From assembly GCA_002269645.1 (NCBI GenBank), contig NIVC01000423.1, positions 62,001 through 126,000 of the forward strand: a DNA stretch of 64,000 bases, written 5' to 3'. Position 1 is the first letter of the stretch. Each line of letters opens with the position of its first letter. This DNA is from Macrostomum lignano. Taxonomy: Eukaryota. This document shows, in pieces, positions 1-64,000 of the stretch. A model generated the notes under the pieces. It saw only the letters and a program-made list of their open reading frames with translations. It ran no database searches and was not told the DNA's origin. The translations under genes were made by a program, and so were the position numbers.

Positions 1-3000
1 GCGGCGGCCAAATGCGGCAGGACCAAGCGAGGGCAGCGGAGCGCCCGTCGGCGTGTTGAGCGCCGGCGTGAGCGGAACCGACGAGGCCGGCTGCGTGGCG
101 CCGCCCGTCGAGCTGCCGCGCGGGTCCATTCAGATCCTCCGGGTGGCGCCGGGGACCGTGAGGCTCAACTGCATCGAGCCCCAGCCGTACCACAGGGCAT
201 GCTTCGGGTCGGGACGCTGAACTGCCGCACTCTCAAGGCTGCTTGGCGTAGAGGGGTGCTAGCGAAGCTGGCGTACGACCTGAGCTGCGACATCATCTCG
301 CTGCAGGAGGTGTCTATCAAGGCCGACCCGGGACTTCATTGTGAGGACTTGGGCGCCGGGTGGACCCTCTACTATACTTCTGCGGACCAGCGAGGCCGTG
401 GAGGAGTTGGAGCGCTGATCGGGCCGAGGCTGCAGCAGAGCTGTCGCTGCGTCTCCCTGTCCCCCGGTTGCTTCGGATCGACGTCCGGCTACGCGGTCGG
501 AATGCTCGCCTGTTCTGCGCGTACGCGCCCCCTGCCACACGCCCTGACGAGGCTCAAGAGTTTTTCGAGCAGCTCTCAGTGCAGGTAGAGGCGACGGCGC
601 AGCGTGACACAGCGGTCGCCCTCGGAGACCTGAACGCAGTCCTGCGTAGGTCCGAGAGGTCGCTGTTCGTGACGCCACGCGGGAACAACAACACCGAGGC
701 ACTGGAGGACTTCCTGGAGAGGCAGGACATGGTGTCGGCCAACACCCGCTTCCGCAAGCCACTGAGCGGTCTCGCAACCTTCGTGGGCTGCAAGCGGAGG
801 CGACGGAACGCGCGTGGCAGGAACGCAACCCGGAGACAAGCACAGCTCGACCACGTGCTCGTGCGTTTCCGTGAGCGTCGTCGCGCCGTCAACTGCCGCA
901 CCATCACGCCGCTGGCTCTGCGGTCCGATCACCGGCTCCTCATCTGCGACCTCAACCTTCGCGATCCGCTCTACCGTCCGCCGAAGCGGCCACCGCGGCG
1001 CTACTACGCGCGCTCAGAGCCACCGATACGCAGCGTCGCTTTGCTAGCGCCTTTAACACCGCGCTGGGCGACAAGCGTGGAAGTGCCGAGTATGCGGAAG
1101 TGTGCGCTGCAGTCAGAACCGCCGCGGAGCAAGCAGTCCCGATGATGCAGCCGGCTCAACGTGGGCAGCCGGTCTGGCAGGACGACCCGCGATTCAGGCA
1201 GCGAGGGAAGATCTGGAGAAGCTCCGCTTGAGCAGGCGACCAACCCGCGAGGCAGAGGCAGCTCTGGCAGCTGTCTACCTGCAGCGCCAACAAGCGGCTG
1301 TCGATGACGCCATTCAGGCTGTCTCTGCCGCTGGGCCCGATGCCAGAGGGCGCGTGGCCTGGTCCGCCATCAACGCTCTGACGGGACGAAAGCGGCGCAA
1401 TCCGCTGAACCTGGCTGGTGACACGCCGGACGAGCGTAGGAACGAGCTGCGCGAGTTCTTCGCCGCCATCGTCAACGCGCCGCCACCCCCGCTGCCAGAC
1501 AGTCTGACGCTGCCGCCGGAGACGCCGCTGCCGGCAGAGGAGAGTTTCAGCGTAGCCCCAGTCAACGCAGCCGACGTTGTCAAGCTCGCCCAGCAGTCAC
1601 CGGGCGGGAAAGCGCTGGGTCCGGACGAGGTGCCCATCGAGGCGCTGCGCATCCCCTGTGTGGCCGCTGAGGTCGCCAGAGTGATGAACCGCGTGCTCTT
1701 CGGTGAGGCGGCGCCCAACGAATGGACCACGGCGCACATCGTCGCTGTTCCAAAGAAGCCGGGCACCACTAGGCTTGAAGACCATCGAGGCATCTGCCTT
1801 CAGTCCTGTGCAGCGAAGCTGTTCAACCGGATGCTGCTTTCGCGGTTGCAGCCCGTGCTGGATCCGTACCTGCGCCCAGAGCAGAACGGGTTCCGGCCCC
1901 ATCGCGGCACAGTGGCGCAGATCCTGGCTCTTCGCCGAGTCATCGAGGAGGCGCGGATTCGTCAGTCGATCCTGATTTTAATCTTTATTGATTTCAAGAA
2001 GGCATTCGACTCGGTTGTCAGAGCCGTGCTTCCAATGGTGCTCCGCGCGTACAACGTGCCTGAGCAGCTGATCTCCGCCGTCATGGCGATGTACCGTGAT
2101 ACGACAGCTGCTGTGACAACACCGGACGGCCTATCGGACTCCTTTGAGACATCCTCCGGAGTGCTTCAGGGAGATACGCTGGCGCCGTTTCTGTTCGTCC
2201 TGGTGCTTGACTGGGTGCTGCGGACTGCTCTTCCTACCGACGACGACGGTTTTCTGCTGCAGCGACGCGTGGGTCGACGTCAACCGGAGAAGCGGCTCAG
2301 CGTGCTTGGCTACGCCGACGACCTCGCCCTGCTGTCCTCGACCGTCGAGGGCGCCCAACGGCAGCTGGACAGGCTGGTTGCCGTTGCGGCGAGTGTCGGC
2401 CTGGTGGTCAACACGCAGAAGACCGTTGTGCTCTGCGTGCCGGACGACATCGAGGCTGCAATATTTTGCCGAGGCGCTGACGGGCAGGCGACCGAACTCC
2501 CGCGATGTCAGCAGTTCGTCTACCTCGGCGGTCTGGTTCCAGACGCTCGCGAGGACCTGCGACGCCGCCGCGGGCTTGCCTGGGCTGCCTTTCGTTCTGT
2601 GAGGGCAGTCCTGCAGTCCGAGGCCCTACCGGACCGCCAGAGGGCGGCGCTGTTCCAGGCGGTAATCGAGACCGTCCTGCTGTACAACGCCGAGACCTGG
2701 ACGCTGACGGACTCACTCGAACAGCAAGTCGATGCGGCGCACGCTGGTCTGCTGCGCGCCGCCTTCAACATCGGCGTCGAGCGAGTCACCAACGCGGCAC
2801 TCTATCGCCGCGCTGGCCTGCCACGTCCAAGTGATCTACTGCGCCGTCGGCGACTCCAGCTCGCAGGCCATCTCATCCGCGCCGAGTCGTACTGCCCACA
2901 GCCGGTGCAGGAGGTGCTGCTGCTCACGCTGCAGGCACCCTACCGGCGAGGTCAAGCGCGAACTCGGCGTTATGTCGACTGTCTGCTGGCTGACGCCGGC

Positions 3001-3110
3001 GCCCCGGACACTGCCGGTGGCGCGGCCTTTGTTCGCGCCCAAGCCATGAAGCGCGCCCTGTGACGCTGACTTTTACCATCATGACAGCGTATTTTGTTGT
3101 TGTTGTTGTT
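1..3110 (+). mobile_element. Non-LTR retrotransposon (LINE, RTE-clade-like): APE endonuclease + reverse transcriptase, 5' end outside window
   Basis: APE motifs VGTLNCRTL, ISLQEV, LGDLNA, LDHVLV, SDHRLL (199-960); RT motifs EQNGFRP, FIDFKKAFDSV, GVLQGDTLAPFLF, YADD, YLGG and RTE-type DLRRRRGLAWAAF; stop at 3061-3063, ~30 bp 3'UTR, then a (GTT)5 tail at ~3095-3110; no RNase H or zinc finger seen. Confidence 0.93.
199..3063 (+). pseudogene. LINE pol ORF (endonuclease+RT) broken by three -1 frameshifts (~463, ~1010, ~1187)
   Basis: ORFs 199..588, 360..1145 and 1102..3063 join through an unlisted middle frame (LRATDTQRRFASAFNTALGDKRG...VWQDDP) if one base is restored at each site; the frame is also open from 1 to 198. 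Confidence 0.85.
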
Positions 3111-3220
3111 ATCAAGTTTTTTAGAAATTGTATATTTCAGGAAAATTCGACTTTTAATTACTACCATAGCCTCTTTACGACTAGGAAAATATGCATGGTA
3201 CATTCTATTGTATTTTTTTA

Positions 3221-3450
3221 CATTCTGTTACAGCCTGTTGCACATGCTGTCACAGCCTGTTGCACATTTTGTTACAGCCTGTTGCACATTCTGTTACAGC
3301 CTGTTGCACATTCTATTACAGCCTGTTGCACATTCTGTTACAGCCTGTTGCACATTCTGTTACAGCCTGTTGCACATTTTGTTACAGCCTGTTGCACATT
3401 TTGTTACAGCCTGTTGCACATTCTGTTACAGCCTGTTGCACATTCTGTTA
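3221..3450. repeat. 22-bp minisatellite (CATTCTGTTACAGCCTGTTGCA), ~10 copies
   Basis: Direct periodicity. Confidence 0.95.
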
Positions 3451-3758
3451 CTGTTGCTGTCTAAATACAGGCGAGTTAAAATTCCAACCGTAAATAAAAA
3501 TGGCTATAATTAGGATAAACAACAGCAACCAAAAGAAAATAATGGCTCAACCAAGAGGCCATAAGCGAGACTAACTAACTAGAATTGCACTGAAACAGCC
3601 GCTAGCATTCTAGAGCTTTGTTACAAATAGAAATATCCTTCTGCCCTCGTTTGATTCATAGAAAATTGGTGTGCCTTTGCTAAAATCTCTAGTGTTAAGT
3701 AAGACAGAAAAAATTCAAGCGCAATTTAAATCTAAAAAGCCCTCATCTGACTGTTTAC

Positions 3759-3851
3759 CGATAGACTGCCAAGTCAATTTCGTTAGCCAGTTTAGCCTGC
3801 TGCACTGGGCTCATGTTATACAGCGACAGCGACTTCAGCATCGGCCTTCGG
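3759..3851 (-). CDS. EML: EML/EMAP-like gene, putative coding exon 3 (GRRPMLKSLSLYNMSPVQQAKLANEIDLAVYR)
   Basis: Acceptor CTTCAG, donor GTAAAC; 93 nt phase 2/2, open and in frame with the exon at 4504-4774; assigned by phase continuity, not homology. Confidence 0.55.
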
Positions 3852-4029
3852 CTGAAGTTTATTTTATTTTATTTTGAGCAACAAAATCAAATCCTTAATA
3901 CAACAGATAAAAAATGACAAAATGGAAAGAAAAGAATGATTGGAAAACATCAACCAAGGTCGGATTGCATCAGTCGCTCATAAGCGGAATCCAAAGTTTT
4001 GAGTGACAGTAATAAGTCTCGCTAAAGGT

Positions 4030-4410
4030 CGCATCCAAGGGGAATTCGAAAACTACACTATTATCGATTTATTTCCAAGGTCAAATCTAATGGGAATCCC
4101 AAACTGCTATATCGATTACCCTCTGAGTTCAAATCTTCAAGGAGAATCAAGGAGAATCCCAAACTGCCATTAAATAACTTGAACAAGGTCATATCTAAAG
4201 GGGAATCCCAAACTGCTGATTTTAATTACTCACAAGATCGCATTTGAAGGAAATTCTAAACTACTAATAGTGACTAATTCATAAGTTCATTTTTAGCGGT
4301 CGTAGTTTTTGGGGAATTCCAACTAAGGGACTAAGCCACAAGGTCAAATCTACGGGGAATCCCAAACTGCGCTAAATATTGAATCATTCCCAAGGTCAAA
4401 TTTAAGCTGC
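4030..4410. repeat. Degenerate ~55-65 bp tandem repeat (GGGAATCCCAAACTG...CAAGGTCAAATCTA)
   Basis: Recurring motifs about every 60 bp. Confidence 0.7.
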
Positions 4411-4503
4411 ATTGCAAATTTCAAAGTACATCCTAGACCAGGGGAGGGAGCCAATTGAAACGAAAATCAAGATTTTTCGAATACAGATGTACCTATCACT
4501 CAC

Positions 4504-4774
4504 CCGGCACTCTGAGACACAGAAACATGCAGCGGCTGCTCCTTAGCCGACTGTCGGCTTGCCGGATGCTTGGCGGGAGGCGGTCCGTAGGACACCGTAT
4601 GGCCGCCTCCGCCGCTGCCCGTGGTACGCCGACCGGCAGCGGATGCGCGCGTGGCGCCGCCGCCCGCAGCCGTGGCCGCTGGTGCCGATTTCTTTGAAAA
4701 CGATGGGCCACCAGACGGCGCCACCGAAGGCGACTTGGCGGACGCGAAGTTTGGAGAAGCCTGACTCTGCAGGG
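4504..4774 (-). CDS. EML: EML/EMAP-like gene, putative coding exon 2 (Ser/Pro/Ala/Gly/basic linker)
   Basis: GC-rich island in AT-rich intron; acceptor GGCGCAG after a C-rich tract, donor GTGAGT; 271 nt phase 1/2 matches exon 1; LQSQASPNFASAKSPSVAPSGG... fits the low-complexity linker after the EML coiled coil. Confidence 0.6.
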
Positions 4775-4821
4775 CTGCGCCAGACGGAATCGGGGGGGGA
4801 GGGGGGGTTGATAAGAGAATC

Positions 4822-4952
4822 CGAATGTACATTGGCTTGGATAGACTGCGGGAATCCTTTTAATGTACATTGGCTTAGGATAGACTAGGGGAATTCTTTT
4901 AATGTACATTGGCTTAGGATAGACTGGGTGCATCCTCTTAATGTACATTGGC
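4822..4952. repeat. 39-bp tandem repeat (AATGTACATTGGCTTAGGATAGACT...), ~3.5 copies
   Basis: Direct periodicity. Confidence 0.85.
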
Positions 4953-6019
4953 TAACTGGCTTAAGTTACGATAGGCATTACTAATAAATAAAAATCATGC
5001 AGTAATTACAACACGAAAAAACTGAAAGAAACACTTGTAGTTAATTTCTAAGGAAATTGGCTAATAGGTAATAGGTTCAAATTTTCACTGGCTGATAAGC
5101 TTAAAGCTATGCTATTTTTAGAATCAACCCACCCCACGACTGAGAGCGACCTTGAGAATCACCCGGCAAGTTTCTCCTGCATCTCTATTGGCTGCCAGTA
5201 GTCACGTGACAGCTGTTTCGTCCAATAGCGACACACCTATGCATTTGCACCTATGAAAGCACGTGACTGACTAACTCACTACAGCAAATAACAAATTATA
5301 AATGCTACGTCCATCTACTTGTAGTAGCATTGCTAGAAACAAGCTTTAACACAGTACAAGTTATTCATTTCTAGTGAAGTTATTTAGTAAAAATATTGTA
5401 ACAGGATTTAGTGCAACATGAAACAACAGCAATCAGGTTAGCAGGCTCAAGCGAATTTGTATAGTGAGATAAAATTACAACTTCACGTACCAATAGCCAG
5501 TCTGTTTTAATATTTGACGAGTCAATAACAACGGCATCCATTTTTGGGGTTCTATCAGATAGCAAAATCAAGGCATAAAAATTTATAATAGGTGCATTTT
5601 TAACCACTTTCAGAAGCATAAATCACCTTGCAGACACACCAAATGCATTTTGTTTTAAAACCGGTATTATTACAATGACATATTTGACACCTTGAGAACA
5701 GGTAAATTCCGGCGTGCAAATTTACGGATCCGATTTTAATAGTATACTACTGACAATGATATGGGATTTTCGTGTAACTAGGGAGGAAACTCGCTTTTTT
5801 AGCACGCTGATGCTAAATTAGAGAGTTAAATGGGAACACCTGGAATTGTTTAGCGAGAGTGGAATCTTACAGCAATGACTAAGTTACTGCAGCAGTTGAT
5901 GTAGAAATGCTGCAATTTTGAATTTTGCACATGCAGTTTTCATCGATAGTGCGTGTGGTGTGTCTAAACAGCATGGAGTAGTCAATGCTTAGACTCATAA
6001 GCACGCATGGTTATTCTTC

Positions 6020-6660
6020 CACTATCTTCTCTCATATCTCCCTCTCATATCTCTCTTCTCTCTCCCTCTCATATCTCTCTTCTCTCTCCCTCTCATATCT
6101 CTCTTCTCTCTCCCTCTCATATCTCTCTTCTCTCTCCCTCTCATATATCTCTTCTCTCTCCCTCTCATATCTCTCTTCTCTCTCCCTCTCATATCTCTCT
6201 TCTTCTCATTACCTCTCCCTCTCATCACCTCTCCCTCTCATCATATGTCCCTCTCATCTCTCTCACTCCCATATCTCTCCCTCTCATCTCTCTCCCTCCC
6301 ATATCTCTCCCTCTCATCTCTCTCACTCCCATATCTCTCCCTCTCATCTCTCTCCCTCCCATATCTCTCCCTCTCATCTCTCTCCCTCCTATATCTTTCC
6401 CTCCCATCTCTCTCCTCATCTCTCTGCCTCTCATCTCTCTCCCTTCCATCTCTCTTCCTCCCATCTCTCTGCCTCTCATCTCTCTCCCTCCCATCTCTCT
6501 TCCTCCCATCTCTCTGCCTCTCATCTCTCTTCCTCCCATCTCTCTCTCTCATTTCTCTTCCTCCCATCTCTCTTGTCTTCTCGATGTCCTCTTTCTTCTT
6601 CCAATCTCTCTGTCTCTCATATAATTTATTCAAATCTCTCTTCCTCTCATCTCCCTTCCT
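6020..6660. repeat. CT-rich degenerate minisatellite in EML intron 1
   Basis: CTCTCTCCCTCTCAT-type units. Confidence 0.9.
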
Positions 6661-6751
6661 CTATGCGAGCTAAAACTGACAAAAATGAAAATCAAGAATC
6701 TCACAATGGAGTGAATAAGGCTCAACACTGCCTGATTCAAACTCAACTCAC

Positions 6752-7028
6752 CCATCAGCTCAGTAGAGCAATGCGATGCGTGCATCACAGCCCCGTGATA
6801 ATTATGAACTGGCACATGGTAGTGCGGCCCACCTCTGCTCGACTCCAGGGTGGCCAGGCGGCGCAGACAGTCGGAAAGAGACGATTTCAGACAGGTGAGC
6901 TCGTCTGATTGAGCTTGAACTCGGTGCTCAAGGTCCGCCACGCGATCCCTGAGTTCGCTGTTCTCCTGAGTGAGCAGACCGTCTAAAATAGGCCATTGAA
7001 GTTTGTTGAAGTTTGTGTCTCCGTTCAT
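6752..7028 (-). CDS. EML: Echinoderm microtubule-associated protein-like (EML/EMAP), first coding exon with trimerisation coiled coil
   Basis: MNGDTNF...ELRDRVADLEHRVQAQSDELTCLKSSLSDCLRRLATLES matches the EML1-4 N-terminal trimerisation domain (cf. DRLSALESRVQQQEDEITVLKAALADVLRRL); ATG at 7028, GTGAGT donor at 6751. Confidence 0.85.
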
Positions 7029-7029
7029 G

Positions 7030-8663
7030 TTCTCTCCTAGTCTCTCTCTCTCCACTCTCTCCTAGTCTCTCTCTCCGCTCTCTCCTAGTCTCTCTCTCCG
7101 CTCTCTCCTAGTCTCTCTCTCCGCTCTCTCCTACTCTCTCTCTTCGCTCTCTCCTAGTCTCTCTCCGCTCTCTCCTAGTCTCTCTCTCCGCTCTCTCCTA
7201 GTCTCTCTCTTCGCTCTCTCCTAGTCTCTCTCTCCGCTCTCTCCTAGCCTCTCTCTCCGCTCTCTCCTAGCCTCTCTCTTCGCTCTCTCCTAGTCTCTCT
7301 CCGCTCTCTCCTAGTCTCTCTCCGCTCTCTCCTAGTCTCTCTCTCCGCTCTCTCCTAGTCTCTCTCTCCGCTCTCTCCTAGTCTCTCTCTCCGCTCTCTC
7401 CTAGTCTCTCTCTCCGCTCTCTCCTAGTCTCTCTCTCCGCTCTCTCCTAGTCTCTCTCTCCGCTCTCTCCTAGTCTCTCCCCGCTCTCTCCTAGTCTCTC
7501 TCTCCGCTCTCTCCTAGTCTCTCTCTTCGCTCTCTCCTAGTCTCTCTCTCCGCTCTCTCCTAGTCCCTCTCTCCGCTCTCTCCTAGCCTCTCTCTCCGCT
7601 CTCTCCTAGTCTCTCTCTTCGCTCTCTCCTAGTCTCTCTCCGCTCTCTCCTAGCCTCTCTCCGCTCTCTCCTAGTCTCTCTCTCCGCTCTCTCCTAGTCT
7701 CTCTCTCCGCTCTCTCCTAGTCTCTCTCCGCTCTCTCCTAGCCTCTCTCCGCTCTCTCCTAGTCTCTCTCTTCGCTCTCTCCTAGTCTCTCTCTCCGCTC
7801 TCTCCTAGTCCCTCTCTCCGCTCTCTCCTAGTCCCTCTCTCCGCTCTCTCCTAGTCTCTCTCCGCTCTCTCCTAGTCTCCTCTCCGCTCACTCCTAGCCT
7901 CTCTCTCCGCTCTCTCCTAGTCTCTCTCTCCGCTCTCTCCTAGTCTCTCTCTCCGCTCTCTCCTAGTCTCTCTCTCCGCTCTCTCCTAGTCTCTCTCTCC
8001 GCTCTCTCCTAGTCTCTCTCCGCTCTCTCCTAGTCTCTCTCCGCTCTCTCCTAGTCTCTCTCTCCGCTCTCTCCTAGTCTCTCTCTCCGCTCTCTCCTAG
8101 TCTCTCTCTCCGCTCTCTCCTAGCCTCTCTCCGCTCTCTCCTAGCCTCTCTCTCCGCTCTCTCCTAGTCTCTCTCTTCGCTCTCTCCTAGTCTCTCTCCG
8201 CTCTCTCCTAGTCTCTCTCTCCGCTCTCTCCTAGTCTCTCTCCGCTCTCTCCTAGTCTCTCTCCGCTCTCTCCTAGTCTCTCTCTCCGCTCTCTCCTAGT
8301 CTCTCTCTCCGCTCTCTCCTAGTCTCTCTCTCCGCTCTCTCCTAGTCTCTCTCTCCGCTCTCTCCTAGTCTCTCTCTCCGCTCTCTCCTAGCCTCTCTCC
8401 GCTCTCTCCTAGCCTCTCTCTCCGCTCTCTCCTAGTCTCTCTCTTCGCTCTCTCCTAGTCTCTCTCCGCTCTCTCCTAGTCTCTCTCTCCGCTCTCTCCT
8501 AGTCTCTCTCCGCTCTCTCCTAGTCTCTCTCCGCTCTCTCCTAGTCTCTCTCTCCGCTCTCTCCTAGTCTCTCTCTCCGCTCTCTCCTAGTCTCTCTCTC
8601 CGCTCTCTCCTAGTCTCTCTCTCCGCTCTCTCCTAGCCTCTCTCCGCTCTCTCCTAGCCTCTC
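7030..8663. repeat. 21-25 bp minisatellite (GCTCTCTCCTAGTCTCTCTCTCC), ~70 copies
   Basis: Direct periodicity; abuts EML ATG. Confidence 0.97.
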
Positions 8664-9106
8664 CCAACCACTAGCCTGCGCCGATAGTAGCCTACTAAAA
8701 ATGGCTAAATTTGATGTTAGCACGCTATTATCATGCATTACTCGTATTTTCTCCGTTCAATCGAAAAAACCGGAATGCTTTTTCATAAAGAAGCATTCTC
8801 AGTATTTGTACGAGAGAAATATGATTATATTTCAACAGAAGAATTTTGTTTTTAAAAAAGAGAGAAATCGTGCACCATTTTTTCGAGTTGTAAGCAAGTT
8901 ACTTGAACGCCTACCGAGCCTTGAAAACGACAACGTAATTTTACCTAATTAACCTATACTATTATTAATTATTTTTAAGGCTCATAATTACGGAGTTTCG
9001 AAATCTGCGGCTGGAAATAAAAATAGAAAATGCCTAGAAAGAATTTTTATAAATTTCACCTCAAATTGGGTTAAATTTTGAGATTTCTGAAAATCGAGCT
9101 TTTAAA

Positions 9107-10630
9107 TTTCGAGTTCATGAAATTTCGAGTTTATGAAATTTCGAGTTCATGAAATTTCGAGTTCATGAAATTTCGAGTTTATGAAATTTCGAGTTCATGT
9201 AATTTCGAGTTCATGAAATTTCGAGTTTATGAAATTTCGAGTTCATGAAATTTCGAGTTCATGAAATTTCGAGTTCATGAAATTTCGAGTTCATGTAATT
9301 TCGAGTTCATGAAATTTCGAGTTTATGAAATTTCGAGTTTATGAAATTTCGAGTTTATGAAATTTCGAGTTCATGAAATTTCGAGTTCATGAAATTTCGA
9401 GTTCATGAAATTTCGAGTTCATGAAATTTCGAGTTCATGAAATTTCGAGTTCATGAAATTTCGAGTTCATGAAATTTCGAGTTCATGAAATTTCGAGTTC
9501 ATGTAATTTCGAGTTCATGAAATTTCGAGTTTATGAAATTTCGAGTTTATGAAATTTCGAGTTTATGAAATTTCGAGTTTATGAAATTTCGAGTTCATGA
9601 AATTTCGAGTTCATGAAATTTCGAGTTCATGAAATTTCGAGTTCATGAAATTTCGAGTTCATGAAATTTCGAGTTCATGAAATTTCGAGTTCATGAAATT
9701 TCGAGTTCATGAAATTTCGAGTTCATGTAATTTCGAGTTCATGAAATTTCGAGTTCATGAAATTTCGAGTTCATGAAATTTCGAGTTCATGAAATTTCGA
9801 GTTCATGAAATTTCGAGTTCATGAAATTTCGAGTTCATGAAATTTCGAGTTCATGAAATTTCGAGTTCATGAAATTTCGAGTTCATGTAATTTCGAGTTC
9901 ATGAAATTTCGAGTTTATGAAATTTCGAGTTTATGAAATTTCGAGTTTATGAAATTTCGAGTTCATGTAATTTCGAGTTCATGAAATTTCGAGTTCATGA
10001 AATTTCGAGTTCATGAAATTTCGAGTTCATGAAATTTCGAGTTCATGAAATTTCGAGTTCATGAAATTTCGAGTTCATGAAATTTCGAGTTCATGAAATT
10101 TCGAGTTCATGAAATTTCGAGTTCATGTAATTTCGAGTTCATGAAATTTCGAGTTTATGAAATTTCGAGTTTATGAAATTTCGAGTTTATGAAATTTCGA
10201 GTTCATGTAATTTCGAGTTCATGAAATTTCGAGTTCATGAAATTTCGAGTTCATGAAATTTCGAGTTTATGAAATTTCAAGTTCATGAAATTTCGAGTTC
10301 ATGAAATTTCGAGTTCATGAAATTTCGAGCTTATGAAATTTCGAGTTCATGAAATTTCGAGTTCATGAAATTTCGAGTTCATGAAATTTCGAGTTCATGT
10401 AATTTCGAGTTCATGAAATTTCGAGTTTATGAAATTTCGAGTTTATGAAATTTCGAGTTTATGAAATTTCGAGTTCATGTAATTTCGAGTTCATGAAATT
10501 TCGAGTTTATGAAATTTCGAGTTCATGAAATCTCGAGTCCATGAAATTTCGAGTCCATGAAATTTCGAGCTTATGAAATTTCGAGTTCATGTAATTTCGA
10601 GTTCATGAAATTTCGAGTTCATGAAATTTC
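9107..10630. repeat. 16-bp satellite (GTTCATGAAATTTCGA), ~95 copies; unit contains nTTCnnGAAnnTTCn
   Basis: Direct periodicity. Confidence 0.97.
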
Positions 10631-11145
10631 TGGCCTATGAAAGCGACCCTCTCTATCTATCTAAAAATAAAATGATTTCAAACATGAAATATTACCAAGC
10701 GATGCAGAATGCTGATAAGCGGACACAGCTGGCATTTTTGTCGGCTTGAATCCTGATCAGAAATCTGATGCCAATTGTGCTATCACCTATGATTTACAAA
10801 GTTGGCACAGTTCAGTAAGCAGTTTACACACGCCGAAATCTACTTAGCCTTCCCTTGAAATTTCTCCTGCTTTATATTGTCAGGCGGAAAGCGCGGGGAC
10901 AGACACGGGCGGGCTGCACAATATTTTGTGCACAATCGCTTACTCAGGAACTGCTCAAAAAGGAGAACAGAGAAAGGGATTAAAAGGAATTGGCGGCTGA
11001 CTCAGCTCAGGGGTTTAGTACAGACTGTGAGAGCCAAGGAGTTCTGAAACTCAGAACTTGGGAATCAATCGACGCATTGGTGTTTTCTTCTATTGGCCAA
11101 AAATTTCGTTTAAATATTAAATTTACTGCATTTTCGCAGCACTTT

Positions 11146-12220
11146 ACCAGCCAGACATTTTCCAGCCAGCCAGACATTTTCCAGCCAGCCAGACATTTAT
11201 CCAGCCAGTCAGACACTTTTCCAGCCAGTCAGACACTTTTCCAGCCAGTCAGACATTTATCCAGCCAGTCAGACATTTTCCAGCCAGTCAGACATTTATC
11301 CAGCCAGTCAGACATTTATCCAGCCAGTCAGACATTTATCCAGCCAGTCAGACATTTATCCAGCCAGTCAGACATTTATCCAGCCAGTCAGACATTTTCC
11401 AGCCAGTCAGACATTTTCCAGCCATTCAGACATTTTTCCAGCCACTCAGACATTTTTCCAGCCAGTCAGACACTTTTCCAGCCAGTCAGACACTTTTCCA
11501 GCCAGTCAGACATTTTTCCAGCCAGCCAGACACTTTTCCAGCCAGTCAGACACTTTTCCAGCCAGTCAGACATTTTTCCAGCCAGTCAGAGACATTTTTC
11601 CAGCCAGTCAGACATTTATCCAGCCAGTCAGACACTTTTCCAGCCAGCCAGACATTTTTCCAGCCAGTCAGACACTTTTCCAGCCAGTCAGACATTTTTT
11701 CCAGCCAGTCAGACACTTTTCCAGCCAGTCAGACATTTTTCCAGCCAGTCAGACATTTTTCCAGCCAGTCAGACACTTTTCCAGCCAGCCAGACATTTTC
11801 CAGCCAGTCAGACACTTTTTTCAGCCAGTCAGACACTTTTCCAGCCAGCCAGACATTTTCCAGCCAGTCAGACACTTTTTTCAGCCAGTCAGACACTTTT
11901 CCAGCCAGTCAGACACTTTTTTCAGCCAGTCAGACACTTTTCCAGCCAGCCAGACATTTTTCCAGCCAGTCAGACATTTATCCAGCCAGTCAGACACTTT
12001 TCCAGCCAGCCAGACATTTTTCCAGCCAGTCAGACACTTTTCCAGCCAGTCAGACATTTTTTCCAGCCAGTCAGACACTTTTCCAGCCAGTCAGACATTT
12101 TTCCAGCCAGTCAGACATTTTTCCAGCCATTCAGACGTTTATACAGCCAGCCAGACATTTATCCAGCCAGCCAGACATTTTTCCAGCCAGTCAGACATTT
12201 TTCCAGCCATTCAGACATTT
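11146..12220. repeat. ~21-bp minisatellite (TTCCAGCCAGTCAGACACTTT)
   Basis: Direct periodicity with variable T-run. Confidence 0.95.
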
Positions 12221-14368
12221 CGGGGTTTCGCCAAGACAAATCTGTTTGGAGAGGGACTTGCCACTCCGTGCACTGGTTCTAAGGCTCCATGGCTTGGCAT
12301 AGACAAGAAATTGAGGCAGACAGCTCCAGTGTACAGTCTGTCTGACAACAACTGGTTTGGTTTTTACCGCTGAGACAGAGAGTTGCTCACCCAAAGTAAA
12401 GAGGAAAATGCTTCGCCCTAAAAAAATCGATCGGCAGGCTAGAGAAATGGGAAGAAATGACTGGGGAGGCGAGATCTGGATTATGGCTCTGATCTATCGT
12501 TAGTAAAGGCGGAACTACCACCAAAAAGTTTTACTGTTAATGATCAAAAAAATTCTATAGTTGGCAGACAGAGAGGACACCGTGCACAGGTGGTTCATTC
12601 CAGGGCAATATCGAGGGCAGGGTGGCTACAGCAAGACATAAAAAGAATGTTAAATCAGATTATTTTAAAACCAACAAATAAGGCTCCATACATTGTTATC
12701 GAGTAATCGGATTAAGTAACTATGACTTTCACTAAAGAAGTGAATGCCTCGTTATCTAGTTAGTAATTAGTTTATTCAGATGTTCAAAATTGATGAGTAA
12801 TATACCATATAGAACAAATTTCCAGTATTATTAGGCAACAAAATTAAAAAACTCTGGCATCAATTCTAGGTTCATCCAAACCATTTTGGCATAGAATATG
12901 TTGAGTTATACTTACTTTGAGGGAGGTATTTAGTAGTTTCAGTTTGAAAATATATTTAATTGAAGTTTGATTTTCTAAGCATAGAAAATGGAATTAAAAG
13001 AACAAAATTATCAACTCTGATTTCTTGCTGCTCAAAATTATTTAACTTTTCACCAATACCAATATGTTAAATTATTAAATATGACATGCTTTTAGTGTAA
13101 AAAACTTGTAAAAATAACCCATTGAAGTTGAAATATATAGTAAAAAAGTTGTATATACTATAAATAGATAGATAGATACTATAGATAGTATATATATTCA
13201 CATTTGAGCTGGAATTGAATGCTAAAAATTGGAACTGTGTTATTTTTCAAATAGATACTTTTCTGTAATGGACTTTAAAGAATCGATTAAGCAACTGATA
13301 ATGATATTAAATATTATCAAAACAAAAAATTATTATTATATGAATTTTTTCTTCAGAAAAAGCCAAAATTTCAAAATTGATAGCAAATACTATTTGATGG
13401 GAGCATTGAATCTTAGTTAAGGTTATTAAGTTTAAAAACTATAATATATAGTTTTGTATAAAATCATTGAGGACTGAAACAATTTTTGATGCATGCTTAG
13501 GCATACCCAAATGGTTAAATTTATTTCAAATAAAAAGAAAAACAACAAAAAGATGCTCTGCCAAACAAATATTTAATAAGAAAAATTTAATAATAGCTGA
13601 GATATGAACATCGTCTAAGTCATGTTTGAAATGATAACCAGTATTGACTTTCTTCATAAAATCATCTCAAAAATAAAAGGCAAATTAGTTTTATACTTTT
13701 AAATAGCAATCACAAACTGCGAGCGAAACTCACTTAGTCCACTCCCAGCTCCAGTCTTATTGGCATCGTGTTCCATAGTTCTTATTGAATTACTGCATGA
13801 AGTTTTGTAGCGGACGCCTAAAGTTTAGCTCGAAAAATTGCTTTAAAGTTTTGGTATGATTGTGTCAGTCAATCTGTCAATAAGAATAGTTATTTCTAGG
13901 AAAATGTAATATCGCAACTAATTCAAACAATAACGACTAAAAACGAGCATATCCTCACTCGATAATTAAAGCAACTAAACAACGGAATGTACCCTAGTTC
14001 AAGTGAGTAAAACTTGAATCAGGCATTGTGATTTGTTGCAAACATGCAAAAAAGTTTCTGAAGTTAATATCACATCATGAAAATCAAAGATAATTGTAAA
14101 TCGCGAAACTACCATTCCAGACGTGTATCAAATTGAAAGAACTAAATCCAAGGACAACTAGACTAGTGTTCCTAGTGGTCCTTGATTAAACCCTGAATAG
14201 AAATGCAGAAGAATTTTGGACTTTTATGACGAAGTCACAGTATACGAAGGGAACTCAAGAGTGAGTTATAAATAGGACAAAATTATTGAGAACAGAAAAT
14301 TTAAAAAAGGCCATCTATAAAACTGAGCCGCATGTATTAAAGTTTCACGTACACGAAAATTTAAACAC

Positions 14369-15058
14369 TAGGGGCTTTAGCACCAGGAGCTTTAGCACCA
14401 GGGGCGCCAGCACCAGGGGCGCCAGCACCAGGGGCGCCAGCACCAGGGGCGCCAGCACCAGGGGCGCCAGCACCAGGGGCGCCAGCACCAGGGGCGCCAG
14501 CACCAGGGGCGCCAGCACCAGGGGCGCCAGCACCAGGGGCGCCAGCACCAGGGGCGCCAGCACCAGGGGCGCCAGCACCAGGGGCGCCAGCACCAGGGGC
14601 GCCAGCACCAGGGGCGCCAGCACCAGGGGCGCCAGCACCAGGGGCGCCAGCACCAGGGGCGCCAGCACCAGGGGCGCCAGCACCAGGGGCGCCAGCACCA
14701 GGGGCGCCAGCACCAGGGGCGCCAGCACCAGGGGCGCCAGCACCAGGGGCGCCAGCACCAGGGGCGCCAGCACCAGGGGCGCCAGCACCAGGGGCGCCAG
14801 CACCAGGGGCGCCAGCACCAGGGGCGCCAGCACCAGGGGCGCCAGCACCAGGGGCGCCAGCACCAGGGGCGCCAGCACCAGGGGCGCCAGCACCAGGGGC
14901 GCCAGCACCAGGGGCGCCAGCACCAGGGGCGCCAGCACCAGGGGCGCCAGCACCAGGGGCGCCAGCACCAGGGGCGCCAGCACCAGGGGCGCCAGCACCA
15001 GGGGCGCCAGCACCAGGGGCGCCAGCAGCACCAGGGGCGCCAGCACCAGGGTCGCCAA
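14369..15058. repeat. Near-perfect 15-bp minisatellite (GGGGCGCCAGCACCA), ~44 copies
   Basis: Direct periodicity, degenerate units at both ends. Confidence 0.97.
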
Positions 15059-16072
15059 CTCTACTGATTTGAGATTCAACTCCGATCTATAACCACTCAA
15101 TACAAGTGTACACTACTTATATAGATACAGAAGAATTTTTAATTAAAATCTCTGCCAGCATAGCTGATTCCATTGAGAATTATGTGCTCGTGATGCCCTC
15201 GATCGTACTTGTTAAGCTGTATCGCGGATTTTATCATAATTTCCAAATAACCGAGAACCTCACTTAATTTTTATTTTCTAACCAGTCACACATGTTAATT
15301 TATCCATAAAAGTATCCATCTTGCAACAGAATAAGAAGTCTTCTGCATGTATATTTCATTAAAGTTTGCAACTAGATCTAGAGTTTGCATTAGGAATTCC
15401 AAGTGCATATAACTTCCGTCATCTACACGCCCGCCCCGAGTCTAACAACTCAAAAACTATTGCTGAGTCCTGAGACTCATGTAGCTATTTTGAGTATTGC
15501 TAGAATTTTAGCAATTTCCAAAATTCCATAATGGGGTGCCGGTAGGTTGCAGGCTGGCTAAATAACTGAGCTTGTACACATTTTGCTAGTACGCTCGCAG
15601 ATATCTCTCTGATACACAAACTGCTACTTGTCTTACCTATTATACACTTCTCTGCACGATATTCTCTTCCTCTGCAACTCTTACCGCGTGTTTCAGACCG
15701 CAAATAAGGCATTTTCTTTCCATTTTTCTTTCTTTTTCATTCTGCTGTAGTGTCTCTGTGCGAAGCGCTCCACCCCTCGACCTCACTCTGCACTCATTTT
15801 TCGGGCCGCAGATCTTAATAAATTCTAGTCTGACTCGACTCGGACTGCAAACTCCAACAACCCCTTCTCCAACCCTCTCTGGAAAACGCAGTTTTGGAGC
15901 TGGGGGTTGACTGATCTGCACGAGTTGGCTTGACACGCAGTGATCGCAGCAGCAGCAGCAGCAGCAGCAGCAAATATTAGTCTAAGGAAACATAAGTAAA
16001 ACTCATTGGCTTAAATATTTCCTGTTGCGCGTTACGACACTTGAATTGGGATTCAAATCGGTTCAAGCAAAA

Positions 16073-18978
16073 ATGCTGTTGAATCACGGACTGCTTTTGC
16101 TTCTTCTAATAGGCAGCGCAGTGCAGTCGTTGGCCGGCAGTAAGGTCAAGAAGAACTTTTGCGACGGAGAAGAGTTTCGCTCCATCTTGGAGGGCATCCA
16201 GCTGCCGTCCTGTCTAGCGGCTAACAAAGAAGATGCCAGCAAGCCGGCAAGAAACTGTTCCATCATCCAGCATTTTGCGCGTCGGGCGCAGGAGCAGGAC
16301 CAATCGCTGGACACCTTCATGAGCCGCGTCACCGTATTGATCTTTGCTCATAGCGAGTTCATGGAAGAACTGACTGTGCCAAACAATCCAGCCCTTGAGA
16401 TTGCCAGCGAAATGGAGCGCCACAACTCGTACATTGGCGTTACAAAGTGCCTGAAATCGGCCAATTCAGCGTGTCAACGACTGCGCATTGCCTGCACAGG
16501 TGGATACGTTAGCAAATTCGTATTCCTAATCAGCGGCCACTGTTCGCAGAATTTCGGCTGCTCGCTGATTGAAAACAAAGAGAAAGAGCGTCCTACCACT
16601 CTGCTCAACATGCTTCAGTACGTTCATTTCCGAATGGTCGAACGGCAGGCCTACATTGCTAAAGAGCTGGGCGAGCTGCGACTGACTACTTCCACTGGTA
16701 CCGAGTATCTCATCCAGTCGGAGCTGGATGATTCCAATGGCAAGCAGTTGACTTCTGGTGCAGCTCTACCTGTAGCCGTGTTCTCTGCTGGCCCGGTAAT
16801 AAACCTGGCTTATTACCAACAGTTGGCTTGGTTCCTGGAGGCGGCATTAACCCTGAAATCGAGCTTCGCTTTCCACATCATAGCCACTCCTTTGAGCTAC
16901 ATCGAAAAGGAGGCTGATCGACCTCTGTACCGATGGAAGATTCGAGAGCATGAAAGCTTTCTAGCGTTGTACACGAGACAAATCTGCTCGTCAGATGCCA
17001 AGTGGGTTTTCAGTTGTAAACCATTAATGAAGATCGCTAACGAGATGCTCGTTCCTGAGCAATATTCTGCATTCTTGCTGCACGGAGTGTTGGCCGCCCA
17101 TTCATTGCCAGGCACTTCGTATCCGACGTACAAGTCTACTGCAGTTAGTGAGCTCAGCGACTTTGTTCACAGTACAGCTTCATACGTTTTGGCTGTCATG
17201 CCAGTAGACGAACTTCTCACAGATCCGATGATCAGCCTGGAGATGATGGACTCGTTGACGTCATATCTGGGCTCGTCCTTCAGCATAACTTACTATCCTG
17301 TTGTTCTCAACAAGGCCACGGCTCTGCAGATTCTGAAGGACGTTGACACTGGCTTAAACTTGCAGGAGGTATTCGAGCGACCCTGCTACTTCATGCGATT
17401 TCCCAATGGGGCGTTTGCTGTGCTCAAAAATGACGAACCGATCGCAACTTTGGACTCAACTGTGCGCCATATAGCTCAGGAGGGCAGCTACCAGATCATT
17501 ATCCAGTCATCTCGAGAAGTCTTTAATACCGACGTGGCTGAGCTGCCTGAAAAGTTGATTAAAAGCGGCCACATCTCCGGCGAAATGGCCCGAGCGGACG
17601 AAGACACAAAAGATTTAGTAGACGAGATTCGAGTCAGCAATCAAACAGATGCCTTCGTTGAGCAGCTGAAATTCAGGGATATTTACAATGTCTCGGGCGT
17701 TTTAGTCGTTGAATCTGACGATAAGTTAATGAGCAATTTTTTCGAATTAGCCGGTAAAGACAAGCCGTGGATGGTTTTGTTCACCGTGTCCTGGAGCCCG
17801 CTGTGCAAGGCTGCCCGATCTATCTGGGCCTCCGTTGGCGACTGCGCCAGACGACTGGGCTTCCCGGATGTTCAACTAGTCAAGATCGACTGCTTTGAGG
17901 GCAACGAAATCTGCCAGAAGCTGGGCGTCCTTTCCTATCCACGATTGCCATGTTCAGCAGGGGCATCCAGCTGAACACCTACTCGGGCCCGATTGTCTCT
18001 GATGATCTGTGCTTGTACACGAAGCTCGCCTTCGAGCCGCCTGTCGTTCCAACCAGCTCCGAGCAGGAGACGCAGCAGGTTTTGAAACAGATAATCTCCC
18101 TAAAACCGCGCGCATTCGTGTATCGAGGCGCCGAATTGCCTACCAAATTGGCAGTCTTCGCCAAGTCCAATCGATTCCGTGAAGTCTTTGTTCACGAGAA
18201 GAACAACAAAGACAAAGGTACGTTGACCGCCGTCCACCGAGACGCCAAGCCAAGCGTGAGTCCGTACAGCGGCTCCCTGGACGATGCTACAGAGCTGGCC
18301 AACTATGTTGAGAACAATCACCTGGACTCCGTGTTCCCCTGCACCTGGGTGTACCTGCCATCGGCGCTAAAACGCAACCGTCCGTTAGCGATTCTGTTCC
18401 ACGTTGACAACCAGAACGAAAGCGCCGACATGCTGGAGCACCTCCGAGCCAAGTTCACCGGTCGAGCCACCGTCTGCCACATGAACCTGCGCCACTTTAG
18501 CCATCTGAACGATCTGGTGCACCAGCTCTCGGGTCTGAATCTGCCAGCTTTGGTTGCTTTGACAAGGCCTGCGGGCTCCAGCAATAGGCTCATCCACAGA
18601 CTGCCGCTGGGCAAAATGGCTCGCTCTGAGCTGTCACAGCGCGCGGCCGACTGGCTGGAGAAGGCGGTTAACAACCAGCTGACCGATGGGAAGTCGGTGG
18701 AGCCTCGGCAACCCTGGCAGCCGGCCACGCAGGTGTTCAACTTTGTCGACCAGGTGTACCACGGCAAGACCTATTCAGCAAACAGGGAGCGCAGGCCGCA
18801 CAGCAGTCGCGCCTTCACGGCTGACACGGAATCGCGGGCTACTGACGACGTTCGCGATGCCGAAGACGACGAGGCCGCCCCCGCCGCTGAAGCGGTTGAT
18901 CCGGCGGCCAGGATGTCCATGAGTGCTGAGCAGGCATTCGCTCCGTCCGGGGCGCACTCGGCCAGGGAAGAGCTCTGA
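16073..18978 (+). CDS. ER-luminal thioredoxin-fold (PDI family, TXNDC16-like) protein, intronless, ~968 aa, one -1 frameshift at ~17947
   Basis: Signal peptide MLLNHGLLLLLLIGSAVQSLA; Trx-like domain VLFTVSWSPLC...VKIDCFEGNEICQKLGVLSYPRL continuing into MFSRGIQLNTYSG in the next ORF; C-terminal REEL ER-retrieval signal; TXNDC16 assignment is from remembered similarity only. Confidence 0.75.
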
Positions 18979-19154
18979 GCGAACTGTTGTGGGTTGAGCC
19001 TTCGAGGTGACAGACACTGAAATGCGACTCATTTTGCTTTGCAGTGCTGATGCACGGGGATCACTGGGAATAAGAGTGCATATCAAGGATTACTTGAAGT
19101 GGAACGATAGAACACTGCGTTTCTACGATGGAACTGTTCAATCTCATATAGATT

Positions 19155-19770
19155 TCTAATTTGTATCTCTAACAGTTTTTTCTAATATATTTCTAATCGA
19201 TTCTAATAAATTTCTAATGGGTTTTCTAATGGATGTCTAATTGGGTTTCTAATTGGTCTCTAATGAGTTTCTAATGAGTTTCTAATTGGTTTCTAATGAG
19301 TTTCTAATGAGTTTCTAATTGGTTTCTAATGATTTTTTAATTTGTTTTCTAATTAAGTTTCTAGTGGGTTTTTAATTGGTTTCTAATGAATTCCTAATGG
19401 GTTTTTCTAATGAGTTTCTAATAGGGTTTCAAATTCCGTTTTTAATGGCTTTTTTAATGGGTTTCTAATTGGGGTTCTAATGGGTTTCTAATGGGTTCCT
19501 ATTGGGTTGCTAATGGGTTGCTAATGGGTTTCTAATGTTTTCTTAATGGGTTTCTAATCGGGTTTAGAGGGTTTATGGGGTTTAGTTTTTAATCGGCTTT
19601 CTAATGGGTTGCTAATGGGTCTTTAACCGTTTACTAATGGTTTGCTAATGGGTTTTTCATGATTTTCTAATATGTTTTAATGGGTTTCTAACGGGTTTCT
19701 AATTGGTTTCTATCGTGTTGCTAATCCACTTCTAATTCATTTCTAATCCGTTTCTAATGGATCTCTAATA
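19155..19770. repeat. Degenerate ~13-bp repeat (TTTCTAATGGGTT)
   Basis: Recurring motif. Confidence 0.85.
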
Positions 19771-20469
19771 GATATCTAGCCCCAATTTCATACTGTAACA
19801 ATATTCTAGTCTAGGCAAAGTTTTCAGCTACAGTTAGTTTTAATTTGCAAACTTAGTTGAACTTTTAACTTATCGTATCAAAGAGTTGCTTAGCTTTTGA
19901 CAGAAACCCTCTTTTATTGAAATCAGCTTTGAATTAACTGAAATCTCGCTTCAAAATGCCACAAAACAATCTCTTATCTCAATAATAACACAATATAAAT
20001 TTTGCGTTCCATAACCCCTAATGCTACTCATTTAAGTAGCCAATCTGTAGTTTATTCAAAATATATTTGCCGTGTAATAAAACGGATTTCCTCAATAATC
20101 TAGTATTTGATAATTTTTTGTAATTTCTATTATATCCACTCACTTGGTTGTGGTTTGACCTCTTACCTGATGAAGCTAATATAATTCTATGCTATATATT
20201 ATCTTGAATTAATATAACATTATTCGCCTTAAGCTCCTGATTAATTAAACCACTTGACCCTTTAGACAGAAGCGCCGTCTAGTTCTGTGTTTTTCTACCT
20301 TATTTCGAAATTGGCAACAAGTTCAGTATGCAGTTTGTAAACTGAATCGATCGCTTGTTGGACTGTAGGCTGACAAAGATGCCAAATTTAGCTCATTATG
20401 GCTTAATTGCAGTTTGGTAGCTGGTGCGATTCTCACCGTTCACTCCGCACCCTATCAACATTCAGTATG

Positions 20470-20470
20470 A

Positions 20471-20568
<98 letters not shown>

Positions 20569-20607
20569 GGATAGATAGATAGATAGATAGATGGATAGAT
20601 AGATAGA
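20470..20607. repeat. (GATA)n microsatellite
   Basis: Direct. Confidence 0.97.
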
Positions 20608-21130
20608 CAAAAGTTTAATTAGAATCGCACCGCTGATCATGCTGGCCTCAGAAATTGATTATTATATTCTAAGAATTGCCCACCAGGCCAATTGCAATGC
20701 GGATCTGCTATGAACATAATATAGAATTTGAGCTTTAATCTTGTTTGATAGCAGAGAGCGCTAAAAACAAGTCTTGAATCTGTTAATATCAGCTTTCGCC
20801 TCCGCCCACGCAATCGCAGTGGCCGCACTGCAGAATGTTCAAAGCTCGGTTTAAACATTCGCCAGTTTAAATTTGTTAGAATAGTAACTTCTGGGAAGTT
20901 CCCTCGACTAAATTTTACTGACTAGCCTTAGAAAAGTTTCAAGATTTCAAAGTTCGTTTAGGTTTTTACGTATTTCGGTTTAAAATTGCAGAAAATATTT
21001 TGAATAGTTTTACAAAAAATAAACTAACATATTGCAGTATTTTGTGCAAATTTATTGATTTCAAGTTGCTTGCGAGTTGAGACATATATGACAGTGAGAC
21101 CCAAACATTGTGGGTGCCTGATGACTGACA

Positions 21131-22607
21131 AAGTAGCAGCCAGTATCTAACACAGTAGCAGCCAGTATCTAACACAGTAGCAGCCAGTATCTAAAACAGT
21201 AGCAGCCAGTATCTAACACAGTAGCAGCCAGTATCTAACACAGTAGCAGCCAGTATCTAACACAGTAGCAGCCAGTATCTAAAACAGTAGCAATCAGTAT
21301 CTAACACAGTAGCAGCCAGTATCTAACACAGTAGCAGCCAGTATCTAACACAGTAGCAGCCAGTATCTAACACAGTAGCAGCCAGTATCTAACACAGTAG
21401 CAGCCAGTATCTAACACAGTAGCAGCCAGAATCTAACACAGTAGCAGCCAGTATCTAACACAGTAGCAGCCAGTATCTAACACAGTAGCAACCAGTATCT
21501 AACACAGTAGCAGCCAGTATCTAACACAGTAGCAGCCAGTATCTAACACAGTAGCAGCCAGTATCTAACACAGTAGCAACCAGTATCTAACACAGTAGCA
21601 GCCAGTATCTAACACAGTAGCAGCCAGTATCTAACACAGTAGCAACCAGTATCTAACACAGTAGCAGCCAGTATCTGACACAGTAGCAGCCAGTATCTAA
21701 CACAGTAGCAACCAGTATCTAACACAGTAGCAGCCAGTATCTAACACAGTAGCAGCCAGTATCTAACACAGTAGCAGCCAGTATCTAACACAGTAGCAAC
21801 CAGTATCTAACACAGTAGCAGCCAGTATCTAACACAGTAGCAGCCAGTATCTAACACAGTAGCAGCCAGTATCTAACACAGTAGCAACCAGTATCTAACA
21901 CAGTAGCAGCCAGTATCTAACACAGTAGCAGCCAGTATCTAACACAGTAGCAGCCAGTATCTAACACAGTAGCAACCAGTATCTAACACAGTAGCAATCA
22001 GTATCTAACACAGTAGCAGCCAGTATCTGACACAGTAGCAGCCAGTATCTAACACAGTAGCAGCCAGTATCTAACACAGTAGCAGCCAGTATCTGACACA
22101 GTAGCAGCCAGTATCTAACACAGTAGCAGCCAGTATCTAACACAGTAGCAGCCAGTATCTAACACAGTAGCAACCAGTATCTAACACAGTAGCAACCAGT
22201 ATCTAACACAGTAGCAGCCAGTATCTAACACAGTAGCAGCCAGTATCTAACACAGTAGCAACCAGTATCTAACACAGTAGCAGCCAGTATCTAACACAGT
22301 AGCAGCCAGTATCTAACACAGTAGCAGCCAGAATCTAACACAGTAGCAGCCAGTATCTAACACAGTAGCAGCCAGTATCTAACACAGTAGCAGCCAGTAT
22401 CTAACACAGTAGCAGCCAGTATCTAACACAGTAGCAGCCAGTATCTAACACAGTAGCAGCCAGTATCTAACACAGTAGCAGCCAGTATCTAACACAGTAG
22501 CAGCCAGTATCTAACACAGTAGCAGCCAGTATCTAACACAATAGTAGCCAGTATCTAACACAGTAGCAGCCAGTATTTAACACAATAGTAGCCAGTATCT
22601 AACACAT
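21131..22607. repeat. 22-bp minisatellite (CAGTAGCAGCCAGTATCTAACA), ~67 copies
   Basis: Direct periodicity. Confidence 0.97.
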
Positions 22608-23394
22608 TGAGCCCACTGATTAGATTTTGCTTGAGTAGAACACATTTTGCAGAAGCAGACACTCGAGCACACGCTCAAGCAACAGTGAAAGCAGATACCC
22701 CGCCCCAGCCAAGAAGCCGGACACAAAGGCTCTCCAATCCTCAGTAAAAATTGCATTCAAAAATTTTGAGCACATGATTCCAACTCAGGAAAGTTTGCGC
22801 GAGCGGCATAAGGGAGGCGCTATCTAGTAGGGAATTATTTGAAAGGCGACTTACACAAACAGACAAACACGAGCTCAAGGTGCTAGGCGGAGACAAACGC
22901 CCAGACGGGTTTGAGAAATTGGAGACTCTGCAAACTAAATAGACAAAGCTAGCATATATATATATAATGCTGAGTCTTTCAACACGAACCGTATATAAGG
23001 TTGGATGTTCAACACGCAGTCACGCACAAAAAAACGGTGACTTTAACTGCTCAATTCCTGACGAATGTGTAATGTTTGTGTCTGTATGCTATCTCTCTCT
23101 GCATAAACTGTTTGCCCAACTCTACCCCCAATGACATCAGAGCAACCTTCTGTTTGTAGGCTGTGGGAGGCGCCTGTGTGAACTTGGCCACTCGCAGGTG
23201 TGACGCCAAGGCATTTAGACAAATAGACTCAACTCTCGCTTCGCATTAGCACTGCGCCTTCTGTTCCAGCTTAGCTACGGCTCCGGTTATGGAATTTCAA
23301 CTTTCATTCAGAGCCTGCCCACTCTTTGTTCAACATTATTCGGTCTATTTTTATATATTGCCTATTAGGGAAACGTGAAATGCTTCTCTTCCTC

Positions 23395-24545
23395 ACCACT
23401 CTCCCTCATCTCTCTCCCTCATCTCTCTCCCTTGTCTCTCTCCCTTGTCTCTCTCCCTTGTCTCTCTCCCTCATCTCTCTCCCTCATCTCTCTCCCTTGT
23501 CTCTCTCCCTTGTCTCTCTCCCTTGTCTCTCTCCCTCATCTCTCTCCCTTGTCTCTCTCCCTTGTCTCTCTCCCTTGTCTCTCTCCCTTGTCTCTCTCCC
23601 TTGTCTCTCTCCCTCATCTCTCTCTCCCTTATCTCTCTCCCTCACCTCTCTCCCTTGTCTCTCTCCCTTATCTCTCTCCCTCACCTCTCTCCCTTGTCTC
23701 TCTCCCTTGTCTCTCTCCCTCATCTCTCTCTCCCTTATCTCTCTCCCTCACCTCTCTCCCTTGTCTCTCTCCCTTATCTCTCTCCCTCACCTCTCTCCCT
23801 TGTCTCTCTCCCTTGTCTCTCTCCCTTGTCTCTCTCCCTTGTCTCTCTCCCTCATCTCTCTCTCTCATCTCTCTCCCTTGTCTCTCTCCCTTGTCTCTCT
23901 CCCTTATCTCTCTCCCTCACCTCTCTCCCTTGTCTCTCTCCCTTGTCTCTCTCCCTTGTCTCTCTCCCTTGTCTCTCTCCCTCATCTCTCTCTCCCTTAT
24001 CTCTCTCCCTCACCTCTCTCCCTTGTCTCTCTCCCTTATCTCTCTCCCTCACCTCTCTCCCTTGTCTCTCTCCCTTGTCTCTCTCCCTCATCTCTCTCCC
24101 TCACCTCTCTCCCTCATCTCTCTCCCTCATCTCTCTCCCTCACCTCTCTCCCTCACCTCTCTCCCTCATCTCTCTCCTCATCTCTCTCCCTCATCTCTCT
24201 CCCTCATCTCTCTCCCTTGTCTCTCTCCCTTGTCTCTCTCCCTCACCTCTCTCCCTTGTCTCTCTCCCTTGTCTCTCTCCCTTGTCTCTCTCCCTTGTCT
24301 CTCTCCCTCATCTCTCTCTCCCTTATCTCTCTCCCTCACCTCTCTCCCTTGTCTCTCTCCCTTATCTCTCTCCCTCACCTCTCTCCCTTGTCTCTCTCCC
24401 TTGTCTCTCTCCCTCATCTCTCTCCCTCACCTCTCTCCCTCATCTCTCTCCCTCATCTCTCTCCCTCACCTCTCTCCCTCACCTCTCTCCCTCATCTCTC
24501 TCCTCATCTCTCTCCCTCATCTCTCTCCCTCATCTCTCTCACCTT
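23395..24545. repeat. 13-bp polypyrimidine minisatellite (TCTCTCTCCCTTG/TCTCTCTCCCTCA)
   Basis: Direct periodicity. Confidence 0.95.
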
Positions 24546-25214
24546 TCTTCCTCTAGCTCAAATTGACTAAATTATCCTTTTAATACCAAATGAACTATCT
24601 AAGTAAAACAATTTTTTCTTAGAGATTACAACATATAATTTTGTTTAATGTTAATATATAAATTCGACCAGCCTATACGCAACTAAAAAGGGGCCACACA
24701 CTGGAATGCAGCTTCCACTGCACAACATAACAGTGTTTGTTTAAATATAGTTTTCACAAGCAGATAAACTTATATGGAAATTGAATTAGCCCGCCCAAAC
24801 AGAGAAAACATTTAATAAGGTGCGAAAGACAGCCGTGCGACTGCTAAAAGGTGTTGGCCTCGCTATGAATTGGGGCATCTGTGTAAACTCTGTGTAAACA
24901 TCTGTGTAAACACCCTCGGTGTGTGTGTGTCTTTGGGAACAGCGTGAAATGTCTTCTTTTTAATCATCATTATGCCCAAATAATACAAGAATGGTCTCGT
25001 CGTGACTTCTTCTTTTTTATTAGCGATAATCAATGGCAAGGTGTGAAAGTTTTAGTTTAATTATTCATCAAAACCTTATCTGGAACTTCTTTTAGTGCCT
25101 GGTAAACTTATAGAGTTTGTGTTTGGAATTTGCGAAATTCAGCTTGTCAATCTATTTTTAGAAAGATAACTATTTTTAAAACTGTGAATAATAGTGAAAA
25201 GTGAAAGGAGGGTG

Positions 25215-25988
25215 CTGTGTGAATGACTGAGGCGCTGTGTGAATGTAGGAAATTTTTTATAATTGGAGTGGATCATGTGTGAACAGATGAGATTCTGTGT
25301 GAACGGATGGGATTCTGTGTGAACAGATGAGATTCTGTGTGAACGGATGGGATTCTGTGTGAACAGAGGATATTATGTGTGAATGGAGGGTATTCTGTGT
25401 GAGCGGATGGGATTCTGTGTGAACAGATGAGATTCTGTGTGAACGGATGGGATTCTTTGTGAACAGAGGATATTCTGTGTGAATGGAGGGTATTCTGTGT
25501 GAATGGAGGGTATTCTGTGTGAACAGATGGGATTCTGTGTGAACAGAGTATATTCTGTGTGAATGGAGGGTATTCTGTGTGAGCGGAGGTTATTCTGTGT
25601 GAACAGATGGGATTCTGTGTGAACAGATGGGATTCTGTGTGAACAGATGGGATTCTGTGTGAACAGAGGATATTCTGTGTGAACGGAGAGGATTCTGTAT
25701 GAACAGATAAGATTTTGTGTGAACTGATGGGATTCTGTGTGAACAGGTGGGATTCTGTGTGAACAGATGGGATTCTGTGTGAACAGAGGGTATTCTGTGT
25801 GAATGGAGGGCATTCTGTGTGAGCGAAGGTTATTCTGTGTGAACAGATGGGATTCTGTTTGAACAGATGGGATTCTGTGTGAACAGATGGGATTCTGTTT
25901 GAACAGATGGGATTCTGTTTGAACAGATGGGATTCTGTGTGAACAGATGGGATTCTGTGTGAACAGATGGGATTCTGTGTGAACGGAG
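25215..25988. repeat. 20-bp minisatellite (GATTCTGTGTGAACAGATGG)
   Basis: Direct periodicity. Confidence 0.95.
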
Positions 25989-26736
25989 GGCGCATCTGGA
26001 TACTTCACTGCATCTAGATGCGTTCGCACCAATGCACTTTAGTCAAACGAAATCAAAACATGCTGAAATTTTGCACAGTTTCAATGAAGTCTGACCAAAA
26101 TTGAAATTGGCAAATCTAAATATTAGTGTTCGAATGTATCATATTTGGTATAAACAGTTCAGTGAATTGAGATTATTTTTGTCAGACTAAGCTCAACTTA
26201 AATAGAGTCAATATAATTAATAGAAGCTGCACTATAGGGCCAGCACTTGATGATGGAAATAAGCAGACTTCAACTTCGTGAATTGGGTTCGAATAAAGGT
26301 CTTATGTTATAATTCGAATATGATTATGATTAGGTAGAAGCAGTAGCTCGACAGACGGAAGGAAGTCAAGGTGCAATTATAGGCATAAGCGACATGGGTG
26401 ACAAATTTTTGTTTAAAAAAGAAACTTCTTATAAATAAGCTGTGTTGCTAAAACTATACTATAGATTATATAGTATATCAACACGAATGCAGGGCAACAC
26501 CAACTAACAACTATAGGCAGTAGAAGGCATGAGTGTACAGAACAGAAAATTAAGTAAAAGTAAAGTCAACAACGCTAGCAACAGTTGCTTTGCAATTGCA
26601 GACAGAAAAAGAAACCTTAGTGCAAGTGTAAACAGTGGGAGCTGATGCTATGAAGATCTACAACTATCATATTTTTAGTAATTGCTTGTAGTTGCAGTCT
26701 GCACTCACTGTGACTGTTATAGTCACTATAATTAGG

Positions 26737-26960
26737 TATCCGCCCCCTGTTTCCGCCCCTATTTCCGCCCCTATTCCGACTCCCACTGTCACCTTGTCAT
26801 CTCTGTCACTATTTCCCGCCCCTTGTCAAAAATCCACCCCTATTTCCGCCCCTCTGTCACCTTACTTTCCGCCCCTACTTTCCGCCCCTACTTTCCGCCC
26901 CTACTTTCCGCCCCTACTTTCCGCCCCTACTTTCCACCCCTACTTTCCGCCCCTACTTTC
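26737..26960. repeat. 13-bp repeat (TACTTTCCGCCCC)
   Basis: Direct periodicity. Confidence 0.9.
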
Positions 26961-27109
26961 CGTGGACTTTCTGTCCCACTGTCACCCAGAATCTACTCTA
27001 TAGCTATCATTATTTTGAAGTAAATAACAAACAAATTTGCAGATAAAACAGAAATATTTTGCAATCAATTACGCCAGCAAATTCAATTAAATTTCTTTTT
27101 TTTACAGTT

Positions 27110-28098
27110 TCATCTCGTCTTAGTCGAATTAGGCGACTCCGATGGCGATGAAGTTGTTGAATTGGTTGCATCAATGGCAGTTGCTGTTGTCACGGTGATG
27201 GCTTCTGTGTACTGTAGCTGCTGCTGCTGCTGTATCTGATGCAGCTGCTGTTGAAGCTGCGACGCCAGCGGAGGCAGCGGCGGCAGCCCCGGCAGCGGCG
27301 GCAAAGTCGAAGTTGCTCTCAGCTGATTGGCCAGGAGCGCCAGAGCGGCATACTGACTGTACAGACCGCTGAAGTCCAGAGGCAGCGACGGTGGTGGCGG
27401 AGGCGGCGGCGGCGGAGGCGGCGGCGGCGGCAGCGGCATTGAAGCTCCGCCAGCAGCAAACAGGACACCAGAAGCAGAAGCAGCAGCCGAAGTTGTTGCA
27501 GAAGAAGCAGGCATTGTTCCCGGCCGGGTTGGCGGGTTGGGGATGTTGTCGAAGACTTTCTGCTTCGCTGAGCGGCTGCTGCTGCCGGCATCCGGTGTGC
27601 ATGCGGGGAAGTCGTCTCGAGAAGGCCGGCACTGATGCTGGTAGGGGTGCTGGTAGGGGTGCTGGTAGGGATCAGCCGAGGCTCTGGGACTCCCAGAAGA
27701 CATCAGATCGTCAATACGGAAGCTGCTTCGAGCGGTTGTCGCCGCTGACATGCTTGCGGTGGCGGCTGCAAACAGTCGCGGCCGCTTCTGCATCTCGGTA
27801 GCTGAGGAGCCAGTCCCATCTTCATCAAACTGTTGACCGGCAGCTTCAGCATCGGCTGTCGATCCCGCAGACTCGGCCGGCTTCTGACGCCTCTTCCGCC
27901 GTCTGTAGTTGCCGTTCTCGAACATCTCCTCGCAGTTCTCGGCCAGCGTCCAGAAGTTGCCCTTGCCCGGGCGGCCTTTGTCGCGCTGGACTTTGACGAA
28001 GCATTCGTTGAGTGACAGGTTGTGCCGGATGGAGTTCTGCCAGCCCTGCTTGTTCTCGTGGTAGTAGGGGAAGTGGTCCATGATGAACTGGTAGATCC
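27110..28098 (-). CDS. FOXL1: Forkhead box L1, exon 2
   Basis: [51 protein letters not shown]...[13 protein letters not shown] (GRPGKG and GNYRRRKR are FoxL1-type, not FoxC/L2); acceptor CGCGCAG phase 1; eh1-like SFRIDDLM at ~27701-27724; poly-P, poly-Q. Confidence 0.88.
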
Positions 28099-28220
28099 CT
28101 GCGCGTGAAGGCGGTGTGACGGATTTTTGTGGTGTTGAATTAATTGCGAACATTTTTATGGGCCTGACTTTTTCATATGCTCCTCATCCTCAGGCGCTTC
28201 AGACACTTCGATTGTCAAAA

Positions 28221-28790
28221 GGCGCCAATTCCAGGTGTCAGTTTGGATAGGGGCGCCTATTCCAGGTGTCAGTTTGGATAGGGGCGCCTATTCCAGGTGT
28301 CAGTTTGGATAGGGGCGCCATTCCAGGTGTCAGTTTGGATAGGGGCGCCTATTCCAGGTGTCAGTTTGGATAGGGGCGCCTATTCCAGGTGCCAGTTTGG
28401 ATAGGGGCGCCAGTTTCAGGTATCAGTTGGGAAGGGGGCGCCAATTTCAGGTGTCAGTAGATGGGGGCGCCAATTACAGATGTCAATAGATGGGGCGCCA
28501 ATTCTAGGTGTCAGTTGTGAGGGGGGCGCTAATTCCAGATGTCAGTTTGGATAGGGGGTCAATTCCAGGTGTCAGTTGTGAGGGGAGCGCCAATTCCAAG
28601 TGTCGATAGATGGGGGCGCCAATTTCAGGTGTCAGTAGATGGCGGCGCCAATTCCAGGTGTCAGTTGGGAAGGGGGCGCAAATTCCAAGTGTCAGTTGTG
28701 AGGGGGCGCCAATTTCAGATGTCAGTTTGGACAGGGGCGCCAATTCCAGGTGTCAGTTGTGAGGGGGGCGCCAACTCCAGGTTTCAGTAG
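28221..28790. repeat. ~31-bp minisatellite (TTCCAGGTGTCAGTTTGGATAGGGGCGCCTA) in FoxL1 intron
   Basis: Direct periodicity, degenerating to the right. Confidence 0.92.
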
Positions 28791-29734
28791 GCGGGGACGC
28801 CCATAATGCGTGTGTCGTGTTTGCCAAACTAAATTTCAAAACGAAGTCTTGAATTTCAATTAAAAGTTTACTGCGACTGCATCGGAAATCAAGTGGATGA
28901 AATATCCCATAAGGAAACACAACAATAACCCAGCCGTAATGTTTGAATCCAGTCATTCGGTTCTATCTGCACACATCTGCATGCATTAAGACTACACAGT
29001 GACACTTGAACTGCCCAATGTGGGGGCACAAGTCCATTGAGGAATTGCAAATCCCCCTGCAGGTTGTCAAGTGGCCTGGCAACCCCCCTCCAAAGCCCGC
29101 GGTCTGTAGGGATCCACCTGATATGGGATTATTATGCGTTGGTATAAACAAGAATCTCGATTCCATAATCTAAATCCCCAAGCCGGGATAATCCCTGTTA
29201 AATATATCAACGAACGCCGGCAAAACTAACCCTGAGGCCAAATGGTTATCCCATCACCCATGCAGCCTCCTGCATGCCGCAAATCTTCCCATATTACATG
29301 TTGACAGTCCGATAAATCCCCTCCCCCTACCCCTACCAGATTCGTTCGTTATTTTCAATTAGTCAGTCAAACATGTCAATCTAAACTGGCCCCATAGCCT
29401 GTATTCTATCTTCCTCAAACACCCTCTGGCAGTGCGGAATGCCACAGCCCGATTTTCAAGATCAGCAAGTCAGGATTTTCGTATCCGGGACTAAAAATGC
29501 AAAACGCCTTGAGGAGTTTCCGGCGCTATAATTTCCTAAACTGAATTTTGCCGGTGAAACAGCGTGAACAAAATTAAAATAGAAAGTGTGAACGCATTAG
29601 TTACCAACGTGAATGGGGGAAAAGGTAGTTTGATCGTTTTCTTATTAGTGTGAATACCTAAAGTGTGAATCACTAAATTTAAATGTGAATTTTACCAACA
29701 TTGTGAATACCATCAATTAGCAATGTTAATCCTA

Positions 29735-31508
29735 AACTCAACAGACGTGAATCCTAAACTCAAACAGCGTGAATGCTTAACTCAAACAGACATAAATCCA
29801 AAACTCAAACAGCGTGAATTCCAAACTCAAACAGCGTGAATCCAAAACTCAAACAGCGTGAATTCCAAACTCAAACAGCGTGAATCCAAAACTCAAACTG
29901 CGTGAATCCCAAACTCAAACAGCGTGAATCCCAAACTCAAACAGCGTGAATTCCAAACTCAAACAGCGTGAATCCAAAACTCAAACAGCGTGAATTCCAA
30001 ACTCAAACAGCGTGAATCCAAAACTCAAACAGCGTGAATCCCAAACTCAAACAGATGTGAATCCCAAACTCAAAAAGCGTGAATCCCAAACTCAAACAGA
30101 CGTGAATCCTAAACTCAAACAGCGTTAATCCCAAACTCAAACAGCGTGAATCCTAAACTCAAACAGCGTTAATCCCAAACTCAAACAGCGTTAATCCTAA
30201 ACTCAAACAGCGTTAATCCCAAACTCAAACAGCGTTAATCCCAAACTCAAACAGACGTGAATCCTAAACTCAAACAGCGTGAATCCCAAACTCAAACAGA
30301 CGTGAATCCCAAACTCAAACTGCGTGAATCCCAAACTCAAACAGCGTGAATCCCAAACTCAAACAGCGTGAATCCTAAACTCAAACAGCGTGAATCCTAA
30401 ACTCAAACAGACGTGAATCCCAAACTCAAACAGCGTGAATCCTAAACTCAAACAGCGTGAATCCTAAACTCAAAAAGCGTGAATTCCAAACTCAAACAGA
30501 CGTGAATCCTAAACTCAAACAGCGTGAATGCCAAACTCAAACAGCGTGAATCCCAAACTCAAACAGACGTGAATCCTAAACTCAAACAGACGTGAATGCC
30601 AAACTCAAACAGACGTGAATCCCAAACTCAAACAGCGTGAATCCTAAACTCAAACAGCGTGAATCCTAAAGTCAAACTGCGTGAATCCTAAACTCAAACT
30701 GCGTGAATCCTAAACTCAAACAGCGTGAATCCCAAACTCAAACAGCGTGAATCCTAAACTCAAACAGCGTGAATCCCAAACTCAAACAGCGTGAATCCTA
30801 AACTCAAACTGCGTGAATCCTAAACTCAAACAGACGTGAATCCCAAACTCAAACAGCGTGAATGCCAAACTCAAACAGATGTGAATCCCAAACTCAAACA
30901 GACATAAATCCAAAACTCAAACAGCGTGAATTCCAAACTCAAACAGCGTGAATCCAAAACTCAAACAGCGTGAATCCCAAACTCAAACAGATGTGAATCC
31001 CAAACTCAAACAGATGTGAATCCCAAACTCAAACAGATGTGAATCCCAAACTCAAAAAGCGTGAATTCCAAACTCAAACAGACGTGAAACCTATACTCAA
31101 ACAGCGTTAATCCCAAACTCAAACAGCGTGAATCCTAAACTCAAACAGCGTTAATCCCAAACTCAAACAGCGTGAATCCTAAACTCAAACAGCGTGAATC
31201 CTAAAGTCAAACAGCGCGAATCCCAAACTCAAACAGCGTTAATCCCAAACTCAAACTGCGTGAATCCTAAACTCAAACAGCGTGAATCCCAAACTCAAAC
31301 AGCGTGAATCCCAAACTCAAACAGCGTGAATCCTAAACTCGAACAGCGTGAATCCCAAACTCGAACAGCGTGAATCCCAAACTCAAACAGCGTGAATCCT
31401 AAACTCAAACAGCGTGAATCCCAAACTCAAACAGCGTGAATCCTAAACTCAAAAAGCGTGAATCCCAAACTCAAACAGACGTGAATCCTAAACTCAAACA
31501 CCGTGAAT
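29735..31508. repeat. 22-bp minisatellite (GTGAATCCCAAACTCAAACAGC), ~80 copies, in FoxL1 intron
   Basis: Direct periodicity. Confidence 0.97.
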
Positions 31509-31524
31509 ACCCATCACTGCTCAC

Positions 31525-31747
31525 CATTCAATGTGATCTTTCTGTCCGGAGCGCTTTTAATTGCCATGGCAATGAGAGCAATGTAAGAATAGGGCGGTTT
31601 TGGCGGACTTTCCATCCCGGAGGTGACACTGGTCAGCTCACCAGCCATCAAAGCTCGATAATAGCTGGCCATGGCGGCGGGATCTGGCTGATGCGGCTGA
31701 TGCTGCTGACCCAGGTACGATGGCGGAAAAGCTACGAAAGGATCCAT
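31525..31747 (-). CDS. FOXL1: Forkhead box L1, exon 1 (MDPFVAF...[26 protein letters not shown]); joined protein 403 aa
   Basis: Forkhead N-terminus [14 protein letters not shown]; donor GTGAGC phase 1 joins exon 2 exactly to give TLNGIYQF. Confidence 0.9.
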
Positions 31748-32229
31748 TTTTAATGATAACAAATAATTTTGTTTGAAACTTTCGCTAGAAGTTGCGACGC
31801 CAAACGAGATTTGCGATTGCGATTTTGATTGCGATTTTAAGAAAAAATAGATCAGCCAGAGCTGGGTCGGGGTTCGTCCCTCCACCGCCAACCCCCCCCC
31901 CCAGGACTGCTGGCTTCCTATTGGCTGGCGGAATGGGGTGGTGGTGACGCAGGTCCAATCCAATCCACTTGATTGTCAAGCATTTCCACACAAGGCTGGC
32001 CTTCTATGAACGAGCGGGAAGAGAGTGACAAAATATCGAAATTCGACTTCTTAAAATGATTATTTATGGCCTTCAAGCTAAAAATCGAAGGTAAAATTTT
32101 ATCGGACGGGAAGTTGTAAAAATTGTTTAAATATAAACTTTGCTCGTCAGGCTGGAAACTGCATTGGGCATGTCTGTCCAGCAACAGCATTCTATTTATG
32201 TTTGGTCTCCTTGTGTTTATTTCATTTCC

Positions 32230-32465
32230 GGTGGATCAATTCGGGTTTCGGGGAAATTTGGGTTTCGGGAAATTCGTGTTTCGGGGAAATTCGGATTTTG
32301 GGGAAATTCGATTTCTTGGAAATTCGAGTATAAGAAAATTCGGGTTTTGGGGATATTCGGGTTTTGGGGATAACCGGGTTTCGGGGAAATTCGGTTTAGG
32401 AAAATTTGGGTCTCGGGGATATTCGGGTTTTGAGACATTTGGGTTTCTCGGAAATTCAGGATTCT
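32230..32465. repeat. Degenerate GGAAATTCGGGTTT repeat
   Basis: Recurring motif. Confidence 0.75.
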
Positions 32466-32974
32466 GAGGTATTCGGCTGTTAGAGATTTCAGGTTTGAGT
32501 TTCAGCAAAAATTCTCGGATTAAAATCGAAATGCTTTTGTTTTAAACAAATTTTAGTCACCTGACGTCTGTAGTTACGACTATCAGCGAGAGCCGCGATT
32601 GCGTAATGCGAATTTTTAATCTTGGGTTACAAATTGCACATTTAAAACAAATATTCCAGTAAACCTTTTAACGTATTAATTGTGGATGTAACTAAATAAA
32701 CTGCTTAGTTCAGTCACCATAAAAGTTGAAAATGTTTTTGATTGCGTAATAACTGATAAGATACGGACCTTTAACTCTATCTCCGGTAGGCTACAGTATA
32801 AAAGGCTGCATTCGGGTGTTGATTGAATAAACTTTGATAAATCTATCCGAATGATTCATAGAGCGGCTGACTTCTTTGCTGAATTTTACGTGTTTGAAGT
32901 TTCACATGCTAATAAATGAGTTTAAGCTAAAAATAGACTCGTTAGAAATCCCATTGATAATATTGTGAGAAATC

Positions 32975-33755
32975 TCACAGATAATCGCGTGAGAATCCTA
33001 CAGATAATCTCATGAGAATCCTACAGATAATCTCATGAGAATCCTACAAATAATCTCGTGAGACTCCTACAGATAATCTCATGAGACTCCTACAGATAAT
33101 CTCATGAGAATCCCACAGATAATCTCATGAGAATCCCACAGATAATCTCATGAAAATCTCACATATTATCTCATGATAATCATATAGATAATCTCATGAG
33201 AATCCTACAGATAATCTCATGAGAATCCTACAGATAATCTCATGAGAATCCTACAGATAATCTCGTGAGAATCCACACAGATAATCTCATGAGAATCCTA
33301 CAGATAATCTCATGAGAATCCTACAAATAAGCTCATGAGAATCCTACAAATAATCTCGTGAGACTCCTACAGATAATCTCATGAGACTCCTACAGATAAT
33401 CTCATGAGAATCCTACAGATAATCTCATGAGAATCCTACAGATAATCTCAGGAGAATCCTGCAGATAATCTCATGAGTATCTCACGGATAATCTCATGAG
33501 AATCTCACAGATAATGTCGTGAGAATCTCATATGTAATCTCATAAGAATCTCACGGATAATCTCATGAGAATCCTACAGAAAAGCTTATGAGAATCTTAC
33601 AGATAATCTCAGGAGAATCTCACATGTAATCTCAGGAGACTCCTACAGAAAATCTCATGAGAATCTCACAGATAATCTCGTGAGAATCTCACATGTAATC
33701 TCATGAGACTCCTACAGATAATCTCATGAGAATCCTACAGATAATCTCATGAAAA
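32975..33755. repeat. 23-bp minisatellite (GATAATCTCATGAGAATCCTACA) with palindromic TCTCATGAGA core
   Basis: Direct periodicity. Confidence 0.93.
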
Positions 33756-34227
33756 ACCTGCCGACAATGTGAGGTATTTCTTATAAAATAAAAAATTCAC
33801 ACGTTCCGTTAAACATTTTGCAATTGTTGCAGCAGTCAGAGTTTAATTCTGTTTAAAAATAAACATGAAACCAGCTAAGCTATTGAAATTTCCGGTATTG
33901 CTGAATAAGTCAACTTAAACAAAATATGCGACGAATTTTACAACAAAACAGTTAATAAACATAAGAATAAAGATTTGACAGCTTGAAGCCCTGAATATGG
34001 AAACTGACAAATAGAATTTCCTCTCAAGTGTCCCCTCCGCCACTTTCCCCCACAATCTTCTGGCAGCAGCAAAGTGAAAGTCAAGCAAGCCGAAAAATAG
34101 TTGTCTCTTTCAGGGACCTTTCAGCGCAGCTGTTACCTGGATTCGAAAGCTGACTTTTTGCTGAATAAGGACAATGACTGTGTTGATATGATGAAATGTA
34201 ATGAAATCAATTTTTCCTTTTTCAGGG

Positions 34228-34505
34228 GAGCCATTTCCTTCAAAGGGTTGCCAGTTCCTTTGAGAGTTGTGCCATTTCCTTTGAGAGTTGTGCCATTTCC
34301 TTTGAGAGTTGTGCCATTTCCTTTGAGAGTTGTGCCATTTCCTTTGAGAGTTGTGCCATTTCCTTTGAGAGTTGTGCCATTTCCTTTGAGAGTTGTGCCA
34401 TTTCCTTCGAGGGTGTGGTGCCATTTCCTTCGAGGGTGTGGTGTAATTTCCTTTGAGGGTGTGGTGCCATTTCCTTCGAGGGTGTGGTGCCATTTCCTTC
34501 GAGGG
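34228..34505. repeat. 21-bp minisatellite (TGCCATTTCCTTTGAGAGTTG)
   Basis: Direct periodicity. Confidence 0.93.
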
Positions 34506-34967
34506 GGTGCCGGCCTGCTGCTCGAGCCGTTGGTCTCGACGTTCAAAAAGTGGATCCTCGCTGACATCAGGAAGAATCAAAACTGGCACAGTCCAGGTCT
34601 CCGCAGGGGAGGTCCTTGCATTTTCTAAAACGCGCCATCAACACACGCCAGTATAGTGCTGCAGTGTTTGGAGTTACCCTTCAGCTGGGCAACCACCGCA
34701 CACATACTATATAAGCAAACAATTTCAAACTCCAGGAGGTCGCGCTGCTGGAAGCACATAGGAGCCAACATATAAATATGTAAATATATATATAAAATAA
34801 AAGCTTGCAGCCGATGAATTAAACAAACTTATTTTGCTTTCACCAACCGCCCAGCGACAGAGTATATCTTATATATATTTATATACAGCCGTTTATTTAT
34901 AGTATATACTGGAATTTAACGCCTAAAGTAATGCACAATGCAATATACTGAATGGAACCAAGAACCT

Positions 34968-35660
34968 GATGACCCACTAGTTCACCTGACGACCCAATAA
35001 AATACAATATGACCCACTGACTCAGAATATGACCCACCGGCTCACAATATGACCCACCGGTTCACATTATTACCCACTGACTCACAGTATGACCCACTGA
35101 CTCGCAGTATGACCCACTGACTCACAGTATGACCCACAGATTTACAGTATGACTCACTGACTCAAAATATGACCCACCGGCTCACAGTATGACCCACTGA
35201 CTCACAATATGACCCACCGACTCACAATATGACCCACTGACTCACAATATGACCCACTGACTCACAGTATGACCCACTGACTCACAATATGACCCACTGA
35301 CTCACAGTATGACCCACTGACTCACAATATGACCCACTGAATCGCAGTATGACCCACTGACTCACAATATGACCCACTGACTCACAATATGACCCACTGA
35401 CTCACAATATGACCCACCGACTCACAATATGACCCACTGACTCACAATATGACCCACTGACTCACAGTATGACCCACTGACTCACAATATGACCCACTGA
35501 CTCACAGTATGACCCACTGACTCACAATATGACCCACTGAATCGCAGTATGACCCACTGACTCACAATATGACCCACTGACTCACAATATGACCCACTGA
35601 CTCACAATATGACCCACTGACCCACAATATGACCCACTGACTCGCAGTATGCCCCACTGA
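34968..35660. repeat. 20-bp minisatellite (GACCCACTGACTCACAATAT)
   Basis: Direct periodicity. Confidence 0.95.
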
Positions 35661-36209
35661 TTTCTAGCATGACCTATGAATTGGCAATATCAATCTTAAT
35701 TTTATAACACAAGGACAAATTCCATCAAAACTTGATGCGCAACAATTTGACCTCATCTGTTTTTATTAATTATACCATCCTTTACTTTAAGCGCTATACG
35801 ATCGTAAGAAGCACATTTACATCATTCTGACAATATGCCTGACCTTGTAAAGTTATCAAGAAAGCCATTTTTTGGTCCCCAGTTTATGCACAGGATCTGA
35901 ACTCGATAGATTGTATTGATGGTATTGATGGTATGAGGCCTGTCTATTGATGGAGAACTTGCTGAAATTCCATAATTTGTATGCCGTTTCATTGATTCAC
36001 CAGCTGGTGTAGAAATGATGAATTCAGACATGAATGTGCTAACTGCCATCTTCTACTACACGTGTTACTATACTAAGGGGTTCAGTCTTGCCATCAAGGG
36101 TTCACAGGATGTCATCTTGCTTTTTGGCAGAACGAAAGAGTGACTCTGAGAGGGGAGAGAAAGGATCTTAAATGGAAACGAGGGGGGGGAAGGGAAAAAC
36201 TGGAGGGTA

Positions 36210-37372
36210 GAGAGGGGAAGGATTGGAGGGTAGAGAGGGGAAGGAGTGGAGGGTAGAGAGGGGAAGGAGTGGAGGGTAGAGAGGGGAAGGAGTGGAGGGT
36301 AGAGAGGGGAAGGAGTGGAGGGTAGAGAGGGAAGGAGTGGAGGGTAGAGAGGGGTAGGAGTGGAGGGTAGAGAGGGAAGGAGTGGAGGGTAGAGAGGGGA
36401 AGGAGTGGAGGGTAGAGAGGGGAAGGAGTGGAGGGTAGAGAGGGGAAGGAGTGGAGGGTAGAGAGGGGAAGGAGTGGAGGGTAGAGAGGGAAGGAGTGGA
36501 GGGTAGAGAGGGGAAGGAGTGGAGGGTAGAGAGGGGTAGGAGTGGAGGGTAGAGAGGGGAAGGAGTGAAGGGTAGAGAGGGGAAGGAGTGGAGGGTAGAG
36601 AGGGGAAGGAGTGGAGGGTAGAGAGGGGAAGGAGTGGAGGGTAGAGAGGGGAAGGAGTGGAGGGTAGAGAGGGGAAGGAGTGGAGGGTAGAGAGGGGAAG
36701 GAGTGGAGGGTAGAGAGGGGAAGGAGTGGAGGGTAGAGAGGGGTAGGAGTGGAGGGTAGAGAGGGGAAGGAGTGGAGGGTAGAGAGGGGAAGGAGTGAAG
36801 GGTAGAGAGGGGAAGGAGTGGAGGGTAGAGAGGGGAAGGAGTGGAGGGTAGAGAGGGGAAGGAGTGGAGGGTAGAGAGGGAAGGAGTGGAGGGTAGAGAA
36901 GGGTAGGAGTGGAGGGTAGAGAGGGGTAGGAGTGGAGGGTAGAGAGGGAAGGAGTGGAGGGTAGAGAGGGGAAGGAGTGGAGGGTAGAGAGGGGAAGGAG
37001 TGGAGGTAGAGAGGGGAAGGAGTGGAGGGTAGAGAGGGGAAGGAGTGGAGGGTAGAGAGGGGAAGGAGTGGAGGGTAGAGAGGGGAAGGAGTGAAGGGTA
37101 GAGAAGGAAGGAGTGGAGGGTAGAGAGGGGAAGGAGTGGAGGGTAGAGAGGGGAAGGAGTGGAGGGTAGAGAGGGGAAGGAGTGGAGGGTAGAGAGGGGA
37201 AGGAGTGGAGGTTAGAGAAGGAAGGAGTGGAGGGTAGACAGGGGAAGGAGTGGAGGGTAGACAGGGGAAGAAGTGAGGGTAGAGAGGGAAGGAGTGGAGG
37301 GTAAAGAGGGGAAGGAGTGGAGGGTAGAGAGGGGAAGGAGTGGAGGGTAGAGAAGGTAATGAATGGAAGGTA
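36210..37372. repeat. 23-bp purine-rich minisatellite (GGGTAGAGAGGGGAAGGAGTGGA), ~50 copies
   Basis: Direct periodicity. Confidence 0.96.
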
Positions 37373-38153
37373 GAGAAGGGAGAAGTGAGATAAGATATGA
37401 AGAGGTAGGTAGAGACTGAGATGCAGAGAGATCGAAGAGATGATAAGAGAGTGCATGCAGGTGTCTAACTGCGCTTCAACACAAATCATCAGTTTCTGCA
37501 GCGCACAGCCAAACAAAGAGCAATCTGCAACGTACTTGAAAAGGCATATGCTCGTATAGCTGCATTGTCAACAATAAACCAACTAAACTAAAGCTGGTTG
37601 TTGATACAACACACGGATGGAATGCTGATCAACACCCAGTGGAAGCTCTCTCGGTCACACAATGCGACATGGATTTTACTTGATCTGGAATTTATTTGAA
37701 GCCTGGGCTAGGAATGCCAGTCAGTCAGTCAGTCAGTCATTTTTCCGTCTGACTGAGACAGAGCTGTCCTCAGAAATAGATTAGTTGATGGATGAACGCG
37801 GAGAGCTGTCACGGCGGCACAGTCGGAGGTCCCCCTCGGAGAGAATTTTTTTCTGTTTCCAAAAAATCAGCAATTTGTTAATCTGTGTAAACAAATTTTC
37901 GCTCTTTATAAACGAAAGGCGGAAGTTCGAAATGTATATATTATTACACGAGGCTCGTGTTCAGCTCGTGATGTGGCATAAGCCGGATAAAACAACCACT
38001 GGTTTTGATGCCACACGGACAGGGGGGTTTCTACTTCAGTGCTTTTTCTGTCAGCAGCAAATGCTGGATATCTATATATTGTACAGTCAATCCAGTTCCT
38101 GTAGAAATTCAATATTCTCTTTTTTTCACTCTGCAATTGATTGCGGCCATGTC

Positions 38154-38247
38154 TCTATCAATATCAATATCAATATCTATATCAATATCTATATCAATAT
38201 CTATATCTATATCTATATCTATATCTATATCTATATCTATATCTATA
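38154..38247. repeat. (ATATCA/ATATCT)n microsatellite
   Basis: Direct. Confidence 0.93.
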
Positions 38248-38285
38248 CCTACAACATCATCAAAACTATCAAACTAATCATCAAA

Positions 38286-38990
38286 GGGAAATCTCAACCT
38301 TGAACTGAAACTACACAAATGGAAATCTCAACCTTGAACTGAAACTACACAAATGGAAATCTCAACCTTGAACTGAAACTACACAAATGGAAATCTCAAC
38401 CTTGAACTGAAACTACACAAATGGAAATCTCAACCTTGAACTGAAACTACACAAATGGAAATCTCACCCTTGAACTGAAACTACACAAATGGAAATCTCA
38501 ACCTTGAACTGAAACTACACAAATGGAAATCTCAACCTTGAACTGAAACTACACAAATGGAAATCTCAACCTTGAACTGAAACTACACAAATGGAAATCT
38601 CACCCTTGAACTGAAACTACACAAATGGAAATCTCACCCTTGAACTGAAACTACACAAATGGAAATCTCAACCTTGAACTGAAACTACACAAATGGAAAT
38701 CTCAACCTTGAACTGAAACTACACAAATGGAAATCTCAACCTTGAACTGAAACTACACAAATGGAAATCTCAACCTTGAACTGAAACTACACAAATGGAA
38801 ATCTCAACCTTGAACTGAAACTACACAAATGGAAATCTCACCCTTGAACTGAAACTACACAAATGGAAATCTCAACCTTGAACTGAAACTACACAAATGG
38901 AAATCTCAACCTTGAACTGAAACTACACAAATGGAAGTCTCACCCTACAACTACAAATACACAATGGAAATCTCACGCACTTGAACTGGA
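38286..38990. repeat. 34-bp near-perfect minisatellite (AAATGGAAATCTCAACCTTGAACTGAAACTACAC), ~20 copies
   Basis: Head-to-tail, no spacers. Confidence 0.96.
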
Positions 38991-39536
38991 ACGTAACTGA
39001 GTTTTCGTCGATCTCACAGGGACCTGACCAAAAAAAGCTGTCTCTCAAAATCTCTCACCTAATCCGGCCTTTTAAAGCTACCCTTCCATAGGAGACTCAA
39101 TTCATGGGAAAATCCTCATAACTTGCTGGCAAATAAGTCTCATGGCATCTGTTGCCGCAAAGATTATGAACAAGTGTATTGTGTAAACTTTTCGGCGGAG
39201 TTAGTCAATTTAGTCAATAGAATTCAAAAGAAATGTTTAATCCTTATGTCGCTTCGGACAGAATTGTTAGTTCGCCCGCATGAGCAGGCCGACCAGAGTT
39301 TTGACTTATTTGATATTGATATTGGAATATGAGGTTGACTCAGCGGTGCCTGCAAAGTGTTCAACTGACTTGGAAAATTTGTCGAGAGATTGTTGGCCAA
39401 AGTGTCGCTTCAAGTCACTCGGTTTGTTTGCTTTCAAGGCGTTTTTGTCTTTTCTTTTGCTTTCTTTCTCATCTCATTTTCTGAAAAATTATTGTTTTCT
39501 GAAGGTTCCATAAAAAGTCTGGATTTCTTCTACACT

Positions 39537-40762
39537 GCTTCTAGATTGCTTCTAGATTGCTTCAAGATTGCTTCAAGATTGCTTCTAGATTGCTTCTAGA
39601 TTGCTTCTAGATTGCTTCAAGATTGCTTCTAGATTGCTTCTAGATTGCTTCTAGATTGCTTCTAGATTGCTTCAAGATTGCTTCTAGATTGCTTCTAGAT
39701 TGCTTCTAGATTGCTTCTAGATTGCTTCTAGATTGCTTCAAGATTGCTTCAAGATTGCTTCTAGATTGCTTCTAGATTGCTTCTAGATTGCTTCAAGATT
39801 GCTTCTAGATTGCTTCTAGATTGCTTCTAGATTGCTTCTAGATTGCTTCAAGATTGCTTCTAGATTGCTTCTAGATTGCTTCTAGACTGCTTTTAGATTG
39901 CTTCTAGACTGCTTCTAGATTGCTTCTAGATTGCTTCAAGATTGTTTCAAGATTGTTTCTAGATTGCTTCAAGATTGCTTCAAGATTGCTTCTAGATTGC
40001 TTCAAGATTGCTTCTAGATTGCTTCTAGATTGCTTCTAGATTGTTTCTAGACTGCTTTTAGATTGCTTCAAGATTGCTTCAAGATTGCTTCTAGATTGTT
40101 TCAAGATTGTTTCAAGATTGCTTCTAGATTGCTTCAAGATTGCTTCTAGATTGCTTCAAGATTGCTTCTAGACTGCTTTTAGATTGCTTCTAGATTGCTT
40201 CAAGATTGCTTCTAGATTGCTTCAAGATTGCTTCCAGACTGCTTTTAGATTGCTTCTAGATTGCTTCAAGATTGCTTCTAGATTGCTTCTAGATTGCTTC
40301 TAGATTGCTTCAAGATTGCTTTTAGATTGCTTCTAGATTGCTTCAAGATTGCTTCTAGACTGCTTTTAGATTGCTTCAAGATTGCTTCTGGATTGCTTCT
40401 AGATTGCTTCTAGATTGTTTTAAGATTGCTTCTAGATTGCTTCCAGACTGCTTTTAGATTGCTTCAAGATTGCATCTAGATTGCTTCCAGACTGCTTTTA
40501 GATTGCTTCTAGATTGCTTCTAGATTGCTTCCAGACTGCTTTTAGATTGCTTCAAGATTGCATCTAGATTGCTTCCAGACTGCTTCTAGATTGCTTCTAG
40601 ATTGCTTCTAGATTGCTTCTAGATTGCTTCCAGACTGCTTTTAGATTGCTTCAAGATTGCATCTAGATTGCTTCCAGACTGCTTCTAGATTGCTTCCAGA
40701 CTGCTTCTAGATTGCTTCTAGATTGCTTCTAGATTGCTTCTTGATTGCTTCTTGATTGCTTC
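39537..40762. repeat. 11-bp satellite (TTCTAGATTGC), ~110 copies
   Basis: Direct periodicity. Confidence 0.97.
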
Positions 40763-42615
40763 AGGTGCTGGCGCCCCTGGTGCTGGAAATATTTTGCTCT
40801 GTGACTTGGAATTATGAGGACATTCAAGGGCGCTTGATTATGTTACGCGGACTATGTGTGCTATGGGTCTTGGCCTCACCGTGTGAGCTCAGTATTTACC
40901 TGAAGCAACAATTGTTAAAGGTGCTGCAGCTCAAGGTGCGGCAGATCGACCCTGTTTAGTGGGATTAAAATTCTTGCATTTTGTATAAATACAACATTCA
41001 GAAATGCATGTACAGTCACTGAATACACGGTGACTGCAGTATTTGGCTGTCTGTCTGTTTGCCAATAAACGGAACAGCTAACAAAGCCTTGAATCATTGT
41101 TGCTGAGCCAGTGTTTGACTTTAATTTTTCTCATTTCTCTCTGCCTCCGCTCAAAATGCATGCATAATTCTCAGGCAGAAATGACGATTAACTTTGTTAG
41201 AATTTGAACAAGCGATGATTATATTGCTGCAGCTGTGGAAGTGGCACATTTCGATTTCTCCAGCTTTCTGCAGTTTCTTCCTTCCGCGATCAGAATTTCT
41301 TTTTTTTTCATCTTTTGGTTGAAATTGGCCAAAGAAATTTTTGATGACTTTTTGCCACCCCGCAAACTGGGGGTGTTTGCTCAATATTTACCCTCCCTCT
41401 CGCTTATACAAGTTGCAGCGATATTTTTTCGCTTGCTCAATATTTGCATTCAGCAGGAAAAGCCAATTTTTGTATTTGGCTGAGAAAAACCTGCCAGGGT
41501 TTATAGATTGCTTGTAAGAACACTTTCCTCTCGGTTATTCTCTCCAAGGCAAAGCAATTTAATCGGAAAAGTGACTGTAAATGCGCTTGAAAAATCATTT
41601 GATTGCTACTGTTAGTAGTGTTATTAAGACCAGTTATCTATTTTGGTAGCAGAAATTAATCTCACTCTAGATTCCCGTCGGTGTACATCACAGTACAGTA
41701 TTTCAAGGCACAAACTTTTCAAAGTCGTAGAATTTCTATTTTGTTGATGTTTTCGAATTTCGACTAAAATAAAAGTGAAGCCAAAGTTTCCTGTATTATA
41801 CGAGCTAAATTTGCACTGGAATTGCTTGCTAGCTTCGTAATTGCTATTTTAAGAAAAAAGTGCTCTTACTCACGAGTCTTACAAAAAAAGTCAGAAAATA
41901 CTCGAGTTGGCGAGTTGCAACTGTAGGAACTTAATTATTTGCCAAAAGTCAGTACACAAAATTAACCTCAGTAATTTCCCGAAAGTAAAAAGGTTATTTT
42001 TACGAATTACATACTTTTCTTTTCGCCCTTTGCTTGGCGGCTTCGCTACACTTTCTAGTCTTTTCTAGTTCGCTCGCTCCACGATTTCCTATTTACGAAT
42101 GGAAATTTACCATCGGAATAGAATCAGTGAGTTTGCTTGGTGCGATTTCAAAAAAACAAGCACGTGGTGGATAACAGGTGAGAAAATTACTTTGGTTCCG
42201 CTACATAGGAATCCTAATGATTCAAACAGGGGGGAGCATGCAATCATGCAGTCACTCGCTGATTGAGTGATTTTGATGCTCTTTACGCCACCACACGAGA
42301 CACGCGCGTGCCTAAATGACCTTGGGAAAACCCCCTGCCCGAGCGCGAGAAGCAAGGAAAAGCTTTGGGTAATGTACACTTCAATGTGCACTTACAAGCG
42401 TGTGTATGAAGTTAACGCCCAAAATAGACAGGAAGGGTCACAAATATTCAAGGCCCCTCTCTCCCTTCAAGAGGCCAAGAGACCACGCGGCTGAGAACTG
42501 ACTAAACTGTACAGTGAAACATATAAAGCAACGAAACACTTGGGAGGAATTCCTCATTCCAAGTTCTGAAGCAAGCCAAGGAGGCAATTGTCGCAAGTTC
42601 AAGCAACAATCGACA

Positions 42616-42986
42616 ATGGCTTCAACGGGAGTCCTAGCAGACGATGAATCGCTCTCATCATCGCCAAGCTGCAATCGAGGTCGTCAGCGAACTATTCGCA
42701 TTGACGTAATTCTACTAGACGGAACTCAATGCCAGGTGTGCCTAGATTACCGAGCCAACGGCCAAGACTGCCTGGACAAAGTCTGTCAGTGTTTGGGCGT
42801 ATTCCACGAAGTCGATTATTTCGGCTTAACCTACTTCGGCGCCAAACGCGAGGAGCTGTGGGTTAATATGCGCAACCGTTTGTACCAGCAATTGCCAACG
42901 ACCCTGGCGCTTAACGGCGTCTATCGGCTTTATCTAAGAGTCAAATTCTATGTGCCGCCTCACATGATGCTCCACCAGGAGACCAG
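42616..42986 (+). CDS. MYLIP: MYLIP/IDOL E3 ubiquitin ligase (FERM+RING), exon 1
   Basis: ANGQDCLDKVCQCLGVFHEVDYFGL...LWVNMRNR...LRVKFYVPPH matches IDOL FERM F1 ([24 protein letters not shown]...LRVKFFVEPH); donor GTAAGA phase 2. Confidence 0.9.
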
Positions 42987-43052
42987 GTAAGAAACAAAGC
43001 ATACTTAACCATACAATTCGGTTTTTATATCAGTAGCCAGGCCGGGGATAGT

Positions 43053-43612
43053 GCAATTGAAATGGCGCCCCCACAATTGAAATGGCCCCCACAGATGAAA
43101 TGGCGCCCCCACAATTGAAATGACGTCCCCAAAAATGAAATGGCGCCCCACAGTTGAAATGGCGCCCCCACAATTGAAATGACGCCCCCACAATTGAAAT
43201 GGCGCCCCCACAGTTGAAATGGCGCCCCCACAGTTGAAATGACGCCCCCACAATTGAAATGGCGCCCCCACAATTGAAATGGCGCCCCCACAATTGAAAT
43301 GGCGCCCCCACAATTGAAATGGCGCCCCCACAGTTGAAATGACGCCCCCACAATTAAAATGACGCCCCCACAATTGAAATGGCGCCCCCACAGTTGAAAT
43401 GACGCCCCACAGTTGAAATGACGCCCCCACAATTGAAATGGCGCCCCCACAATTGAAATGGCATCCCCACAGATGAAATGGCGCCCCCACAATTGAAATG
43501 ACGTCCCCAAAAATGAAATGGCGCCCCCACAGTTGACATGACGCCCCCACAATTGAAATGGCGCCCCACAATTGAAATGGCGCCCCCACAATTGAAATGG
43601 CGCCCCCCTAAA
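43053..43612. repeat. 20-bp minisatellite (AATTGAAATGGCGCCCCCAC) in MYLIP intron 1
   Basis: Direct periodicity. Confidence 0.95.
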
Positions 43613-43690
43613 AATGAAATGGCAATGGGGCGTCCCCCACTGAAGAGTTCCGAGTCCTGACTCTTAACAATGTCTGCCCCGCTGACACAG

Positions 43691-44263
43691 GCACCAAGTT
43701 TACCTGGACGTCCGGAGTCGACTACTGGACAGACATCACTGGCTGCTGGACAAGGAGCTTCAACAAGGTCAAGGATCTCGGAGTCCAGATTCGGGCAGCG
43801 ACGCTTCGTCGTCATTCGACTTAGAGGACAACAGTCATGAGGAGCCTCTGGCAGCCCGACTGGCCGCTTTAATTGTCCAAGCAGATTTTGGCAGCGGATC
43901 CTTGAGCAGCAGCAACAGATTATGCCGACAAATCTTAAGCCGTCTGCTTGACTTCAACGATGAAGACAGCTGCTACAACGACAATGACAGCAGCGGCGGC
44001 AGCGGCGGCAGCTGCGGGACTGACAGTTTCAGGGAGGAATTCTTGGAATTGTGCAAATCTGCCATGGAGTATCACAATAAATTGTTGGAGTTGTCACCAA
44101 CGGCGGCAGAGTACAGGCTGTTACAGACAGCATCAGCTGGCTTGTCAATGTACGGCAGTCACTATCACGAGGCTAAGGATCATTTGGAGTCCAGACTCAA
44201 TGTGGCCGTTGGTCCCGACGCTGTTTGGCTGTGCCGCCCGGATGCTAAAACTGCATTCGAAAG
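43691..44263 (+). CDS. MYLIP: MYLIP/IDOL exon 2 (FERM F2 and start of F3)
   Basis: Acceptor CACAG, donor GTAGGT, 573 nt phase 2/2 open; LAALIVQADFG, AAEYRLLQ, YGSHYH, VAVGPD. Confidence 0.88.
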
Positions 44264-44583
44264 GTAGGTGTTTTTTCGGGGGGCCGATATGTTTCTTAAT
44301 AAGTTTTTTCACTCGAAATTTATAACTCCGATATGTATCGAAAATAGATAATAGCGTCTGAAATAATGTCTTGCCGATATGTATAGAAAATAATCAATGC
44401 ATCGATATTACATATCGATATAACTTCACGCCGATATGTATCGAAAATAGTTTTTGTGTCCGTCATAATTTCCTGCCGATGTGTATCGAAAGTAAATGTT
44501 TTTAAAACACTTATAATGTGCATGTTTAAATTAGCTACTTCGTTTTCTTTTAAACAAAAATCTATTAAATCTGTACGTTGCAG

Positions 44584-44843
44584 ACATCCTTATCCGAGAG
44601 TGCAACAGGTGACAATTAGCGATCGATTTCTCTACCTGTCGCTGAGCCAAGAGAACGGCAGCATCAGAGAAATGGGATTCCGGTTGGCCAGCCCCAAAGC
44701 GGCGAACTGTCTGTACCGGTGCGTCACGGAGACGCACAGCTTTTTCCGGTGCGACACGGTTCGAAACAATGTGTCTACAAAGACTTGCCGCGATGTGAAG
44801 GGCGCGTTTGTGTCGCTCTTTGTTGAACGGGAGCTTTCGTCTG
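44584..44843 (+). CDS. MYLIP: MYLIP/IDOL exon 3 (FERM F3)
   Basis: LYRCVTETHSFFRCDTV...RDVKGAFVSLF matches IDOL LYRAITETHAFYRCDTV...RDLKGHLASLF; phase 2/1. Confidence 0.9.
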
Positions 44844-44850
44844 GTGAGTT

Positions 44851-45815
<965 letters not shown>

Positions 45816-46377
45816 CATCTCCAGGGGTTTACTTATTAGCCAGCTGAGCTACTGACGTCATTAAGCTTACTTGGGTAAAAACGTTTCGTGCCTTCTTTGA
45901 GCTGCAGTTATTATTCTTTGCAGAATTTTAGAGGTTATGGTAGCAAAGGCTATACTGACAGAATAGAAAGGTTGACGGCTGGCCCTTCCAAAAGGGGGTG
46001 TGTCTCTCCTTGTGTGTATCTTCTTGACTCTGACAATAGGCTAGATAGATGTGAATCTATATGAGCCTCTAAACTGTTGCTGCAGGCTTTGAACTTGTGT
46101 TAAAGTAAAAATTTGTCACAGCTGCTGGGAGTCGTAAATTATGTGTCACTCTGTCCAGTCTATTATTCTGTTTTAATCTGCTCTTTTTGGACCGTGTGAT
46201 AAATTTTACTTAAATCAGAAAATAGTGCTCAAAGCTTTTTTGACTTGTGTAACCTACGCTGCTACGCGTATGGCTAGTAAGTAGGTTTTTTCGTCAACAG
46301 TCTACTAACAGTAGAAAAAGTAGCTTATATGCTTTTTTATTTACACAATAATCTAAAAATATATCCAACATTTTCAG

Positions 46378-46547
46378 TTCGCAATTTTGTGTTCGACGTG
46401 CGACGCACAGCGAAGGAGGTGCACGACAATGCGAGGCGGCAGTTGCACAAGTGCCTGTCTGCCGCTTCCGCCGCTCCAGGCATTTCCGGTGCCGAGGCTA
46501 AGAAAGTGGAAGATGTGGACAGAATTTCAGACAAAGGGAACGACGAG
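46378..46547 (+). CDS. MYLIP: MYLIP/IDOL exon 4
   Basis: FVFDVRRTAKEVHDNARRQL (IDOL [20 protein letters not shown]); acceptor TTTTCAG, donor GTAATT, phase 1/0. Confidence 0.88.
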
Positions 46548-46633
46548 GTAATTTTACAATCTGTATATTAACTTCTGTGCTTCGCTAAAACTGAACTGAT
46601 TAATAGAATGAACTAAAAAATGCATATTTCCAG

Positions 46634-46840
46634 ACTCGCGCCAGTCTACTCGAACGAATTCGTCGACTAGAGCAGTCGCGCCTATGCCAAATCTGCTCAG
46701 ATGCCAGCGTTTCAATTGTATTCCTGCCCTGCGGTCACATGATGGCTTGCGGCGGCTGCGCCAACCGGCTGGAGACCTGCCCGATCTGTCGAGCAGAAAT
46801 TTGCACACGGCAAGCCTGCTTTGTTCCTTGGCAAGACTGA
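46634..46840 (+). CDS. MYLIP: MYLIP/IDOL exon 5 (C-terminal RING); joined protein 526 aa
   Basis: Not in the ORF track; translates TRASLLERIRRLEQSRLCQICSDASVSIVFLPCGHMMACGGCANRLETCPICR...WQD*; acceptor TTTCCAG phase 0. Confidence 0.9.
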   Translation, partial: TRASLLERIRRLEQSRLCQICSDASVSIVFLPCGHMMACGGCANRLETCPICRAEICTRQACFVPWQD

Positions 46841-49149
46841 TTAATACACACTGTGTATATGCGTGTGCGATATCGTTTTTCTGCCGATATGTATGGAAAC
46901 AATTATAAATTGAATTCTTAATATCCAGAATGAAATGCACCGATATGATAAAGATTGATATAAATTTCAATTACAGTTTTCTGGTGAGGATTCTACAGAT
47001 ATGTTTCGAAGCATTTTATATAGTTGATTCTAAAAGTTCAGACTAGACTGCGCCGATATGTATCGAAACGAATTCAAACAATTAAAAAGGCGTGTTGAAG
47101 TTAACATCTATGTTATATGTGGCTCATATTAAATCTATCATTTAAATCAAATTAACTAAGGTCAACTCTAGTTAACCAATGGACTGATCCTTGATCTCTG
47201 GCGTAGCTCTGTGATGGATTTAATTTACACTTTCAGAATTTTGATTTCATAATTTTGTTGATTATGGTGTTAACCTTATATTTCTTATAATTTAGATTGA
47301 GTTAAATATTTGATTTCTTTCTTCAGTTGTAAAATTTTGTCGCATACACACAAGTAAATATTAAACCCTATTGTGGCTTTCTGGCAATACCTCGAACAAA
47401 TACCGTACACTTGAGTGCATTGTATGACTATGTAAATTTATTTAAACCTATACTCCCCGTGTACATGTAACGTGTATACTTTCTAATCTTTGTGCAAAAC
47501 AGCTGCAGTTTGCAAATTTGCAAGGTTTAAATAAAATGATTCACATTCGGATTTTACTGTAAATGTACATGCATGATAGATATCGATTTTTCATCTATGC
47601 TTTTAACAATTAACTTTGCTTTTGCACTGCTGCAAAAGTCTGTGCAGTGTATGTGCTGTCCAGCTTCGTGGAATTCTTTTAAACAGTGTTTTTAACAGCT
47701 AATATCCACTTTCATGTAAGTACACTTTGAACTTGTCGTTGACCTGCTGTCAAAAATATACACTATACAGTGAACATCAAAGTTGTAGTTTAACTGCATC
47801 GCCAGTTTTTTTCAACGAGAAAACATTGCGGTTTTCTGTCTGCTTACCGCTAAATTTCTGTAATAAGTTTACACGTATTCGATAATAAATTTTATTAAAA
47901 ACCCGAATTTGAAGCCGTATATATACGTATATGTACATGAATTTCACAGGTAAAATGACAATGACAAAATGTACAAATTTACTTGTAAAGAAAAAAATTT
48001 GTAAAATTTCGTGTGCGTTTGTGTCACGACCTGAATAAAGAATTTACAATGCTCTTAACTGTACGTACATATAGTACATGTCAACTCGTATTTTGTCTAC
48101 ACAGAGTATAAAGATAGTACACAGGTAGTAAACCGGACCAGAACCGGAAATTTGTTGAAGTTCGACACATGCAGATCGGTGTCTAACGCAGCCTGGTGTT
48201 TGAGTGTCATTAAAGCTTTTGGTTCCAGCTTACATGTACAGCTGATGTACATCAGTACATGTGCATGTACATGTTATTGGCTTTGACAGTTCGACGAGAT
48301 TTAAAAGGCACCAATATAGCTAGTCCGTTATCACAGTTATTTTACTCTGTCTTCAGTGTATTTTTTTCTACTGCAAGTGCACTTTTGCTGATGAGTAGGT
48401 GGGCTAGTATTGCTGCAGCTGCAGCAGCTAGCTGTGTGACGTGTACATGTACAGTGTAAGTGTACATGCTGTCAGTTGTCAACTCAAAATTAATCGTCTC
48501 GACTATATAGCCTCGGGTAGGGTTTTGTAATGAATTTGCGAAAGTTGTTAAAAAACAAAAATATCAGTTGTCTAAGGATGTTGTGATATTGTTCCATCCA
48601 TCCAGATTCGATTCAATACCTATAATCAAAATTTCAATTCAAATTTGCGCCAAAAGAAGCACTAGTTTAATAAACTACTTCAAAAATTTTATTATGCAAT
48701 ATAAGCTAAAAGTACTCACTTACTCTTTAATTAAATAAATTAAGTAAGCATTGCTTTTGATGTGTTTGAAGGAGTTTCCCTTGCAATTTTGTCATTTTTG
48801 CGAACCATATTTAAACGGTTTTTCAACCGACGACGTTAAAACAGCGCGGCTAAACGGGCTAATTGTGCTAAGTGCCTAGTCCTGAGTTGGATAGATTCAC
48901 ATCGTGGGGGGTTTGGCATGCCTATTGACTATTGATGACTTTCTATAAAATTTGCTGTTAGAAATCCAAGATCATCATCTAACTATCCACCCAACTGCGG
49001 GCACTTCATAATGACTTAGGCCCTAGTCAATGGCTCGTCTCGTTTGCTGATGAGTGATGAGTGATGACTGACTGATGAGCTTTGCAGGGTTCATTTATTA
49101 ACATTAAGCCTCTATTTGAGAATCAAATTATGATGCCTTTATGATTCAA

Positions 49150-49310
49150 AGTGGGGTTCAATTCCCGATCCCACTGGAACAATTTTTGTCCTTGAGCAAG
49201 ACACTTAGGTCCTACCGGCCTAACTCTGTCTGAGCTGCATTGCTTCAGTTTACCGACGAAACCGACACAGCTATCAAATGGGTAGCTACCAGCATTAGCT
49301 GGGGTAATTA
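49150..49310 (+). mobile_element. tRNA-derived SINE fragment (CORE-SINE-like)
   Basis: B-box-like GGTTCAATTCCC followed by TGTCCTTGAGCAAGACACTT and AAATGGGTAGC, resembling the CORE domain of MIR/AFC-type SINEs; no A box or TSD resolved. Confidence 0.5.
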
Positions 49311-50399
49311 TGGGTGTGTGTCGACCCCCCGCCTCCAGTTCTTGGACTAAACAGAAACAGCTGTGTGCAGCAGTGCAGTCTGTAGATGTGCCATGCAATA
49401 GCTGTGGCTTAGGCTTAGCTAGCTTACTAGGCCTAGGCCTACTTTTTATACCTTAACACTTTGAAGATAGCATCTATATATATTCAATCAAATTATAGAT
49501 TCTTTTTACTATTATCAAATATTTGTCAAATTCTATTTAGAAAAAGCATCTTTAAATCATTTTAGACAACATGGCTAACCAAGTTGCTTTTAATAGGCCT
49601 AGGCCTTAGCTTTTTGATATGATTATAGTGATAAGCAATACAAGGTTATCATTTGTATTTGATGGTTACAATAGAAATATTGAGTGTGTAGCTATACTAT
49701 AGGCAGGGTCTTAAGGGAAAAGTAGAATGAAACTAAAAAATAAGCTTTGCAAAAGAAAGAATATAATATTATAGACTTAAAAAAAATTACAGAATAAAAG
49801 TTGAACAAAGCTTAAGCCATATAATATATAACAAAGACAGAAAAACAATAGGCCCCTTAATGCATTAAAGCTCTAGGTTGAGCTCTAATGTATATATAAA
49901 ATATATTATATCCTTTTTATGGAACAAAAGGCATAGGGCCAATATTTGTGCATAGACATTAATAACAATCATAGAAAAACTGTTTAAACTATTGGAAATG
50001 ACTAAGGCCTATGCCAGAGTATTAGGCCTATATTAAGTAGGCCTACATAATTAAGTAAAATAGTTTTTGGTTATCTCAAGAATCCTTTTTGGAAAAATTG
50101 ACATTTTATAGGTGGCTATCTAGTATACTTTAAAAAGTGCACCTTTCTAATGTAGCATGGTATACCAAAAGGGTTAAAGGATAATATACCAGATAGGCTA
50201 AGGGGTAGCACTCTAAAAAATAGCACATGTTCGAAAAGTGGCACATAAAAGTAATAGCATATTTGAGGGTAACAAACATACTTATATTATCCTTCTAGCT
50301 GCACCAAATTGCAGAAGGCTTTATCATCTTCATAGTCTTGTAAAGCTACCAAATTTTCATAGTAATTTTAGTTAAAAAACATTTTAATAATAGTTAGTC

Positions 50400-52354
50400 T
50401 GCAGGCCAAGGTGAGAAGATATGCAAAGTTTAATATTTTTGACATAAATTTCTACTAAGTGAAAATAATAAGCTGCTTATTAGGCCTAGCTAAATTAAAA
50501 AAACTTAAGACTCTTAACTTATAAGAGGTCTTAGGCAAGTTGATCATTGTCAATAGGCCTACTATCATTTGTTTAATAAAAATCAGACAAATTGTATAGG
50601 ATTAAACTATTAAATATTAGCTGATAAAGTAACTTATTCATAGTTACTCTTGCTATTTACCCATTTGCCCCCTAGATTGCAGTATACAAATAGTATACAA
50701 AGTGTGTTGTGTTATGCTAAACACTAAGAATTTATTCCAATAGGGTCAAGAATTGTCTATAGTCAATCAAAGTAAAAAGTGATCAAGTGCATAGCATGTA
50801 TAGGTGCTATGACAGGGCAACATAGCCATATGCTCTTGGTTTAGACTTTGTTCTATAGCAATGGTACCTAGATCTTTATCTCTTGATTCTTCGTTGATAT
50901 TTGGAACTGAAGAATCAGTTCAGTTTCATAACCTTCCTCCTTGTCTGTGGCAAATGGAATAGCTATAGGTACTAGTTGATTTGTACTAGCTAGGTGCAAG
51001 CTTATTTTTAGCCAGAATCAATATAGTTATTTTGTCCTAAAGTCATTGAAATATGCTTGAGACCATGTCTATAAACCTAGTCTGATTCATTAGGTAGCTT
51101 TTTGACTTGTGAAAGAAAATGTGCCATCCAATAGACTAAGGCTAATTTTTTTGCACTGGGTTCTTTGCTAATACTAAGATATAAAATTGCATCCAAGGTC
51201 CAATTTAAAGATGCAGTTTCATAACCTTCCTCCTTGTCAGTGGCAAATAGAATAGCCATAGGTACTAGTTGATTTGTACTAGCTAGGTGCAAGCTCTTTT
51301 TAGCCAGAATCAATACAGTTATCTTGTCCTAAAGTCATTAAAAATATGCCTGAGACCATGTCTACAAACCTAGTCTGATTCATTAAGTAGCTTTTTGACT
51401 TGTGAAAGAAAATGTGCCATCCAATAGACTGAGGCTAATTTTTTGCACTAGGTTCCTTGCTAATGGGCCTACTAAAATATAAAACTGCATCCAAGGTCCA
51501 ATTTAAAGATGCAGTTTGGAAAGTCATAATATATAGTATTCCTATTGCACAAAAATAAACCTAGGTTATATAGCAGCTGCCTAGTTGATTGCTTTGTTAC
51601 ATAAAAATATGTAAGAGATTTAGCTAATGGGCCCACTATATAATTTTGTAATTTTTATATCAGGAAGGCTTCTGTGCCATTCAAAGTAGCCATTAGTAAA
51701 AAGCACCATGTCTAGCTCTTGGCTGTCTTGTCCCTAGGACCATTGGACAATTGCCCTGGGTCCAGGTGAATATGTAGCAGTTCTAGAACTGGCTAGTTTA
51801 GACAAGCAACAAGTTCTTGTGACTGCATAGCTTGCTATTATAGTGGCAGCTTAGCAGCATGGTCTTGTTTAGGTGGGAGATATCTATGGTGTCATCCAAC
51901 ACCTATATCACATCTAGGAGCTTGCATATCTTCTTTAAGTTGATTTTGGTCAGTAGCTTTTATCCAATTCTTGCAGGCACTTTTTGGTGTCCTATTTGAA
52001 CCAGTTGTCAAAGTTTTCTCAATAGTTTTCAAGTAATCATGATAATCATCATATAGAGTCAAGGATATAGAAGCAGGCTTGAAGTTGCAGATTATAACCT
52101 GCAACCTATTATAACCTAGACTGGGCTCATTTGCTTTTCAACTTCAGCTGCAACTCAATAGAGTGCTTGGTGAACTTCTGCAACAACTTGGTCAAGTGGA
52201 TAGTGCAGCCAATCAAGGCAGTTACAAATAAAACCAGCCAAAAAAGCCATTAAGCTGTGCATCTGGACAGGAAGATATGCAACAACCCATGGGTTCTTGT
52301 GAAAACAGCCAGCTCCTTTGTGGCACTAGTCATTGTATAGAGCTGGGCTTGCAT
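50400..52354 (-). pseudogene. DEG/ENaC (amiloride-sensitive channel family) pseudogene, copy B, many stops and frameshifts, internal ~295 bp tandem duplication
   Basis: Manual translation: FTRTHGLLHIF (HG motif), TM1 WLFWLVLFVTALIGCTIHL, VIICNFKP, SHLNKTMLLSCHYNSKLCSHKNLLLV*TSQF*NCYIF, IGWHIFFH, in canonical ENaC order; left boundary uncertain. Confidence 0.8.
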
Positions 52355-52544
52355 TTTTGTATCCTGTTTAATAGAATGCTGCAGATTTTATAATTCAATT
52401 ACTAACAAGATTTTTGCTAGTGTCTAGAAAATATCTAGTAGACTAAAGCTAATTGTTCTATAGTAGCTGTTTAATGGCTTTGCTATATAAGAATATGCAA
52501 AAGATATAGCCAATAGGCCAACTATACAATTTTGTAATTGCTAT

Positions 52545-52745
52545 ATTAGAAAGGCTTCCATGCCATCTAACATAGCTATCAGTGAAGTACACCATGTTCA
52601 GCATGCTGGGTGACTGCCATAGGTCTAGGTGGAAAGTTCAGCATTTTTAGAACCAGCTGGTCTAGACAAGCAAAAAGTTCTTATGACTGCATAGCCTGCT
52701 ATTATAATGGCAGCTTAGCAGCATGGTCTCATTGAAGTGGGACTT
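52545..52745 (-). pseudogene. DEG/ENaC pseudogene fragment, copy A (diverged paralogue of the extracellular segment)
   Basis: SHFNETMLLSCHYNSRLCSHKNFLLV*TSWF*KC*TF...LNMVYFTDSYVRWHGSL aligns with copy B at ~51660-51880. Confidence 0.75.
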
Positions 52746-53962
52746 TATTTATCCCATTATTAGGAGCTTTAAACAGGATATAATCAAGTAAAAAACATAG
52801 TTAATAATTAATTTATTAATTAAAAAACATATTACTATTAATTAGATTTCTTATATATAAAAGCTATTATTATATTATATCTTATATTCCATATGCAAAT
52901 GGCCTGGATTTGTTTCCACTTAGATTGTGCTAGCTTTTAAACAATCAAATAATAAATCTTTAAAGTGATTTTTTAGCTATTTAAAATCTCAAAAAATAAA
53001 TAAACTTATGTCTCTATTGCAGCCAATGGTTCATATTGTTTACAATGTCTAGCACAGATTGGCCCTTGGCAGTGCAATTGGGGTCTAGCACTGACATGAT
53101 TTAGCATGACAAAGGAGGGCATCCAGTGCAGTTCAGACCTTAGCTGCAATAGGAGCTCAAATTTAATGGTTTAAATTCTCTAACTCTTAATATTTTAGAT
53201 TTAAGATAAGAAAGACAAGATTAGGCTTAAGTTATTAGGCTTAAGAGCCTAAGTCAGTATAGTCCAAGGTAGAAATTTAATGAAAGGAAAAACTTGTATT
53301 TTTCAAAAATAATCTATCAGTGTAAATATGCTTTATCTAGAATTTTTTTCTAAGGTAATAAAAATTGGGAAAGTTATATCCCCAGACTTAATGCAAAAGT
53401 TACAAAACTTTTAAAGCTGCAATTTTGCTATGATAGTAGTTCTATCATTGTATATGCTTTATTTATCTGTATTTGCTATGATAGAAGTGGTAGATCAAAT
53501 TCTGAGTGGTAGAAGTGAAAGAGCATACCCTCATTCACAACCTTTTAAACAAGCTCTAGGAAATCACAATGATGAATAAGGTCACGAATTCATATAATCA
53601 TAGTCACAATTGTGATCAATTTAGTTACTAATAAACTTGTCTAACACTGCACTCTAAGTCGGGGGTCAGTAAACTTCAACCCACAGGCCACAGACAGCCT
53701 ACAAAGCCTGTCTATCTAACATTTGGGTCCTTTGAAACTTCACAATTGCAATCCAAGCTTTCTTAAGGTTTATGCCTTCTGAGATCTCTTCTCTCTTACT
53801 CTCTCCTCGTCTCAAGTGGTTTGGCAACAACAATTTACTGCTTTTTGTGCAATCGAGATTACAAACTAACTATTAAACAAAATAAATTACTTTTATATTT
53901 CATGAGCATAATTAAAGATTGTTTACTCAACTTGTTACTGACAGTAGCTATATTCTGCGGTA

Positions 53963-54574
53963 ATGTCCGAACAGGCAGAACAGAAGCCTCCCCAATCGGA
54001 GGAGAATTCCTCAGCAGATCCAGGCAGTTTGTACGAGGCCTATCAGAAACAGCAGCAGGACATTGAAAATGAGATAGCCATGGCTCAGGCCCTCATCACG
54101 CCAGCTATACCAACTAGCAACCTGAAGCAAGAGTACACAGACGACCCCGTATTCTTAGCCAAATGCGAGCAACTATGCGCTCGGTATCCTCGTCTGAGAC
54201 GAACCCGAGGCGATGGCAACTGTTTTTATCGAGGCTTCGGATTCGCTTATCTGGACCAGCTGCTTCAACAGCCGCCAGAAGCTGCTGCCAAACTTAAAGA
54301 AATCTGTCGACAAAGAAAAGACGCCATTATAGAGTTGGGCTATTCATCCGTTACGGTTGACGATTTTTACGACGCTTTCTCCGAACTAGTTGAGACTGTT
54401 GAGAGGCGAGAATGCTCTACTGCCAATTTGGAGTCCGTGTTTAACAATCCCGGTCAAAGCGATTATGTTGTTGTGTTCTTGCGCTTACTAGTCAGCGGTC
54501 ATTTGCAGACACATGCCGACTTCTTTCAGAGCTTTCTGGACGGAGAGCAAACTATTAAAGACTTTTGTGCTACG
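53963..54574 (+). CDS. OTUB1: Otubain deubiquitinase, exon 1
   Basis: LRRTRGDGNCFYRGFGFAYL (catalytic Asp/Cys), SDYVVVFLRLLVSGHL; donor GTTAGT phase 0. Confidence 0.93.
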
Positions 54575-54594
54575 GTTAGTGGTTTAGTGGAGGA

Positions 54595-55205
54595 GGATCG
54601 TCGAGAATGTCGGTTTTGAAGGATCCTTGGAATGTCGGTTTTGATGGATCCTTGAGAATGTCGGTTTTGATGGATCCTTGAGAATGTCGGTTTTGATGGA
54701 TCCTCGAGAATGTCGGTTTTGATGGATCCTCGAGAATGTCGGTATTGTTGTGTCTTTGAGAATGTCGGTTTTGATGGGGATTTTGACAATGTCGGTCTTG
54801 ATAGGGATTTTGGGAATGTCGGTTTTGATGATCCTCGAGAATTCGGTTTTGATGGATCCTTGAGAATGTCGGTATTGTTGGGTCTTTGAGAATGTCGGTT
54901 TTGATGGGGATTTTGACAATGTCGGTCTTGATAGGGATTTTGGGATTATCGGTTTTGATGGATCCTTGAGAATGTCGGGTTTTGATGGATCCTCGAGAAT
55001 GTCGGTTTTGTAGGATCCTTGAGAATGTCGGTACTGTTGGGTCTTTGAGAATGTCGGTTCTGATGGGGATTTTGGGAATATCGGTTTTGATGGATCCTTG
55101 AGAATGTCGGGTTTTGATGGATCCTTGAGAATGTCGATTTTGATTTTTCTTTGAGAATGTCGGCTTTGGTGGGTCTTTAGGAATGTCGATTTTGTGGGAA
55201 TCTTT
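54595..55205. repeat. 26-bp minisatellite (GAGAATGTCGGTTTTGATGGATCCTT) in OTUB1 intron
   Basis: Direct periodicity with variants. Confidence 0.92.
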
Positions 55206-55330
55206 AGGAATGGATGCTTCGGTTCTAATGAATGATTTTGTGGTCTTGTCAGTCGCCTAATTTTATCGCCCGCCTTCAAAGCGCAGCTCACCGTCTCTGA
55301 CCCTGCCAACTCGAACTCGAATCCCCGCAG

Positions 55331-55534
55331 GAAGTGGAGCCAATGCGTCACGAATCCGATCATATTCACATAATCGCTCTGACTCAAACCCTGGAGACCT
55401 GCATCGCGGTTGAGTACATGCACCGCGATGGCGCCGGCATCAGTCGGCACACGTTCCCGGATGACGGCCAGTCTGTTCCTGTGCTCACCCTGCTGTACCG
55501 GCCTGGCCATTACGATATTATTTATGATAGTTGA
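55331..55534 (+). CDS. OTUB1: Otubain deubiquitinase, exon 2; joined protein 271 aa
   Basis: EVEPMRHESDHIHIIAL...LLYRPGHYDIIY (catalytic His); acceptor CCCCGCAG. Confidence 0.93.
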   Translation, partial: EVEPMRHESDHIHIIALTQTLETCIAVEYMHRDGAGISRHTFPDDGQSVPVLTLLYRPGHYDIIYDS

Positions 55535-56177
55535 ATTGTGCTTGACTTGGTCCGCTTGCTAACTGGACTCAATCGACCCATGAATTCTTTACAATATTGA
55601 ATATTGAAGCATTAAGTATGAATTAAAATCTAGCAGTTCTCTTAAGAGTTATCTACTTGTCCAATTTAAGTTAGAAATATAAAATATTCGAAATTCAAAT
55701 CAATAAAAAAGTAAGTACTACTTATGCTAATTAGTAGTATAAGTCCTAATTTTACATCACTCCTTCAATAGAGCTACATAAAGAGAACTTCAAAGTGTAT
55801 GATTAGTTAATAATTGTTTTGCTTTCATCGAGTATCTAACTTATAATATTTAAAACTAAATTGATCATGCTCCCGTGTTTCTATCTTCAGTAGCATGTTT
55901 GGAGATGTGAGTAGCTTAATTTGAGAAGCGACTTTCAAATTAAAAAAAAATCTTTCCATGAGTTGCATATATATAGCTATGCGGCTTTTGTTTTGCCTTT
56001 TGATGTCATTCTCTACGCTGTGTTAAGTAGTATGATTTGTTGTTTGTTTTCATAATTATACTTGTCTTTGCAAACCTACCTGAGGAAATCCATTCGAATA
56101 TCAACCAAGTATTGTTCCACTGAAAATTGACGTTTTTTGATATGGTAAACCGGGTAATTGGGACATAGGCTCGGAGG

Positions 56178-57925
56178 GCAAATGGGAAGAAGGATCGGAA
56201 GGTAAATGGGAAGAAGGATCGGAGGGTAAATGGGAAGAAGAATCGGAGGCTAAATGGGAAGAAGGATCGGAGGGTAAATGAATGGGAAGAAGGATCGGAG
56301 GCTAAATGGGAAGAAGGATCGGAGGGTAAATGAATGGGAAGAAGGATCGGAGGGTAAATGAATGGGAAGAAGGATCGGAGGCTAAATGGGAAGAAGGATC
56401 GGAGGGTAAATGAATGGGAAGAAGGATCGGAGGGTAAATGGGAAGAAGGATCGGAGGGTAAATGGGAAGAAGGATCGGAGGGTAAATGGGAAGAAGGATC
56501 GGAGGGTAAATGGGAAGAAGGATCGGAGGGTAAATGAATGGGAAGAAGGATCGGAGGCTAAATGAATGGGAAGAAGGATCGGAGGCTAAATGGGAAGAAG
56601 GATCGGAGGGTAAATGGGAAGAAGGATCGGAGGGTAAATGAATGGGAAGAAGGATCGGAGGCTAAATGGGAAGAAGGATCGGAGGGTAAATGAATGGGAA
56701 GAAGGATCGGAGGCTAAATGGGAAGAAGGATCGGAGGCTAAATGGGAAGAAGGATCGGAGGCTAAATGAATGGGAAGAAGGATTGGAGGCTAAATGGGAA
56801 GAAGGATCGGAGGGTAAATGGGAAGAAGGATCGGAGGGTAAATGGGAAGAAGGATCGGAGGGTAAATGGGAAGAAGGATCGGAGGGTAAATGAATGGGAA
56901 GAAGGATCGGAGGGTAAATGAATGGGAAGAAGGATCGGAGGCTAAATGGGAAGAAGGATCGGAGGCTAAATGGGAAGAAGGATCGGAGGGTAAATGAATG
57001 GGAAGAAGGATCGGAGGGTAAATGGGAAGAAGGATCGGAGGGTAAATGGGAAGAAGGATCGGAGGGTAAATGAATGGGAAGAAGGATCGGAGGCTAAATG
57101 GGAAGAAGGATCGGAGGCTAAATGGGAAGAAGGATCGGAGGGTAAATAGGAAGAAGGCTCGGAGGGTAAATGGGAAGAAGGCTCGGAGGGTAAATGGGAA
57201 GAAGGATCGGAGGGTAAATGGGAAGAAGAATCGGAGGGTAAATGGGAAGAAGGATTGGAGGGTAAATGGGGAGAATGATCGGAGGGTAAATGAATGGGAA
57301 GAAGGATCGGAGGCTAAATGGGAAGAAGGATTGGAGGGTAAATGGGAAGAAGGATCGGAGGGTAAATGGGAAGAAGGATCGGAAGTTAAATGGGAAGAAG
57401 AATCGGAGGCTAAATGGGAAGAAGGATCGAAGGGTAAATGAATGGGAAGAAGGATCGGAAGGTAAATGGGAAGAAGGATCGGAGGGTAAATGGGAAGAAG
57501 GATCGGAGGGTAAATAGGAAGAAGGATCGGAGGGTAAATGAATGGGAAGAAGGATCGGAAGGTAAATGGGAAGAAGGATCGGAGGGTAAATGAATGGGAA
57601 GAAGGCTCGGAGGGTAAATGGGAAGAAGGATTGGAGGGTAAATGGGAAGAAGGATCGGAGGGTAAATGGGAAGAAGGATCGGAGGGTAAATGGGAAGAAG
57701 GATTTGAGGGTAAATGGGAAGAAGGATCGGAGGGTAAATGGGAAGAAGGATCGGAGGGTAAATGGGAAGAAGGATCGGAGGGTAAATGGGAAGAAGGATT
57801 GGAGGGTAAATGGGAAGAAGGATCGGAGGGTAAATGGGAAGAAGGATCGGAGGGTAAATGGGAAGAAGGATCGGAGGGTAAATGGGAAGAAGGATCGGAG
57901 GGTAAATGAGAAGGATCAGAGGGTG
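56178..57925. repeat. 24/28-bp purine-rich minisatellite (GGAGGGTAAATGGGAAGAAGGATC)
   Basis: Direct periodicity, occasional AATG insertion. Confidence 0.96.
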
Positions 57926-58424
57926 AATTAATCGAAATCCCCATACCTCGCCGGTCTCAAGTGGCCAGTCAAGTCAGGTCCTGGATGAGCACGCGACAGG
58001 AAATCAGTTATCTAAAAAATATCTATATGTTCATATTACCGAGTGCTGCAAGCATATAACGCGTATAATTTCATATGGTTTGACTTCTATTCCCGCTTCC
58101 ACTCGGGATTATTGTTGTTTAGGATAATTATATATATGCTTACTATTAGCAGGACAGATGATTGTTAATCTAGTGCTCTCAGCTAATTGAATTTGGGTAT
58201 TTTTGAGTCTATCGTGTGTTGGGTAGAATCAACGATTCCTGCAGGATCCGGGATCAAGGATTGAAAAGTTTTTTGGTGCTCGCATGTGGGGCACTCGGGT
58301 TGCATGAGACGGGATCTGCGTGATTTTATGGTGTCTCAGTCAGTAGCCAAGAGGCATCCCGCGGTGGATGGCTGATGTCAGAGCTTTGGGATTTCTAAAT
58401 ACCATTTAACAGCGAAGCCGGATG

Positions 58425-59390
58425 CCTTAATTTCATTAGACATAAACTTCAAAAGACCTTAATTTCAGTAAACCTAAATTCCATAGGACCTAAATTCCAT
58501 AGGACCTAAATTTCATTAGACCTAAATTCCATAGGACCTAAATTTCATTAGACCTAAATTCCATAGGACCTAAATTTCATTAGACCTAAATTCCATAGGA
58601 CCTAAATTTCATTAGACCTAAATTCCATAGGACCTAAATTTCATTAGACCTAAATTCCATAGGACCTAAATTTCATTAGACCTAAATTCCATAGGACCTA
58701 AATTTCATTAGACCTAAATTCCATAGGACCTAAATTTCATTAGACCTAAATTTCATAGGACCCAAACTCCAAAAGTCCTAAATTTCAGGGGAGCTAATTT
58801 TCATGAAACCTAAATTTCAGTAGACCTAAATTTCAAAGGAACTTAATTACATAGGACCTAAATTTTACAGACCTAAATTTCATAGGACCCAAACTCCAAA
58901 AGACCTAAATTTCAGGGGAGCTAATTTTCATGAAACCTAAGCTTCATAAGACCTAAATTTCAAAAGACCCAAACTCCAAAAGACCTAAATTTCAGGGGAG
59001 CTAATTTTCATGAAACCTAAGCTTCACAAGACCTAATTTTCAAAGGAACTAAATTACATAGGCCCTAAATTTTATCACCTAAATTTCATAGGACCTAAAT
59101 TTCATTAGACCTAAATTCCATAGGACCTAAATTTCATAGGACCTAAATTTCATTAGACCTAAATTTCATAGGATCCAAACTCCAAAAGACCTAAATTTCA
59201 GGGGAGCTAATTTTCATGAAACCTAAGCTTCATAAGACCTAAATTTCATAGGACCCAAACTCCAAAAGACCTAAATTTCAGGGGAGCTAATTTTCATGAA
59301 ACCTAAGCTTCATATAAGACTTAAATTTCGTAAGATCTAAATTTCATAGGACACAATTTCATAAGAACTTAATTTGATTAGACCTAAACT
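58425..59390. repeat. 16-bp-based composite satellite (GACCTAAATTTCATAG) with ~80-bp higher-order blocks
   Basis: Direct periodicity. Confidence 0.9.
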
Positions 59391-60581
59391 TCTTCATGAG
59401 ACCTAAATGTTTGTCTTGCGATAAAAGCGCCTGGATGTCTGGGTTAATCCATGGGTTTGGATTGAATATCGATTGAAGTGATCGATAATTATGTATAAAT
59501 ATAATTAATTTCAGCCAATCATTGCTGCAATCCATGTCTCTATAATAGAGTCCTTGCACTCGGAGTCTATGGAGCAGAAATTGCTATACTCTTGCTCATC
59601 TCAAAAAGTTTTTGCTTCTTTCTGCTCAAAGCTTTCTCTCACTGCGAGCTCCCTGCAGCTTCTGTTGTCCATAAACTGATTTTTATGGCCCAGCACTTAG
59701 CCAGTTTTATATGCCGGATAGGTGGCCTCTCTGCTTTTAAGTGGCCTCTCCAAACTCGCTTTCTGTGTCCCACTTCTCAACCTTGTCTCTCCTCCCCGGG
59801 ACCATTGTCTTGTGACCCCGGGCTGGCTTTGGGGATTAACCTGAGTGGCCACGCAATGCTTGTGCAAATCATCCACTTTCTGGAGTGAATCAGGCTTATA
59901 AACGAGATTTATTATTGACTGGCTTGAAAACCAAATTCTCTCTGAATGATTCTCAAATAAATTCCCCTGAAAATTAATGCCTAAATTCTCTCAAAGATTT
60001 CCGCCTAAATTTCCCTCTTAGATTCCCGCCTTAATTCTCCAACTATAAGCGTATTACTCCTAACACAAACGCAGTTTATTTGCAACAGTTTCCACTCCAG
60101 AACTCTATAGCTAAGGACGTTTGAATTTTAGTATTCCTTGTATACTTGAGCTCTTGACAAGAAGAGCCCACCAGTCCAAGATGGAATGCACAAGTGTCCC
60201 GCACATGTATATAGAAATTTTTCATATTGACTTTCCTCTTGCCACACTTCACATTCGCTTGAGTGCGCCCGGGAAGTCTATCAGGGAGTGAAGCTGAGAA
60301 TTCAGGATGAGGAGATGATGAGGATCAGGGGTGTGAGCCGCTATTGAGGAAGATTGAAGTCAAATACACTTCAACAATAATTGAGATTCGGTGAGCTACC
60401 CATCTGTTTACTGGGCTAAATTGTGCCAATTTTGCTATGCAAATGCTTCAGATGCTGTGTGCAGACTGATGCGAGGGCTGTTTGTGTTCAGCTCACTGAT
60501 CATGGCTGTGCTGCAGTGCTGTGCCACTCACTTCCCTGATTGTTCGATTGTGATCAGCTTTCGCTGACTGGGTTCTTATCT

Positions 60582-60597
60582 GACTGACTGACTGACT

Positions 60598-60629
<32 letters not shown>

Positions 60630-60711
60630 CTAAGACAGACAGACAGACAGATAGATAGATAGACAGGCAGACAGACAGACAGACAGACAAACACTAAGAC
60701 AGACAGACAGA
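60582..60711. repeat. (GACT)/(GACA)/(GATA) microsatellite
   Basis: Direct. Confidence 0.92.
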
Positions 60712-61650
60712 AAATAACTCTGAAGAGTTAAAATACAGCCGCGTATTTGCAGTTTAAAGTTTACTGTTGTCCCCAGCCTTTTCTCCTAGAAGCAGCAGCA
60801 GCCGCAAGCAAAACTCAATCAAGCAGAACAACGCCAGCGAAAGCAGGTAAAATCCTGCAGCTCTCTCTCAGAAATATTTCACTCTGCAGTAAAACAAAAC
60901 TTGACACAAGCCTCCGGCAGCTCACTGCACAGCGTCCCTCCTGCTCGCAAAGTCAATTCAATTCACTTTGCTCAACTGGCTGTGAAAGCGAAACAGCGCG
61001 TAACGGTGAGAAAAAACGCAGATATTGTATAGGGGTGCCTGTAAAATAAAGAGTGAAACAGATCTGCATCAGTGAATCTGCCCGATGTCAGGCAGTCTTC
61101 AAAACATGCTCCATGATTGTCTGCTTGCTGACAAACTGCTGCAAGACACTTCTGCTGCTGCTCCAGTCTCGAATGTTGATTTTTTGCTCTGCTACATGTA
61201 AGTTTTTGCGAGTTGCGCTGTTGTCAGATGCAGCGAAAAAAACCAAAAATGCTTTTGTTGCAGGCTCTGTAGAAACTTCTGCTATAGCTGAATGCGGCTC
61301 TTAGCTTCTAATATCAGGTTCATAATCTGTGTGCCATGGAGACCCTTTTGAACGAGACGTCTGGAGAGTTTGTGGAGCCTTGTTGACGTAGGCACGTGTT
61401 GTGGCATGGCAATCACTAGAAGAAGCTGCTTCCAGATTCTTGCACAAGGCTGTCCCTGGTGTCGACTGTCACAAATAACTCCATCACTTGTTGAGAATAC
61501 CTGCACCGTGACTGGACGCCTGTATGTCTGGTCTACCAATTCAATCAGGTATCAGCTCAATTGCAGACAAAGGGGGTGAGTTCTAAGTTATTGCTGCTGC
61601 GCTTCACCGTTACAGACGCATAGGCAGGGGGCAATATAGGCTGGCAAAAA

Positions 61651-62050
61651 CCCCTTCATCAGTAGCTGTGGCTGTGGCGCCCCTTCATCAGTAGCTGTGG
61701 CTGTGGCGCCCCTTCATCAGTAGCTGTGGCTGTGGCGCCCCTTCATCAGTAGCTGTGGCGCCCCTTCATCAGTAGCTGTGCATGGCGCCCCTTCATCAGT
61801 AGCTGTGGCTGTGGCGCCCCTTCATCAGTAGCTGTGCATGGCGCCCCCCTTCATCAGTAGCTGTGGCGCCCCCTTCATCAGTAGCTGTGGCTGTGGCGAC
61901 CCCTTCATCAGTAGCTGTGGCTGTGGCGCCCCTTCATCAGTAGCTGTGCATGGCGCCCCCTTCATCAGTAGCTGTGCATGGCGACCCCTTCATCAGTAGC
62001 TGTGGCTGTGGCGCCTCCTTCATCATGTATCTGTGCATGGCGCCCCCTTT
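61651..62050. repeat. ~29-bp minisatellite (CCCCTTCATCAGTAGCTGTGGCTGTGGCG)
   Basis: Direct periodicity. Confidence 0.92.
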
Positions 62051-62427
62051 ATGGACTCTGCCGAGGCTTCAATTCAAGATATTGTGCCCTGTCAACAAGG
62101 AGATCCTAATTGTCTTGGCCCTTTGTACAGCATACGAGCGTAAATTGTTTGCCATATTGGCCTGAGTGATAAAACATTGTCCAGGGGCTCCTGCAGCACG
62201 TGACATACTCAATTCATAGTTCATACCTGTATGTCGGTATAATGATACCAGCATCAGGGGCCGAGCTTCCTATATTTGATAATTGGATTGGCTGACAGAC
62301 TTAGAGACATTGAACAAGTTTATAGCAATATTTCATCATTACATCATCTATAAAGTAGTCACTTCGTATAAACTTCTAATTTCGTTGTGTACATATACTC
62401 GTACTATACTCGTAATATACTCGTACT

Positions 62428-62950
62428 GAGGGTCATGGGGATCATGAGGGTCATGGGGATCATGAGGGTCATGGGGATCATGAGGGTCATGGGGATCATG
62501 AGGGTCATGGGGATCATGAGGGTCATGGGGATCATGAGGGTCATGGGGATCATGAGGGTCATGGGGATCATGAGGGTCATGGGGATCATGAGGGTCATCA
62601 AGCCGTGATGAAGGTCATAGAGGTCATGGGATGGTTGTCATCCGGTCATGGGAATCATGAGATTCATCAAGCCGTGATGAAGGTCATAGAGGTCATGGGA
62701 TGGTTGTCATCCGGTCATGGGAATCATGAGATTCATCAAGCCGTGATGAATGTCATAGAGGTCATGGGATGGTTGTCATCCGGTCATGGGAATCATGAGA
62801 TTCATCAAGCCGTGATGAAGGTCATAGAGGTCATGGGATGGTTGTCATCCGGTCATGGGAATCATGAGATTCATCAAGCCGTGATGAAGGTCATGCAGGT
62901 CATAGGGGTCATGGGATGGTTGTCATCCGGTCATTGGGGATCATGAGAGT
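62428..62950. repeat. 18-bp array (GAGGGTCATGGGGATCAT) followed by a related 69-bp array
   Basis: Direct periodicity. Confidence 0.93.
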
Positions 62951-63404
62951 CATAGGGGTTGTGGGAGTCATGGGGTCATATGAATTGTTACGGGAGTCAT
63001 GGCTTCCCAGACGGCATGATGACTATTAAAAATTGAATTCTTACTTTTACTTAGTAAGAATCACGAATATGATGGTACGTACAAGTATATGTAACTTAAA
63101 AAACTAAAAAACACTGGCAAAAAGTTGGACCGCGATGCCTGGCTATGTTACAGAGACGCGTCGCTGACTAACAGGTGACAGAATAGAAGTTGAAAAGCAA
63201 TACTGGCTGTTTGTCATTTCCAGATCTCTATAATCCCTGATCCCTGCAGTTCCTCCAATGAGCAAGCAGCAGTCGCAGCTTCCGATCACCAGCCTCCCCA
63301 TTAGCTGGAAAACAAATTTCCTCAAACCCTTCTTGAAAATGCCACTCCATTATTGGGGTCGCGGGATTTGCTCCCCTAAAAACGTCTTCTAAGTCAATTC
63401 CTCA

Positions 63405-63676
63405 CCCTTCTGCGCTCCGCCCCCGGTTGGCGCCCAATCCCGGATAGCCTCCTCACCGCCATTCTCCCCCAATCCGGTGGGAGATCCCCGCCTCCCCTCC
63501 TTTTCCTTCCTCATCCCCCTTCTGGGGATTTTTTAAGAGCCCCCGCTCCGCCTCCGAAATCCTGCTAGCAGCAACAAAAATCTCCCGATTGTCTCTGCGA
63601 ATCGCTAATCGACTTGTTTTGCTTCGGAGAACTGCAAGTGGCTTCCAGTTTGTCTGCCGTCTGTCAAGCGGTGAGT
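63405..63676 (+). promoter_or_regulatory. Candidate promoter and first non-coding exon of a gene running off the right edge
   Basis: CpG-rich patch with CCGCCC, two CCAAT boxes, then a strong donor AAGCG|GTGAGT at 63671. Confidence 0.4.
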
Positions 63677-63717
63677 GAATTGGTTTAAGGGTTGAGCAAG
63701 TCTGCCTTTACTGCTCC

Positions 63718-64000
63718 TGTCTGATCTCTCCCTCCCTGTCTGGTCTCTCCCTCCCTGTCTGGTATCTCCCTCCCTGTCTGGTCTCTCCCTTGCTGTCTGG
63801 TCTCTCCCTCCCTGTCTGGTCTCTCCCTTGCTTTCTGGTCTCTCCCTCCCTGTCTGCTCTCTCCCTCCCTGTCTGGTCTCCCTCCCTGTCTGGTCTCTCC
63901 CTTGCTGTCTGGTCTCTCCCTCCCTGTCTGCTCTCTCCCTCCCTGTCTGGTCTCTCCCTTGCTGTCTGGTCTCCCTCCCTGTCTGGTCTCTCCCTCCCTG
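63718..64000. repeat. 19-bp minisatellite (CTCTCCCTCCCTGTCTGGT)
   Basis: Direct periodicity, runs off window. Confidence 0.93.

Follow-up and report, generated by a model that had tools for sequence, protein, structure and literature searches.

Decay of CpG is the norm in methylated domains. The germline-methylated domains of animals, which include the bulk DNA of vertebrates and the methylated compartments of mosaic invertebrate genomes, have CpG o/e values of roughly 0.2-0.5. Fungal RIP needs a homologue of the RID-type methyltransferase, acts as a premeiotic burst, mutates all duplicate copies, and requires a substrate index, (CpA+TpG)/(ApC+GpT), below 1.03. Some basidiomycetes show CpG-biased hypermutation of methylated transposons, and methylation in fungi can be confined to relics. 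APOBEC/AID editing is recognised by strand-asymmetric C>T changes in 5' TpC, CpC or WRC context. The block described here, a CpG desert in Macrostomum lignano, shared features with each of these systems. As in animal methylated domains, CpG has become TpG or CpA on both strands, the non-CpG sites changed at the local background rate, and the adjacent otubain gene and the region upstream of it kept their CpG. Unlike those domains, the depletion was far more complete (o/e 0.017), the block was a small intergenic/pseudogene block instead of a transcribed gene body, and the housekeeping gene body beside it was not depleted.

The window analysed was a 64-kb stretch of contig NIVC01000423.1 (62001-126000), and all positions below refer to it unless a contig is named. 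The desert was 4253 bp long with a GC content of 0.334, and CpG was found only at 50232 and 50892. Compared with ~118 CpGs expected from base composition, the observed two had a probability of 6e-44 (two or fewer, Poisson, with the background o/e of the window), and the near-absence of CpG from 49332-53584 reported by the initial annotation was thus borne out. The sharp boundaries and CpG-retaining flanks that it described were also seen, with 9 CpGs in the outer 300 bp against 0 in the inner 300 bp at the left edge, and 4 against 0 at the right edge. The CpG o/e was 0.91 in non-satellite DNA elsewhere in the window, 0.81 in its AT-rich tiles, and ~0.9 in the rest of the sampled genome. The AT-rich intergenic DNA adjoining the desert had values of 0.86-1.0, and since these neighbours kept their CpG, low GC by itself was insufficient to strip CpG here. 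Minisatellite arrays accounted for all remaining long CpG-free gaps within the window. The coordinates of the features are listed in Table 1.

Table 1. Features in and around the CpG desert, in window coordinates.
Feature	Position	Strand	Remarks
Left edge, CpG-bearing flank	49031..49330		9 CpG/300 bp, 6 of them in the final 77 bp
CpG desert	49331..53584		2 CpG, GC 0.33; NIVC01000423.1:111331-115584
Cluster of seven TAGGCCTA palindromes	49428..50562		Includes two TAGGCCTAGGCCT runs
293-bp unit, two in tandem	50921..51517		Units 94-96% identical
Main DEG/ENaC relic and short upstream region	51696..52438	-	blastn 72% to L001:9903-10642
Copy B, partial second ENaC copy, aa 155-237	52455..52742	-	73-77% identity to copy A, 51565-51878
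Right edge, directly upstream of otubain start	53585..53962	+	CpG at 53585, 53660, 53808, 53854, 53958; probably holds the otubain promoter
Otubain (OTUB1-like), first coding exon	53963..54619	+	100% identity to M. lignano PAA83273.1; CpG o/e ~1

The last CpGs of the left flank included those at 49322 and 49330. Insertion of a mobile element was considered as the cause of the sharp edges and was rejected. When the two edges were compared, neither direct nor inverted matches reached 9 bp, and there was no TIR or TSD. The desert contained no long inverted repeat, no tRNA, no TE domain, and no Pfam domain apart from the ENaC relic. Rfam gave zero matches across the entire window, and neither gene calls nor known transcripts fell in the desert. 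Among the features looked for (TIR/TSD, TE domain, and known transcript), none accounted for the targeting of the desert.

About 1.7 kb of the desert came from a DEG/ENaC gene, of which the N-terminal half was present in decayed form, together with a partial copy and a tandem duplication. This half corresponded to aa 1-287 of the 591-aa M. lignano paralogue P0058 (tblastn E 3.5e-46), and the C-terminal half was missing. Its many stops and frameshift left ENaC homology with a disrupted frame, as in a pseudogene. The main relic covered aa 1-191 of P0058 at 52354-51768 (-). It was interrupted by in-frame stops and one or more frameshifts, and its match to Pfam ASC (PF00858) was weak (E 8e-4, 19 bits, under the 23.6-bit cut-off). 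The fragment of the second copy was roughly 220-290 bp in size. Each 293-bp unit carried a remnant of ENaC aa 254-287 on the minus strand (51055-51156 and 51348-51440). The initial annotation had listed two DEG/ENaC copies plus an internal duplication; instead of two copies, the desert held one N-terminal half, a fragment of a second copy, and the 293-bp tandem duplication. About 2.5 kb of the desert contained no ENaC or other domain, and its origin was not recognisable. The stops in the relic derived from Q, W, and R codons via C>T and G>A. The conversion of Arg codons to stops, already suspected from the initial reading, could be seen directly where the paralogue has GCT CGA CGG (A R R) and the desert has GCT TAA TGG (A, stop, W). 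The relic aligned to native paralogues over ~740 bp at 72%, and because the homology included upstream non-coding DNA, it was not a retro-copy. At three or more sites, the same former CpG was CA in one of copies A and B and TG in the other, and this difference in fate placed much of the decay after their duplication.

For the old substitutions, the relic was compared with two CpG-rich ENaC paralogues, and the CpGs common to both were counted. All 36 of these shared CpGs were gone in the relic (15 TG, 12 CA, 6 TA, and 3 other), nearly all through transitions, on both strands. In-silico or single-step replacement of CG by TA was rejected because TA stood at just 6 of the 36 former CpGs and the remainder were mostly TG or CA. 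TpA now stands at 18% of the former CpGs, as predicted if a further, independent change struck at the overall non-CpG rate of ~20%. Such independent second hits would also explain the TpA excess stressed in the initial annotation, which was real but modest: the TpA o/e was 1.03 in the desert versus 0.82-0.86 in the flanks, and TpA/ApT was 1.11 in the desert and already 0.94-1.05 in the flanks. The non-CpG changes were strand-symmetric at ~20% (C>T 28/142 versus G>A 30/134). By 3' context, C>T against the paralogues was 0.21 for CpA, 0.22 for CpT, and 0.14 for CpC, with no preference for CpA. By 5' context, it was 0.23 for ApC, CpC, and TpC alike and 0.14 for GpC. The value for TpCpG was 0.73 versus 0.47-0.58 for the other contexts, small counts that did not demonstrate a TCG-specific bias. 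APOBEC/AID editing of retro-copies likewise yields stops through an excess of C>T and G>A; unlike such editing, the changes in the desert were symmetric between the strands and showed no TpC or CpC preference. The GpC o/e of the desert was 1.8, with AC and GA depleted, and a deaminase signature in the 5' context was rejected as the explanation (5'-context test, P=0.15). GpC o/e was 1.1 in the paralogue and 1.7 in the relic, a rise that is a matter of arithmetic, since C and G linked in CpG were lost and GpC largely survived. The ratio of C>T to T>C in the old phase was ~4:1 when polarised by an outgroup, similar to the 2.7:1 of recent changes in the desert and the ~4:1 of the flank. Unpolarised, the old-phase ratio was ~14:1, and this excess over the recent ratio may reflect an earlier phase of broader C>T excess.

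The desert is probably a germline-methylated island that has decayed by deamination of 5mC. It would consist of old non-functional DNA, namely the decayed N-terminal DEG/ENaC fragment and unidentifiable sequence, just upstream of otubain. Its CpGs would have been methylated for a long time in the germline or stem-cell lineage, with both flanks free of methylation, and spontaneous deamination of 5-methylcytosine would have turned every CpG into TpG or CpA. Ordinary AT-biased mutation would then have lowered the GC of the former coding sequence from ~55% to ~35% and turned some of the new TpG and CpA into TpA, a conversion that would produce the excess of TpA, CTAG, and stop codons. The loss observed was specific to CpG, led to TpG or CpA, and was symmetric between the strands, as expected for 5mC deamination; the expected hypermutability of CpG inside but not outside the desert was also found, on small counts. 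The statement in the initial annotation that such a system is not known in animals did not hold, given the standard decay of methylated domains and the DNMT1 and DNMT3 reported for M. lignano. According to reviews that cite Wasik et al. 2015 (PMC11292947, PMC9246332, PMC10658182), the species keeps both enzymes and has low-level 5mC.

Copies of the locus were present on NIVC01000424.1 (L003) and NIVC01000106.1 (L004), with 93-98% identity at aligned bases. Each homeologous copy retained 3-5 CpGs, and the 293-bp unit was found once in L003 and twice in L004. The desert was present on both of these contigs (NIVC01000424.1:151778-155651 and NIVC01000106.1:93555-97741), with the right edge identical and the left edge nearly so; being common to three contigs, it was old and no assembly artefact. 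Before the three copies diverged, the desert was already in place in their ancestor, with ~4 CpGs. Recent changes were polarised by majority rule among the three copies, which showed gene-conversion-like mosaicism. Inside the desert, recent C>T had occurred at 3 of 7 CpG sites versus 0.058 per CpH site (P=0.009, small counts), whereas CpG and CpH sites of the non-coding flank changed at equal rates (0.033 and 0.037). The T>C rate in the desert was 0.0041 at TpG versus 0.0254 at TpH (P=9e-4). These small counts, which depend on that polarisation, indicate that CpG remains hypermutable, inside the desert only.

The same data bear on the possibility that the desert was methylated long before the copies split and is now unmethylated, with its CpG scarcity reflecting slow recovery. 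The ancestral desert with its ~4 CpGs would fit this history, as would the low 5mC reported for the species (PMC11292947). However, slow recovery appeared unlikely, because CpG-creating T>C transitions in the desert since the split numbered 2 against 12.4 expected (P=4e-4, small counts) and the ancestral desert CpGs were lost at ~7x the rate of other cytosines (P=0.009, small counts).

A CpG-specific cause other than methylation, such as a local deaminase, chromatin-dependent failure of repair at CpG, or selection against CpG in an unannotated transcript, seemed quite improbable. Methylation is deduced from the pattern of loss, and a steady state at 2-4 CpGs requires CpG loss at ~39x the non-CpG C>T rate. 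This implied hypermutability is higher than the roughly 10-18x of methylated CpG in mammals and counts against the methylation model. On the other hand, editing coupled to transcription or reverse transcription would not be expected to be strand-symmetric, and no gene was called within the desert. We also know of no mechanism other than 5mC by which a block with sharp edges would lose CpG alone and equally on both strands.

The initial annotation proposed a RIP-like system, possibly triggered by duplication, that erases gene copies. In this RIP- or MIP-like reading, a dedicated system that methylates or deaminates cytosine would have been set off when the ENaC fragment was duplicated, and would have mutated the copies. 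As in Neurospora-type RIP, a duplicated gene fragment had decayed from GC to AT in a sharp AT-rich block, with many stops arising from C>T and G>A in Q, W, and R codons. A large part of the decay postdated the local duplication, with copies A and B having diverged between CA and TG, and recent C>T in the desert showed a mild gradient in the direction expected of RIP (CpA 0.078 > CpT 0.049 > CpC 0.037, P=0.04). Unlike RIP, however, the desert showed neither a CpA>TpA preference nor depletion of CpA+TpG; its substrate index was 1.45, outside the RIP range, and the comparison with the paralogues in context gave an ordinary spectrum with an excess at CpG only, the outcome that the initial annotation had itself named as refuting its proposal. 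Other repeats and paralogues were spared, as the satellites kept their CpG, the multi-copy LINE had an o/e of 1.1, and the ENaC paralogues had values of 0.8-0.85. The desert was larger than its duplicated parts, reaching 1.6 kb and 0.85 kb past any detectable duplication, and together with the CpG kept by other repeats in the window this argued against a duplication trigger. The ongoing loss in three separate lineages suggests a chronic process rather than a burst. We therefore regard a RIP-like origin as very unlikely. The part of the proposal that survived was a locus-restricted loss of CpG over a dead gene fragment, which resembles deamination of methylated CpG; the RIP-like, duplication-triggered part was not supported. 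Origin of the block as a piece already CpG-poor on arrival, whether foreign, misassembled, or recently moved by transposition, an alternative raised in part by the initial annotation, would account for the sharp edges and the ~2.5 kb of unrecognisable origin, but is extremely improbable because the block lay at the equivalent place in three contigs, aligned with native paralogues into upstream non-coding DNA, had CpG sites that decayed singly, lacked TIR or TSD at its edges, and was still losing CpG in place.

The desert reveals no new mutational system. Under the methylated-island explanation, a near-CpG-free, sharp-edged block in a genome with an o/e of ~0.9 is a pointer, from sequence only, to a possible site of germline methylation. 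The undepleted housekeeping gene next to it suggests that 5mC occupies only a few islands instead of extending across gene bodies. The desert thus yields a precise and testable prediction of methylation, along with a simple genome-wide scan for candidate methylated islands. There is a slim chance that a MIP-like targeting system places the scant 5mC of M. lignano on a few relic blocks by recognising gene fragments that are dead or duplicated locally, possibly guided by small RNA and with some CpA methylation, which would account for the mild CpA > CpT > CpC gradient. Such targeting would amount, in an animal, to the methylating and mutating of relics seen in fungi. As in those fungi, 5mC and CpG loss would focus on a few dead sequences in an otherwise CpG-replete genome; unlike them, M. 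lignano is an animal whose DNMT1 and DNMT3 are canonical, and the sequence affected is the relic of a host gene, not a recognisable transposon.

The motifs described as frequent in the initial annotation were indeed so, with CTAG found 38 times in the desert versus 13 expected, alongside nine copies of TAGCTA and seven of TAGGCCTA. The 6-mer TAGGCC was ~25x above expectation. The TAGGCCTA cluster is possibly a decayed short repeat.

The block of 4253 bp (GC 0.334) was found to contain only two CpG dinucleotides, at 50232 and 50892, where about 118 were expected from base composition (the initial annotation had reckoned on roughly 100), giving an observed/expected ratio (o/e) of 0.017. The background o/e was 0.91 in the other non-satellite DNA of the window and 0.81 in its AT-rich tiles, and at the background o/e the desert would hold no more than two CpGs with a Poisson probability of 6e-44. 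Both edges were sharp, as had been claimed: on the left, the outer 300 bp held 9 CpGs (6 within the last 77 bp) and the inner 300 bp held none, and on the right the corresponding counts were 4 and 0. Every other long CpG-free gap in the window coincided with a minisatellite array with a CpG-less unit. The reported abundance of CTAG (38 against 13 expected), TAGCTA (9) and TAGGCCTA (7) was borne out by the counts, as was the TpA excess (o/e 1.03 in the desert vs 0.82-0.86 in the flanks). The seven copies of the palindrome TAGGCCTA, including two TAGGCCTAGGCCT runs, lay within 1.1 kb (49428-50562), where the 6-mer TAGGCC was about 25-fold above mononucleotide expectation; the octamer was absent from the rest of the 64-kb window. 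One further copy was located at position 19422 of L002, a paralogue locus, within a CpG-poor stretch of that different contig, and in the homeologous copy L004 the positions of the motif partly differed, for example where the window has TGGGCCTA. The cluster may derive from a short repeat that has decayed, or from YRGGCCYR driven to its end point by C>T pressure.

Features of the CpG desert and its surroundings (window positions unless a copy is named; aa, residues of the paralogue P0058)
Feature	Position	Strand	Remark
CpG desert	49331-53584 (NIVC01000423.1:111331-115584)		2 vs ~118 expected CpG
ENaC relic, aa 1-130	52354-51953	-	tblastn
ENaC relic, aa 133-191	51941-51768	-	tblastn
ENaC remnants, aa 254-287	51440-51348 and 51156-51055	-	tblastn
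Second partial ENaC copy, aa 155-237	52742-52527	-	tblastn
293-bp tandem duplication	50921-51517		copies 94-96% identical; each with one aa 254-287 piece
Otubain exon	53963-54619		100% identical to M. lignano PAA83273.1
Orthologous CpG desert in L003 (NIVC01000424.1)	~5750-9623
Orthologous CpG desert in L004 (NIVC01000106.1)	5436-9622

Window 44000-58000 was 100% identical to locus L005 (NIVC01000423.1:105963-127534), which places the window at NIVC01000423.1:62001-126000 of assembly GCA_002269645.1. The minus-strand DEG/ENaC-like reading of the desert matched M. lignano proteins, and the full-length paralogue P0058 (591 aa) was mapped onto it by tblastn. The alignment contained many stops and at least one frameshift between the first transmembrane segment and the “ICNFKP” motif. 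Two ENaC copies plus an internal duplication had been read here; the duplication was recovered in tandem form, but the second copy was only partial and the C-terminal half of the gene was missing from the desert. In the remaining ~2.5 kb (49331-51055 and 52742-53584), no Pfam domain was found in any frame and no further copy was found in the ~150 kb of M. lignano DNA searched. Neither terminal repeats nor target-site duplications were found at the block edges, and no gene was called within the block.

The relic was compared over ~740 bp, including upstream non-coding sequence, with the paralogue loci L001 (NIVC01000349.1; 72% identity, the closer) and L002 (NIVC01000906.1; 67%), which had a GC content of 0.54-0.57 and a CpG o/e of 0.81-0.85. 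The ancestral state was approximated by sites at which the two paralogues agreed. Each of the 36 former CpGs common to both was lost in the relic, becoming TG (15), CA (12), TA (6) or other dinucleotides (3). Outside CpG, C>T changes occurred at rates of 0.21 at CpA, 0.22 at CpT and 0.14 at CpC, T>C changes at 0.014, and sense-strand C>T (28/142) equalled G>A (30/134), showing neither CpA preference nor strand asymmetry. TA occupied 18% of the former CpGs, as predicted if a former CpG was hit a second time, independently, at the general non-CpG rate of ~20%. Such second hits explain why TpA is in excess, how CTAG arose (out of CTGG, CCAG and CCGG) and how Q, W and R codons became stops, of which the Arg codons had been pointed out in the initial annotation. 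Compared with the paralogue, the relic had a higher GpC o/e (1.7 vs 1.1) and less ApC and GpA, an arithmetic result of the loss of CpG-linked C and G and the gain of A and T.

The best explanation of the desert is a germline-methylated island decaying by 5mC deamination, in which we infer methylation at the locus from the pattern of loss. CpGs within the block would be methylated, deamination of 5mC would remove them, and ordinary AT-biased mutation would account for the remaining change. The neighbouring DNA, including the stretch upstream of the otubain gene and the gene body, is proposed to be unmethylated and would for this reason keep its CpGs. According to reviews that cite Wasik et al. 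2015, DNMT1 and DNMT3 are both retained in M. lignano and 5mC is present at a low level (PMC11292947, PMC10658182). In mechanism the desert resembles the well-known loss of CpG from methylated DNA, but it is unusually complete (o/e 0.017), small and sharply bounded, and it lies in an otherwise CpG-replete genome on a pseudogene/intergenic block, not on a gene body. It is a precise and testable pointer, of moderate value, to a possible location of 5mC in M. lignano.

To time the loss, copies A (51555-51885, main relic segment) and B (52445-52750, partial second copy) were polarised with L001 as the outgroup. At least three former CpGs had incompatible fates, CA in one copy and TG in the other, and the CpG-site changes comprised 6 specific to A, 6 specific to B and 6 common to both; much of the CpG decay was therefore later than the A/B duplication. 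Outside CpG, C>T outpaced T>C by ~4:1 in the polarised copies, close to the 2.7:1 among recent changes in the desert and the ~4:1 in the flank. This closeness argues against a separate phase of non-CpG hypermutation; the unpolarised relic-paralogue ratio of ~14:1 leaves such a phase some small probability. Recent changes, defined as single-lineage and polarised by majority rule among the three copies of the locus, included C>T at 3 of 7 ancestral CpG sites inside the desert vs 0.058 per CpH site (C before non-G; P=0.009). CpG-creating T>C (at TpG or CpA) occurred at 0.0041 per site vs 0.0254 at other T/A sites (P=9e-4), and two CpG-creating transitions were seen since the copies split, with ~12.4 expected (P=4e-4). 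C>T rates at CpG (0.033) and CpH (0.037) were equal in the non-coding flank. These results, which come from few events in copies with conversion-like mosaicism, are suggestive, not proof, of CpG loss that is still acting and confined to the desert. A steady state at 2-4 CpGs needs CpG loss at ~39 times the non-CpG C>T rate. The equilibrium GC calculated from the recent GC-to-AT and AT-to-GC rates was 0.26, which places the 0.33 of the block near neutral equilibrium. A mild gradient of recent C>T, CpA > CpT > CpC (0.078, 0.049 and 0.037; P=0.04), is a lead only.

A RIP-like process triggered by duplication, as initially proposed, fared less well. Its product index TpA/ApT was 1.11 in the desert, which was non-discriminating because the flanks already reached 0.94-1.05, and the substrate index was 1.45, where classical RIP requires a value below 1.03. 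Evidence against duplication as the trigger came from repeated DNA that kept its CpGs, as the initial annotation had itself observed for the LINE and satellites: the multi-copy LINE of the window (o/e 1.1) has relatives elsewhere that are up to 90-100% identical, and CpG-bearing satellites included one with the unit AAATTTCGAGTTCATG, for which the o/e was 1.7-2.8 across the two tiles that it spans. CpG was also kept in the sister ENaC paralogues and in an intact-looking, CpG-rich retrotransposon that L003 and L004 carry as an insertion 0.9 kb away from the desert, and the desert extended 1.6 kb and 0.85 kb past any detectable duplication. The desert showed neither of the two defining features of RIP that were tested, context and restriction to duplicates, and neither the strand asymmetry nor the context of APOBEC-type editing.

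An assembly artefact was ruled out because the whole locus was also present on two further contigs, L003 and L004, with the desert at the orthologous place; the right edge was identical in all three copies and the left edge nearly so, and the desert predates their divergence. BLAST identity among the copies was 92-93% with gaps counted, and aligned-base identity averaged 93-98%, ranging in a mosaic from 90% to 100% per 250-column block. Within 48394-54594, the window was 100% identical to L003 over 50513-50760 and 52704-52951, and L003 and L004 were 99% identical over 50283-50512 and 52230-52479, a pattern suggesting that the copies have recombined or undergone gene conversion. Upstream of the retrotransposon, L003 had a second version of the desert's left portion at 1-1902, which matched window 49219-51088 at 94.7% identity and was likewise devoid of CpG; a segmental duplication of ~5.5 kb seems to have occurred locally in that contig. 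The retrotransposon, a GC-rich and CpG-rich non-LTR element of ~4 kb (L004:394-4359; L003:~1903-4375), encoded RT and RNase H domains in an unbroken ORF of 1003 aa and was missing from the window (insertion point ~48400), an insertion difference between copies. The CpG-bearing left flank (49130-49330) contained GGTTCAATTCCCGATCCCAC, which is similar to a tRNA T-arm, and after it GTCCTTGAGCAAGACACTTAGG; this resembles the core of SINEs that are widespread in metazoans. No tRNA was called by ARAGORN in this interval, and no other copy was found in the M. lignano DNA searched.

Two smaller AT-rich, CpG-poor, non-satellite stretches were found, at L002:18960-20291 (5 CpG vs 32 expected; one TAGGCCTA; continuing past the end of the fetched locus) and at window 12750-13612 (2 vs 12.6 expected). 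Neither showed sequence kinship to the main desert. They hint that CpG-poor blocks recur, in a sample too small for a frequency. The GC-rich (0.57) L002:17501-18500, with 10 CpG vs ~78 expected, is part of a gene call of 329 aa that has no Pfam match and is taken to be tandem-repeat sequence, as it was lost from the tandem-repeat-masked scan. Tandem repeats made up 38% of the window; over 25 distinct minisatellite arrays, with units of 11-34 bp and in several cases a common GGCGCC core, were interspersed with ordinary genes. The LINE reverse-transcriptase ORF at 1102-3063 (GC 65%, CpG o/e 1.1) matched in part, at 100% identity, an M. lignano UniRef entry named “PCI domain-containing protein” (P0257), probably a chimeric gene model with a swallowed LINE fragment. 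Other genes with long open exons encoded a thioredoxin/PDI-like protein (16025-18978), a forkhead-domain protein (27110-28153, minus strand) and a FERM + RING (zf-C3HC4_3) protein, whose N-terminus lies at 42514-42990 and whose end is near 46840.

Follow-up and report, generated by a model that had tools for sequence, protein, structure and literature searches.

A microhomology-flanked tandem duplication in a CpG desert of Macrostomum lignano

A tandem duplicate flanked by the 6-bp sequence CAGTTT was found inside an island of decayed repeats in Macrostomum lignano; the window analyzed is the whole stretch of 64,000 nt that contains it. In the account favored here, to which we give a probability of roughly 0.55, the duplication took place within a repeat island that had decayed mostly earlier by deamination of methylated cytosine. 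As judged by sequence comparison, the island has lost all CpGs of its relics and approximately 17–33% of the non-CpG cytosines, in the order CpG >> CpA > CpT > CpC and on both strands. The features of the region are as follows.

49331..53584, unstranded: CpG desert (4254 bp, GC 33.4%, 2 CpGs at 50232 and 50892)
49641..50083, minus strand: post-pol/3′ terminal relic of the Ty3/gypsy-type retroelement (L005 1798–2190)
50083..50680, unstranded: nested dispersed repeat interrupting the retroelement relic
50776..51014, minus strand: Ty3/gypsy-type Pol C-terminal relic (amino acids 514–591 of the L005 ORF), extending from unit A into the leftward sequence
50921..51213, unstranded: tandem unit A (293 bp; alignment and repeat search)
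51154..51219, unstranded: short dispersed repeat motif at the unit 3′ end, repeated at 51446–51569
51214..51511, unstranded: tandem unit B (298 bp, with a 6-bp TGGGCC insertion; alignment)
51215..51325, minus strand: the same Ty3/gypsy Pol relic in unit B (amino acids 510–546)
51512..51517, unstranded: 6-bp direct repeat CAGTTT, which also opens units A and B
51726..52369, minus strand: DEG/ENaC (Pfam ASC) exon-1 pseudogene relic
52569..52742, minus strand: second, partial ENaC relic copy, an older direct duplicate (spacing 864–886 bp)
53963..54619, plus strand: first coding exon of an otubain (OTUB1-like) gene

The desert had a CpG observed/expected ratio (o/e) of 0.02, a GpC o/e of 1.81 and CA and TG o/e of 1.07–1.27. 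CpG o/e was near 1 across most of the 64-kb stretch, and other AT-rich, non-repeat 500-bp windows within it had a median of 0.76; relative to such comparable AT-rich DNA, CpG was locally depleted, with TpG/CpA products. At the right boundary, CpG-normal DNA resumed at 53585, approximately 380 bp upstream of the otubain ATG. The desert is built of decayed sequence: the 3′ end of a Ty3/gypsy pol, further repeats and pieces of DEG/ENaC pseudogenes.

The DNA at 50748–51061 was approximately 70% identical to L005–L009, and the transitions between them numbered 63 GC>AT and 4 AT>GC, counted from per-column majority states over partial segments; young L005-type copies lost mutual resemblance at ~2223. 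Relatives of the nested repeat at no fewer than six other loci were also CpG-free, in intervals of 0.5–1.9 kb with normal flanks. The family showed mixtures of TG, CA and TA at 11 column pairs, indicating that CpGs decayed independently in each nested-repeat copy. Relatives of the short motif lay at other AT-rich, CpG-poor loci (L010–L030). The ENaC relic was 75–79% identical to GC-rich paralogues (L046–L054) and carried several in-frame stops at codons for W, Q or R in the family. No further analyzable relic emerged when Pol and LINE proteins were searched against translations of other CpG-poor loci.

Comparison of the ENaC relic with its relatives revealed 101 GC>AT transitions and 4 in the reverse direction (85 and 4 at invariant family columns), and all family CpGs were lost in the relics. 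At family-invariant columns, non-CpG C>T changes occurred at 40 of 218 sites (18%), as against 4 of 230 (1.7%) for T>C (odds ratio 12.7, p = 1e-9). Pooled C>T rates were 56% at CpG, 33% at CpA, 26% at CpT and 17% at CpC, with a significant difference between CpA and CpC (p = 0.002); the effect of the 5′ neighbor was not significant. Changes of C>T and G>A were equal in number (50:51, 32:31 and 26:38) and interleaved along the relics, and runs tests for strand clustering gave p = 0.79, 0.99 and 0.08 for old changes and 0.047, 0.87 and 0.63 for recent ones, not significant overall. In the ENaC relic, 2.2% of AT sites had changed and 27% of GC sites carried transitions; transversions affected 4.5% of GC sites versus 0.4% of AT sites. 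Reversed polarity, in which the relatives would have become GC-enriched, was rejected, as nine of nine paralogues were GC-rich and the relic had its stops at W, Q and R codons of the family.

Units A and B form a head-to-tail duplicate, as observed by global alignment, by MAFFT alignment with homologous copies and by repeat search (spacings 292–298), in agreement with the ~295 bp tandem duplicate of the preliminary description; the 293-bp period was absent from the listing of a TRF run. The CAGTTT at 51512–51517 restarts the unit after B. Such a duplication cannot be due to chance. The 293 bp that were duplicated comprise the truncated 3′ end of the dead Ty3/gypsy pol relic together with the adjacent short repeat.

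Three-copy blocks have been reported over 69.6% of the Mlig_3_7 assembly of M. lignano, and three colinear copies of this region were found (C423, C106 and C424), with the desert at C423:111,331–115,584, C106:~93.5–97.8 kb and C424:~151.7–155.6 kb. The duplicate has two units in C423 and C106 and a single unit in C424, which reads ...GAAT CAGTTT (unit) ...GATG CAGTTT GG. The single unit of C424 is bounded on both sides by the 6-bp CAGTTT; therefore, the duplication was microhomology-flanked, and it dates from the common ancestor of C423 and C106. A direct repeat in the unduplicated allele and exactly two head-to-tail copies followed by the repeat are the marks of tandem duplication by slippage or template switching, from which no difference was found, and this part is ordinary. 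Derivation of the single C424 unit by deletion was rejected, since it predicts a chimera with A on the left and B on the right, and the opposite was seen. A separate, C424-specific duplication of ~3 kb spans the desert edge; its copies are identical over 2940 bp and hence uninformative as a control.

Units A and B diverged by approximately 5%, with 15 substitutions, of which 14 are transitions and one is a transversion (A/T at 50946/51239), and four indels, three of 1 bp and the 6-bp TGGGCC inserted in B. The near-pure transitions and few indels described previously were thus recovered, with one transition more than the 13 first counted. The C-bearing allele stood in CpA at 6 and in CpT at 8 of the transitions (previously 7 and 6) and never in CpC, as first described, or in CpG. 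With CpC accounting for approximately 19% of desert C sites, its absence does not reach significance. The 14:1 ratio of transitions to transversions (Ts:Tv) differed from the desert-wide 148:96 (Fisher p = 0.011). The two units of C106 differed by 7 transitions and 4 transversions, and pooling of both contigs gave 21:5 (p = 0.054 versus background); the transition excess between A and B is weakly above background.

To polarize the changes between A and B, the one unit of C424 and its orthologues in C106 served as references. This gave 9 GC>AT transitions (5 at CpA, 4 at CpT), 3 AT>GC, 2 transitions without assigned direction and 1 transversion. Continued cytosine loss at CpA and CpT, as proposed in the preliminary description, is borne out insofar as loss dominates and falls outside CpG. 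The accompanying proposal that CpGs had been exhausted first is contradicted by an ancestral CpG (51122/51415), still present in C424 and in unit B of C106, which the remaining copies lost in parallel. Equal Ts/Tv and context bias in duplicates outside CpG deserts had been named as grounds for dropping the claim; the Ts/Tv ratio proved lower outside, with subgenome comparison giving 1.48–1.65 in the desert and 0.69–0.79 outside (p = 0.002–0.005).

Most C>T changes of the relics were common to all three subgenome copies; therefore, the bulk of the cytosine loss predates the subgenome split and the duplication, and the A/B differences record only the tail of the process. The tandem duplicate alone is ordinary and adds little beyond dating this tail. 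In the three-way spectra, which rest on ~9 kb of sequence and on an assembly with known chimerism, the recent per-site ratio of GC>AT to AT>GC was 2.4–2.5 in the desert and 2.3 in adjacent CpG-normal intergenic DNA. The desert GC of 33% is near the ~27–29% equilibrium implied by the recent rates. Decay specific to CpG can still be detected: since the subgenome split, 3 of 8 remaining CpG sites were lost, CpG was created from TpG at 3 of 534 sites, compared with 2–3% in other contexts, and the unit had its one parallel CpG loss.

Most probably, the cytosines were lost as methylated bases deaminated in a silenced island of repeats. A retained DNMT1/DNMT3 system would methylate such an island in the germline, and deamination of 5-methylcytosine (5mC) would saturate at CpG and act more weakly at CpH. 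The flanking preference of DNMT3-type non-CpG methylation fits the CpH context order observed here. The differences between A and B would then represent the tail of methylation-linked cytosine loss together with ordinary mutation. Matches to the C5 methyltransferase profile PF00145 above cut-off were found in the genome at three locus sets, each in approximately three copies, and M. lignano has been reported to retain DNMT1 and DNMT3 and to have low 5mC.

The island resembles the methylation-driven CpG decay of vertebrates, and of invertebrates with mosaic methylation of transposable elements, in its local and complete CpG loss with gain of TpG/CpA, in the equal involvement of both strands, in the retention of both methyltransferases and in sharp borders towards a gene promoter and DNA of normal CpG content. 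It differs from usual animal CpG depletion in being far deeper and in that the C>T excess was not confined to CpG, approximately a quarter of the non-CpG cytosines also having been lost, against 1.7% in reverse. To our knowledge, substantial non-CpG methylation has not been established in flatworms. Moreover, CpG is not depleted in young repeats or in most of the genome: in young, 99%-identical gypsy copies, C>T changes affected 3 of 460 CpG and 8 of 1250 non-CpG sites. With no CpG hypermutability in these copies and with the CpG o/e of most of the stretch, methylation of repeats is therefore not general or not current. Also counting against methylation as the cause are the low 5mC reported for this species, the raised transversions at GC sites, which 5mC deamination alone does not predict, and the recent GC>AT bias, which was equal in the desert and the adjacent DNA.

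One or several bursts of enzymatic or homology-triggered cytosine deamination, whether RIP-like, DNMT-mediated or AID/APOBEC-like, are unlikely to have produced the island. A burst would account for C>T in all contexts and on both strands, for a burst-like profile with AT sites of the ENaC relic scarcely changed, for a TpA/ApT of 1.11 and for the raised GC-site transversions, as uracil excision would give. In addition, changes read on the plus strand were mainly C>T in unit A and mainly G>A in unit B (6:1 versus 0:5, p ~ 0.015), but this opposite-strand pattern was absent in the older ENaC duplicate (6:6 versus 6:6), and neither a 5′ neighbor preference nor strand runs were found. Moreover, the nine ENaC paralogues, 91–99.5% identical to one another, were GC-rich with open frames, and gypsy copies that are 99% identical showed 26 singletons in ~3.7 kb and normal CpG; with these near-identical sequences unmutated, duplication was therefore not the trigger.

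Fungal-type RIP and APOBEC-type editing each differ from the island in defining features. As in RIP, C>T and G>A changes that made stop codons turned GC-rich repeated or duplicated sequences into AT-rich relics, such changes dominated over the reverse in comparison with unmutated relatives, TpA/ApT was raised, and CpA was mutated more than CpT and CpT more than CpC. RIP is indicated by (CpA+TpG)/(ApC+GpT) below ~1.03 and TpA/ApT above ~0.89; the latter index passed, but the former was 1.45, so that CpA/TpG was not depleted, and the top target was CpG, not CpA. In contrast to RIP, the genome is that of an animal, similar multi-copy genes and young retroelements were untouched, single-strand runs were absent, and the 293-bp duplicate was itself diverged only by the figure given above. 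A literature search for RIP-like signatures in animals found fungal work alone. The footprints of AID/APOBEC on retroelements are shared as dense C-to-T change in a retroelement relic and as raised G:C transversions. Unlike those footprints, the changes here were strand-symmetric, with no plus-strand G>A asymmetry and no fixed 5′ context such as a TC or CC preference, and they extended equally to a gene fragment of non-retroelement origin and to the DNA in between. A profile search of the genome for APOBEC_N and NAD1, run without a positive control, gave no match.

That no special process acted, the island having decayed neutrally under a general GC>AT bias and the 14:1 ratio being a sampling fluctuation, is decidedly unlikely. 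Equally AT-rich neighbors keep their CpGs, with a median o/e of 0.76 against 0.0, the 12.7-fold C>T excess of the relics is far above the ~2.4 that fits neutral composition here, and Ts/Tv was twice as high inside the desert as outside. These findings stand against several that neutral decay would explain, namely the 7 to 4 of the C106 unit pair, the nearly equal recent biases of desert and adjacent DNA, a desert divergence (3.2–4.6%) no higher than that of the neighboring DNA (4.1–5.3%), and recent changes without strand clustering. An assembly artefact, in which A and B would be subgenome alleles joined head to tail or their differences consensus errors, is highly improbable: 36% of Mlig_3_7 by length has been reported as chimeric between subgenomes, the sister of C423 switches near the duplicate from C424 (left of ~50.1 kb, 10:1:2) to C106 (right of ~51.7 kb, 3:1:1), and C424 has its perfectly identical ~3-kb duplication, but two different contigs carry the duplicate, sharing eight differences diagnostic of A versus B and each having private changes, its ~600 bp are far below the length of the long reads used, and random consensus errors would pull Ts/Tv towards 0.5 rather than 14:1.

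Loss of CpG and non-CpG cytosine of this kind in a relic island is not known to have been described before in flatworms. It is conceivable, if unlikely, that M. lignano is a bilaterian with present or recent cytosine hypermutation targeted to chromatin domains, in all contexts and on both strands, and that the opposite strand bias of A and B is a trace of single-strand exposure. Dense germline methylation at CpG and CpH, or deamination with a RIP-like outcome, would then turn certain repeat and pseudogene islands into AT-rich relics devoid of CpG while leaving young repeats and multi-copy genes intact, and single strands may be exposed, for example, in slipped-strand loops of young tandem duplicates. 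Sharply bounded CpG-free islands provide concrete loci at which to ask whether M. lignano methylates silenced repeats, and they also bear on methylation outside CpG and on any continuing activity of the process. Should the non-CpG part of the loss not have come from methylation, the islands would be an animal counterpart of the repeat hypermutation so far known from fungi.

The island around the tandem duplicate at 50921-51511 is a cytosine-hypermutated relic. It forms a CpG desert whose contents have GC-rich relatives elsewhere in the assembly searched (764,410,778 bp, 5269 contigs); within the same 64 kb, the median CpG o/e of the other AT-rich non-repeat 500-bp windows was 0.76. The desert and the features identified within it were as follows.

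49331-53584: CpG desert, with 2 CpGs, CpG o/e 0.02, GC 33.4% and GpC o/e 1.81
50083-49641, minus strand: post-pol end of a Ty3/gypsy relic
50083-50680: nested dispersed repeat, the relatives of which elsewhere are CpG-free too
51014-50776, minus strand: Ty3/gypsy Pol relic in unit A and beyond
50921-51213: unit A of the duplicate, head-to-tail with unit B
51325-51215, minus strand: Ty3/gypsy Pol relic in unit B
51214-51511: unit B, head-to-tail with unit A
51512-51517: CAGTTT, restarting the unit after unit B
52369-51726, minus strand: DEG/ENaC pseudogene relic, exon 1, related to L046-L054
52742-52569, minus strand: second partial copy of the DEG/ENaC relic
51585-51878 and 52471-52742: older direct duplicate in the ENaC relic (77-86% identity, 864-886 bp spacing)

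The two Pol relics match the last ~80 residues of Pol, and the tandem unit covers the point at which that relic is cut short, together with an adjacent short repeat. The DEG/ENaC paralogues L046-L054 (Pfam ASC) have a GC content of 56-58%, a CpG o/e of about 0.8 and mutual identities of 91-99.5%; the young Ty3/gypsy copies L005-L009, to which the Pol relic is related and which carry RNase H and integrase domains, have 58% GC over the matched part and a CpG o/e of 1.0. A second, small CpG-poor patch lies outside tandem arrays at 12751-13500 (GC 23-25%, 0-1 CpG per 500 bp).

Scored relative to the state held by most family members, the ENaC relic displayed 101 GC>AT transitions, 4 AT>GC transitions and 21 transversions, and the Pol relic 63, 4 and 17, respectively. 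With the ENaC count restricted to columns invariant across all nine paralogues, GC>AT changes were found at 85 of 313 sites (27%) vs AT>GC at 4 of 230 (1.7%); non-CpG C>T accounted for 40/218 (odds ratio 12.7, p=1e-9), and transversions affected 4.5% of GC sites and 0.4% of AT sites. Since the stop codons in this relic sit at family W, Q and R codons, the polarity of the changes is fixed. Pooled rates per cytosine were 56% at CpG, 33% at CpA, 26% at CpT and 17% at CpC (CpA vs CpC, p=0.002), and no CpG dinucleotide is retained in the relics. In these pooled rates CHG did not differ from CHH and an effect of the 5' neighbour was absent; C>T and G>A were equal in number and interleaved.

Almost all relic changes were common to the three subgenome copies of the region, and they were common to units A and B too, indicating that their bulk predates both the subgenome split and the duplication. 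The older ENaC duplicate had 14 shared GC>AT changes and 12 private to each copy; hypermutation thus took place before and after that duplication, over an extended period. At AT sites of the ENaC relic ~2.2% had changed in total vs ~1.5% per lineage since the split, and therefore early cytosine loss, relative to other changes, was much faster than it is now.

The two colinear homologues of the region, on contigs C106 and C424, are consistent with the published three-copy structure of the assembly: a later paper on Mlig_3_7 reports three paralogous copies (subgenomes S, L1 and L2) over 69.6% of the assembly, with ~2.2% SNP divergence. The animal genes identified in the window were:

15986-18978, plus strand: thioredoxin-domain protein
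27110-31975, minus strand: forkhead transcription factor, two exons
42502-44267, plus strand: FERM-domain protein
53963-54619, plus strand: otubain, the desert ending ~380 bp upstream of its ATG

Between and within the genes, 24.4 kb (38%) of the window consists of minisatellite arrays; their periods range over 3-34 bp, single arrays reach 1.8 kb, and nearly all have different units. A LINE was also among the window's content. In the non-LTR retrotransposon at 1-3063 (GC 66%, CpG o/e 1.09), long open frames encode an RT domain, and a match to an endonuclease was weak and below threshold; GC-rich and with normal CpG, this element contrasts with the relics of the desert.

To count recent substitutions, the three subgenome copies were aligned with one another and each singleton took its polarity from the majority state.

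Substitutions among the three subgenome copies (C>T per GC site, T>C per AT site)
Desert, 49330-53585: 244 in 4170 columns; Ts/Tv 1.54; C>T 5.9%; T>C 2.36%
Adjacent CpG-normal intergenic DNA, 48394-49329: 67 in 914 columns; Ts/Tv 0.63; C>T 4.35%; T>C 1.84%
Downstream non-repeat DNA, 55195-61092: 48 in 2886 columns; Ts/Tv 0.78; C>T 0.9%; T>C 0.6%

The preliminary description had named an equal Ts/Tv and context bias in duplicates outside CpG deserts as the observation that would speak against its reading. Pairwise comparison of the copies showed instead that the desert is transition-enriched (Ts/Tv 1.48-1.65 vs 0.69-0.79 outside; Fisher p=0.002-0.005). The copies had diverged overall to a similar degree (3.2-4.6% in the desert, 4.1-5.3% in neighbouring intergenic DNA), and the per-site ratio of GC>AT to AT>GC was the same as well (2.4-2.5 in the desert, 2.3 next door). 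By context, desert C>T amounted to 7.3% at CpA, 5.2% at CpT, 3.7% at CpC and 3 of 8 at CpG. New CpGs were scarce, TpG>CpG (3/534) being 4-5 times rarer than T>C where no CpG would arise (2-3%); such a deficit suggests that CpG-specific decay is still active in the desert and that new CpGs are quickly removed. For an animal, the ratio of 0.69-0.79 outside the desert (40764-62225) is unusually low; the spectrum may be genuine, or assembly error may account for part of it.

The tandem duplicate itself is real and ordinary. On formal alignment, units A and B differed by 15 substitutions, of which 14 were transitions and one was a transversion, by three indels of 1 bp and by a 6-bp insertion in B, bearing out to within one substitution the transition-dominated duplicate described from the sequence. 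The C-bearing allele at the transitions was CpA in 6 cases and CpT in 8, with none at CpC or CpG. The 14:1 ratio exceeds the 148:96 of the desert as a whole only at a nominal level (p=0.011), and the unit pair of C106 gave 7:4. Both units are present in C106, which has eight A/B diagnostic differences in common with the window. C424 has a single unit with CAGTTT on both sides, as is characteristic of a tandem duplication flanked by microhomology. Origin of this single unit by deletion, which predicts a chimera with A to the left and B to the right, was rejected because the C424 unit shows the reverse at all eight diagnostic positions, resembling B in its left part and A in its right part.

In C424:153889-162694, homologous to 47941-51219, a ~3-kb stretch occurs in two copies identical over all 2940 aligned bases, the product of a very recent rearrangement or else an artefact of assembly. 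These copies flank a 2.47-kb GC-rich, CpG-normal RT-bearing element (GC 55%, CpG o/e 0.84) inserted inside the unit at the equivalent of 51088. A 3.96-kb insertion specific to C106 (C106:98819-102782, between 48394 and 48406; GC 55%, CpG o/e 0.84) distantly matches RT and is a young, unmutated element ~0.9 kb off the left edge of the desert.

Differences between A and B were polarised by C424 and the orthologous C106 units. Nine transitions were GC>AT (5 at CpA, 4 at CpT) and three AT>GC; two, at 50964/51257 and 51057/51350, were homoplasies with no direction assigned, and the single transversion was A>T. Per site, the A/B differences amount to roughly 4.4% of GC sites vs 0.8% of AT sites. Six of the changes, five G>A and one T>C, occur in the window's unit B alone. 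The A lineage and the window's unit B each lost, in parallel, the ancestral CpG at 51122/51415, which C106 unit B and C424 have kept. The proposal that cytosine loss continued at CpA and CpT once CpGs were exhausted is thus right in part: GC>AT exceeds AT>GC outside CpG, but the bulk of the loss predates the duplication. At rooted informative sites (49641-52358) the window copy groups with C424 on the left side of the duplicate (10:1:2) and, weakly, with C106 on the right side (3:1:1). Recombination or assembly chimerism is therefore part of the local history, either the haplotype being recombinant or the scaffold chimeric, which makes the polarity of the older differences between A and B less secure.

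In the duplicate (50921-51511 and C106 95659-96263), GC>AT changes were mostly plus-strand C>T in A-type copies and plus-strand G>A in B-type copies (6:1 vs 0:5, Fisher p about 0.015, post hoc). Slipped-strand loop exposure in a tandem duplicate would predict such segregation; it was absent from the older ENaC duplicate (6:6 vs 6:6).

As to the cause, deamination of methylated cytosine is the best-fitting candidate: the silenced island would have been methylated at cytosines, and subsequent deamination would yield C>T. C5-methyltransferase genes are present in the genome, which counts for this model; according to the M. lignano literature, DNMT1 and DNMT3 are retained and 5mC is low. DNMT3-type enzymes have the flanking preference CpG >> CpA > CpT > CpC, the same order as that of the relics. 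Against the model stand the young gypsy copies, which lack CpG hypermutability, and the raised GC-site transversions in the relic. General decay fits neither the local and total CpG loss nor the 12.7-fold non-CpG bias. A RIP-type trigger was excluded, as multi-copy ENaC genes of high mutual similarity and gypsy copies 99% identical to each other have escaped mutation; a CpA/TpG index of 1.45 and the absence of strand runs also oppose it. Editing of cDNA was excluded by the strand symmetry of the changes and by the host gene fragment being affected as well. A profile search of the assembly, run with no positive control, gave no match to APOBEC_N or NAD1.

No description of such a cytosine-hypermutated island in flatworms or other animals was found in the searchable literature. 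Further AT-rich, CpG-poor loci made of moderately repeated elements occur in the genome. At six other loci, relatives of the nested repeat lie in intervals of 0.5-1.9 kb that are free of CpG and bordered by CpG-normal DNA; these relatives have mixtures of TG, CA and TA at 11 column pairs, indicating that CpG decay proceeded independently in each copy.
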